Shown: positions 1-64,000 of the stretch, one piece after another | Position numbering within the stretch: position 1 is the first letter of the stretch | Layout: every line of letters starts with the position of its first letter | NCBI RefSeq assembly: GCF_006345805.1 | Contig: NC_043010.1 | Coordinates: 14,074,001-14,138,000 of the forward strand | DNA: 64,000 bases | Direction of reading: 5' to 3' | Source: Octopus sinensis | Lineage: Eukaryota | Translations under genes and position numbers: made by a program | The notes under the pieces: model-generated | The model's database searches: none | What the model saw: the letters and a program-made list of their open reading frames with translations, nothing else | What the model was told of the DNA's origin: nothing

Positions 1-179
1 CAGTTGAACTCTGGGGTAGAGGTAATCAACGTAGCCTTTCCCCAGTAGTTGCTGGTCTTGTACCTTAATTTTAAATTATTATTATTATTATTATTATTAT
101 TATTTGCATTCTCACCAGCTTCTTTCTTTTTTCTTTTTCTCTCACACTTTTTCTTCTTTATAGCATCTGTGCGCGCATC

Positions 180-440
180 ATGTCATCTGCAAACATACAC
201 ACCCATAATTATCCCACAGGAGATACCTGGGACAATGAATGCTTTGCTTCTAAGGGCCAGAGAAAGTACTCTGACAAGTACATGAACAGGACCAACAGGC
301 AGAAATCCCAAAACAATCGCCTCTCTCACACAGATGCCAAGATCATTGAGCAAGGGAAACAACGGTGGCAGGACAAATGCAATTCACTCGTAACATCCCG
401 CACGCAGAAGAAAAAAGAAACTAAACCTCAAACCGTTAAT
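180..440 (+). CDS. GPAM: GPAT coding exon 1 (exon starts 164; MSSANIH...KPQTVN)
   Basis: Long pyrimidine tract + TAG acceptor at 161-163, ATG at 180, donor AAT|GTGAGT at 441. 87 codons, phase 0, matching exon 2. Little recognisable homology, so assigned by splice logic. Confidence 0.7.
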
Positions 441-543
441 GTGAGTCCTAGCTAAATCCCACATCACCATGTTCTGTTTTGCTTTTTTTTTTTTTTTTAT
501 TTTATTTATTTGTTCATTCCTTTATTTATATATGTATTTAGTA

Positions 544-579
<36 letters not shown>

Positions 580-1386
580 AATTCTGCCCGAGGTCAACTT
601 TGCCTTTCATCCTTTTGGGGGGAGGGGGGTCAATAAATTAAGTACCAGTAAAAAATACTGGGCTCAGTGTAATCGACTAGTCCCCTCCCCCCGCAGCATG
701 CTGGGCAAAATGCTTAGCAGCTTCGCCTTTCATCCTTTTGGGGTCGATAAATTAAGTACCAGTAAAATACTGGGGTCAGTGTAATCGACTAGTCCCCTCC
801 CCCCGCAGCATGCTGGGCAAAATGCTTAGCAGCTTCGCCTTTCATCCTTTTGGGGTCGATAAATTAAGTACCAGTAAAATACTAGGGTCAGTGTAATCGA
901 CTAGTTCCCTCCCCCCGCAGCATGCTGGGCAAAATGCTTAGCAGCTTCGCCTTTCATCCTTTTGGGGTCGATAAATTAAGTACCAGTAAAATACTGGGGT
1001 CAGTGTAATCGACTAGTTCCCTCCCCCCGCAGCATGCTGGGCAAAATGCTTAGTACCTTCGCCTTTCATCCTTTTGGGGTCGATAAAATAAGCACCAGTT
1101 GGACACGAGGGTTGCCCTCAGTCAAAATCGTCCAACCCATGCTAGCATGGAAAGCAGACATTAAATGATGATGATGATGATGATTCATCCCCTCCCCCAA
1201 AATTGCTGCCCTTGTGGCAAAATTTTTGAAAGAATTATTGTTGTTATTATTCAAATTACACCGAGGTCGTCTTTGTCTTTCATCCTTTCGGGGTCAATGA
1301 ATTAAGTACCAGTGAAACACTGAGGTCGATGTAATTGACTAGTCCTCTCCCCTGAAATTTCAGGCCTTGTGCCTTTAGTAGAAAGG

Positions 1387-1421
<35 letters not shown>

Positions 1422-1949
1422 GGTGGCAAGCAACTTTGTCTTTCATTCTTTCAGAGTTGATAAAATAAGTACCGGTTAAACGCTGGGGGTAGATGTAATT
1501 GACTATCCCCCTCCCCCCCAAATTTCAGGCCTTGTGCCTATAATAGAAAGGATTATATTACATGCTCCTTAGGTGGCAAGCTGGCAGAAGCATTAGCATG
1601 CTGGGCGAAATGCTTAGTGGTATTTTGTCCGTCTTTATGTTCTGAGTTCAAATTCCACTAAGGTCGACTTTGCCTTTCACCCTTTCAGGGTTGATAAGTA
1701 CCAGTGAAACACTGGGGTCGATGTAATCAACTCATCCCCTCCCACAAAATGGCTGCTCTTGTGGCAAAATTTGAAACCATTATTATCCCCCTATTGGGAG
1801 TTTTAATTGTTACTTATTTTTCGTTGTCATCCTGCTTTTGTACACGGGACTTTTTCAAACAGACAAAACCCTTTGTATCTTTCGTCCTGTGTTTTGTCCC
1901 TTTATGTTTTAATTGATTTTTGTTAGCCCTTGTGGCCAATAAACGAACG

Positions 1950-1983
<34 letters not shown>

Positions 1984-3654
1984 GCTAGCAGAATCGTTAC
2001 CACACTGTGCAAAAAACTTAGCAGCATTTTGTCAGTCTTTACATTCTGAGTTCAAATTCTGCCAAGGTCGACTTTGCCTTTCGTCCTTTCAGAATCAATT
2101 AAATAAGTACCAGTATAGCAACGGGGTCGATGTAATCGACTGAACCCCCTCCCCCAAATTCCAGGCCTTGTGCCTTTAGTTGAAAGGATTATTATTATTA
2201 TTATTATTATTATGAGCTGGCAGAATTGTTAGCATTTTGGTCAAAAATTCTTAGCTGCATTTCTACTGGTTTTACAGCCTGAGTTCAAATATTAGCGAAT
2301 TTGACTTTACCTTTCATCCTTTTGTGGTCAATAAAATAAGTACTAGTTGAACAGTGGGGTTGATGAAATCGGCAACCCTTGTGCTTTTAATAGAAAGAAT
2401 TATTATTATGATTATTATCATCATCATCATTATCATCATTATTAAGGCAGCAAGCTGGCACAATCGTTAGCACACTGAACAAAATGCTTAGCAGAATTTT
2501 ATCTTCACATTCTGAGTTCAAATGCCGCTGAGGTCAACTTTCCCTTTCATCTTTTTGGGGTCAGTAAATTAAGTACCAGTAAAACACTGGGTTTCGATGC
2601 GGTCAACTAGTCGCATCCCTCAAAATTTCAGGCCTTGTGCCTGAAAGGATTATAATAATAATAATTATAATAATTATTATTATTCTTATTTCTTCCATCT
2701 TTACTTTCTAACTTCAGATTTCACTGAGGTCGACTTGGCCTTTCATCCTTTCAGAATTAATGAAATAAGTACCAGCCAAGCTTTGGGGTCAGTGTAATCG
2801 ACTAGCCCCCTCCTCCAAAATTTCAAACCTTGTGTCTCTAGTAGAAATAATTATTATCATCATTATAATTACTATTACATGCTATATTAGTTAGCAAAGA
2901 TGCTGCCTTGAGGTTTGGTGACAGCACATCTCTTCAGATCTCAAGAATCTTTCTCAAGTGCACCAATTACCACAGGAATAATTGTTCATCTTAATCTTGT
3001 AAAACCTCTTCATTTCTCTGGCTAGGTACAGTTGTTGCTGTTGTTGTTGTTGTTATTATCATTATTATTATTATTATTATTATCTTTTTGGGGTCGATAA
3101 ATTAAGTACCAGCCAAGCGCTGGGGGTCAATGTAATCGACTATCTCCCTCCCAACAAATTCCAGGCCTTGTGTCTATAATAGAAAGGATTATTATTACTA
3201 TTATTATTATTATTATTATTATTATGTTGAGCTAGCAGAATCATTAGTGCATTGGACTAAATGTTTAGTGGCATTTCTTTTGGTCTTACATTCTGAGTTC
3301 AAATTCCACTGAGGTAGACTCTTCCTTTCATCCCAGTACCAGTTGAGCATTGGGGTTCACGTTATCAACCAAATCCTTCCCGCGCAAAACTTCAGGCCTT
3401 GTGCCTATTCTGGAATGGATTATTATTATTATTATTATTAAAGGTGGCGAACTGGCAGAAGCGTTAGCACACTGGAAGAAATGCTTAGCGATATTTCACC
3501 CATTCCTATGTTCTGAGTTCATATTCTGCCAAAGTCGACTTTACCTTTCATCCTCTCGGGGTCAGTGAAATAAGTGCCAGTTGAGGACTGGGGTCAGTGT
3601 GATTGACTAGCCGTCTACCCCAAAATTTCAGGCCTTGTGCCTACAGCAGAAAGG

Positions 3655-3687
<33 letters not shown>

Positions 3688-6600
3688 AAGTTTGGTACTT
3701 ATTCTGTAGGTCTCTTTTGTCGAACCACTAAGTTACGAAGACATCAATAAACCAACACTGGTTGTCAAGTAGTTGTGGTAGGCAATCACTTTACATCCAG
3801 TAAAAGTGGTTGGTATTTGGAAGGGTATAAAGCCATTAAACTCCATTCCAAAACAGACCTCACTGGTGCTGGTGCCACATAAAAAGCACCCACTCTGTAA
3901 AGTGGTTAGCATTAGGAAGGGCATCCAGCTGTAAAAATCATGCCAAAAGAGACCCCGTGCTGGTGCTGGTACCACATGCAAAACACCCAGTCCACTCTGT
4001 AAAGTGGTTGGCATTAGGAAGGGCATCCAGCAAATGAACCACACCTCACCAGTGCTGGTACCATGTAAAAAGCATCCAGTTCACTCTGCAAAGGGGTTGG
4101 AGCTAGGAAGGGCATCCGGCCATAAAAACTATGCCAAACAAACTTTGCAGGGGCTGCTGTCATGTAAAAAGCATTCAGTTTACTCTGTAAAAGTGTTTGG
4201 CATAAGGAAGGGCATCCAGCTGTAAAAACCACGACAAAACAGACATTGGAGCTTGGTGCAGTCCTCTGGCTTGCTACCTCCTGTCAAACCATCCAACTCA
4301 TGCCAGCATTGAAGATGGACATTAAATGATGATGATGGTGTACACGGATTCCTCACAGTTTCTGTCTAGCAAACTCACTCACAAGGCATTGGTTGGCCTG
4401 AAGCTGTTGTAACTATTACCCAAGGTGCCACACAGTAGGATTGAACTTGAAAATCATGTGCTCGCAACCCACGCTTTAACCACACAGCCATGTCTGAAAG
4501 GGAAAATGACAAATTGGTCATAATTGGAATGTCTTTAATCATAACCTGAGATGGGGCAAAACATCACCACTGGAGACTACTTGATTCCAACTTAGAACCT
4601 TCAGTTTCTTTATTTGGAACAAAGGGAAACAGCAAAGAATATGAAGAAAATAAAGTTTTCTTTCAATATTTCACCTTTTATCAAGGTCTAATTTTATACT
4701 GGTGCCCCAGCATGACCACAGTCTGGAATTCTTTCTTTTTGTTTATTTAGTTAATTGTTTATTCTATTTCATTGTATATGTATTTGTTTCTTTTCTTTTG
4801 TAATATTTTTTCATTTCTAATCAGTAAAAGATTCAGTAGTTTTCATTTTTCTTTTCCTATGTTATACTTTTATTCATTTAATCAATTTTACTTGAGGCTC
4901 AATATAATGTCCTTTGAGAGGTTTCAACAGTTTTCCATCTTATCCTGTACATTTCTGGCACCTATTTGAAATAGAAAAGTACTTGAGCAAACAAGAGGGA
5001 CTCAGCACAGATGACCGGCCAAATTCCTCTCACAATGAAAGAGAAAATATATTGGACAGTTCCCCAGATAATGCAGTTCTATATTTAAGAGATGAGGAGT
5101 TATGTACATTATTTACATTTGACGGATATTTGTCCTCATCTTAACCACTACACCATATGCCCATGGGCATATGGCCTGAATAATAATAACATCGAAAAAT
5201 ACCTTAGGAATGAGAACCTAGGTTCGAAATTTCCTCAAAACACCTGATGAAGGCTGGAGGGTATATCAGCCGAAATGTTGTGTTAACAACAAACAAGACG
5301 AGGACAAATATCTGTCAAATTGTTAAATCGAGTGAGGTCGTTGCCAGTGCCGCCTGACTGGCCCCATGCCAGTGACACGTAAAAGCACCCTCTACACTCT
5401 CGGAGTGGTTGGTGTTAGGAAGGGCATCCAGCTGTAGAAACTCTGCCAGATCAAGATTGAAGCCTGGTGCAGCCATCTGGTTCACCAGCATTCAGTCAAA
5501 ATCGTCCAACCCATGCTAGCATGGAAAGCGGACGTTAAACGATGATGATGATGATGATGAATGTGGTTCCCCAGATATATGAAAAAATAGGATGACCATA
5601 ACTGGATTGTTTTTGATCAGTGATCCACAAATCTTGGAATGACCTTGGATTCAACAACAACAACAACAACACTAAATGTATACTGGGAACGTAATGAAAT
5701 TGGAAAAGCGGCAAGGTGTACAAGTAATCATATAATAGAATGAACATTGGTCTTATGGAACTGTCTTACCTATTTCCCAGATAAATATGGTCTTAATTCT
5801 TGTAAACCAGTTTTGTGTTGATTGATTCATGATTCTTAGAGCAGCTCCTCATAAGATTTTTTTCTTCCTTACTTTCCTTTCTTTTGTAACTGACAACATA
5901 TTAAAATGGTTTCTTGGAGCCTGTTTTATTGCTGATGTCTTACTGCCTTATTGAGAGTGACTAAAAATAGTAACCCATCTTACTATAGGCACAAGATCTG
6001 AAATTTGGGGAATGGGGCTAGTTGATTATATTGACCCCAGTGTTTCACTGGTACTTAATTTATGGACCCCTGTGTTTCACTGGTACTTAATTTATGGACC
6101 ACAGGCGGTGAGCTGGCAGAAACGTTAGCACGCTGGCGAAATGCTTAGCAGTATTTCGTCTGCCGTTACATTCTGAGTTCAAATTCCGCCGAGGTCGACT
6201 TTGCCTTTCATCCTTTCGGGGTCGATAAATTAAGTACCAGTTATGTACCGTTTTTCGATATAATCGACTTATTCCATCTGTCTGTCCTTGTTTGTCTCCT
6301 CTGTGTTTAGCCTCTTGTGGGTAGTAACGAAATAGGTACTTAATTTAAGGACCCCAAAAGGATGAAAGGTAAAGTCAACCTCTTCAGCATTTGAACTCAG
6401 AACATAAAGACAAATGAGATGCCACTAAGCATTTTGCCTGGCATGCTAACAATTCTGCCAACTCACCACCCTCTTAATAACAACAACAACAATACTTTTT
6501 ACAATAGGCACAAGGCCTAAAATTTTAGGGTCAGTCAATTACATCAGCTCCAGTACTCAACTAGTAACCTTTTTTTTTATTGTCCCCATAACTTGGCAGT

Positions 6601-8720
6601 TTGACAAAAGTGGCCAATAGAATAAATACCTGGCTTAACGAAAATAAAAAAGTACCAGGGTTGATTCATTCAACTAAAGATTCTTCACAGTGGTACCCCA
6701 GCATGACAAAAGCATGTAAAAGAACCCATGAGGATGAAAGGCAAAGTCCACCTCGGCAATATTTGAAAGTGTACATTAAGCAGCATAAATTCTATGCACT
6801 TTTTGCACATTTTCAACTTGGTTTGTTGAATTTCTCAATTTGCAATATAAATATGCTGCAATGATGCTTTATGGTTTACCTGTTGGGCGGGGTGGGGTTT
6901 TGGTGATGAGTTTATTTCTGTTGCTTGAATTTTTTTTTTTTTTCTGTTGTTGTTGGTACAGGTATGGCTGTGTGGTTAAGAAGCTTACTTTCCAACCATG
7001 TATTCTTAGGTTCAATCTCACTGCATGGCAACTCTGGTAAATCTACTATTATAGCCCCAGGCTAACCAAAGCCTTGTGAGTGGATTTGGTAGATGGAAAC
7101 TGATAGAAACCTGTTGTCTGTGTGTGTGTGTGTGTATATATATTTATACACACACATATATCAGTGACAACTCCAGCACTCAAACTGTTCAGGGTTAGCC
7201 CGAGTATAGATTTAGTAAAGTGAACGTGTGTTTGCAAGCTGATTTAATTTCTGCTAATACTGACTTCAAGTAACTCAGGCTCCTGTGAAATCGAAATCGA
7301 AATCGATCAAAAATCAATGGAAATTGCAGTTGTGATACCAGTGCGGGTGGCACATAAAAGAACCATCCGAACGTGGCTGTAACCCATGGCCTCTACCTGG
7401 GATGGTAGCCAGTCCACTTATGCATACCTTTCCTTCTTGGGACACAAAACTCTGCTTGTGAAGACCTGTTGAGGCAAGTGAAATCGATCAAAAATCAATG
7501 GAAATTGCAGTTGTCATACCAGTGCCGCTGGCATGTAAAAGACCCATCCAAACGTGGCCGTTGCCAGTGCCGCCTCAACTGGCTTCCGTGCCGGTGGCAT
7601 ATAAAAAACACCAACCGATCGTGGTCGTTGCCAGCCTTGCCTGGCACCCGTGCCGGTGTCACGTAAAAAGCACCCACTACACTCACGGAGTGGTTGGCGT
7701 TAGAAAGGGCATCCAGCCGTAGAAACACTGCCAGATCAGACTGGGCCTGATGCAGCCTTCTGGCTTCCCAGACCCCAGTCGAACTGTCCAACCCATGCTA
7801 GCATGGAAAGCGGGTGTTAAACAATGATGATGATGTTCATTTATTTTCATTCAGTGTCTGGTGGTCGTCTTAGGGGTGCCCTGTATCAAAAAAATATCAG
7901 ATGTTCTCTCGACATTGTTCACACACGCCTGACTCAGGCTCAGAAGTTACAGCCCGAGTTGTTATCTATAATTGTAAAAACTAAAAGTAATTCTAATTCA
8001 ATGTTTACTTGAAATTTTTCTTCCCTTTTTGTCTTCAAGGGTTCAGCATAATAATAGAAATCGGGGTCGGGACCCCCTTCGGTCACGACACTGACCATGG
8101 GATTGCACCTAGAAAGTTACCCTCCTAGTCACAAATCTGGGCAAGGTGGTTTATGGAAGACCAGCAGTCGCCCATGCATACCAACCTCCCCTCTCCACAC
8201 CACTAGTGTTATCCAAGGGAAAGGCAAAGGGGCCGATACAGCTTGGCACCCGTGACGTCGCAACTCATTTCTACAGCTGAGTGAACTGGAGCAATGTGAA
8301 ATAAAGTGTCTTGCTCAAGAACACAACACGCAGCCCGGTCCGGGATTCGAGCTCACAACCTCACGATCGTAAGCTCGGCACTCCAACCACTGAGCCATGC
8401 GCCTTCACTTAATAGAAGTAAAGGGTTGGAATTATCAGCATGTTGTCCTATGCTTAGTAATCCAGCATCACTCAACCACAGATGAGAAGCGACCAAGTTG
8501 TCTGATAAGAAGAAGCACATATATGTTTCCATGTTCAGGTCGATTTTGCCTTTCAGCCTTTCGGGGTCAATAAAAAGAGTACCATTTGATCACTGGGATT
8601 GATGTAATTGACTTAACCCCCTCCCCCTAAATTGTTGACCTTGTGCCAAAATTTGAAAGCAATATATAATATTTACATCATGTATGTTGCATGCATGCAC
8701 TCATACTCCTTGTGTTTCTC

Positions 8721-8753
<33 letters not shown>

Positions 8754-9598
8754 GTGAAAATTCACTCATGAAATATATATGTGCCAATAACATTATCATT
8801 TACCATCATCACTACCATTAGACAGATGTATTCTGATGCGATGCACTATAATGTAATTTTATGATTTCCTTTGCAGTTAAATGTTGACTTCTTAGCAAAC
8901 TTCAAGATAGCCCCTGTAGTAAAAGCTGACCAGCTTGTATCATACCGAACCTTTATGGGGTTTACTTGTCCTTGCTTCCCAGAAAGTCGGGTACGTATTC
9001 CTTTACCATATATTGTGGCAGTAGCATTCATACCTCTTTTATATATATATATGTATGTATAATAAATATTAGGGAATAAATCCAAATTTACAGGGAAAAA
9101 ATCAGATTTAGGATTAAATCCAATTTTATAGTAAAATATTATAAAATATTATTAGAGACAAAACCACTATTTTGCAAAACAAACAAGGAAAGACTTAATC
9201 AATACATAAAATTTTAATAAATAGTCAAAAAAACCGCCACTACAATCGTTTCTTGTCTTGATCGACAATCTTCAGGTGGACTTCCAATAATTCAGTGTCA
9301 CTGAATTATTGGAAGTCCACCTGAAGATTGTCGATCAAGACAAGAAACGATTGTAGTGGCGTTTTTTTTGACTATTTATTAAAATTTTATGTATTGATTA
9401 AGTCTTTCCTTGTTTGTTTTGCAAAATAGTGGTTTTGTCTCTAATAATATTTTATATGTATGTATATATATGTATATATGTGTGAGTATATATATGTGTA
9501 TGTATATATATATATGTATGTATATATATGTATATATGTGTGAGTATATATATGTGTATGTATATATATATATGTGTATAAATATGTACGTCTGTGTG

Positions 9599-9631
<33 letters not shown>

Positions 9632-12600
9632 CAAAGTGTTGGAATACTCCACAGCAGTGGTTCCCAAACTTTTTAGAGTCGCGACCCGCTATTTATCACA
9701 CCAGTTTATGACGACCCACTTATAAGTCTTGAACTATCTCGATAAACAGCAGTTAATCAAAGCTAATGCGTAATTTTATAACTTTTTGCAACCCACTAAG
9801 ATTCCGTTCGCGACCCATCTGTGGTTCGCGACTCATAGTTTGGGAACCACTGCTCCACAGCATATATATGCGTATTCATATACACAAGATATATTATAAA
9901 AATTTATAGATATATAAAAATACATAAATGTACTTGCGATGTATGAAATATATTGAGTGAATGAATGTGAACATTGACCTTTGAAATTTGTTCTCTCTTT
10001 CTTGGTTTTATATTCCTGAGGCTCTATCAGAGCGCTAATTAGTTATGCTGTGCATAAGGGGATAATTATCCCATTTATTTCTTCATTATATATATATGTA
10101 TATATATATATATACCCACACACACACATAGTTTACTGTTCTGTTAAGGTATGGCCAACAAAAAAAGTACTCCACCCATTAAGAGATAAATATCTTTTAA
10201 TGGAAAGTGTATAAAGATATGAGCTACTAATAGTTTCTTGCTTGGAGACATGGGCCTAGACAAGTTTTTATAACACAATAGTGTCTCCAAGCAATCTCCA
10301 AGCTTTGAGCACATAGTCTATTAAATTTGCAATAGCGATCATGTGCACAGAGCTCGAAGATTGCTTGGAGACTCAAGGTGTGTTATAAAAACCTGCCTAG
10401 ATTCACGTCTCCTAGCAAGGAACTATTAGTAGCTTGTATGTTTATAGTGTGTACATTAAATGATATATATATATATATACATCATCTCAAAAGAGTCCAG
10501 AAGCTGGCTACCCGCATAGTTCTTGGTCTCAAGCATTTGTCTTATGAAGAAAAGCTGAAGATGCTCGACCTTTATTCTCTCGCAAAACGACGATGCTGTG
10601 GTGATCTCATTCTTGCTCACAACATCATAAGCGGAAAGCATAACCTCTCGAAAGAGCTGTTCTTCACTCCTGCTCCAGAGCGTGGGCTGCGGGGTCACTC
10701 TGAAAAGCTCTATCTACAATGATTTCATCTCAATCGAAGGAGAGAGGCTGTCTCTGTCCGGGTTGCGGATCCATGGAATAAGCTGCCGGACGAGATAGTG
10801 AAGATGCCAACGACCGCTCGGTTCAAAGTCTCTCTTGACTGGAAATGGCCTGAACTCTTTGTATGACCATCCTCCCTGTACATAAAACTCCCTGTCCCCC
10901 TACATGGCCTTGCTTTTGCTTTTTGAGCCAATAGAAATTAAATTGAATTAAATAAATATATATATCCTGACCCAGGAAGGGACAATGTTACTGTTATTTT
11001 AGCCCCAAGAAATATTGTCCCTTCCAGGACAGCCACATTATGTTGCCAAATGGCCTTTACTTTAAAGAACTGTTACTGAATGTCTCTTTTTGAGAGATTT
11101 AGAAATAATATTTCTATATCCTGATATTTATAACTCTAAGACAATACATCTTATTTTTACCAGTATATTTGTTGGAAACTTTGGGAATCTACCATAGTAA
11201 CTTTAACCCTTTCGTTACCAACCCGGCTGGAACTGGCTCTGGCTCGGTAGTACAAATCTCTTGTTTTCATAAGTTTTGAATTAAAATCTTCTACCAAACC
11301 TTAGTCACAATTTATGTTCCTAACACTAGCTGAATGATAACTAAGTTATTTTATTAAACACTTTGTTATATTTAAAGTAATTGAAAGAAACACAGAGCAT
11401 CTCAAAATAAATACAGTAACGAAAGGGTTAATGCATATTATATACACACTTTATATACATAATGCACAATTTTATAGACTTAATAATACACAGCACACAT
11501 GAAATAAATATTCACTCTTATTTTTCCATTTTCCTCATAAACAAAAAATATCCTGTACATATGATACAGTCTTTAGTTAAATTGCATATATTTGTCCTGT
11601 AATTAAACGTAAAAATATTTCACAGAATTGCATTTATGTACATGTGTTAAGGGATAGGTGATATAAAAAAACCTAGTTCAGAGCATCTCAAAATAAATAC
11701 AGTAACGAAAGGGTTAAGAGCTGAGGAGAAAAGTTGTGGGTTAATTGTTCCATTAATTAACTGATTACTTATGCATACAAACCATTGTATAGTGGAGAAA
11801 CAGTTCTTGTAATAATTTGAAATGATCATACCATTGAATATATATGTAAAAACATAATGTTTGTCTTTTTGTCTGATTAATACATGTATGTGTGTGTATG
11901 CATAAGCACTTGATAAGAAGGTCGTGGGTTGGATTTTTCAACCGGGCAATGCATTGTGTCCTTGAGCAAGGCACTCCATTTCACATTGTTCTAGTCTTCT
12001 CATCTGAAGTGAATACTGGCTGAAATAAATACTAGCCAAGTGTTCGTTTCACATATGTATACTTGTAGATTCTGCTGGTGCCCATGGCAGAGCAGAGTGA
12101 GGGGTAACTTGATCAGAGTACCCCTGTATGAGAGGATATATGTCTGGTGAGGAGGCACAATGGAGGGCATTTAATTTTCCAGCAAAGTTTGATGAGTTCT
12201 TAGCTGCTTATCTTTTGTTACAACTAAAGAAAGGTGTGTGAGGGAGGGAGAGAAGAGAGAGAGAGAGAGAGAAAGGAATTGAGTTCTCTCAGTAACTTAG
12301 AATTTTCTGTCTTCTTTAGAAAAATATTACCTCAGAAAATAGTTTGATGAGTTCTTAGCTTTTGTTACAACTAAAGAAAGATGTGTGAGAGAGAGAGAGA
12401 AAGGAATTGAGTTCTCTCAGTAACTTTGAATTTTCTGTCTTCTTTAGAAAAATATTACCTCAGAAAATAGTTTGATGAGTTCTTAGCTTTTGTTACAACT
12501 AAAGAAAGATGTGTGAGAGAGAGAGAGAAAGGAATTGAGTTCTCTCAGTAACTTTGAATTTTCTGTCTTCTTTAGAAAAATATTACCTCAGAAAATATTT

Positions 12601-13008
12601 TACAAGACTCTCTGCAAAATGTCCTCAATATTCGATCTGAGCTGAGGTAAGTAGTTCCGTTTCCTTTACATTCTTGTTTTCCATTTGTGAAAAGGTAAGA
12701 TTGTTTTTATATTGACACCTGGGCAGCAGTGACATTAATTGTGTCCTGTGTAAACAAGATTTCTCGTACCTCAGCAATTTTGAAATGTCAAGCCTAGTAG
12801 AATGAAGTACCTTACTTTAAAAAAAAAAAAAGTTAGCAGGAGTGGCTGTGTGGTAAGTAGCTTGTTTACCAACCACATGGTTCCAGGTTCAGTCCCACTG
12901 CGTGACACCTTGGACAAGTGTCTTCTACTATAGCCTCGGGCTGACCAAAGCCTTGTGAGTGGATTTGGTAGATGGAAACTGAAAGAAGCCCGTCGTATAT
13001 ATGTATGT

Positions 13009-13044
<36 letters not shown>

Positions 13045-13864
13045 CTGTGTTTGTCCCCCTAGCATTGCTTGACAACTGATGCTGGTGTGTTTATGTCCCC
13101 GTAACTTAGCGGTTCGGCAAAACAGAGTGATAGAATAAGTACTGGGCTTACAAAGAATAAGTGCCAGGGTCGAGTTGCTCGATTAAAGGCGGTGCTCCAG
13201 CATGGCCGCAGTCAAATGACTGAAACAAGTAAAAGAGTAAAAGAGAGTATCTGGAAAAGTGTCCATCTATAGAATTCTATCTTCAGAAGACTCATCTAAC
13301 TCATGACAGCACAGAAAAAGCAGACGTAAAAATAATGATGATGTCGACAATGACGTTATGTAATTTATATTCTAAATCTTACTAAATTTAGCTGATTAAT
13401 TATTTGTCCACATATTCTGGTTTACATTGTTTCTCTCTGGCTCTGTCTCATGGATATTCCTTATTTCTGTTTCAGACATCCAAACAGATTTGAATTGCTA
13501 TTCCCATACCTGGCATATAGCTTGCAAAGGAAAAGCCCCTATGTCTACCCAGATTTGTCTCTATCGGTACTCATATCCAGCAGGTGAGTTCTTCTTATTT
13601 TTTACACACACACACACACAAAGGAGTAAATGATACCCATTTTTAAAATCTAGTTATCTAGTGTCTATTTTTTAAAAAGAATATGTTTATTGTCCTTCAT
13701 CCTTTTTATATGCTTATTTAGATCTCTGAGTTTGCTATATTTCATCAGTATTATATACAGCTTCACTGAGAGACCTCTTTGGCAAACTGCACCTGATAAT
13801 ATTTTCATTATTATTGAAAAATATTTATTTTACACCCATATGCACGTTTGTATATGTATATGTG

Positions 13865-13905
<41 letters not shown>

Positions 13906-15088
13906 ACAAATGCATGTGCATATATGAATATTTGTGTCCGCCATGATAGATCGTTAGCCACTACACACATTTTTTTCTCTCCTTGTTTTTTCTGTGTCCC
14001 TTTCTGTAGAAGAGCATAGGCTCGAAACGTAAAACACTTTTTCTATTCCTGAGCGTTATACTAATACATCTGTTTGTTTTGTACATCACCTGTCTTCATC
14101 TTCTGTTTTTTTTAGTAAACTCTCCCTATATATAAATACATATGCGTATATATATATATTTATGTATGTAAATATGTAATTATTGCAAATATTTTTCTCC
14201 AGAGTACAAGATGCCGTCCAGCAAAATGTGCAAAAGACAATTGAAAGTAAGTCTTGTTTTTGTTGTTTTTCAATTTTTTAATACTTCTTTTTATTCTCTT
14301 GTTCATGATGTCCAGCAAAAATGCTTTTGTGAGAGAAGAGAACGGTTGATAAATATTAAATGAATGTTAAATAAGGAAGGTAGTTGATGCTGCTTGTATT
14401 GAGGTGTTTTGGGGGAAATTTGTGTCCTTATTTTATTCTTTCTTGTAATAAGATTGTGATGCAAGGGTCCAAAGAAGCATCATCATCATCATCATCATTT
14501 TAACATCCACTTTTCCATGCTTGCATGGGTTGGACAGAGTTCATTGAAACAGCCTTTTCTCCGGTCGGATGCTCTTGTTGTTGCCAACCCTACCTGTTTC
14601 CAAGAAAGGTAATATTTTCCCGTGGCCAGATATGTTTTCACAGAATTACAACAATCAGTGTCCAGATAAGGTGATACAAATGTGCATGCATGCACAGATG
14701 TACACGCATGCGTGCATACATATATATCACTTTTTCGACTCCATGGGTGCACCTAAGAGGTTCCTTTCCAGCATACAAGTCTGGGCGGAAAATCGCCTCA
14801 CTGGTGAACACACAGCCTAGGGCTGTTTTTATGGAAGACAGCAGTCGCCCATGCATACCAGCCTCCTTTCTCCATGCCACCAATGTTATCCAACAGAAAG
14901 GCAAAGGGGATGATACAGCTCAGCACCAGTGACGTCGCAACTCATTTCTACAGCTGAGTGAACTGGAGCAACATGAAAATAAAGTGTCTTGCTCAAGAAC
15001 ACAACACTCAGTCCGGTTCAAGAATTGAACCCACAACCTTATGATCATAAGCTCAACGCTCTAACCACTGAGCCATGTACCTTCACTG

Positions 15089-15119
<31 letters not shown>

Positions 15120-15180
15120 ATGTATATATATATGTATATATATATATGTGTGTGTATATGTGTGTGTATATGTGTGTGTA

Positions 15181-15251
<71 letters not shown>

Positions 15252-18200
15252 AACCGGCTTCTTTTAGTTTCTGACTACTAAACCTATTCACAAGGCTTTA
15301 GTTGACCTGCCACTATTTTAGAAGTGACTTGCCCAAGATGCCACACAGTATGACTGAACCTGAAACCATGTGGAAGAGAAACTAACTTCTTGACTACACT
15401 GTCACACCTGCACTGAAGCTACAAATACCTGGAATTGGCAAAAATCAGTGTATGCATGAGTGATTATGCATTTTTTAAAATTTAATTAGTACTGAATAAA
15501 AATTGAGGCACTAGTGTGTACTTGTTAGTTCATCATGGTAAAAAGGAATGTTTTGCAAGGTTTGATGGAGAGAATTTGATAATTGAATGAAAATTAAATT
15601 GAATATGGACTACTTTGGATGTGGTTTTGTAGGTGAACCAAATGCTAAAATGGAAAAAATCCTGAAGATTGAAAAGCAGCGTTCCAAAAAGATCATTGAT
15701 CGAATGAAAGCCTGTATATCATACTGGTCAGTGAGGTGAGTATTTAGTTGTTTTTTTTTCCTCTAGTATTCAATCATTACCATAAAATACTTCAGTGTGA
15801 GCTATGTTGTTGTACTGCTTGTACATATGAGACGGTTTTGCTGCTACATCCAAATATCATACATCTGATTTCAAAAATGAAGCTTTCTCTTCAAGTCCAG
15901 AAAATACTATATTTAACCCATTATCATTTAAACCAGCCATATCCAGTCCAAATATGCTATCTGTTTTATGTTCTAACCAACCAGATCAAGCCTATCGCAC
16001 ATACCCTTCAGTGCTAATTTAAAAATATAGAATCACATCAGCAAAATTTTGAAGCTGGAAAATAATGCAGGATTAATTTAAACACAATGTGAATGAAAAG
16101 GCATTATGGAGGAATTACAACCGTGTTTCGTGGTCTGCTACCACAACAGCTCCTTTATAGGATCCAGTTAGCTCAAGACATCATCAGGAGGAACCATGTC
16201 CGGTTTCGGCCCCTACTCCTCTACTGTTTTGACGTGCCCCCCCCCCCTTTCGGAGGTTTCTTCAGCTCTGGTGTTGGGTGCATGTCTTCTTTCTTCTGTT
16301 CCCTGGCCTCTTCAATGTATTGTCAGCGAATGTCAGCCGGTGACTGACTGACTTGTCAAATTTTTCCCTTTAAATACCTGCCACAAGGCTCCAGCAGGCA
16401 GCCCCAGCAAGTTGTCACGTGACACTTCTCCCCTTAACTGACTAGTGAAGGTGCGTAGTCTTAACCCGTGCATTCTGTAAACGACCGTCACCTGTCAGTC
16501 AGCGAAGCTGATTCAGTGTCAGCTTGTCTAATAATCTGAATGATAAAGGGTTAAATATAAAATGCCCTTTTTTTTTTCCAGAATGTTTCAAAAAATTATC
16601 CTGGGTCCTATAAGCAAAGTTGCTTTTACCCTTTTGATACTAACCCACCTAAGACTGCCCCTGTTTCTATGATACAGACTTCCTGGTTTTTAAGCCTTTA
16701 GCATTCAGAATCCTTTGTCAAATGTAATGCTTATTTATTCACCTTGTTTTGAATTAATCCTGCTTTATCTTGTAGTATCGAGACTTCAATGGAGTGTTTG
16801 TATATTTTTAGAATGACATTGTAGGGTAGGTGTGAAAGGTTGTCTCTGGTCAGTTTTAACATAAAATAGGTAGAATATTTGGGCCAGATATGACTGGATT
16901 AAATGCTAAAGAGTGATGGTGATTTAAATTAAAACCTTTCATCAAAATTTCCCATAACTTTATGTTCCAAACACCAGCCTTGTAATGACAAAATTATTTT
17001 ACTGAATTCTTCCTTATTTTCAAAATTAACTGGAACAACAACAATAATCTCTCCTCCTTTCAGTATCCCTAGATCACCTAATCCTCACGCTCAGTAATTT
17101 CTTCAATCCCATGTGTTTACATGAGTTCAGACTTCAAGAATATCTTTCCTGGCTATGTTCTTCTAACAAACATCACTCCACAGAAATTCAAACTGGACCT
17201 GTCTCCAGTCTGAGAGGATGTTGCAAATGTCATGGATGCTGCTGCTTTACTTTACACTGTGTAACTGGGAACAGTCAGTATCTTAGTAATCCAGTGTTAA
17301 CTTCTGGTTAACCATCAGTTGATATCCGAGAAACCTGGTTAATCATCAGTCACTGTACCAGAAACTGTTTTAACCATCAGTCAATATTTTAGCAACCTGG
17401 TTAACCATCAATCAGTTTTCTAGTGACCTCTGGTTAACCATCAATCAGTATTCTAGTGACCTGATTAACCATCAATCAGTATTCTAGTGACCTCTGGTTA
17501 ACCATCAATCAGTATTCTAGTAACCTGGTTAACCATTAGTCAATATTCTAGTGACCTGGTTAACTATCAATCAATATTCTAGTGACCTCTGGTTAACCAT
17601 CAATCAGTATTCTAGTGACCTCTTGTTAACCATCAATCAGTATTCTAGTGACCTCTGGTTAACCATCAATCAGTATTCTAGTGACCTCTGGTTAACCATC
17701 AATCAGTATTCTAGTGACCTCTGGTTAACCATCAATCAGTATTCTAGTGACCTCTGGTTAACCATTAATCAGTATTCTAGTGACCTGGTTAACCATCAGT
17801 CAGTATTCTGGTTAACCAGCCATCAATAAGCTAACCTTGATAATCACTCAGTCTCCTAGCAACCTGGTTAATCATCAGTCAGTAATCCGTGTAATTCTAA
17901 TCTTTAGATTACTGTTGTCTAAAATTGCTTCTCCACTTTTCCTCTTGCAGCCTCTTTGGTTACTCCTTGTTCAAGTTCCTTGGGTTAATATTACGGAGCC
18001 TCCAGGTTCATCGGTCGCAGTTGAATATAATTAAAGATTTAGAGCAGGTAAGTGGGACATTACCACCGATGCTTAACTGAAAAAACCTGTGTATGTACCC
18101 TTGTTTTGTCATTATGTGATGGTAAATAAATCAGCATCACTGTCATAGCAGCAATATTCTTTGTTTCCAGTCTTCTTTGTAAAACATGTCTAACCATGGG

Positions 18201-21200
18201 AAATATTACCTTGCTTGGTAATTGGAAGGGGAACCGGCTGTAGAAAATCTACCTTGTGGACATTAAATGATAATGATATGTGTATGATATGCTTCCATAT
18301 GGTTTCTGTTTACCAAATTTTACTCAAGGCATTAACCCTTTCGTTACCAACCCAGCCAAAACCGGCTTTGGCTCTGTGGTAAAATGTCTTGTTTTCATGT
18401 TTTGTATTAATATCTTCCACCAAGCCTTAGTCACAATTTACGTTCCTAACACTAGCTGAATGATAACTAAGTTATTTTACTAAATTATTTGTTATATTTA
18501 AAATAATTGAAAGAAACACAGAGCATCTCAAAATAAATACAGTAACGAAAGGGTTAATCAACTTTAGGCTATAGTAGAAGACTGTTGCCCATCCAAGGTG
18601 CAACACAGATACTGAACCAGGGAACATATGGTTATAAAATGAACTTTCTAAACATGGTTTTTTGAGAAGCCAGGCTCTGTTTGACTGCTGCTGTATTTTG
18701 TTCAATAAGACTGTGGGTTCAAGTCTAACCATATGAATTTTCTCTGATATGAATGTAAGGTTACAATACAGCTTATTAAAATTTATTAAACCTTTACCCA
18801 CATCGTTGTACAGTAGCAGAATAATACTGTAGATAGATTAGGTGCTCGTGCCATGTAAAGAGCACCTGTACAGATGCTACATAAAACGCACCTGTGTTTG
18901 TGCCATGTAAAAAGCACCTTGTATAAGTCTGTAAAGTGGTTGGCATTAGGAAGGGGATCTAACCATGGAAACCATACCAAAACAGACAAATGGAATCTCC
19001 AACTTGCCAGCTCCTGTAAAAAGCACCCTGTATAAGTCCATAAAGTGGTTGGCATTAGGGAGGGGATCTAACCATGGAAACCATACCAAAACAGACAAAT
19101 GGAACCTCCAACTTGCCAGCTCCTGTAAAAAGCACCCTGTATAAGTCCATAAAGTGGTTGGCATTAGGGAGGGGATCTAACCATGGAAACCATACCAAAA
19201 CCGACAAATGGAACCTCCAACTTGCCAGCTCCTGTCCAACCCATGCCAGCATGGAAAACAGACATTAAATGGTGATGATGAGCATATGTCTTACATTTAG
19301 ATGCATAATTAACATTCTTTTTGACATAAAGTGAAAAATAATTGATAACAATTCTCAAAGTAGAAGAGGTGACAAGTGTAAAACTTGGCAGACACCCATA
19401 AAATTATTAACCATCTTACAAACAATAACTCTGAGCACCTTTTCAAACTCCACCTGTCTAACACACGTGGACATGTTTACAAAGTCAGTAAACAGCACAG
19501 CTCCCATGACTTTCGGAAACATTTTTTCACGCTAAGAGTTGCTGAAGCATGGAACAAACTGCCGGCATCAGTTGTTAGTTGTCGGAGCTCTGCATCCTTC
19601 AAAACTTCCATGCTTCCTGAGATTCGCCAACACTACACCTGATTTTCTCCCCTCCATACACACGCAAGCATGTATCTGACTCATACACTGTTCGCTTTCC
19701 AGACATTTGTACATTACTGCATATACTTTATACGCACTTTTGACAAGTTGTGGTGCACCTGAGCACTGTATACAATAATTTCATTATTATTATTATAAAA
19801 CAAGGACTATATTTTTCAGAGTTGTCTTCTAAAACTACACATTCAATACTACTTGTGTGGACTTTTACTATGTCTAAAGACTCAGGTATTTCAAACAAAA
19901 TATAATTTTAAGAGAAATTATATATTTCATGGTTACAACCATAAATTGAACAATCATCTTATAGTTTTCAAAATGATGGTGGAATTTCTATAGGTACTGC
20001 TTGTCATTGTTGTTATTATTTAACTTGCTTCAGGTTTGGTCTCATTCCTGATAGAATTTATGTGGTAGCAGGTTACTACCTGTATATTATTATTATTATT
20101 ATTATTATTATTTATTATTATCATCATCATCATTATTCATCATCATCATCATCATCATCATTTGACGTCCACTTTCCATGCTAGCATGGGTTGGACGATT
20201 TTGACTGAGGGCTGGCGAACCAGATGGCTGCACCAGGCTCCAATCTTGATTTGGCAGACTTTCTACAGCTGGATGCCCTTCCTAACGCCAACCACTCCAA
20301 GAGTGTAGTGGGTGCTTTTTATGTGCCACCGGCACGGGGGCCAATCAGGCGGTACTAGCGATGACCTCACTCGAATCTTTTTACACATGCCACCAGCACA
20401 GGTGCCAGTAAGGTGACGTTGGTAACAATGACGCTCGAATGGTGCCCTTTTACATGCCACCGGCACGGAAGCCAGTTGGCTACTCTGGCAATGATCACGC
20501 TCGGATGGTGGACCTCGCTATTATTATTATTGTTTTTTTTTATTTATTTTTTTATTTTTTTTTAAGGTGGCAAATCATTAGCATGCCAAGCAAAATGCTT
20601 AGAGGCATTTCATTCGCTTTTATGTCCTGGGTTTAAACTGCTGAGGTTGACTTTGCATTTCATCGTTTGGCTATTGATGATATAAGTCCTAGTTGAGTAC
20701 CAGGGATGCTGTAATTTACTAGACCCCCACCTCCCAACAAATTTCAGGCCTTGTGCCTATAGCAGAAAGTATTATATCATTATTAATTATCATTATCATT
20801 ATTATTTCTCTTGCAGAAAGGTCATCCCATAATCTTCTTACCTTTACATAAAAGCCATCTTGATTACATTATTGTCACTTGGATATTGTGGATTCATGAC
20901 ATGCGAGTGCCTTATGTAGCAGCAGGGGACAATCTGAACATCCCTATTATTGGGTTTGTAATATTTTCCTTTATATTCTCTCTTTTTACTCTTTTACTCT
21001 TTTACTTGTTTCAGTCATTTGACTGCAGCCATGCTGGAGCACCGCCTTTAGTCAAGCAACTCGACCCCGGGACTTATTCTTTGTAAGCCCAGTACTTATT
21101 CTATCGGACTCTTTTGCCGAACCGCTAAGTTACGGGGATGTAAACACACCAGCATCGGTGTTGGGGGGACAAACACAGACACACACACATATATACATAT

Positions 21201-24200
21201 ATACAACGGGCTTCTTTCAGTTTCCGTCTACCAAATCCACTCACAAGGCATTGGTCGACCCGGGGCTATAGCAGAAGACACTTGCCCAAGATGCCACGCA
21301 GTGGGACTGAACCCGGAACCATGTGGTTGGTTAGCAAGCTACTTACCACACAGCCATATTTTTTTCTCTATGATGCATCATGTATTCCTTAACGACACAA
21401 CAGATTGTAACGGCTTGTTTTCTAATGACACATCAAGATCTAACAACAGGGGTCTCAAACTCAGGACACACAGATTGGCCATTACATTTTGGCGCAGGGC
21501 ACTGAGGCAAAAATGAGATGAGTTGGGGAGTGATTTCTACCAACTATGATACTAAACGGCAATGCAGCTGATAGGCTACTGTTTATTTATCTTTCTCTTA
21601 ACAATGTTTACATCTTCCTCGGATCTTTTCGGTTTGAACGGCAGTTTTTTCTAGCGGTGTCATATGAAATTGTCACCCATAATTATGACCCTAGTATCAA
21701 TTGCATTTCAATCTGTTTTAGGATTAGGGTTAGGGGTGGTGAGAAGGGTATCTTTTTTTCTTCACAAATGTAAATAAACCCAATCTGTTTCGTAAACGAG
21801 GGACATATTCATATGGCACAGAATGTTTTATACCTCAATAGACGTCATTGATTGGTTGAAATTGCAGAAATTGAAGAAAAAGAACAACAAATATCTTACA
21901 AACCATAGAATTTTCTCAATAAAGCCAAGAGAAAAAGATGTTTCCATTCGTCTCATTCTTTGTTACCTGCCCGTTTAAACAGTTCCTTACTTTGCGTTTC
22001 AGGCCAATATTAAGGGCTTTGGGAGGATTCTTCATCCGAAGACGGTTAGACACAAATGGCAAAAGAGATCTCATCTACCGATCAGTGTTACAGTCAGTAA
22101 GTAAAAGTTTCCTTGTCTCTGATTTGAAAGCCTAACTTTGAATTCGGACCCTTGGTAATTTCAGCTACTAGTACATAAAAGTCATTGGTTTCAAATGCTG
22201 GTAATGTTTGAACATACTTATTTCTTTATTACCCACAAGGGGCTAAACATAGAGGGGACAAACAAGGACAGACAAACAGATTAAGTCGATTACATCGACC
22301 CCAGTACGTAACTGGTACTTAATTTATCGACCTCGAAAGAAGATGAAAGGCAAAGTCGACCTAGGCGGAATTTGAACTCAGAACGTAACGGCAGACGAAA
22401 TACCTATTTCTTTATTACCTACAAGGGGCTAAACATAGAGGGGACAAACAAGGACAAACATGGGTATTAAGTCGATTACATCGACCCCAGTGCATAACTG
22501 GTACTTAATTTATCGACCCCGAAAGGATGAAAGGCAAAGTCGACCTCGGTGGAATTTGAACTCACAACGTAACGACAGACGAAATACGGCTACGCATTTC
22601 GCCTGGCGTGCTAACGTTTCTGCCAGCTCACCGTTTGTTTGAACATACTGCCATGCAATGCAGTCAAACCTAATACTATATGAAAGGTGTGTATATGTGT
22701 GCATGTGCATATAATTTCCCTCTTTGCCTTTTTGCCTTTTGGATCTCATTTTTCTATTTTATCTATATTTAGTACATGCAAGAACTTCTCCAGGAAGGCC
22801 AGTCTTTGGAATTCTTTATAGAAGGAGGAAGGAGTCGAAGTGGCAAAGCTCTCTACCCAAAAGGTGGTCTGTTGTCAGTTATTGTTGATTCATTTCTTCA
22901 AAGTGAGTATACATTGCTTTGTGAAGGGGTTTTTTGTTTTCACATTTTGGTCAAACATTCTTATCTCTTGCCCACAGTTCTTTTGGCTTCTCCCTATACT
23001 ACGACTATTACCTTTGTCCACTCAGATGCTCTTTACACACTCATCTAGCTTCCTCACACCGCCACTATTGTGTCCAAACCCCAGGACCCACATTAATCTC
23101 TAGGCCCAGTTCTTTCTGTACAAGATGTCAGCCCTTTAGACTTTTCCTCGATGCACATGTCTTTCTTGAAGCCAACTTCCAACAATTTAAGCGAAACATT
23201 AACCCTTTTAATGCCAACCTGCCTGATGCAGTCCCTGGTTCTTTGATACAAACTTCCTGTTTAACCCTTTCGTTACCAACCTGGCTGGAACCGGCTCTGG
23301 CTCTGTAGTACAAATCTCTTGTTTTCATAAGTTTTGAATTAAAATCTTCCACTAAACATTAGTCACAATTTATGTTCCTAACACTAGCTGAATGATAATT
23401 AAGTTATTTTACTAAATTCTTTGTTATATTTAAAGTAATTTAAAGAAACACAGAGCATTTCAAAATATATACACTAACGAAAGGGTTAAAGCCATCTAAA
23501 TTAAAACCTCTGATTGAAAGCTTGTGTTAATTTGTTCCAAACACCAGCTGAATAATGACAAAGTTATTTCACTAAATTCATCATTATTTTCAAACCTATT
23601 TGATACAAAAGCAGTGTAATTTGATAGAAATAATGGTAACAAAAGGGTTAATAGCAACGAGTCTTAGCAGCCTTGGAGGATCTTCACAGCCATGGGCACA
23701 GTCTTTTCACTCATACCATCATCATCATCATCATTGTTTAGCGTCCGCTTTCCATGCTAGCATGGGTTGGACGGTTCAACTGGGGTCTGGGAAGACAGAA
23801 GGCTGCACCAGGCCCAGTCAGATCTGGCAAAGTTTCTACGGCTGGATGCCCTTCCTAACGCCAACCACTCCGTGAGTGTAGTGGGTGCTTTTTACGTGCC
23901 ACCGGCACAGGTACCAGTCGAGGCTGGCAAACAGCCACGATCGGATGGTGCTTTTTATGTGCTACCAGCACTGGGGGCCAGGCGAGGCTGGCAACGGCCA
24001 CGATCGGATGGTGCTTTTTACGTGCTACCAGCACTGGGGGCCAGGCGAGGCTAGCAACGGCCACGATCAGATGGTGCTTTTTACGTGCTACTGGCACTGG
24101 GGGCCAGGCGAGGCTGACAACGGCAACGATCGGATGGTACTTTTTACGTGCTACCGGCACTGGGGGCCAGGCGAGGCTGGCAAACGGCCACGATCGGATG

Positions 24201-27200
24201 GTGCTTTTTACATGCCACCGGCACAGGTGCCAGACGAGGCTGGCAACAGCCACGATCGGATGGTGCTTTTTACGTGCTACCAGCACTGGGGGCCAGGCGA
24301 GGCTAGCAACGGCCATGATCAGATGGTGCTTTTTACGTGCTACTAGCACTGGGGGCCAGGCATGGCTGGCAAATGGCCACGATCGGATGGTGCTTTTTAC
24401 GTGCTACCGGCACAGGTGCCAGACAAGGCTGGCAAACGGCCACAATCGGATGGTGCTTTTTACGTGCTACCGGCACTGGGGGCCAGGCGAGGCTGGCAAA
24501 TGGCCACGATCGGGTGGTGCTTTTTACGTGCCACCAAGAGAAATATGAACTTGATCTGGTGATATCTTGTAGTGTTGTTTCTGCAACTGTGCACGTATGC
24601 ATACGTACACACACACACTATTATCATGCTTAATAGTTGTTTTTTTTCTCCTTATTAAAGGTATCATGTAACACCGTAAATGTAAGTGGCGATATTACAG
24701 CCTAACTTTCTGCTTTAGTTGAATTGTAACTGATGCCAAAGTAGAGGTGTAAGTTAGCTCATATTTTTTTGACATGGATGGTCAATACAGGTGGTGGATT
24801 GTCATCTCTATATATATAAATGGCAAAATTTCTGCGTGTGTGTCCTTTATACAAATCCACAATTTTTCAGTTAGAGGGCTCGCACTTTCTATGGTCATTC
24901 AAAACCGTTCATGGGTGGTCGTGCACATCTTTACATTTCCCCAGTCACCCTGCAAAGCCATTAAAACATCAATAGAAGTGACTTTTTTTGTGAATTTTCT
25001 ATCCAAAACCCAATCAAAATGCCCGAAACTTGATATGCCAATTGAATGCCATCTAGCTGTATGTGATTGGCCGGAGATTTGGACAGTACTCGTATGTGTG
25101 TGCACACACACGCAGCTGTATATGCATGCACTAGCATTATGTCCCGGCGTTGCCAGGTCATAGTGTTAGTAATTATTAAATCATCAAGAGAAAGAGCAGC
25201 ATCTGAGATGAGAGCCAGTGGTATTAATAATAATGAAATTATTGTATACAGTGCTCAGGTGCACCACAACTTGTCAGAGTATATGCAGTAATGTACAAAT
25301 GTCTGGAAAGCGAACAATGTATGAGTCAGATACATGCTAGTGTGTGTATGGAGGGGAGAAAATCAGGTGTAGTGTTGGCAAATCTCAGAAAGCATGGAAG
25401 TTTTGATGGATGCAGTGCTCCGACAACTAACAACTGAATTCGGGAGTTTCTTCCATGCTTCAGCAACTCTCAGCGTGAAAAAATGTTTCTTGAAGTTATG
25501 GGAGCTGTGCTGTTTTCTGACTTTGTAAATATGTCCACGGGTGTTGTTATGGCCTTTTACACTTTGATTACAAATTCCTCTGAAGTCGACTTACACTCTG
25601 ATTTTCCCATGACCAAACTTTCTAATGTTAGATTTTCTTTATCACACACACATGCACACAAAAACAATAATAATTTATATCTATTTTTTTCATCCCTGTT
25701 TTCAGGTTGCATACAAGATGCCTATATTGTACCCATCAGTATCAGTTATGAGAAGTTGATGGAGGGTAATTTTATTGATGAACAAATGGTAAGGTCACAT
25801 TTGGATTTTAACTATGAGTGGTTTTGTTAATTTTTTTGTTTATTAGCACTGGGTCAGTCTTGATCTAGCTGACCCTGTTTCTGTTCTTCACAACACTGTG
25901 AACCCTTTAACTCTTTAGCATTTAATCTGTCCATATCCAACCCAAATATTGGTTTCTCTGGAAAACCAGAGCACATTGTGTTATATGCAGCCACCATGCT
26001 GGACACCAATGATGACTCTTGAATAAGTGATGGCTGTAGTTATTGCTATTGTTGTTGTTGTTGTTGTTACATTTGCCATAACCCTTTCCCACTTGCTCCG
26101 CTGAACTTGCTAAGATGCTTACTACCAACAACAGTATTATGGCTTTATTATATTCCATCTCAATCCCTGCTCTTACCATTCGTTCCGTCCTCTCATCCCA
26201 GAACATCATCCCTCTAGAATTCCCTTCCCAACCTATTTTGGCAAAGTCGACCTCGGCGGAATTTTGAACTCAGAACATAGCGGCAGACGAAATACCTATT
26301 TCTTTACTACCCACAAGGGGCTAAACACAGAGGGGACAAACAAGGACAGACAAACGGATTAAGTCGATTATATCGACCCCAGTGCGTAACTGGTACTTAA
26401 TTTATCGACCCCGAAAGGATGAAAGGCAAAGTCGACCTCAGCAGAATTTGAACTCAGAACAAAACAGCAGACGAAATACGGCTACGCATTTCGCCCGGTG
26501 TGCTAACGGTTCTGCCAGCTTGCCGCTTTCTTACCATTAGTTCCATCTGCCAGCTCACCCTGCTCTTACCATTAATTCCATCCTCTCCTCCCAGAACATC
26601 ATCCCTCCAGAATTCCCTTCCCAACCGTCCAACCCATGCCAATATGGAAAACAGGCATTAATTGATTATGATGATGTTCTACATTCTTTTTTTTATATTC
26701 AAACTGACAAAATCCAGTCTCTCTGACATCCCCTTAAAGTCATACTAAAAATAAGCAATCTTGAAGATACAAGGTAATACAGGATTAATTCAAACCAATG
26801 TGAATAAATAAGGATTACAATTGACAGAGTAATCTGAGTGCTAAAGGATTAAGTACTCAAGACACATTTCATGTTTCCAGTTGTTACAAGATAGCTTGGG
26901 AACAGAAATCAGACTCCAAGGGTTTCCAAAGAAAATAAAAAAGAAACAATCATTTTTATTCTAGTGTAAGAGTTATACCTTATACTGGCATAAAATCTAT
27001 ATATATATATATAAACGGCCAAATGTCTGTGTGTGTGTCCCGTATACAAATCCACAATTTCTCAGTTAGAGGGCTCGCACTTTCTATGGTCATTCAAAAC
27101 CGTCCAAGGATGGTCGTGCACATCTTTACATTTCCCTAGTCACCCCGCAAAGCCATTAAAAAAGCAATAGAAGTGACTTTTTCATGAATTTTCTATCCAA

Positions 27201-28914
27201 AACCCAATCAAAATGCCTGAAACTTGATAGGTCAATTGAATGCCAACTAGCTGTATGTGTTTGGTCGGAGATTTGGACAGTACTCACGTGTATGTGCACA
27301 CGCATGCAGCTGTATATGCATGCACTAGCACTATGACCCGGCGTTGCCAGGTCATAGTGCTAGTATTGAATAAAATGGAAATTTAGAAAAAGATGGAAAA
27401 CTTTTTTTTAAATGTTTCTAATTTTTCATATTTGATATATTTTTAGAGTATATTTGAGTATGGTCAGTTAGTTTCAACATCTTTTTTTTTTCTGTCAATG
27501 GGTTAAAATGAGTGCTTCTGATTTGGTTAGTTTAGGTATTTGTGTGTATTATTTTCAGTAGCAGACCTTACTTGGTTACCTCGCTTAACACCATTACCTA
27601 ACTCTGAGGTACTTTTTAGCTAAGTCCACTCTGCAGGTATTCAGACTAGGGCTACAGATGTAGTGAGACATTTTAGCACATAGTTAACTCTTGTATTTCC
27701 TTCTTTTTTTTTTATCAGTCTAAAGAGGGTACTGTGCTTGTAGCTTTTAATCTGTGTGTCTAAGTCTTAGTCTGAGTGTCTAAGCCTGCATGAATCACAT
27801 CAGAAGCAAAATATCAAACTGCCAAAGCCATACACATCATCATCATCATCATCGTTTAACGTCTGCTTTCCATGCTAGCATGGGTTGGACGATTTTGACT
27901 GAGAGCTGGCAAACCAGATGGCTGCACCAGGCTCCAATCTTGATTTGGCAGAGTTTCTACAGCTGGATGCCCTTCCTAACACCAACCACTCCAAGAGTGT
28001 AGTGGGTGCTTTTTACGTGCCACCGGCCCGGGGGCCAGTCAGGTGGTACTGGCAACGGCCTCGCTCAAATCTTTTTACATATGCCACCAGCACAGGTGCC
28101 AGTAAGGCGACGTTGGTAACAATATCATTCATATTTATAAAGTAAAATCAAACATAGCTTAATAATTAAAAATTATTAATTTTTTTTTTTTTTTCATTTA
28201 CTGTATTAATTATGCATTTTTGCTGTTGTTCAATATGTTCCTGAATTTGTATTTATCTACACAGGGCTTACCAAAACAGAAAGAAAGTGTGTGGGGCACA
28301 ATCAGGGCTCTACTTCATCTATTCTATGGTGATTATGGCAACATAAGGGTTGAATTCCCGCAACCATTCTCTTTAAAGGTAACCATTTTGTTTGTTTATG
28401 AAGAAGAACAGTATCTGTCTTGTTACTGTAACAGATTACTGACCATCAGGATTTTATATCTCACTGCCCTGCTCCATTCCAATCAGTGGAAGAATTAGTA
28501 GTCAGATATTGGTTTGTGTCCTTGTTAATATTGTTGCTGTTTAGCCCATGTAAGTCCTTGGTGAGCAGAATTACAATCAAAAGTATTTTAGCCACGGTCA
28601 CCTAAGAATACATTCTCCTTACATATCTAAGGCAGTAGAATATGATACAGTGGGGAAGAATTGACTGCTAGTTCTTGCAGGTCAAGTGGCCACTGTATGG
28701 AGAGGCTTCTTTGTTATAACACAGGAACAAATAATGATATTGGGCTCAGATAATGATTTTATTAATGAACAAGAAATATTGCAATAATTCAAAAGCAAAA
28801 TGTAAAATATTATTGTATTTTGGGACTGTCATTTTATTTATTATTTATTTTTTTGGCAAATAAACACATGTATATATATATATATATGTGTGTGTGTGTA
28901 TATATATATATATG

Positions 28915-28964
<50 letters not shown>

Positions 28965-29557
28965 TAATTTTTTTCTTCAGTCGTTTATTTGTGTTATTTT
29001 ATTATTTCAACGCCTGTCCATTGTCCGGAAATCTTTCGTCACACATCTGTGACCTCTTCAGAGGCACTTTTTTTTTCCATGTGTGTCTATGCTCCACTTA
29101 CTCCATTCCGAAATGTAAAATAGCAAACTGTAATTTCAGTTGTTCCCGATATAAATCCTTTTGCGGGGGGTCTACAAAATAAAGTAGCAGTTTAGAACTG
29201 GTGTCAATGAAATAAACTTCCCCGACTCCTGTCGTAAATTGCTGGCCTTGTGCCAAAATTAGAAAGAATTGCTATTGTTTCAGTGTGAGAAATGTAAAGC
29301 TTTTTACTCTGTTTACTTCAGGAATTTATTGAGTCATACAACATTGATAACAACATAGTCATGCCGAACCTGTTGCCAGCTTTAACACCTCCAGTCAATG
29401 GAGTGTCACCATCATCCATGTCTAGCAGTCTATCAAGTAGCACCTCACTTTGCATGTTCAACGTCAGCAAAGAAGCCAGAGATTTGGTGCAGAGTTTGGC
29501 AGAGCATATAGTTTACAGTGAGTATTGCTTTTTATCTATACACATACATACATGCAT

Positions 29558-29640
<83 letters not shown>

Positions 29641-32600
29641 TAGCAGTATCGCCCGGCGTTGCTCGGGTTTGTAAGGGAAATAACTATATAAGCATTTTTA
29701 GAGAGTTACTTCCCTTATTTAAACCGAGCAAAAAATGCATTAAAAATGCGAAAAAAATTATGGTAAATTTTTTTATAATCATAGACTCATCGTAGACACG
29801 TGCTAATACCCAGAAGGGCTCGATATGAATCACGACTATAAGATACCTGCTTTTGGTTAAACTGCACCGCAAAATGTGGGAGTGGTTAGGAATCTAAATC
29901 GGAGGAGACAGACTCTCACACACACAACTTCAGTTTTATATATAAAGATACACGTACATACATGCATATGTGTGTGTGGTGTATATGTATATATATATAT
30001 ATATATACATGTATATAAATAATGCATAATTGTGTGCATAAATAAGTTGTTTTTTTTCTTGTTTTTCCGCAGGTTCTGTATGTAGTACCGTACTGATGAG
30101 TACCAACATCTTGGCATTTTTGCTTTTAACAAAATACCGCCAGGTAAGCAACCAATCACTTCTTATAATCAGGGGAATTACTACAAGGTTACCTCAGCTG
30201 GTAGAAATAGCAGCTAAATATTCCTCACCTCAAACTTCACTGTCTTTAACATAAAAAGGACACATTAGATTTAGTAGTCTAGCTACCTAAAAAAAAGTCA
30301 ATGCTTTTGGTGTCTTGATTTGCTAAATCAGAGCTAATTTTAAGTTAAAGATCCACTATTATTTATAATACTGCCATTGTTGACTTCTTTTGATTTTACA
30401 ATTCAATGTTTTTTTACTGTTTTGTATGTATGCAAACATACATTTTGATCTTGCTCTGAAAATTGTTTCAAGGTCAATCAGAACAATAGCTTAAGAACAA
30501 TACTATTGAAATTACAAGTTTTCTTAGATGTTAATTAAAGGAGATTCTGTTGTGTCTGGGGAGAGTCATTCTCTTTTAGTGCCTTACTAGCAGTATCACC
30601 CGGCGTTGCTCGGGTTTGTAAGGGAAATAACTATAAAGCATTTTTAGAGAGTTATAGCCAAAAAATAGAAAAAAAATGGGGGGGAAAATGATGGTAAATT
30701 TTTTTTGAGAGTTAAAAAGGTCGAGTTGCGTCCCTTAGACAGTCTGTGGTTTGTGTTTCTGATTCTCGACCCCATGTCGAATTTATCGATTTTTTTCAGA
30801 ACTGGGGGAACTTTTCAAAATTTTCGCTGCGTTAGTTTTGAATTATGACATTGGGCTATGTGTGTGTCAAGTTTCATCAGAATCGGTTGAAAGCCGTGGT
30901 GAGGGTGAGGGTACGAGAAAACAGACACACATATAGAGAGAGATTATTTAACACACTCACCGGTAAAATTTCCACTTATTTCTTATTTTCATTTTCCTAA
31001 AATTTTCGTTGCGTCTTTCAACCTTTTTCAATAGTCTTGACTCTGTCCGTTATTTACACTGCATTCCCTTTTGTTTGTTTGTGCGCATGTGTGTGGGTCA
31101 GTGTGTGTGTGTGTGTGTGCCTATACATGCATGCATGTACGTATGTATGTGTGTGTGTTTGCATGTGTATGTATGTATATATGTGTGTGTATGCATGTGT
31201 ATGTATGTATGTGTGTGTGTTTGCATGTGTATGTATATATGTGTGTGTATGCATATGTATGTATGTATATGTGTGTGTATGCATCTGTACGTACGTATCC
31301 TGCATATTTATGTGCTTGCCTGTCCGTGTTTGTGTATTTTCTATGTGTGTGTGTGTGTGTGTAAGCATGTGTTTGTATATGCATGCACCTCTGTCTCCTT
31401 GTGTGTGCATGTCTGTGTGTGTGTGTGTGTGTGTTTTTTTTTTTTTTTAGAAAATAAAAAATAAGCAATAAGTGGAAATTTTGCCGGTGAGTGTGTTAAA
31501 TAATAAGGCACTAAAAGAGAATGACCCTCCCCCCGACACAACAGAATATGCTTCAACACGCAAACTCATATAAAGAATCTTGCAAACCAAATCCAAAACG
31601 AAATTAAAGGAGAGTTACTCTTTTTACTCTTTTACTTGTTTCAGTCATTTGACTGCGGCCATGCTGGAGCACCGCCTTTAGTCGAGCAAATCGACCCCGG
31701 GACTTATTCTTTTGTAAGCCCAGTACTTATTCTATCGGTCTCTTTTGCCGAACCGCTAAGTGACGGGGACGTAAACACACCAGCATCGGTTGTCAAGCAA
31801 TGCTAGGGGGACAAACACAGACACACAAACATATACACACACACTTATATATATATATATATATACACATATATACGACAGGCTTCTTTCAGTTTCCGTC
31901 TACCAAATCCACTCACATGGCATTGGTCGGCCCTGGGCTATAGCAGAAGACACTTGCCCAAGTTGCCACGCAGTGGGACTGAACCCGGAATCATGTGGTT
32001 GGTTAGCAAGCTACTTACCACACAGCCACTCCTGCGCCTGACTGTTATTTCAAGCAGGTCAACCGATCAATTAAAGGCATTCTATTGTTGCTTTGTTGCT
32101 GTGGAAACAGCAATCGGGCAGAATTATTAGTGCATCCGATAAAATGCTTAGTTTCATTTCTTGTAGCTCTTTTTATGTTCTGTGTCCAAATTCTGCTGAA
32201 GTCAGTTTTGCTTTTCTTTCTTTTGAAGTTAATAAAATAAGGTACTAGTCAAATACCGTTGTCAATGTAATCAACTTATCCCCACTTTTCCTAAAATTGC
32301 TAGCCTTGTGCCAAAATTTTAAACCATTATTGCTTTATTGCTGTTCCTGTTACTGATTTGTCTGTGTGTCTTACTACAGGGTGCCACTTTGAAAGAGCTA
32401 GCAGACAGCTTCAAAGAGCTGACTGACCTTGTGAAGAGCCGGAACCGAGATATTGGTTTCTCTGGAAAATCAGAAGACATTGTGCTATACGCAGCCGCTA
32501 TGCTGGGCAGCAATGTCCTGAAAAGGTAAATGACGACTCTTGAATGACTAATCTGCAGCTGTAGCTTTGGCTGCTGTTGTTATACTTACCATTGCTTTCA

Positions 32601-33662
32601 CCCTTTCCTACTTGCTTTTCTATGTTATCCCCTTGTGAGAACAATATAATTAACATTATTGTGCAGGTGGCACGTAAAAAGCACCATTTGGATGTGACCA
32701 TTGCCAGTTCCACCAAACTGGCCCTCGTGCTGGTGGCACATAAAAGCACCCACTACACTCTCAGAGTGGTTGGCGTTAGGAAGGGCATCCAGCTATAGAA
32801 ACTCTGCCAGATCAGATTGGAGTCTGGTTCTCCAGACCTCAGTCAAATCGTCCAACCCATGCTAGCATGGAAAGCGGACGTTAAATGATGATGATGATGG
32901 CATCACTTTCACCATCAATAGCAATTTAATTTATTGCTATTTTATACGAACACAATGGAAAACAGTCGTCATCAACATCATCTTCATAATCTTAATCATA
33001 TTCCTCGTCATCCACCACACCACGCTCCAGCACACTACACCTTACTGCATGTTGGTATAGGTTGGTAAAAGCTGCAATACAGCTCACTGGAAGATTTAGT
33101 TCACATCGTTATCAGTAATGTGAACTAGATTTTCTGAAAATGTCACCTACAACGTACACAAACATCCTGTCTTGGTGCCAAGAGCTAAATAGTAGCTCTG
33201 AAGAGTTTCTGATGGGAGGATGGTCATGGAAAATGCGATGAGTGCGTTGAGATATATCATCATCATCATCATCATAATCGTTTAACGTCCGTTTTCCAAG
33301 CTGGCATGGGACAGACTGTGTGACTGGGTCCAGTAAGCGGCACCAAGTTCCGGTTGTCTGTTTTGGCTTGGCTTCTACAGCTGGACGCCCTTCCTAATAT
33401 CAACCACTTTACAGAGTGTACTGGGTGTTTTTTTACATGTCACCTACACAAGGCGGTGAGCTGGCAGAATCATTAGGACACTGGACGAAATGCATTGCAG
33501 TATTTCGCCTGTCGCTATGTTCTGAGTTCAAATTCCACCAAGGTCGACTTTGCTTTTCATTTTTTCGAGGATTAAGCGCCAGTGAAACACTGGGGTTAGT
33601 TTAATCGACTCATCTCGTCCTTCAAAATGGCTGCCCTTGTAGCAAAATTTAAAACCATTATT

Positions 33663-33697
<35 letters not shown>

Positions 33698-34825
33698 GAA
33701 AGGTAGTGAACTGGATGAATCGTTATCACGTCGTCCAGTATGTTTAGAGTTATTGAATGGCGGTACCCCAGCATGGCCACAGCTCACGAGCTGAAACTAG
33801 ATAAAATAAAATATAAATAAAATAAAGTGTCTTTTACATGTCACTGACATGGGTGCGTTTCATGTGTCACCAGCATGGGTGCCTTTTACGTGTCACTGGC
33901 ACTGACAATGACCACAGTTCACTCAGCTTGGCATATCCTCTCAAGCACTTCAAATTACCAGAAGTCTCAGTCACTTACCATTGCCTCCATGAGGCTCAAC
34001 AATGAAAGATCATATTCCACTGTTTTGCCCCATGTCTCCCTGGGTATACCCCTTCCACAGGTTATCACCACATTTACAATATTATTTTTTTTTTGATGTC
34101 ATGAACTTGTGTGCTTTCTATGATTTAAAAAAAAATTTCTTTTTCTTTTCTAAATTTTCTTGGACACTTGCAGGAGTTTTACCGAGATTGGAGATGTGTA
34201 TTTTAAACCCGCAATCAGTCTACCTTCAGTGTTTTCCCTCAGTTACAACAGTGCACCTGTAACAAATGTGTTTGCTATGGAGAGTGTTATTGGTAAGTTT
34301 TTATTATACAACTTCATTGCTGTTTCTCATTTTCAAATGTTGTTGTGTTCATCATTTCATCCTTCTGTTATTCTTATTGTCTTCAGAGGAAAGAAAAAGC
34401 AACATTGACCTCATTGAAATCTGAATTTAGAATATAGAGGAGCATAAAGAAATATCACAATACATTTTCTCTGCTCTTCCACTAATACTGCCAATATGTG
34501 TTTGTGTATACTGAGAGAGAGAGAGAGAGAGAGAGTCACAGACAGACAGAGATAGCCATGCTTCTTGGTGGGCATACCCCACATTGCCTGAAGAGTTTTG
34601 TTATGGCGAAACTAACACTCAGCTATTGATAAAAATAACGTCTGCCGTTACGTTCTGAGATTAACTCTCTCCCTAATTAGTTGGGCTGTGACTCTCTTTG
34701 TAACTTTCATCACCTGATCCAACAGCTTTTGTTATGTTTTGCTGCTTTTAAATAAAGCATATTACTCTACCTCTGGTATTTGAGTACTCTTTTTTCCACC
34801 TTGTTTCACATTTATGTGCTTACTC

Positions 34826-34866
<41 letters not shown>

Positions 34867-35150
34867 CGTGACCGACCAGGCTATCAGATGTTGTTACACA
34901 TCACTGGTCACAGTGTGCTTCGCATTGTTTTAACCTTCAAATGACACCACCCCGCTGGCTAAGCGAGCAGGCCTACAGAAGAAAGAGTGAGACAAAGTTG
35001 TGGCAAAAGGGTACAGCAGTGATCGCCACCATCCCCTGTCGGAGCCTCATGGAGCTTTTTAGGTGTTTTTGCTCAATAAACATTCACAGCGCCCGGTCTG
35101 GGAATCGAAACTGCGAGTCCACTACCCTAACCACTGAGCCATTGCGCCTC

Positions 35151-35217
<67 letters not shown>

Positions 35218-38200
35218 TGTGATCAAACAATATTGATTTGGTATGCCTCCACCTGAGGCATACCAAATCAATATGTTGTAAGAATACAAAACTATAAGAG
35301 TTGGCATTTAAAAGGACATCCAGTAATAAAACATAGCCTCACAATGTCCCATTTGGTCGATGCCAGTGTGGAAAAGCAAACAAAAACAGTCATGATGTAT
35401 TTTACAAGGAGATTAAATTTAGGTACCTTATTTCAATGTGTTTATTATGTACAGTGTATTCTAGTTCTCTATTCGCAATATACCACTGATACAGAGAGAG
35501 AATATTTAGGAGTTAAGAGATTGATAAAATGGGAGATATATATATATATATAAGGGCATTTTATTATTACTATGCTTAGGATTTTCTCTTTCTAATATTC
35601 CCATACATATTTTCTAATATTCCCATACATCTGCAAGCGGGCAGAATTGTTAACCAGCAAAATGCTTAGCGAGCTGGCAGAAACGTTAGCACGCTGGGCG
35701 AAATGCTTAGCAGTATTTCGTCTGTCTTCACGTTCTGAGTTCAAATTCCGCCGAGGTCGACTTTGCCTTTCATCCTTTCGGGATCGATTAAATAAGTACC
35801 AGTTACGCACTGGGGTCGATATAATCGACTTAATCCATTTGTCTGTCCTTGTTTGTCCCCTCTATGTTTAGCCCCTTGTGGGTAAAAAAGAAATAGTTAT
35901 TTTGTCTGTTTTTATGTACTGAGTTCAAATTCCACCATGATTGATTTTGCTTTCATCCTTTCAAGGTCGATCAAATTGACTTGCCCCCTTTCCTTAAACT
36001 AATAGCCTAGTACCAGAATCTGAAACCTGTATTCCCATACTTTACTCTTTATCTATGCAGTTGGTGCTTGTTTCTATGCCGGAAACTTCAGCCTATCTGA
36101 TGTCGGCAACTCAATGCAGAGGACTGATATATCTGTGAAGAGAGAGGAGCTTTTTGCCGCATCACAGGTTCTTTGTCAGCTCTTCAAGTTTGAGTACATC
36201 CTGTCTCTGGTAAGTTCACCTTTAATTGTTTACTGGGGTTAGTCGTGTGTGGTCGGTGTTCATAGTTTACTTCATACAACTTCTAAATTGGTTGACAAAC
36301 ACGTTGAGGTCTTTCTAGTCTTGTCTTCTCAATGACATGGCAATCTTTCTAGTGCTGAGGCCATGGTAAAATGCACCTGGTACACTCTGTAAAGCGGTTG
36401 ATGTCAGGTAGAGCATCCGGTTGTAGGAGCTATGCTGAAAATAGAGTGTACAAGCACGTTGTAGTCTCTCAGCTTGTCTAGAAAACTAGGAATCTTTTCG
36501 GTTTGAACGGCAGTTTTTTCTAACGGTGTCATATGAAATTGTCACCCATAATTATGACCCTAGTATCGATCTATTGCATTTCAATCTGTTTTAGGGTTAG
36601 GGGTGGTTAGGGGAAGAGTATCTTTTTTTCTTCAGAAATGTAAATAAACCCAATCTGTTTCTTAAATGAGGGTCATATTCATACGGCACAGAATGTTTTC
36701 ACCTCAATAGACGTCGTTGATTGGTTGAAATTGCAGAAATTGAAGAAAAAAACAACAAATATCTTACAAACCATAGAATTTTCTCAATAAAGCCAAGAGA
36801 AAAAGATGTTTTATAAACACATTCTACCAGTATATTCTCACTCTTTCTTCCTGTTTCTGTTGTACCTGTATTTCAAAGGGCCAGCCTTGTCACACTCGGT
36901 GTCACGCTGAATCTCCTCAAGAACTACGTTAAGGGTACACGTGTCTGTGGAGTGCTCAGCCACTTGCACATTAATAAATGAGCTGCGACGTCAATGGTGC
37001 CAAGCTGTATCAGCCCCTTTTGCCTTTCCCTTGGATAACAACAGTGGCATGGAGAGGGGCGGCTGGTATTGAGTGGGCGACTGCTGGTCTTCCATAAACA
37101 ACTTTGCCCAGACTTGTACCTCGGAGGGTAACTTTCTAGGTGCAATTCCATGGTCCTTCATGACCGAAGGAGGTCACACACACTTAATTGATCAGTGGAA
37201 TTCTTATTGCTTTTTTCCTTTCCCAAAACTTTGCCTTCTCTTTTATTCTACAGGGCTGTATGCAGATTGATGACATTATCACCGATGCCCTGGATCTTTT
37301 GGTGATGGATGAAGTGTTACGGATACCAGCTTTAGAGGTGAGACAAGCATTTTCTTGTGTCTCTATTGTATTTGTGTGTGTGTGTGTGTGTAAACATAAT
37401 ACCTAATAGCTTAGAAGTGGGTAAGCTAGTTTGTGCATTAAAGTACATTCAATAACTGTTAAGATTTCACATTAATCTCATTACTGTTTAAACTGCTAAA
37501 GTGTTAAACTTTAGACAAGATACTCCACTACAAATAAGTCTCTGTTCTTAAGTGTAACAATTTGAACACTGCAACTTCGTATTTCCCTTTTATGAAAAAC
37601 ATATTTTCATGTTCAACCAAGAAGTCACCATCAGTTATTCTTGACTGTTTAGCAATCCTAATCCATAGTTTGTAATCCTGGTTTCAACTCTTACTTGAGA
37701 TGTACTGTTCTACCTTCACGACCGTTAGAGCTCCATAGGTAATGCATAAATATTACATGTTACCTATTTTGTGGTTTTGTGTCTAATAAGTAAGAAATTA
37801 TTATTAATATTAGGCGCAGGAGTGGCTGTGTGGTAAGTAGCTTGTTTACCAACCACATGGTTCCGGGTTCAGCCCCACTGCGTGGCACCTTGGGCAAGTG
37901 TCTTCTACTATAGCCTCGGGCCAACCAAAGCCTTGTGATTTGGTAGACGGAAACTGAAAGAAGCCCGTCGTATATATGTATATATATGTTTGTATGTGTG
38001 TGTATATGTTTGTGTGTCTGTGTTTGTCCCCCCAACATCGCTTGACAACCGATGCTGGTGTGTTTACGTCCCCGTAACATCGTTATATCTAATGCCATGA
38101 GTATTATGATTGTTAAAATGTTGGCTTGGCTGTGTGTAAGATGTCCACTGAGTAACTACATGGTTTCAGGTTTGATCCCACTGCACATCATTTTGGGCAA

Positions 38201-41200
38201 GTGTCTTCTGCTATGGCCTCAGGTTAACCAATGCTTCATGAGTGAAGCTTTGAAGGCAGAATTTGTACAGAATCTTATCTCTTTTACTTGTTTCAGTCAG
38301 TTGACTGCGGCCATGCTGGAGCACCGCCTTTAATCGAGCAACTCGACCCCGGGACTTATTCTTTTGTAAGCCCAGTACTTATTCTATCGGTCTCTTTTGC
38401 CGAACCGCTAAGTGACGGGGACATAAACACACCAGCATCGGTTGTCAAGCAATGCTAGGGGGACAAACACATACACACAAACACACACACGCACAAGCAT
38501 ATATACACATATACGATGGGCTTCTTTCAGTTTCCGTCTACCAAATCCACTCACAAGGCTTTGGTCGGCCCAGGGCTATAGTAGAAGACACTTGCCCAAG
38601 GTGCCACGCAGTGGGACTGAACCTGGAACCATGTGTTTGGTAAACAAGCTACTTACCACACAGCCATGTGTATATTTTTCTCCATGCCTCTTAGAATTGA
38701 CACCACTCAGGCTGTGCTGATATATCCTTATGTCCTACATAAACCATTTCTGGAGGCACATGGCTTAGTGGTTAGGGTGTTGGACTAATGATTGTAAGAT
38801 TGTGGTTTTGATTCCTGGATCAGGTGATGCATTATGTTCTTGAGCAAGACACTTCATTTCATGTTTCTCCAGTCAGTAAAAATAAGTAATCCTGCAACAG
38901 ACTGGTATCCTGTCCAGGGAGGAATATATACATCAGAGAAACCAGGGAACTGACCCTGAACTCCTTACAGAGTGATGTGGATTAACCACATAAACCATTT
39001 GGCCTACAACTTAGCAGTTTGGCATGCATGACTAACAGAATAAAGTAATATACCTAAATACAAGTAAAAGTTGGCATCAAAAAGAATATATGCTCATAGA
39101 GTACTACTTCAAGAAGTTTTGTTCAACTCTTGGCAGTATTTCATTTTTTTTTTTTTACCTAGTTTCAGCTCACGAGCTGTGACCATACTGGAGCACCGCC
39201 ATTTTTTTTTATTTTTGTTTTTTACAGAGGGACAAACAAGGACAGACAAACGGTTTAAGTCAATTATATCAGCCCCAGTGCGTAACTGGTACTTAATTTA
39301 TCGACCCCGAAAGGATGAAAGACAAAGTCGACCTCGGCGGAATTTGAACTCAGAACGTAACGGCTGACGAAATACCGCAAAGCATTTCGCCCGGCGTTCT
39401 AACGTTTCTGCCAGCTTGCCGCCCTTACTTAAGACTTTCTCTTTCTATGGTGCATAGTCCATCAATGATTGTTCTCCACTCTAGGCTGTCCTTTCTGCTT
39501 CTCTGCAGTTGGATCCTTGCCTTTCCTTGTAGCTTCCTTTCTGATTTTGCTGCACCATGACATGTTTCTCTGAGGATCTTCCTCTCTCAGATCTGGTTGC
39601 TTTTGGAATGTCATCAATGCTTATAACTTTGCTTTTTCCTATGTAAACCCATCTTTACTTCTGGAAAGAGGTGGCCCATATTACTCTGGGCTTTGTCCTT
39701 TGATCTGTCCGGGAGGCCCTACCAAGTGCTCATGCTCTACTGGCATAGCTCTCAGGGTCATTGAGCGACACAAGCCAGTACACCGCTGCAAAGACTGGAC
39801 TTTGTGGTGGATAAAGTGAAAGTGAAAATGAAACAATGGCTAAAGGATTAAACTCTTCTGTTCTTCTGCTTCAGGTAACCAACCGGTCTTCCAAGAAAGG
39901 TATTGATATATTCTCTCTCGGAGATGAAGACGATTTCCTACAAACCAATAACACCCTAATGGTACGTATCTAACTCGTGTCTAAGTTGTGCTCACGCATA
40001 CACATACACCGATACCACTCTGTATATGCTTAATCCATATTTTACTCTGTATTCATGTTTGTATGTGTGTGTGTGTGTGCATATACAATAATACATGGAG
40101 GGTATGTATCTACCTCTGTGTAGTTGTGCTCACTCATGTAGCAATATTGATATCCTCACTGTTTGAGAAAAACATTAGGAATGATCACGTTTGAGATTAC
40201 AAACATCTTTGGCTAGTTTAACCCTGTTGTGTCCACTGATCTGATTGGTTAGCATCTAGCGCGGTCTGTCTCTCTACTTATTTCGCGCCAGTGTGTAAAC
40301 TGACCAATCACGGCTTTCGGATAGGATCTTTCAATTGAGCCATCTTCACTCCTTAAATAAGCTAGTATTTTCACTATTCATCGTCTTTCGGTTTTAGACC
40401 TTATAAGGTCTAGTCACTGACCACAGAGCTACTCAGCCATGTTCCAGTTCGAACGACAGACAACAGCCAGCCAACCATACTATGAAGACACTATTGTATA
40501 CCAGCGACAGACAGAACATCATCACCAATGTCGTCTACATCTCCGTCGATTTCAACTTGCACTGGCGCGAAATAAGTAGAGAGACAGACCGTGCTAGATG
40601 CTAACCAATCAGATCAGTGGACACAACAGGGTTAAACTAGCCAAAGATGGTTGTAATCTCAAATGGGATCATTCCTAATGTTTTTTTCAAACAGTGAAGA
40701 TATCAATATTGCTACACTCATATATCAATATCACTCTGTATAAGCTTAATACATTTTTTTGTGTGTGTGTGTGTATGTGCACATATACCGATAACACCCA
40801 TGTGGTATATTCTCATGTTTATTTCCTCTATCTTTTACCAATTCCATTTTCTTTTCTTTTTCAACACGTTATTGTCTTATTTATTGCGTATGCCTCTAAC
40901 TGTCCCTTGGTCAAGAAGAAAACATTCCCCCCTCTACATCTGCAAATGTTTCCTCATTGAAGATGTCAATACTTATCCATCACCACCACCACCATTTTCT
41001 ATATCTGTCTGTTTGTCCTGCAGGTGAACACTTCCCAGGATGAATGTATAGAAAAATTAAAGTTTTACCAGCAAGTACTGATGCCTGTATGCGAATCCTA
41101 TCTGGTCACTGCAAACCATGTTAAAACACTCATGGATTCTGATATGGAAGGTATGTTATATTTTGCATTTTTATTTTATGTACATTGTGGCGGATGCCAG

Positions 41201-41883
41201 CGCCACCTGACTGGCATCCGTGTCGGTGACACATAAAAAGCGCCAACCGATCGTAGCCGTTTTCCAGCCTCCTCTGGCCCTTGCGCCAGTGGCACGTAAA
41301 AAACACCCACTACACTCACGGAGTGGTTGGCGTTAGGAAGGGCATCCAGCTGTAGAAACACTGCCAGATCAGACTGGAGCCTGGTGCAGCCTCCTGGCTT
41401 TCCAGACCCCGGTCGAACCGTCCAACCCATGCTAGGAATGAGAACGGACGTTAAACGACGACAATGATGATGATGATGATACAAGCATTGTAGACCACAT
41501 CCTAAATAAGTTCACCTGACTAACTGGTATCATGTTGTTCACCCAACGCACTCCAACTTTTGATCTTTCACTGTTGTGCTGTCCCCTGTTTCTCCTTGTC
41601 CTATTGCTTCCACAGTGACCTCTATTCCTTAGTGCTAGGTGTTCTTTTATCACTCTCATTCAAGCACCCCAGGCTTACTCATCTTTTGCTCTCTCTCTTT
41701 CCTGTGCCCAATCCCAGCACCTTGACTAACCCTTAAACTTGGTCCCTGATCCCATAACATATATAATATATATTTGTCTATAGTTCTGTATTGGTAGCTT
41801 ATCTTTGAGCAAAATGTAAAGTTTTTATTAATAGTCCCGTCCATCAGTGACGGAAGGGTTAAAAACTCAATGATGTCAAGCTG

Positions 41884-41916
<33 letters not shown>

Positions 41917-44900
41917 GGGGCTTTTAATAAAACCTTAACATGTTACCCACAGATAAACTACTATTACAGAACACACACACATACAGGGGTTGGACAAAAT
42001 AACGCAAACACCTTAAATTTTCAAACAAATTTATCTCAGTATAGGGTAGGATCGCCTTTATCAGTAATTACAGCTTGAATTCTATGAGGTATGGACTTGT
42101 ACAAAGTTTAAATTGTTTCCAAAGGAATTTTTGTCCATTCTTCAGCTAAAACAGTCTCCAGTTCTTGTATTGATGATGGTGGAAGATATCGACTCCTTAC
42201 TTGTTTTTCTAAAATGCACCATAAATGTTCAATAATATTGAGATCTGGGGACTGTGGTGGCCAGATAAGATGTTCAACTTCACTAGAATGTTCCTCATGC
42301 CATTCAGTAACAAATTTAGCTGTGTGAATTGGTACATTATCATCCTGAAAGATTGTGTTTCCCTCTGGAAACAGTTCAGCAACCATAGGATGAATTTGAT
42401 CAGATAAAACGCTTTTATTAGATAAAATGACTATTAATTCTGCCATGAAAGGAAACCATTGGGCTGGCAGATTTCTAAGTTATAGCCCCCCCCCCTCAGA
42501 TCATCCCAGGTCCTCCTCCATGTTTAACTGTTGGAAGAAGGCAGTCTGGGTCAAATGCTTCCTTTGGCTGTTTCCACACATAATCTGTCAGTGGTCAGAA
42601 ATAAGGTAAAGGAAGACTCGTCCGAGAAAATAAAATTTTCCCACTGCTCTAGGGACCAATTCTATAGGTTTTTACTCCACTCTAAACACTTTGCAACATT
42701 TGTTTTTGTAAGAAGTGGTTTTCTGATTGCAACCCTGCTGTGAAATCTGGCTTTGTGCAGCTTCCGGCAAACAGATTTTGTGGAAACAGGGTTCTCGAGG
42801 TGGTCATTAAGGTCTGCAGTAACTTTGGGAGTTGTACTTTTGTGATCCTTTCTAACAATTCACATAAGAGTCCAACAGTCCCTATCCAAAAGTTTTGGTT
42901 TTCTTCTGGACTTTGTTTTGACGAGGAGGTTTTTTTCCCTCTTTCTCAAAGGCTGTCATTACTTTTGAGACAGTACTTCTTGATACACCAAACATTTTGG
43001 CTGTTTTCGTTACGCTAGCACCAACTATTTGACCTCTTTGAAAGTTCGATGGATCTGTCACCTTTATGAATTTTAATTACCTTTTTCTGATGATATCTGA
43101 AAAGAAACGGTAATTTTAGCAAAACATATTAAGCAACACTAATAATAAATCAAAAAACATAAAAATAAACAAGCTTTTGACGGTTTTATAGATATTTCAA
43201 AATTATGATGCTATGATGCTAGGTGTTTCCATTATTTTGTCCAACCCCTGTATGTTCCGCCCATCTAGCAACAAGGGTGACATAATTTACAACAATGCAA
43301 GGAAGCACATTGTAATCAGCGGTGTACAACATTCAGTAACACAGTGAGGTTTATGTATAGGTATATTTAAATTTATGCAAATTTGCAATCATCTCCAGTA
43401 CTAATGTTTGTTGTTGTTGCTGTTGTTGTTTCAGAAGAGAAGTTTATGACAAGTCTCCACAATAACGCCAAGGAGAGGGCACAGCGTAATCTCACAAAAT
43501 GTAGTAAGTACAATTCTCTGCAAATTACCAAAAAAAAACAGATAATTTTGTATGTCTTCATAATATATGTTGTTTTCATACGGCTGTAAAAAAATCTGCT
43601 TTGATAAACTCTACCCTACCTATGCAAGCATAGAAAAGTGAATGTTAAAAGGGATCTTTTCGGTTTGAACGGCAGTTTTTTTTTTTCTAGCGGTGTCATA
43701 TGAAATTGTCACCCATAATTATGACCCTAGTATCGATCTATTGCATTTCAATCTGTTTTAGGGTTAGGGTTAGGGGTGGGGGGAAGGGTATCTTTCTTTT
43801 TCTTCCCAAATGTAAATAAACCCAATCTGTTTCTTAAACGAGGGACATATTCATACGGCACAGAATGTTTTTTTTACCTCAATGGACGTCATTGATTGGT
43901 TGAAATTGCAGAAATTGAAGAAGAAAAAAACAACAAATATCTTACAAACTATAGAATTTTCTCAATAAAGCCAAGAAAAAAAGATGTTTTATAAGCACAT
44001 TCTACCAGTATACGAAGTTTAAAAGTGTTTAGTTACCTAGAAATTATGTTAAAAACTGCCGTTCAAACCGAAAAGATCCTGTTAAAATGATATACACACA
44101 TGTATATATGTGTGTATGTCTTAGGTGCATCTATGTGTACATAAAAGCTAAAATTCTAGAGAGTGTTACATATTTTTACCGTTCCATTAATGGGTTGTAA
44201 TTTTAGTTACTTAGTTATACCCTGTCTAGTACTGTGAAGCCCAGCTTATAGAGATTAATGCTGAGTTTGAGTTAGTTTACATACTGAAGGACTCACAGAT
44301 GTAAATTTAAAGTTACAGTTTAGCTTTAGTATACACAAATTTTTCATTATTTGGCCATTGATATTTTCTTATATTTTCAACACTAGCACCGTGACCCGGT
44401 GTTGCCGGGTCATGGTGCTAGTGCATGCATATACAGCTGCGTGCATGCGTGCACAGATACACGCGAGTACTGTCCAAATCTCCGACCAATCACATACAGC
44501 TAGCTGGCATTCAATTGGCATATCAAGTTTTGGGCATTTTGATTGGGTTTTGGATAGAAAATTCACAAAAAAGTCACTTCTATTGATATTTTAATTGTTT
44601 TGCGGGGCGTTTGGGGAAATGTAAAGATGTGCACGACTACCCTTGGACGGTTTTGAATGACCATAGAAAGTGCGAGCCCTCCAACTGAAAAATTGTGGAT
44701 TTGTATAAAGGACACACACAGACATTTTGCCATTTATATATATAGAGAGATTATGTCTGCTTGGCAACTGAATTCTGTTATTTTGTGCCGATACAGCAAC
44801 ACATAAAAGTGTCCATGTAGCGTCACGTAAAAGCACTCATGTGGCATCACATAAAGTGCTCATGTGGTGTCACGTACAAGCACCCATGTGGTGCCAGCTG

Positions 44901-46528
44901 TAGAAACGATGCCAAATCAGTCTGAAGTCTGGTGCAGCCCTCCAGCTTGCCAGCTCTGGTTATACCTATTTCTTTACTACCCACAAGGGGCTAAACACAG
45001 AGGGGACAGACAAGGACAGACGAAATACCTATTTCTATTTCTTTACTACCCACAAGGGGATAAACACAGAGGGGACAGACGAATGGATTAAGTCGATTAC
45101 ATCGACCCCAGTGCGTAACTGATACTTATTTAATCGACCCCGAAAGGATGAAAGGCAAAGTCGACCTTGACAGAATTTGAACTCAAAATGTAGCGGCAGA
45201 CGAAATACAGCTAAACATTTCGCCTGGTGTGCTAACATATCTGCCAGCTCATCGCCTTATGGTTATACCATCCAACCTATGCCAGCATGGACAAGAGACA
45301 TTAAATGATAATGATGATGATGTATAGTCTGTCTCTCTTCTGTGTCTCAGATCATTGTCTGGTCTGTTTGTGCCTACATTTCAGAGGGGTTTTTACAATA
45401 GATATATAGGCTCATTTTCTATCTCTGTGTGCAGTACCTTAGGCAAGTATCTTCTACTATACCCCTGGATTGACCGATGCCTTGTGAGTGAATTTGGTAG
45501 ATAGGGACTGTATGGAAGCCAGTCGTATGTGTGTGTCCCTGTAACTTAGCAATTTGGTAAAAGTAACTGATGGAGCCAATTTCTTTGACCTGTAGAGGCA
45601 CATGGCCTAGTGGTTAGAGCAGCGGACTCGCAGTCAAGGGACCGTGGGTTCGAATCTCAGACCGGGTGATGTGTGTGTTTATGAGTGAAACACCTAAGCT
45701 CCACGCGGCTCTGGCAGAAGGTAATGGTCAACTTCTGCTGACTCTTTTGCCACAACTTTCTCTCACTCTTTCCTCCTGCATCTTGCAGCTCACCTGCGAT
45801 GGACTGGCGTCCCGTCTAGGTGGGGAACCTATACGCCAAGGAAACCGGGAGCCAGGTGTGGCTCGAGAAGGAGAAGGAATTTCTTTGATTAAACCTTTCA
45901 AGGTAGTGCCTCAGCATGACTGCCCACCTGTGATTGAAACAAGTAAACGAGGAAAAATATATATTTTTATGTATACTGTTGCTTATTATATTACTGTTAT
46001 TGGTGCAGGTGGCTCTGGCTTTCCGCATCTGGCGTTTCTGTTCTGCTGACTGAATCCGTCTCTCCTCGGCTGTCTTTGCTCCTGTGGTGATTGCGCTGCG
46101 CCAGGATGAGCGGTCGGCAGCAAGTGTCTCCCAAATCTCTGTGCAATTCCACCAAATGTCAATGGTCATCTTCGAACCTGAAGGACGAACATTATTATTA
46201 TTATATATATTACCGTTAATAAAAGAAGTATTTTGATGTATTGTTATGTTGTAGCTATCATTATTGTTGTTATCACCACCACCACCCTCAACAACAATAA
46301 CAACAACATCATTTTGCATTATATTTCTTTTTTATCATTGTAGGCGAGTCGGCTGCACAAGAAACCCTGAAGAATGCAGTGAGGGCGTTACACGATCTCC
46401 GCATTATCACGACTTACCATCGCGATGGCGATAAGAATAACCCCAAGCTTGTGAGCCTGTTGTGGGAAAACGACGTAAGGCAGCGACTCTATGACCTCAT
46501 CGACCTGCTCGAACACATGCGCGAATGA
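180..46528 (+). CDS. GPAM: Glycerol-3-phosphate acyltransferase 1, mitochondrial type; spliced gene span, 22 coding exons, 2589 nt CDS, ~862 aa
   Basis: Hand-joined exons give one open frame with GT-AG junctions and matching phases. Acyltransferase motifs I-IV are present: [34 protein letters not shown]. Collinear similarity to vertebrate GPAM as I recall it (RPFVGRCC-like, QPFSLKE, DLGFSG, ESA..KNAV segments). Confidence 0.95.
540..3690 (+). mobile_element. Head-to-tail array of tRNA-derived SINE copies (family A) with (ATT)n tails
   Basis: Repeated modules GCTGGCAGAA..TTAGC (A-box-like), CTGAGTTCAAAT (B-box-like), CTTTCATCCTTT.GGGGTCGATAAA.TAAGTACCAG and CAGGCCTTGTGCC, each followed by (ATT)n. 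Confidence 0.85.
601..1090. repeat. Tandem repeat, 112-bp unit x ~4, made from SINE A pieces
   Basis: GCAGCATGCTGGG starts at 693, 805, 917, 1029 (period 112). Confidence 0.9.
5117..5320 (+). mobile_element. Penelope-like pLTR-type repeat fragment with 26-bp inverted ends
   Basis: ATTTGACGGATATTTGTCCTCATCTT (5117-5142) and AAGACGAGGACAAATATCTGTCAAAT (5295-5320) are inverted; the element contains a hammerhead-like core. Confidence 0.55.
5239..5284 (+). ncRNA. Minimal type-I hammerhead ribozyme-like motif
   Basis: AACAC-CUGAUGA-A-GGCUG-loop-CAGCC-GAAA-UG-UU-GUGUU: 5-bp helix I, 5-bp helix II. Confidence 0.6.
7490..7835 (+). mobile_element. SINE family C (3' (ATG)n tail). Other copies ~5340-5558(+), 20130-20510(-), 23716-24535(-), 27835-28120(-), 32660-32898(+), 41190-41478(+), 56110-56405(+)
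   Basis: Shared GTAAAAAGCACCCACTACACTC..GGAGTGGTTGGCGTTAGGAAGGGCATCCAGC..GTCCAACCCATGCTAGCATGGAAAGCGGACGTTAAA(TGA)n. Confidence 0.85.
8060..8408 (-). mobile_element. tRNA-derived SINE (CORE/MIR-like body). Related copies ~14770-15080(-), 38752-38960(+), 59954-60195(+)
   Basis: The minus strand starts with a tRNA-like head (GGCGCATGGCTCAGTGGTTGG..GTTCGAATCCC-like), followed by GAGCAAGACACTTTATTTCACATTGCTCCAGTTCACTCAGCTG. Confidence 0.75.
8877..8990 (+). CDS. GPAM: GPAT coding exon 2 (LNVDFLANF...[15 protein letters not shown])
   Basis: ttcctttgcag acceptor, CGG|gtacgt donor, 114 nt. [15 protein letters not shown] resembles GPAM RPFVGRCCYSCTPQS. Confidence 0.85.
9237..9279 (-). ncRNA. Minimal type-I hammerhead ribozyme motif (- arm of palindrome)
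   Basis: Exact reverse complement of 9317-9359. Confidence 0.7.
9317..9359 (+). ncRNA. Minimal type-I hammerhead ribozyme motif (+ arm of palindrome)
   Basis: CCAC-CUGAAGA-UUGUC-gaucaa-GACAA-GAAAC-gauu-GUA-GUGG: full catalytic core, GUA cleavage triplet, helix I CCAC/GUGG. Confidence 0.7.
9655..9852. mobile_element. hAT-type MITE, 198 bp
   Basis: TIRs CAGTGGTTCCCAAACT / AGTTTGGGAACCACTG; perfect 8-bp TSD CTCCACAG on both sides. Confidence 0.9.
10480..10950 (+). mobile_element. CR1/L2-type LINE 3' fragment (decayed ORF2 C-terminus)
   Basis: [40 protein letters not shown]...LRGHSEKL, then VADPWNKLP; contains an in-frame stop. Confidence 0.85.
11207..11427. mobile_element. TTAA-flanked piggyBac-type MITE, ~221 bp (family F). 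Also 18336-18553, 23265-23485, 53305-53525 (reverse), 59461-59681
   Basis: TTAA|CCCTTTCGTTAC ... GTAACGAAAGGG|TTAA and conserved interiors in five copies. Confidence 0.88.
12186..12596. repeat. Tandem triplication, 128-bp unit, overlapping GPAT exon 3 acceptor
   Basis: TTCTGTCTTCTTTAG|AAAAATATTACCTCAGAAAAT occurs with the AG ending at 12319, 12447 and 12575. Confidence 0.93.
12576..12646 (+). CDS. GPAM: GPAT coding exon 3 ([23 protein letters not shown])
   Basis: ttctgtcttctttag acceptor, AG|gtaagt donor, 71 nt, phase 0 to 2. Confidence 0.85.
12835..13248 (+). mobile_element. tRNA-derived SINE family B. Other copies ~20980-21355(-), 31615-32038(-), 37813-38076(+), 38279-38667(-), 48851-49296(+), 55608-55958(+), 56686-57070(-), 61381-61790(+)
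   Basis: GGAGTGGCTGTGTGGTAAG..GGTTCAGTCCCACTGCG head, internal (TA)n, CAGCATGGCCGCAGTCAAATGACTGAAACAAGTAAAAGAG tail. Confidence 0.9.
13476..13583 (+). CDS. GPAM: GPAT coding exon 4 ([36 protein letters not shown])
   Basis: ttctgtttcag acceptor, AG|gtgagt donor, 108 nt, phase 2 to 2. Confidence 0.88.
14203..14246 (+). CDS. GPAM: GPAT coding exon 5 ([15 protein letters not shown])
   Basis: tttttctccag acceptor, A|gtaagt donor, 44 nt. Matches GPAM SSRVQEAI. Confidence 0.88.
15633..15735 (+). CDS. GPAM: GPAT coding exon 6 ([34 protein letters not shown])
   Basis: ttttgtag acceptor, AG|gtgagt donor, 103 nt. Aligns with GPAM KKKAKRILQEM. Confidence 0.88.
17290..17880. repeat. Minisatellite, 31-33-bp unit CTGGTTAACCATCAATCAGTATTCTAGTGACCT, roughly 17 copies
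   Basis: Direct reading; homogeneous core with degenerate flanks. The ORF track shows the 11-aa periodicity. Confidence 0.92.
17951..18047 (+). CDS. GPAM: GPAT coding exon 7 ([33 protein letters not shown])
   Basis: ttttcctcttgcag acceptor, CAG|gtaagt donor, 97 nt. Aligns with GPAM GWVLLKLF..IQIHKGQL. Confidence 0.9.
18900..19260. repeat. Tandem repeat, 109-bp unit x3, derived from SINE C
   Basis: AAGCACC at 18912, 19021, 19130. Confidence 0.85.
19385..19797 (+). mobile_element. CR1-type LINE 3' end (second family). Also 25222-25545(-) and 53938-54279(+)
   Basis: [34 protein letters not shown], followed by a shared 3' UTR and (TTA)n tail in all three copies. Confidence 0.88.
20817..20953 (+). 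CDS. GPAM: GPAT coding exon 8, motif I ([17 protein letters not shown]...[13 protein letters not shown])
   Basis: ttctcttgcag acceptor, GG|gtttgt donor, 137 nt, HxxxxD catalytic motif. Confidence 0.95.
22003..22096 (+). CDS. GPAM: GPAT coding exon 9, motif II ([31 protein letters not shown])
   Basis: tttgcgtttcag acceptor, TCA|gtaagt donor, 94 nt. Confidence 0.95.
22773..22902 (+). CDS. GPAM: GPAT coding exon 10, motif III ([25 protein letters not shown]...DSFLQ)
   Basis: atatttag acceptor, A|gtgagt donor, 130 nt. Confidence 0.95.
23920..24535. repeat. Minisatellite, 62-64-bp unit x10, expanded inside a SINE C copy
   Basis: TC(G/A)G(A/G)TGGT at 23941, 24004, 24067, 24130, 24194, 24256, 24319, 24383, 24446, 24510. 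Confidence 0.92.
24805..25169 (+). mobile_element. Non-autonomous Helitron-type element family 1. Also 26996-27363(+) and 44383-44750(-)
   Basis: 5' A|TC(TA)n start, subterminal hairpin GACCCGG-CGTTG-CC(A/G)GGTC, 3' CTAG|T end (TTAG in this copy), no TSD. Confidence 0.8.
25706..25788 (+). CDS. GPAM: GPAT coding exon 11, motif IV ([27 protein letters not shown])
   Basis: ctgttttcag acceptor, ATG|gtaagg donor, 83 nt. Confidence 0.95.
28265..28378 (+). CDS. GPAM: GPAT coding exon 12 ([11 protein letters not shown]...EFPQPFSLK)
   Basis: tctacacag acceptor, AAG|gtaacc donor, 114 nt. Matches GPAM GKPKKNESLW...QPFSLK. Confidence 0.95.
29322..29517 (+). CDS. GPAM: GPAT coding exon 13 (EFIESYN...[13 protein letters not shown])
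   Basis: tttacttcag acceptor, A|gtgagt donor, 196 nt. LAEHI matches GPAM. Confidence 0.92.
29640..29948 (-). mobile_element. Non-autonomous Helitron-type element family 2. Second copy 30587-30943(-)
   Basis: The minus strand begins TCTTTATATATAAAAC and ends CCCGAGCAACGCCGGGCGATACTGCTAG|T (hairpin + CTAG). Confidence 0.75.
30073..30143 (+). CDS. GPAM: GPAT coding exon 14 ([23 protein letters not shown])
   Basis: ttttccgcag acceptor, CAG|gtaagc donor, 71 nt. Matches GPAM IMSTHIVACLLLYRHRQ. Confidence 0.93.
32380..32525 (+). CDS. GPAM: GPAT coding exon 15 ([11 protein letters not shown]...[12 protein letters not shown]...VLK)
   Basis: ttactacag acceptor, AG|gtaaat donor, 146 nt. Matches GPAM DLGFSGNSEDVV. 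Confidence 0.93.
34174..34292 (+). CDS. GPAM: GPAT coding exon 16 ([39 protein letters not shown])
   Basis: cacttgcag acceptor, G|gtaagt donor, 119 nt. Matches GPAM PSVFEL..Y...VFIMEAII. Confidence 0.92.
35670..35896 (+). mobile_element. Near full-length SINE family A. Also ~6102-6337(+), 22218-22632(-, two copies), 26236-26525(-), 39220-39423(-), 44965-45255(-), 49733-49965(+), 54683-54897(+), 57249-57470(+)
   Basis: GAGCTGGCAGAAACGTTAGCACG..CTGAGTTCAAATTCCGCCGAGGTCGAC..CCCCTTGTGGGTAGTAAAGAAATAGG. Confidence 0.9.
36061..36209 (+). CDS. GPAM: GPAT coding exon 17 ([11 protein letters not shown]...[13 protein letters not shown])
   Basis: atctatgcag acceptor, CTG|gtaagt donor, 149 nt, open in the required phase. 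Confidence 0.88.
37254..37337 (+). CDS. GPAM: GPAT coding exon 18 ([28 protein letters not shown])
   Basis: ttttattctacag acceptor, GAG|gtgaga donor, 84 nt, phase 0. Confidence 0.88.
39875..39961 (+). CDS. GPAM: GPAT coding exon 19 ([29 protein letters not shown])
   Basis: ttctgcttcag acceptor, ATG|gtacgt donor, 87 nt. The acidic patch lies where GPAM has DEEDEDSDF. Confidence 0.82.
40137..40716. mobile_element. Long-TIR non-autonomous DNA element (157-bp TIRs, TGT...ACA ends, 4-bp TSD CTCA), Ginger-like
   Basis: 40137-40293 and 40560-40716 are reverse complements with few mismatches; CTCA lies directly outside both ends. Confidence 0.75.
41024..41150 (+). CDS. GPAM: GPAT coding exon 20 ([26 protein letters not shown]...DSDME)
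   Basis: tttgtcctgcag acceptor, G|gtatgt donor, 127 nt. Matches GPAM FLQRLLGPLLEAY. Confidence 0.9.
41984..43250 (-). mobile_element. Tc1-like DNA transposon copy 1, decayed transposase, DD36E spacing
   Basis: TA|CAGGGGTTGGACAAAATAA TIRs, TA TSD; FQDDNVPIH...[15 protein letters not shown] on the minus strand; frameshifts and stops elsewhere. Confidence 0.92.
43435..43503 (+). CDS. GPAM: GPAT coding exon 21 ([23 protein letters not shown])
   Basis: ttgtttcag acceptor, A|gtaagt donor, 69 nt, phase 1 to 1. Confidence 0.85.
43652..44079. mobile_element. Mutator-type MITE carrying (TTAGGG)3. Truncated copies at ~21621-21943 and ~36489-36833
   Basis: TIRs GGATCTTTTCGGTTTGAACGGCAGTTTT; flanks TGTTAAAAG / TGTTAAAAT (8/9 identical, 9-bp-TSD-like). 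Confidence 0.75.
45995..46180 (-). mobile_element. RTE-clade LINE ORF C-terminal fragment
   Basis: [40 protein letters not shown] is typical of the RTE/BovB RT C-terminus. Confidence 0.8.
46344..46528 (+). CDS. GPAM: GPAT last coding exon 22 ([18 protein letters not shown]...LLEHMRE*)
   Basis: tttatcattgtag acceptor; ESA...KNAV matches the GPAM C-terminus; in-frame TGA at 46526-46528. Confidence 0.9.
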
Positions 46529-46655
46529 ACTGTGTGCACCAGTGCACCACTTACATACCAGCATCTCTTGTCTGCATTGCAGACGTAGACATAACACCTG
46601 TCTCCATTTGTAACTCTTTGCACCCATTACATATAGTAGTTTATTATTATTATTA

Positions 46656-46689
<34 letters not shown>

Positions 46690-46814
46690 CATCGTTGTGG
46701 TATTCTTGTTAATTCTTTTTAACTTAAATGGGTGCATGTTATACATTTGTGTATGTATATATGCATAGTTACTTTTTATGCATGTGTCCATGTTTATATA
46801 CACACACCCTAAAC

Positions 46815-46820
46815 CTTATT

Positions 46821-46853
<33 letters not shown>

Positions 46854-46866
46854 GTATGTATATATG

Positions 46867-46899
<33 letters not shown>

Positions 46900-47147
46900 G
46901 TATATATATGTATATATATGTATATATATATATATATATGTATATATATGTGTATATATATATATATGTGTATATATATATGTATATATATGTGTATATA
47001 TATATATATATGTATGTATATGTATATATATGTATGTATATGTATGTATATGTATATATATGTATGTATATGTATATATGTATGTATATGTATATGTATA
47101 TATATGTATGTATATATATATATATATATATGCACACATGTATATAA

Positions 47148-47185
<38 letters not shown>
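46815..47185. repeat. Compound (TA)n/(TG)n/(CA)n microsatellite in the putative GPAT 3' UTR
   Basis: Direct reading. Similar tracts occur at ~9457-9630, 15090-15250, 29563-29639, 31090-31435, 48250-48420. Confidence 0.95.
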
Positions 47186-47187
<2 letters not shown>

Positions 47188-47635
47188 GATTGTGGTTTTA
47201 ATGTATATGTTAACATGTATTAACATGTGTCATTGAGAGTATGTGTGAATGTGTATGCGTCTAAGAATATATACACATGTTCTGTGTGTGTGTGTGTATA
47301 AATAATGACTTGAATGTGTTGCATATTTGCATATGTATATGTTGATACAGTATATGTATACACACACATACACACTTTGTATATTATCTTAATTGTCTCA
47401 GCATATACACCGTACACTGTCTCTGTATATATCTAATCTTACATGTGTATCTCTGTACTACTTCTGTGTATGTATACATGCGTACGATCTGTATCTATAT
47501 GTACGTGCCATGCCTCGGACATGAACACAAGGAATTTGGTTTATATCCAGTAAAGACGCAACAGCCGACGAAGCATGTCATATTAAAGTAAGGGTGAACA
47601 GTTTTGGGGATGAGAGAGAGAGAGAAAGAAAGGGC

Positions 47636-47641
47636 AATAAA
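47636..47641 (+). promoter_or_regulatory. Candidate polyadenylation signal AATAAA for GPAT
   Basis: AATAAA about 1.1 kb after the stop; an ATTAAA is also present at 47582. No transcript evidence. Confidence 0.4.
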
Positions 47642-48249
47642 ATATCGTTGTATGATTATATATAAAGGTGTATAGCTGTATACAGTATGTGAAGGTGTGT
47701 GACCTTGTGGTTTGGGGTGTTTTCATCACAGTCATGAGATTGCTGTTTCAATTCCCAGACCAGTTCTGCATTGGGTTCTTGAGCAAAATGTTCCATTTCA
47801 CGTTGCCCCAGTCCACTCAGCTGTAAGTGAGCAACCCTGCAACGGAATGATGATTCAGAGGGAACATTCGCCTGCCTGTCTGCCTGCCTAGCTAGTCGGG
47901 TGGCATCATTCAAAAGCTAAAAGAATGCAAAGTGCATTGTGACCAGTGGAGTGTAACAGCATTCAACAACCTGGTTGTTACCATGATATATATATACATA
48001 CATATATATATATACACATACACACAGTGTGTGTATATTTGTATATGAAGAGTTGTATGTTTGAATAAGGTGTGTATGTACATGTGTGTATTTATGTATA
48101 CTTACTGTAAATAGATAACATGATATAAAATCAGTTTAAAGTGATGCAGAGTTTGTCCTGAAAAACTGCAGGAATAGAGGACCACGGTAAAAAACATAGG
48201 GGTTCCTTCTGCAGTATCACCAATTGTCGTGTGACTTGTAGGTTTACTT

Positions 48250-48295
<46 letters not shown>

Positions 48296-48351
48296 TACAT
48301 ATATACATACACATACATGCATACATACATATATATATATATTTTTATATA

Positions 48352-48399
<48 letters not shown>

Positions 48400-49003
48400 T
48401 ACATACATATATATGTATACTGGCACACATTATGTGCGTTTTGTATGAACAAGGCAGGTTTGTCAAAAATCATTTTTGTTGTTTTTGTTTTTCTTTTTGT
48501 GTTGTTGTTGTTTTTTTTCATTTTGTTGTCTTGACACACCATCAAAAGTGCAACACTAAACTGAATTCTGACCCAGTCTCCGTTCTTATGTGTAACAATT
48601 TGAACACTGCAACTTCGCATTTCCCTTTTATGAAAAACATATTTTCATGTTCAACCAAGAAGTCACCATCAGTTCTTCTTGACTGTTTAGCAATCCTAAT
48701 CCATAGTTTGTAATCCTGGTTTCAACTCTTACTTGAGATGTACTGTTCTACATTCACGGCCGTTAGAGCTCCATAGGTAATGCATGAACATTACATGTTA
48801 CCTATTTTGTGGTCTTGTGTCTAATAAGTAAGAAATTATTATTAATATTAGTGGCTGTGTGGTAAGTAGCTTGTTTGCCAACCACGTGGTTCCGGGTTCA
48901 GTCCCACTGCGTGGCACCTTGGGCAAGTGTCTTCTACTATAGCCTTGGGCCGACCAAAGCCTTGTGAGTGGATTTGGTAGACGGAAACTGAAAGAAGCTC
49001 GTC

Positions 49004-49085
<82 letters not shown>

Positions 49086-49299
49086 ATATGTTTGTGTGTC
49101 TGCGTTTGTCCCCCCAACATCGCTTGACAACCGATGCTGGTGTGTTTACATCCCCGTAACTTAGCGGTTCGGTAAAAGAGACCGATAGAATAAGTACTAG
49201 GCTTACAAAGAATAAGTCCCGGGGTCGATTTGCTTGACTAAAGGCAGTGCTCCAGCATGGCCACAGTCACATGACTGAAACAAGTAAAAAGTAAAAAAA

Positions 49300-52060
49300 T
49301 AAAGCACACCAAGGAATTCAAATGCTGCCATGGTTGACTTTGTCTTTCATCCTTTCAGGGTCGTTAAATTAAGTACCAGTTACACACTGGGGTCAACGTA
49401 ATCAAAATTACTGGCCTTGTGCCAAAATTTGAAACCAGTATTAAGTATGCTAGGCCAAATACTTAGCAGCAGTCTACTTGTCTTCCTATTCTGAGTTCAA
49501 ATTCTGTCGAGGGCAACTTTGCCTGTCATCCTTTTTGGGGTCGATAAAAATAAGTACCAGTTGAACCCTGGGGTCAATGTAATTGACTTACCCTCCTCCC
49601 TTGAAATTACTGGTCTTGCGCTAAAATTTGAAACGAATATTCTTTTCTACTTTAGGCACAAGGCACGAATTTTGAGGGGGCAGCAGTCGATTAGATCGAC
49701 CCCTGTATGCAACTGGTACTTAATCTATTTAAGGCGGCGAGCTGGCAGAAACGTTAGCATGCTGGGCGAAATGCTTAGTGGTATTTCATCTGCCGTTATG
49801 TTGTGAGTTCAAATTCCGCCAAGGTCGACTTTGCCTTTCATCCTTTCGGGGTCGATAAATTAAGTACCAGTTACGCACTGGGGGTCGATGTAATCGACTT
49901 AATACCTATGTCTGTCCTTGTTTGTCCCCTCTGTGTTTAGCCCCTTGTGGGTAATAAAGAAATAGGTACTTAATCTATCAACCCCAAAGAGATGAAAGGC
50001 AAAGTCAACCTCGGTGGAATTTGAACTCAGAACGTAAAGATAGATGAAATACTGCTAAGCATTTTGACTGGCATGCTAACGATTCTGCCAGATTGCCACC
50101 CTAAATTTGAAGCCAATATTACCACAATGGGCAAAATGCTTAGTAGCATTTCACTGTCTTCCTATTCTAAGTTCACATTAATCCACTCCCTTGAAATTGC
50201 TGGTCTTGTGCCAAATTTTAAACCCATTATGTTCGTCTTCACATTCTGAGTTCAAACGTCGCTGAGGTCAATTTTGCCTGTCGTCCCTTTTGGGGTTGAT
50301 AAAATAAGTACCAGTTGAACACACTGAATATAAAAATGCTCTCTCTCTATCTCCTACAAGTCTCACATACATCTTAAAAGATTATTTACACTGAAAGCCC
50401 CCTCCCCCTTGTTTAAATATTGTAGAGAAGGATTAAAGTCTATAAAACCTCAATGTGGTTTAAATAAGAAAGTAAAGATATTCGTATCATATTAACATGC
50501 GGGGAAAAAAGTGAAAGAATCCCTTGATAGACTGTTTCAATGTTGACTACTTTAAGAGATGTACCTGTTTCCATTATTTATTTAATAACACAGATCAGGT
50601 ATTATACATAGCATTAAAGGATAGCGTAATATACATATTTGTATATTTGATGGGTATTATTCGAAGAATCAACCACGCATCAAAAGCATAAGAAAAATGT
50701 GTTTACATTCTTATTTAACAGTCGTGTGGCTTTGAAGCATTTAACCCTTTAGCATTCAAACCGGTCATATCCGGCCAAAATATTTAACCTGTTTTATATT
50801 GAAACTGACCAGCTCTCGCCTCTCACCTCAGCCCTACCATGTCATTCTAAAACTAAAAAATCACATCACTGAAATATCTAAACTACAAGATAATGCATGA
50901 TTAATTCAAACCATTTTAAATAAACAAACATCACATTTGACAGAATAATCTGAACACTAAAGGGTTAAAGTTATTAAATGCTCTCCCTCCCCTGACATTG
51001 CTGGCTTTGTGTCAAAATTTGAGACCAATATTTATGGTGATGGAATGGTAGAGACATTTGGAGTGCTGGGTTAGCTGCTTTGCGACAGTTGTTTGAGTTC
51101 AGCTTTGCTTAGTCTTTATTGTTACAGAATAAGTCAGTAAAAGAAGTCTTGTCAAAAGTCAATTCAGTTGCTTATATTCCTAAAAACTGATGGCTGTGTA
51201 CCAAAATTTAGAAACATTTGATATTATTATTACTACTACTACTATTGTCAGCGCAGTGGGTTAACAGGATCAGCTGTGTCAAACAAAATGCCTTGAGTAA
51301 TTTATTCTGGCTCTTTACACTCTGAGTTCAAATCTTGTTGTGGTCAACATTATTTTTCATTCTTCTAAGGTCAATAAAGTAAGAACCAGTTAAGTACTGG
51401 GCTATACCAGTCTTCCAAAATTTCTGGCCTTGTGCCTGTGTTAGAAATTATCATTATTATTATTATAATTATTATTATTATTATTTAGGCAGCAAGCTGG
51501 CAGAATCATTAGCACACCAGACAAAATGCTGCTAAGCATTTTGTCCATCTTTGCATTCTGAGTTCAAATGCTGCCATGGTCGACTTTGTCTTTCATCCTT
51601 TCAGGGTCAATAAATTAAGTACCAGTAAAACGCTGGGGTCAATGTAATTCGACTAGTCCCCTCCCCCCAAGTTTCAGGCCTAGTGCCTTTAGTAGAAAGG
51701 ATTATTGTTATTATTATTATTATTAAGGCGGTGAGCTGGCTGAAACATTAGCACATCAAGCGAAATGCTTAGCGGTATTTCGTCTGCCGCTACGTTCTGA
51801 GTTCAAATTCCTTGCGGGGTCGATAAATTAAGTACCAGTTGCGCACTAGGGTCAATGTAATCGACTTAATCCGTTTGTCTGTCCTTGTTTGTCCCCTCTG
51901 TGTTTAGCCCCTCGTGGGTAGTAAAGAAATAGGTATTTCATCTGTCCTTACGTTCTGAGTTCAAATTCTGCTGAGGTTGACTTTGCCTTTAATCCTTTCG
52001 GGGTCAATAAATTAAAAACCAATTGCCCCCTCCCAAAATTTCAGGCCTTTTCTCTGTTAA
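49300..52060 (+). mobile_element. Second cluster of mostly co-oriented SINE A fragments
   Basis: Same A/B-box and TAAGTACCAG modules with (ATT)n spacers as at 540-3690, interrupted by a MITE. Confidence 0.75.
50745..50964. mobile_element. TTAA-flanked piggyBac-type MITE family G. Also 52812-53013; degenerate copies ~16690-16915 and ~60540-60750
   Basis: TTAA|CCCTTTAG ... CTAAAGGG|TTAA. Confidence 0.82.
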
Positions 52061-53734
52061 TGAATTAGTTATATCTTGAAAATGTACAAATAACTGAGAT
52101 TAGCAAAATGTTTTCAAAGAACATTATTTATTTGTGACAGAAATGTGTTGATAGACACAAGGGAACGCCTGAATCCTTTGTTATATTCTGTTGTGTGTTT
52201 TTGTTTTTTTTTTATTAACTGTTTCATTTCAAATTTCCCCAAAGTCAACCTTGTTTTTTGCGCAAACTAACAATCAGTCTTGAAATGTTTAAATTGTCTT
52301 TTCACTGCATATGTACTTCTTATCCGAAACTTCTGAACTTAGTTGTATTATTTTTAATGGTTCAGACCACCACGAGGATTTTTTTTGCGCATGTGGCTTT
52401 TTTTTTTTTTTTTTCAACCCTTATTCTGTTTTAATGAGCCACAATGGTTTTTAGGTTAAGGTGTATGAGTTCAAATCTTAATGTACAGCTATTGTACTGT
52501 CACATAAAGTAAGAGATGTAAACCCTGTTTCCTATAGTTTAGTTGAGTGGATGCAAACATCTACCCCCACCCCACCTCTGTGTCTTGCCAATTCCTTGTT
52601 GAAGGGCTATTGACAGGATGGGTGTCATCCAACAAAGAAAACCATTTCGTCTGTTCAAGTAGGAGACTACCACAGCAAGTACAAAAGCTGCAGGTGTGGA
52701 ACCAACTGTGGGTGCAGATCTTGGTGGTAGCAGCAAATACTGTAAAAAAAAAATACTGTAAAAAACAATAAAATTGTATCAGAATTCTTCTTCTCTAAAA
52801 GTTTACATTAACCCTTTAGCATTCAGATTACTCTGTCAAATGTAAACCCTGTTTAATCACATTGTTTTAAATTAATTGTACAGCATCTTGTAACTCTGAG
52901 ATTTCGATGATGACCCTGTTTATTTTTAGAATGACTTTGTAGGGTAGGTGTGAGAGGTCAGAGCTGGCTGGTTTGAGCATAACACAGAAAAGGCCGGTTT
53001 AAACACTAAAGGGTTAAACAATCAGTGTATCACATGTATGAGACACATCTTGAACCAACAAGGAACTCTCCATGTGGTGATTCATCAAACTAGAAATAGC
53101 TGCCCAATTTCACTTGAATAACTCTTCCATATTAAATAAGGAAGGACACTCTTAAAAAGATGGGATGGTCGTGGATGGAATGTCTCCAATCATAGTGCTC
53201 CTCAATCAAGCTTGATCTGGAGATAAAGAAATCAAATCATCACATTTACTGATCTATTAAATTCTCTCACAAATTCCCTGTTTCACAATAACAAACTTGT
53301 TTAACCCTTTCGTTACTGTATTTCTGTTGAGATGCTCTGTGTTTCTTTCAATTACTTTAAATATAACAAAGAATTTAGTAAAATAACATAGTCATCATTC
53401 AGCTAGTGTTAGGAACATAAATTGTGACTAAGGTTTGGTGGAAAATTTTAGTTCAAAACTTATGAAAACAAGACATTTGTACCACAGAGCCAGACCCGGT
53501 TTCAGCCGGGTTGGTAACAAAAGGATTAAGTCATTTATGTTTCCCTGCAAACCCACTGGATTACATTACACATCTGTAGAATCACCTTTTTGAATGGAGT
53601 GTCTTTTTAAGGATAAGAAAAGTATCCTTTTCAGGATCAAATGCCAGTTGATACATTTAACTGCCAATTATCCAGCATTGGTAGGACCAGGAGAGTGCTG
53701 GATTAGTGATTTTGCCAGATTATTGATTATTGAT

Positions 53735-53850
53735 TGTGTCTTTGACTCACTGTCAGCAAAGAAACAGAGTAACGTCTTTCTGCTTTTTTATGTCGTAAAC
53801 TGTCAAAGATCCAATGTTGTATAATTCGCATAATCTTTTATGGACAATTG
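53735..53850 (-). pseudogene. Pogo/Tigger (CENP-B/Jerky-like) transposase N-terminal HTH relic
   Basis: KRLCELYNIGSLTVYDIKKQKD then, after a frameshift, LLCFFADSES. This resembles the Tigger/Jerky ...YGIG.TTIYDLKKQKDKLL.F.A.SD segment. Confidence 0.6.
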
Positions 53851-56800
53851 TACGGTATTTACACTTTACACCACAAGAAGCACTTCCTCTCTGCATTGGA
53901 ATCATTGCTGGGGCTAAAAATGAAAAAGGTATAATATCCACCCGTCTAACACCCGTGGACATATTTACAAAGTCAAAAAACAGCACAGCTCCCATGACTT
54001 CAGGAAACATTTTTTCACGCTGAGAGTTGCTGAAGCATGGAACAAGCTGCCGGCATCGGTTGTTAGTTGTCGGAGCTCTGCATCCTTCAAAACTTCCATG
54101 CTTCCTGAGATTCGCCAACACTACACCTGATTTTCTCCCCTCCATACACACACAAGCGTGTATCTGACTCGTACATTGTTCACTTTCCAGACATTTGTAC
54201 ATTACTGCATGTACTCTATACGCACTTTCTGACAAGTTGTGGTGCACCTGAGCACTGTATACTATAATTTCATTATTATAAATGAAAAAAAGCCCAAACT
54301 GGAAAGGCCTGCCTTTGTTCACAAATGATGCAAGTGTGTTTATGCAGCAAAGACCAACAACAAATCATAGCAGCAACCCAGGAAATTTGAAATTGTTCCA
54401 GCTGTAATTAATGCCAGATTACTGATTTTGTCAGATTAGTGGCAGTCTACTGTAATAGGGTAGTGAAGGCATGCAGCTTAGTGGTTAGGGTATCTGGCTC
54501 ACAATTGTATGGTCAAGAGTTTGAATCCCAATGATGCATTGGGTCCTTGAGTAAGACACTTTATTTCAAGTTTCTCCTATCTACTCAGCTGTAAAAAAAT
54601 GAGTTGTACCTGTATTTCAAAGGGCCAATCTTGTCACACTGAATCTCCTGAGAAGTACATTAAGGGTACACATATCACATGAAGGTGGCGAGCTGGCAGA
54701 ATCGTTAGCACGCCGGACGAAATGTGCAGCCATATTTCGTCTGCCGTTACGTTCTGAGTTCAAATTCCGCCAAGGTCGACTTTGCCGTTCATCCTTTCGG
54801 GGTCGATAAATTAAGTACCAGTTACACACTGGGGTCAACGTAATCGACTTAATACCTATGTCTGTGTTTAGCCCCGTGTGGGTAGTAAAGAAATAGGTAC
54901 ACATGTCTGTGGGGTGCTCTGCCACTTGCACATTACTTTCACGAGCAGGCTTATTTCATTGGTTGGAACACTCGCCATCGTAGCTGACTGACTGCAAATA
55001 ATAGTTAGAATAATGTGTCTTTCAGGGGTTATTTTACCACCATCTAAATCTTATTCATCCCAGCCCTTACTTATATACACTACACTTATTAGATCATAAC
55101 TGTCTCACACTGGCTTACACTTATATACACTCACTGGATCATACCATTCAGCTCCATAAGGATCACATTCTCACATCCACTGAATCCATCTCAGATCCAC
55201 AACACTGTGACATTTTATTTCCTAAAAATTGCGATTTTCTCTCAGAATATTAACCCTTGGGCATTCTGTCAAATGAAATGCTAATTTATTCATAGTTTTA
55301 AAACTTAATCTTGTAGCTTAACGATTTTGTAGTTGCAATCATTTATTTTTAGATTGACATTGCAGGGTATGTGTGAAAAGCTGCATATGGCTAATTTGAA
55401 CATATAACAGACTATTTGAGCCGGTTTGAATTCCATTAAAGGTGGTTTGAATTTAAAGGTGGTTATAGACCTATTTTGTGAAATATTCCTCTCGGTGGGC
55501 CGCATGAAAACCTATGGCGGGCCGTAGTTTGCTCACCCCTGGTTTAATATAACATTTTACCATTTCTACCTTTAATAATAATGATTTGTAAAAAAAATGA
55601 GATGTAAGAGTGGCTGTGTGGTAAGTAGCTTGTTTACCAACCACATGGTTCCGGGTTCAGTCCCACTGCATGGCACCTTGGGCAAGTGTCTTCTACTATA
55701 GCCTCGGGCCGACCAAAGCCTTGTGAGTGGATTTGGTAGACAGAAACTGAAAAGAATCCCATCGTATATATATATATGTGTGTCTGTGTTTGTCCCCCTA
55801 GCATTGCTTGACAACCGATGCTGGTGTGTTTATGTCCCTGTCAATAAGCGGTTTGGCAAAAGAGACCGATAGAATAAGTCCTGGGGTCGAGTTGCTCGAT
55901 TAAAGGTGGTGCTCCAGTATGGCCGCAGTCAAATGACTGAAACAAGTAACAGAGAGAGTATTATGGTTGATTGATGTTTTATAATTGGCTGTGGGGAAGA
56001 AAGCAACTCTGAAATATTAAGTGACTCCAGGAACATTGATATAAGGTTAGAAATTTGGTTAGGAGGGGTTAGTCTATTACATCAGCCCCCAGTACTTGAC
56101 TGAAATTTTATTTTGGCACGTAGCACCATCCGTTTGTGGCCTTTGCCAGCCTCGCCTGGCCTCGTGCCGATGGCACGCAAAAAGCACCATCCGTCCGTGG
56201 CCGTTTGCCAGCTCCGTCTGGCACCTGTGCGGGTGGCACGTAAAAAGCACCCACTACACTCACGGAGTGGTTGGCGTTAGGAAGGGCATCCAGCTGTAGA
56301 AACACTGCCAGATCAGACTGGGCCTGGTGCAGCCTTCTGGCTTCCCAGACCCCAGTTGAACCGTCCAACCCATGCTAGCATGGAAAGCGGACGCTAAATG
56401 ATGATCCTTACTTTGAAACATAAAAATAATCTTAGCGTTTGAATTCAGAATATAAAGAGCTAGAACAAATATCTCTTGGCATTTTTCCTTATTCTATAAC
56501 CAGTCTACCGAACCAGCATTCTCAGTCGTCTTCAGTGTCATTATTATTCAACATCTGTTGACCATGTTGGACAGTTTGACAGGTTCCAGTAAGTTGCAGA
56601 GCTGCACTGAGCTCCAGTTTCAGCTCTGATGTGGTTTCTACAGCTAGATGCCCTTCCTAATGCCAACTTCTTTACATTGTGTATTACTCTTTTACTCGTT
56701 TCAGTCATTTGACTGCGGCCATGCTGGAGCACCGCCTTTAGTCGAGCAAATCGACCCCGGGACTTATTCTTTGTAAGCCCAGTACTTATTCTATTGGTCT

Positions 56801-58684
56801 CTTTTGACGAACCGCTAAGTTACGAGGACGTAAACACACCAGCATCGGTTGTCAAGAAATGCTAGGGGGACAAACACACACACACATACATATATATATA
56901 TACATATATATGACAGGCTTCTTTCAGTTTCCGTCTACCAAATCCACTTACAAGGCATTGGTCGGCCTGGGGCTATAGCAGAAGACACTTGCCCAAGATG
57001 CCACGCAGTGGAACTGAACCCGGAACCATGTGGTTGGTTAGCAAGCTACTTACCACACAGCCACTCCTGTGCCTTCAACATTTAAATTGGAAACTTTTTT
57101 TTTTATTTGTGCCACCAGCTAAACCGTCAAGACAAAAAAAGAAAAAGGAAAAGCACACCCCTAATAAGTGATGGTGATGGTGGGGCTTTTTTTATGCCTA
57201 GGGTTGAACGGCAAAGGTATGATAGAGAGCATAAGTTAAGGTATGTTAAGGCGGCAAGCTGGCAGAAACGTTAGCACGCCGGGCAAAATGTGTAGCCGTA
57301 TTTCGTCTGCCGTTACGGTCTGAGTTCAAATTCTGCCGAGGTCGATTTTGCCTTAAATCCTTTCGGGGTCGATTAAATAAGTACCAGTTACGCACTGGGG
57401 TCGATGTAATTGACTTGATCTGTGTGTCTGTCCTTGTTTGTCCCCTCCTTGTGGGTAGTAAAGAAATAGGTATGATAGGGAGCATAGGTGTCTCACTATT
57501 AAAGAGAATGCATGGCTACCACACATATAGGCGTGGATGTGATTAGCTGTGAAAGAGAGAAAGATAGTAGTGATAGAATGACAGAGTAAACTTAAGGTAC
57601 AGGTAATCGAGTACTGTAGAGGATACAGACAGTGGGTCCAGAGAAGGGAGACTGGGTACTTTCAAAAGTGTGTGTAGGGAGAATAACTATTAGAAATGGC
57701 GGGTAGAGGAGATACAATACAGTTGATGGGAAATATCAATATGGAAAGGGGGCAAGGTGAGAGATAGAGGTACCTCAGGAAGGCTACATCAGATGATGCG
57801 TATGATGAGTAAGGTGCTGGAGTGGTGAGGAAGGAGATATGTAAGGGTACATAAGGGTGGTTATAGTGAGTGGTGTGTAATGGCATATGAGTGAGGTATT
57901 AATGGAATGTGACAGAAGCAAGAGACAAGTGAAGGCATAGAAGCAGGGTGAGTGATATGTGCTGATGCTGCCCTCGAGTGGTTACAGCTGCCAGGTAACA
58001 TCATAGATAAAGGAGCAATGGAAGACTGGGGGTTAAAGGAATGAGATGTGAGGAATCTTTGATAGCGCATAATAGTTCTAATTTTAGGGTAGGATATGTC
58101 AACACCAGTATTCAGTTATTTTATCAACCTTGAAAGGATTAAAAGTAAGGTTGACTTTGATGGGATTTGATCTCAGAATCTAAAGAGCCTGAGCAAATAC
58201 TGCAAATCATTTTTTCTAACCCTGCTAATTTAGTGATCTCAATAATATTGGTTTCAAATTGTGGCATAAGGCCAGCAAGTTAGTGGGCAGGGTATATCAA
58301 TTACATCAACCCCAGTGCTCAACCGGTACTTATTTTATTGACACCAAAATGATAGAAGGCAAGAATAATAATATTTATTTCAGATTTTGGCACAAGGCCA
58401 GCAATTTGGGGAAGAAGGTAAGTTGATTATGTCGAGCCCAGTGCTCAACTACTACCTATTTTATTGTCTTGAAAGACAAAGTCAGCCTTGGAATAATAAT
58501 ATTGATGATTAAAATTGATCATCAGTTACAAATAACTATAATCAAAACCCTAAGCTGAAATCTTGTCTTTGATACAGTGTATGTTGCATGGAAATCCTGG
58601 AATTGTTTGGAGTTCAAACTCCCTGTTACACTTTTAACAACACGAGAAAAACTGGAATTAAAGAAAAAACTCCTGATGATATCC

Positions 58685-59070
58685 GGGGGGGGGAGCACTC
58701 CATCGGTTACGACGACAAGGGTTCCGGTTGATCCGAATCAACGGAACAGCCTGCTCGTGAAATTAACGTGTAAGTGGCTGAGCACTCCACAGACACGTGC
58801 ACCCTTAACGTAGTTCTCGGGGATATTCAGCGTGACACAGAGAGTGACAAGGCTGGCCCTTTGAAATTCAGGTACAACAGAAACAGGAAGTAAGAGTGAG
58901 AGAAAGTTGTGGTAAAAGAGTACAGCAGGGATCACCACCATCCCCTGCCGGAGCCTCGTGGAGCTTTAGGTGTTTTCGCTCAATAAACACTCACAACGCC
59001 CGGTCTGGGAATCGAAACCGCGATCCTACGACTGCGAGTCTGCTGCCCTAACCGCTGGGCCATTGCGCCT
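58685..59070 (-). mobile_element. tRNA-derived SINE family D. Also ~34862-35152(-), 45595-45860(+)
   Basis: GGAGGCGCAATGGCCCAG.GGTTAGGGCAG..GACTCGCAGTC..GGTTTCGATTCCCAGACCGGG head plus shared body. Confidence 0.82.
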
Positions 59071-60205
59071 CCTGATGATATCCAGCTCCTCTCTCATTCT
59101 CTACAACTGTCATTTCTCACCATCTGACATATCCAGCCACCAAGAACTTAGGTACTACTGTTTGTGTTTTTGTTAGACTGATTTAATTTTTGAATGTTCC
59201 CTCTGGTATGTCAAACTGCTGAAGTTTGAGAATCCAAAGTTCTACTGCTTGTAGGTGCAGCGGCAAGTATGGCAATATGTTCGAGAAGTTCGTTCTGAAA
59301 TCACATAGTCTTCAGTTCAGTACCACTGTGTGAGCCTGATCCGAGCCTTGTGAGTGAAACAGAAATTTTGCTGAAGCCTGCTGGCTGGACTGTACCTGTT
59401 CTTGGGTGCTAGATTTAATTCATCATCTAGCACTACCAATTGGCCTTTCAGTGCCTTTAACCCTTTCGTTACCAACCCGGCTGGAACCGGCTCTAGCTCT
59501 GAGTACAAATGTCTTGTTTTCATAAGTTTTGAATTAAAATCTTCCACCAAACCTTAATCGCAATTTATGTTCCTAACACTAGTTTAACGATAACTAAGTT
59601 ATTTTACTAAATTTTTTGTCATATTTAAAATTAATTGAAAGAAACACAGAGCATCTCAAAATAAATACAGTAACGAAAGGGTTAATTGTGTTCAATCTGT
59701 TGTATGCTATTTGAACCAGGTTCTCAATCTGTGGATAGCTTAATATTCTGAGCTGCTGTTTCCTTCTGCACCAACCTGGAAGTCAAGGGGTTATTCTTTC
59801 CTTTATCCAAAATGTCATAGGATCTTACCTCCTCTAATCTATATAAAAAAAAAAAACAAAGTATATATATCTAATATATCTGACTGTATTTTATTTATTT
59901 AAGCTGTGTAACTGATGTATATATGTTAAATTTTATATTCTGTGTGTGTGTGTGGAGGCACATGGCTTAATGGTTAGAGTGTCAGCATCATGATCGTAAG
60001 ATTGTGGTTTCGATTCCTGGACCGGGCGACGCGTTGTGTTCTTGAGCAAAACACTTCATTTCACGTTGCTCCAGTCCACTCAGCTGGCAAAAATGAGTAA
60101 CGCTGCGATGGACTGGCGTCCCATCCAGCTGGGGTACACATACGCCATTGAAACCGGGAAACCGGGCCCATGAGCCTGGCTAGGCTTTAAAAGGGCGCAA
60201 AAAAA

Positions 60206-60255
<50 letters not shown>

Positions 60256-62067
60256 GAAATATGTTACGAAAAGAAAATATAAAATACACGTGGAAATGTA
60301 AGGGTAAAATATGAAAAATCAACGAAAATGCATATTGCAAATAGAAAAAGGCTATTTATGACAAGTAATGACAAATATATACATTTAGATTGACTGAGGT
60401 AGTAATACAAGTCATAAAAGTCATTATTATGAGATGATTATAAGATGATAATAAAGTAAGGGAACAAAACGGACCATGGTTTACGCTAAGCTATTCATCG
60501 TTGGGGATACATACATATATATATCCCCTATAATTGAACTATTCGGCATTCAGATTACACTATCAAATGTAACATTAAACCCTTTTTTAATTAATCATGC
60601 ATTATTTCATAGCTTTGAGATATTGATGACATTTGTTTATTTTTAGAATGACATTGTAGGGTAGGTGTGAGAGGCCGGATCTAGCCAGTTTGAACATAAA
60701 ACAGGTAGAATCTTCAGGTGTGATACAACTGGTTTAAATGCTAAAATATTAAAGGTCACACCTTGATATTCTAATTCCACCTCAAAAATAAGTTAAGTCT
60801 GTAGAGTATTCGTTGAATCAGCTGCCAATTCAATGAGCAGGTGATTCAGTTAATTAAACACCTAAACAGTCAAAATTTAGGTTAATTAAACAACTGAACA
60901 GTCATTGTCACAATTAACAAATCCATTCACTTTATGTACATATCTATCGACTTTATTTAACTTTTTAATTAGTTTGAGGAAGATGGATCAATGCCCATAG
61001 CCTTTTTTGGTTCCAATACACGGCTAACGAGCAGTTTGAAATTTGTGTGGGTGGGTGGAGTTTCATGAAGAAGGATTGAGAAATTTACCACAAAATCACA
61101 AATTCTTGAGGGAAAGACACAGTTGAATAAGGCTGTTTCATATCCCTAGATTTATTTATTTGACATCCAACCCCCAAATAACTCCAAAAGTTAAAATGCA
61201 TGGCTGGCTTCAGCAGAAACTGAACTTTAAATCTAAAAGTTACAAATACTCTGAGTTTTATTATTTTTTTTATTTTTACTTATTTATATTTTATCTTGGT
61301 GTTAGATAATGAAGATTTCTTACATAGACACTAAGTAACATATTCTGGAGTCAGTGATTAAATTTAGTTGCTCAAATATAGGCGCAGGGGTGGCTGTGTG
61401 GTAAGTATCTTGTTTACCAACCACATGGTTCCGGGTTCAGTCCCACTGCGTGGCACCTTGGGCAAGTGTCTTCTACTATAGCCTCGGGCCGACCAAAGCC
61501 TTGTGAGTGGATTTGGTAGACGGAAACTGAAAAAAGCCTGTCGTATATATGTATATATATATATATATGCGTGTGTGTATGTTTGTGTGTCTGTGTTTGT
61601 CCCCCTAGCATTGCTTGACAACCGATGCTGGTGTGTTTATGTCCCCGTTACTTAGCGGTTCAGCAAAAGAGACCGATAGAATAAGTACTGGGGTTACAAA
61701 AGAATAAGTCCCGGGGTCGAGTTGTTCAATTAAAGGCGGTGCTCCAGCATGGCCGCAGTCAAATGATGGAACAAGTAAAAGAGAGTAAAAACTCTTTGTT
61801 ATCTCACTAGTAAATTTTATCACCCCTTCCCCCAACAGTCCCTGAAAATAAAACAATCGGCAATCTTAGTTGGTCTTGAATTCAGGGTCTAAAGACCAAA
61901 AAAAAAGGGTTCTCCTTATTAATTATTGGATAATGATGATGTTGATAATAGTAATGTTTTTTTAAGTGATACTGTAACAAGATTTTGAAGTTGTTGGTAT
62001 GTAATGGAGAAAATTCAGACTTATTGCAGTAATTTTCATTTCTATTTATTGTATATATATATACGTA

Positions 62068-63332
62068 CAGGGGTTGGACAAAATAATGGAAACACCTTAG
62101 AATTTCAAACAAATTTATTTTAATGATAATGATGATGATGATGATGATGGGGTAGGACCACCTTTCGCAGTAAGTACAGCTTGAATTCTATGAGGTATAG
62201 ATTCGTACAGTTTGAATTGTTTCCAAAGGAATTTTTGTCTTCAGCTAAAACAGTCTCCAGTTCTTGTAGTGATGATGGTGGAGGATATCAACTCCTTACT
62301 TGTTTTTCTAAAATGCACCATAAATGTTCAATAATATTGAGATCTGGGGACTGTGGTGGCCAGATACGATGTTCAACATCACTAGAATGTTCCTCATGCC
62401 ATTCAGTAACAACTTTAGCTGTGTGAATTGGTGCATTATCATCCTGAAAGATTGCATTTCCCTCTGGATACAGTTCCTCAACCATAGGATGAATTTGATC
62501 AGATAAAATGCTTAAATAGTCTTGACTATTAATTCTTCCATGAAGGGAAACCATTAGGCCAGCGGATTTCCAAGATATAGCCTCCCAGAATCACATTTCC
62601 TTCTCCATGTTTAACAGTTGGAAGAAGGCAGTCTGGGTCAAATGCTTCTTTTGACTGTCTCCACACATATACTCTGTCAGTGGTCAGAAATAAGGTAAAG
62701 GAAGACTCCTCCAAGAAAATAACATTTTTCTACTGCTCTGGGGACCAATTCTGAAGGTTTTTACTCCACTCTAATTGCTTTGCAACGTTTGCTTTTGAAA
62801 GTAGTGGTTTTCTGATTGCTTTGTGCAGCTCCTGGTAAACAGTTTTTGTGGAAACTGGGTTCTCGAAGTGGTCGTTAAGGTCTGCAATAATTTTGGGAGT
62901 TGTACTTTTGTGATCCTTTCTAACAATTTGCGTAAGAGTCTGACAGTCCCTATCTGAAAGTTTTGGTTTTCTTCTGGAGTTTTGTTTCAACAAGAATGTT
63001 TTTCCCTCTTTCTTAAAGGCTGTCATTACTTTCGAGACAGTACGTCTTGATACACCAAACATTTTGGCTGTTTTCATTACGCTAGCACCTGCCATACGAG
63101 CACCAACAATTTGACCTCTTTGAAAGTCCGATAGAGCTGTCATCTTAATGAATTTTAATTACCTTTTTCTGATGATATCTGAAAACAAACAGCAATTTTA
63201 GCAAAACATATTAAGCAACAATAATAATAAATCAAAAAACATAAAAATAAACAAGCTTTTGACGGTTTTATAGATATTTCAAAATTATGATGCTATGATG
63301 CTAGGTGTTTCCATTATTTTGTCCAACCCCTG
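62068..63332 (-). mobile_element. Tc1-like DNA transposon copy 2, decayed transposase (ATG 63143), DD36E spacing
   Basis: Perfect 30-bp TIRs CAGGGGTTGGACAAAATAATGGAAACACCT, TA TSD; paired-like [22 protein letters not shown]..., [25 protein letters not shown]; several frameshifts. Confidence 0.93.
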
Positions 63333-63624
63333 TATAAGGCATCAATGTGATGAGGACTGAAGCTTCCATTGGAATGAATGCCAAGATATGGCTGTAGAGA
63401 TGCGAGTGTTTTGCGTGTTTCATTTGAGTGAGATGAGGATCTTTGTACAATGCAACACATCAACGAGGGCCAAACTCTTGACCACATGGGTTGCTGCAGA
63501 AGATACTGAGTGATTTAAATTTGGACGAATTGGGATTAAACTATGAACTATATTTTGTGTGTAGTAGTGAAACAGCAAAGCTCACTGCACACCCCTGTAA
63601 CAGTAATAATAATAATAATAATGG

Positions 63625-64000
63625 TTCTATTGAGGAGAGTAGTGAGTTTCTCACTGCAAAGCCAACGCCATGTTGATGAGGTTCTTCTGGATCTCTTCCC
63701 TGCCGAAAGAAGGTGAAGTCCTGCTCTTTGAGTTTGCCGTTTGAGGGAAGTCTTGTCTCCTGCAGCCCAGCAATATCTATGTCGAGCCTCTTTAGTTCAC
63801 GGTCAATGATGGCCGTTTTCCTTGTGTCTTCAATCCTGAGAAGATCATCAGATATTCCAGGACACATGGTCCTGACATTCCAGCTTGCCAACCGCAGAAC
63901 TGGTGTTTTCTTGACTTTTAGGGAGTGTTTGTCCAGGATAGGACTACACAGCCACGGCAGGAAATGTATCAGGACATGAAATATAAAAGCCGGACTAGAC
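63625..64000 (-). mobile_element. RTE-clade LINE 5' fragment, AP-endonuclease domain
   Basis: LASWNVRTM...ELKRLDIDIAGLQETRL...GVGFAVRNSLL; truncated at an (AAT)n tract. Confidence 0.88.

Follow-up and report, generated by a model that had tools for sequence, protein, structure and literature searches.

Which of three identical 3' splice sites is used when an acceptor is repeated in front of a single coding exon, and does the repetition regulate the gene or burden it? The question is raised by a tandem array in the 64-kb window (the whole stretch of DNA analysed), which lies in a gene of the GPAT1 type. An earlier note on this DNA described a tandem triplication of the acceptor of exon 3, held that only the distal copy continues into the open reading frame, and offered two interpretations: a poison-splicing rheostat acting through nonsense-mediated decay, or a recent hypomorphic allele. 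The array is as described. Most likely, with somewhat better than even chances, it is a tandem duplication of an ordinary kind that is tolerated, and splicing for the most part passes over its upstream acceptors.

The host gene encodes a GPAT1-type mitochondrial glycerol-3-phosphate acyltransferase and extends from 178 to 46525 on the + strand, with a candidate start codon at 178. With the closest relative, P0042, as guide, 22 coding exons separated by 21 GT-AG introns could be mapped in the window, from about 178 to 46525. The host protein matches the human GPAT1 structure 8e4y (E=1.1e-57) and contains the Pfam domains PF01553 (E=2.9e-23) and PF19277 (GPAT_C; E=1.1e-9). The exon translations include an acyltransferase with the HX4D motif as well as the segment IVPISISY. 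Full-length relatives retrieved by exhaustive representative search are named 'glycerol-3-phosphate acyltransferase 1, mitochondrial-like' in Aplysia, Ylistrum, Liolophura, Lingula, Watersipora and Priapulus. A human GPAM sequence was used as a lead only and placed the conserved acyltransferase exons on the + strand at ~20.8–36 kb.

The productive junction is defined by P0042, which is 76% identical to the host protein in the core; its source is a Logan contig of 3045 nt, assembled from run SRR27666064. Because its 882-codon ORF nearly fills the contig, P0042 is taken as an assembled mRNA. The P0042 protein reads ...CPCFPQSR/RDITSENLSHDTLQNVLDVKSELR/NVNRLEE... (in short, CFPQSR/RDITSEN...SELR/NVNR; slashes mark borders here and below), while the window protein reads ...CPCFPESR (ending at 8990), 24 residues (12576–12646 plus 1 nt) and HPNRFELL (from 13476). 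The two are collinear over both junctions, at the level of protein and of nucleotides, with zero insertions. Since the mRNA of the related species is collinear without insertion, the productive join is 8990/12576. Specifically, the upstream coding exon (8877–8990, + strand; 38 residues; donor CGG/GTACGT) is joined to the authentic coding exon (12576–12646, + strand; 71 nt, starting in phase 0), which has the donor GAG/GTAAGT with its GT at 12647–12648 and is followed by the downstream coding exon (13476–13583, + strand; (R) plus 35 residues). The introns flanking the 71-nt exon measure 3585 nt on the 5' side and 829 nt on the 3' side.

Human GPAM has ~50 extra residues at the position of 8990/12576, which was the source of a suspicion that an exon between 8990 and 12576 had been missed. 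This is ruled out, as the P0042 mRNA joins CFPQSR straight to RDITSEN. The 71-nt exon is the third coding exon seen in the window, so that 'exon 3' is right in this sense; 5' UTR exons may lie upstream of the window.

Tandem Repeats Finder reports a tandem array at 12259–12601, with a period of 128, 2.7 copies and 99% matches. Exact dissection divides positions 12186–12597 into three head-to-tail units of 156, 128 and 128 bp, each composed of the 3' end of the intron and the first 22 nt of the 71-nt coding exon. Copy 1 (12186–12341), copy 2 (12342–12469) and copy 3 (12470–12597), all on the + strand, abut at 12341/12342 and 12469/12470 without spacer, and the duplication junction reads GAAAAT/AGTTTG. 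The acceptor AGs end at 12319, 12447 and 12575 with a spacing of 128 nt, and the acceptor 23-mer gaattttctgtcttctttag/AAA is identical in 3/3 copies. Every unit ends in ...cagtaacttTgaattttctgtcttctttAG/AAAAATATTACCTCAGAAAATA, with 22 exon-like nt, or 7 codons plus 1 nt, after the AG. Each copy also has its own intron 3' module, namely a branch-like GTAAC at −24, a 75–80% pyrimidine tract and the AG (TAG/A). In copy 1, the putative branch site GTAAC is located at 12292–12296, the AG at 12318–12319 and the exon-like nucleotides at 12320–12341; in copy 2, the AG is located at 12446–12447 and the exon-like nucleotides at 12448–12469. The AG of copy 3 (12574–12575) is the productive acceptor, and the last 22 nt of this copy are the real exon start. 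Beyond copy 3 the exon runs on to its donor, whereas beyond copies 1 and 2 the next unit starts instead. The array thus has the features of a boundary-spanning tandem duplication: no spacer, intron 3' signals and an exon start in each unit, and a local origin.

Copies 2 and 3 are identical at 128/128 positions (100%), and an exact repeat of 128 bp is far beyond chance. Copy 1 is diverged from them by two substitutions and two indels. One indel is of 8 bp; the other, of 19 bp, falls inside a GA-rich tract. The first substitution (G12234 versus A12381 and A12509) concerns a donor-like motif, AAG/GTGTGT with its GT at 12234–12235 in copy 1, which reads AAG/ATGTGT in copies 2 and 3; in copy 2 the motif is lost through A12381. 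The second (A12299 versus T12427 and T12555) gives copy 1 alone an extra AG at 12299–12300, located 4–5 nt past the putative branch A. The purine-rich (GA)n tract lies 65–85 nt downstream of acceptors 1 and 2.

Dispersed repeats adjoin the array (11918–12010, and from 12836) and do not overlap it. The DNA of the window is most probably that of a mollusc, and the flanking SINE may be octopus-like. A search across the array region for Ns or other irregularities found none. Elsewhere in the 64-kb window the unit has only trivial (GA)n matches. A transposon or satellite origin of the unit is ruled out, as no further copy exists in the window. The array is also a trap for gene predictors, which on choosing an upstream copy would produce a truncated GPAT1 model.

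The three entry points differ sharply in what they encode. Entry at 12320 leads after 12 codons to an in-frame TAG at 12356–12358, inside copy 2, and entry at 12448 leads, likewise after 12 codons, to an in-frame TAG at 12484–12486, inside copy 3. Entry at 12576 leaves 23 codons plus 2 nt open up to the donor GAG/GTAAGT (GT at 12647). The 71-nt exon has this single open frame and stops in both other frames. Because 128 is not a multiple of three, entry at an upstream acceptor also shifts the frame. Inclusions of 22 nt, 61/63 nt or 128 nt each bring a stop or a frameshift, and the premature stop from either upstream acceptor lies well 5' of later exon junctions. Productive mRNA must therefore join 8990 to 12576, the distal acceptor.

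Most of what the earlier note had described is borne out by these results. Tandem Repeats Finder and the dissection recover the triplication of the acceptor region, with a copy 1 of 156 bp and copies 2 and 3 of 128 bp, and place the AG ends at 12319, 12447 and 12575 as claimed. Frame reading confirms the in-frame TAG after acceptors 1 and 2, the open frame from 12576 and the joining of the related mRNA at this position confirm that the distal copy alone continues into the ORF, and 8e4y, Pfam and the related mRNA confirm the GPAT1-like identity and the upstream exon end at 8990. The note counted 21 repeated exon nucleotides; the exon start is indeed shared, and its true length is 22 nt.

The strength of the splice sites was scored with weight matrices built from the host gene's own 21 introns, leaving out one site at a time, so that each score rests on 20 sites only. 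With 1.3 bits, the repeat acceptor lies below the mean of the gene's acceptors (8.7, sd 4.2) and is the third weakest of 21. The donor at 12646 scores 11.9 bits, where the real donors of the host gene average 8.3 bits; it is the second strongest of 21 and stands at the 99.9th percentile among all GTs in the window. By the same scoring there is no competent donor between the acceptors: the best GT reaches 3.9 bits (TCA/GTAACT, at the branch-like site), followed by TGT/GTGAGA with 2.0 bits and GAT/GTGTGA with 1.5 bits. The distal acceptor is 71 nt from the 12646 donor, while acceptors 2 and 1 need exons of 199 and 327 nt that contain further acceptor modules.

The AAG/GTGTGT of copy 1 scores 9.6 bits, exceeding the mean of real donors, and is located 5' of all acceptors. 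Its lost counterparts would sit 61 nt downstream of acceptors 1 and 2, where the +1 G is an A. If intact, the motif would define a stop-containing 61-nt exon mimicking the real 71-nt exon. With this strong donor-like motif broken in copies 2 and 3, no exon partner is left for the upstream acceptors. Of the two substitutions, one would thus take away the single element able to render these acceptors efficient; the chance of this is ~3%, calculated post hoc.

These features suggest how the array would be spliced. With long introns on both sides (3585 and 829 nt), the 71-nt exon would be recognised via exon definition, and no acceptor but the distal one would have a strong donor close by, 71 nt away. 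With a weak acceptor and a donor present only after copy 3, exon definition should favour the distal copy; judged from sequence, the distal acceptor should dominate. In human transcripts whose flanking introns exceed 250 nt, splicing favours those competing sites that lie closest to each other over the exon, and smaller exons, an intron length of ~250 nt being the boundary where recognition shifts to exon definition (PMC9225289). As a counterpoint, where 3' splice sites compete at a distance of 20 nt or more, the upstream site is preferred overall, and an exon-definition architecture lowers this bias without abolishing it (PMC9225289); these data are human, and the locus here is that of a mollusc. 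The upstream acceptors would mostly be silent pseudo-acceptors within the intron. Their occasional use would yield transcripts with a premature stop, to be removed by nonsense-mediated decay, and the net effect would be that of a neutral to mildly hypomorphic structural variant and not of an evolved regulator.

Further points argue against this preferred reading. The upstream acceptors have the very sequence of the productive acceptor, and pairing of either with the 12646 donor could give exons of 199 or 327 nt, which are permissible sizes. Purine-rich tracts can act as splicing enhancers, and the GA-rich tract downstream of acceptors 1 and 2 could be an enhancer for both. RNA structure favouring one acceptor is ruled out: the 501-nt region folds with a minimum free energy of −120.1 kcal/mol, no better than its shuffles, whose mean is −123.5 (z=+0.57). 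No known RNA family or tRNA was found in or near the repeat on either strand, with Rfam at permissive thresholds and ARAGORN. Sub-threshold 'miRNA' rows at 12982–13055 and 13832–13926, far under gathering scores, are TA/TG microsatellites.

How did the array arise? The origin we favour, at a probability a little over one half, is a local, lineage-specific tandem duplication in two or more steps, the repeated ~128–156 bp lying across the 3' splice site. At least two events are required because copy 1 differs while copies 2 and 3 are identical. In a first step, a duplication would have given two copies, which then diverged by two substitutions and two indels; the divergence amounts to 2/128 aligned sites (~1.6%) plus the two indels. 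In a second step, the derived unit would have been copied again, or an unequal exchange would have occurred near the 3' end of the unit. Copying of the derived unit in this second step would explain why copies 2 and 3 are identical. The cause is probably replication slippage or unequal exchange, in a region rich in such arrays. The identity of copies 2 and 3 suggests that the array is young.

The surroundings of the array are consistent with such a process. At least six other tandem arrays with a period of at least 60 bp are present in the 64-kb window, among them those at 626–1099 (112 bp, 4.2 copies), 18906–19235 (109 bp, 3.0 copies) and 23884–24535 (63 bp, 10.3 copies), and the units of some are 96–97% identical. 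With 21 acceptors in ~46 kb and segments of ~140 bp, the chance that a random duplication holds an acceptor is ~6%. For the five or six arrays in the gene span, we estimate that roughly 0.3–0.4 acceptor-spanning arrays are expected per gene of this size without selection. The host gene also contains a second internal duplicate spanning a boundary, 25939–26097 versus 32443–32616, with 71% identity. Specifically, 32443–32616 comprises the 3' half of exon 15 and ~90 bp of intron, and the donor is deleted in the duplicate at 25939–26097, which is old and decayed. The presence of two boundary-spanning duplicates in one gene therefore indicates a recurrent, ordinary process at the locus.

The main rival to the tolerated duplication is the hypomorphic allele, which we regard as unlikely but as the first alternative to be weighed. 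In it, three equal acceptors would compete, a large fraction of the pre-mRNA would be spliced to 12320 or 12448, and GPAT1 output from the haplotype would be substantially down. The upstream-spliced transcripts would be degraded, or would encode a truncated N-terminal peptide of ~137 residues from the candidate start at 178. The identity of the acceptor 23-mers, the match of copies 2 and 3 over all 128 bp, branch region included, and the GA-rich tract 3' of the upstream acceptors speak for such competition, as does the general upstream preference of human 3' splice sites competing at a distance of at least 20 nt (PMC9225289). Against it, the upstream acceptors have no donor partner and the exon-definition architecture favours the distal site. 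Moreover, the two substitutions and two indels of copy 1 imply that a two-acceptor state persisted long enough to gather changes, which is easier if that state was tolerated or nearly neutral. The recent hypomorphic allele of the earlier note is compatible with the data and close to our best explanation.

An assembly artefact is the next alternative, and we consider it improbable. Here the genome would really have one or two units, the extra identical copy or copies having come from mis-assembly of a tandem, low-complexity stretch. The perfect identity of copies 2 and 3, the (GA)n microsatellite in the unit and the position of the region between dispersed repeats would fit this explanation. 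So would the searches for an independent sequence of the locus. Exact-ORF look-ups gave no record for the locus, the collections apparently being without the species, and a metagenome DNA scan with the acceptor 30-mer gave 0 matches. No independent copy was found in a word-indexed protein search either, where the best match of the core exons was 58% identical at a cut-off of 1e-20 and the N-terminal exons had zero matches. However, copy 1 is clearly diverged, so that a state of at least two copies needs a real duplication junction, GAAAAT/AGTTTG. The region is free of Ns and irregularities, and the window has similar arrays at other places, with units 96–97% identical. When tandem repeats are mis-assembled, a loss of copies by collapse is more frequent than a gain, which also counts against an artefact.

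A more far-reaching reading takes the array for a genuine copy-number variant that segregates, with unit number setting the share of GPAT1 pre-mRNA lost to nonsense-mediated decay. The G-to-A change at 12381/12509 would then be a selected compensatory mutation that put a near-perfect decoy exon of 61 nt, a product of the first duplication, out of action; we think this very improbable. Least probable of all is an evolved AS-NMD rheostat or decoy, whose upstream acceptors would be kept for regulated switching, or for U2AF/U2 sequestering leading to intron retention, and would tune GPAT1 with unit number as dynamic range. Either upstream acceptor does give a premature stop well 5' of later exon junctions, the acceptors are intact in every copy, and other genes are known to be regulated through poison exons and decoy exons; nevertheless, nothing as yet points to conservation, and the identity of copies 2 and 3 suggests a recent origin. 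Tandem arrays of such length are frequent in this DNA and for the most part neutral, with 0.3–0.4 acceptor-spanning ones expected by chance, no RNA structure (z=+0.57) or known RNA motif is detectable, and one of the two substitutions removes the donor needed for an efficient poison exon, the opposite of what selection on a cassette would preserve. With a young array, many similar arrays, a weak acceptor and a donor only after copy 3, the rheostat of the earlier note is left unsupported.

Comparison with known systems places the array among duplications and not among regulators. It resembles poison exons and AS-NMD, for example in SR-protein genes, in one respect only, that an alternative splice choice gives a premature stop. 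Classic poison cassettes are deeply conserved and regulated. In contrast, the GPAT1 array looks young, and a cassette exon would find no donor in it to set its 3' limit.

Among documented cases, the nearest is that of the potato RdRp gene PGSC0003DMG402000361, in which an intron's 3' side and the following exon's 5' side are duplicated in tandem (PMC4974935), an example of the general class of 'internal gene duplication' (Gao & Lynch 2009, as cited in PMC4974935). As in the GPAT1 array, each copy keeps an intact branch site, pyrimidine tract and 3' splice site. The potato gene differs in making use of a cryptic donor within the exonic part of the duplication, whereby the upstream copy has become new coding sequence with a new intron (PMC4974935). 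The GPAT1 array has an exonic piece of 22 nt, no donor in the range of real ones, inclusions with stop and frameshift, and three copies instead of two. Intron gain by tandem duplication (of the Rogers model or potato RdRp type) and a mini-exon are ruled out by the missing donor and by the stops and frameshifts.

NAGNAG or tandem-acceptor wobble is alike in that repeated AGs compete for one upstream donor (PMC2699507, PMC2668829). Wobble acceptors are 3–12 nt apart, depend on a single common branch point and pyrimidine tract, with the choice between them made at the second catalytic step, and usually cause subtle in-frame changes (PMC2699507, PMC2668829). Wobble of this type is ruled out here by the 128-nt spacing, the separate branch and pyrimidine module of each copy, and the premature stop as outcome. 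The competing 3' splice sites of ALTssDB (PMC9225289) are alike in being of equal strength, at least 20 nt apart and next to introns longer than 250 nt, and their rule predicts the distal copy; the rule is statistical and drawn from human transcripts, whereas the GPAT1 competitors are exact duplicates in an invertebrate, and their usage is predicted. Searching the literature by phrase for duplicated acceptors in disease genes gave no usable case.

The array reveals no new mechanism. It shows how internal duplications over exon boundaries arise and are tolerated. If real, it is a natural experiment on the choice of 3' splice site in a mollusc, with three acceptors of identical sequence, told apart solely by how far they lie from the donor, and it also offers a candidate compensatory change. 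If the copy-number and compensatory-mutation reading were true, one could see in the array how selection repaired the duplication of a splice site.

The GA-rich tract of the acceptor-bearing tandem repeat differs in length among its units. Specifically, the tract in copy 1, the first unit (12243-12281), is 19 nt longer than that in copies 2 and 3 (12387-12406 in copy 2). The tract of copy 1 lies upstream of all acceptors, while those of copies 2 and 3 would take an "exon" position as seen from the upstream acceptors, namely the acceptors of copies 1 and 2. The length difference may reflect a simple microsatellite length change or a reduced purine-rich enhancer.

Dispersed repeats lie on both sides of the repeat-bearing exon, at 11918-12010 on the left and from 12836-12900 onward on the right. 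The right-hand repeat is a SINE-like element that follows an A-run; the window contains eight or more other copies of it, 91-98% identical (for example, at 37816, 38609, 48850, 55590, and 61384). The left-hand repeat is older, with six copies at 73-77% identity. Within the intron upstream of the repeat, the ORF at 10336-10719 (+ strand) looks by eye like the C-terminal part of a reverse transcriptase of retrotransposon type, and two other ORFs, at 42111-42479 and 62532-63158 (both − strand), bear a similar visual likeness to Tc1/mariner-type transposases, of which they are putative fragments.

The window is also rich in tandem arrays with large units, including those at 626-1099 (112 bp × 4.2), 3803-4031 (102 bp × 2.3), 17304-17809 (33 bp × 15), 18906-19235 (109 bp × 3.0), 23884-24535 (63 bp × 10.3), and 56122-56251 (63 bp × 2.1). 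The arrays at 3803 and 18906 have in common the motif AAAGTGGTTGGCATTAGG..., which suggests that they are a transposon-internal satellite.

Two donors of the GPAT1 gene are uncertain. For the first coding exon the donor is ambiguous (434-446): ACC|GTTAAT at 434 gives the best fit to the protein of a related species, and AAT|GTGAGT at 440 is closer to the consensus. Because the two are separated by 6 nt and are in frame, they may form an alternative tandem-donor pair. The exon whose translation finishes with ...NIPIIG (20953) has TGG|GTTTGT as its best donor that preserves the frame. This site reaches only 0.3 bits, compared with an average of 8.3 for the gene; it is either an unusually weak donor or a sign that the junction was placed a few bases off.

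The intron following exon 11 contains a degenerate partial copy (25939-26097) of 32443-32616, with 71% DNA identity across 176 bp and a protein-level match spanning 25906-26010. The source segment comprises the 3' half of exon 15 and ~90 bp of the downstream intron. Because its donor region has been lost by deletion, the copy looks like a dead pseudo-exon left by an older internal duplication.
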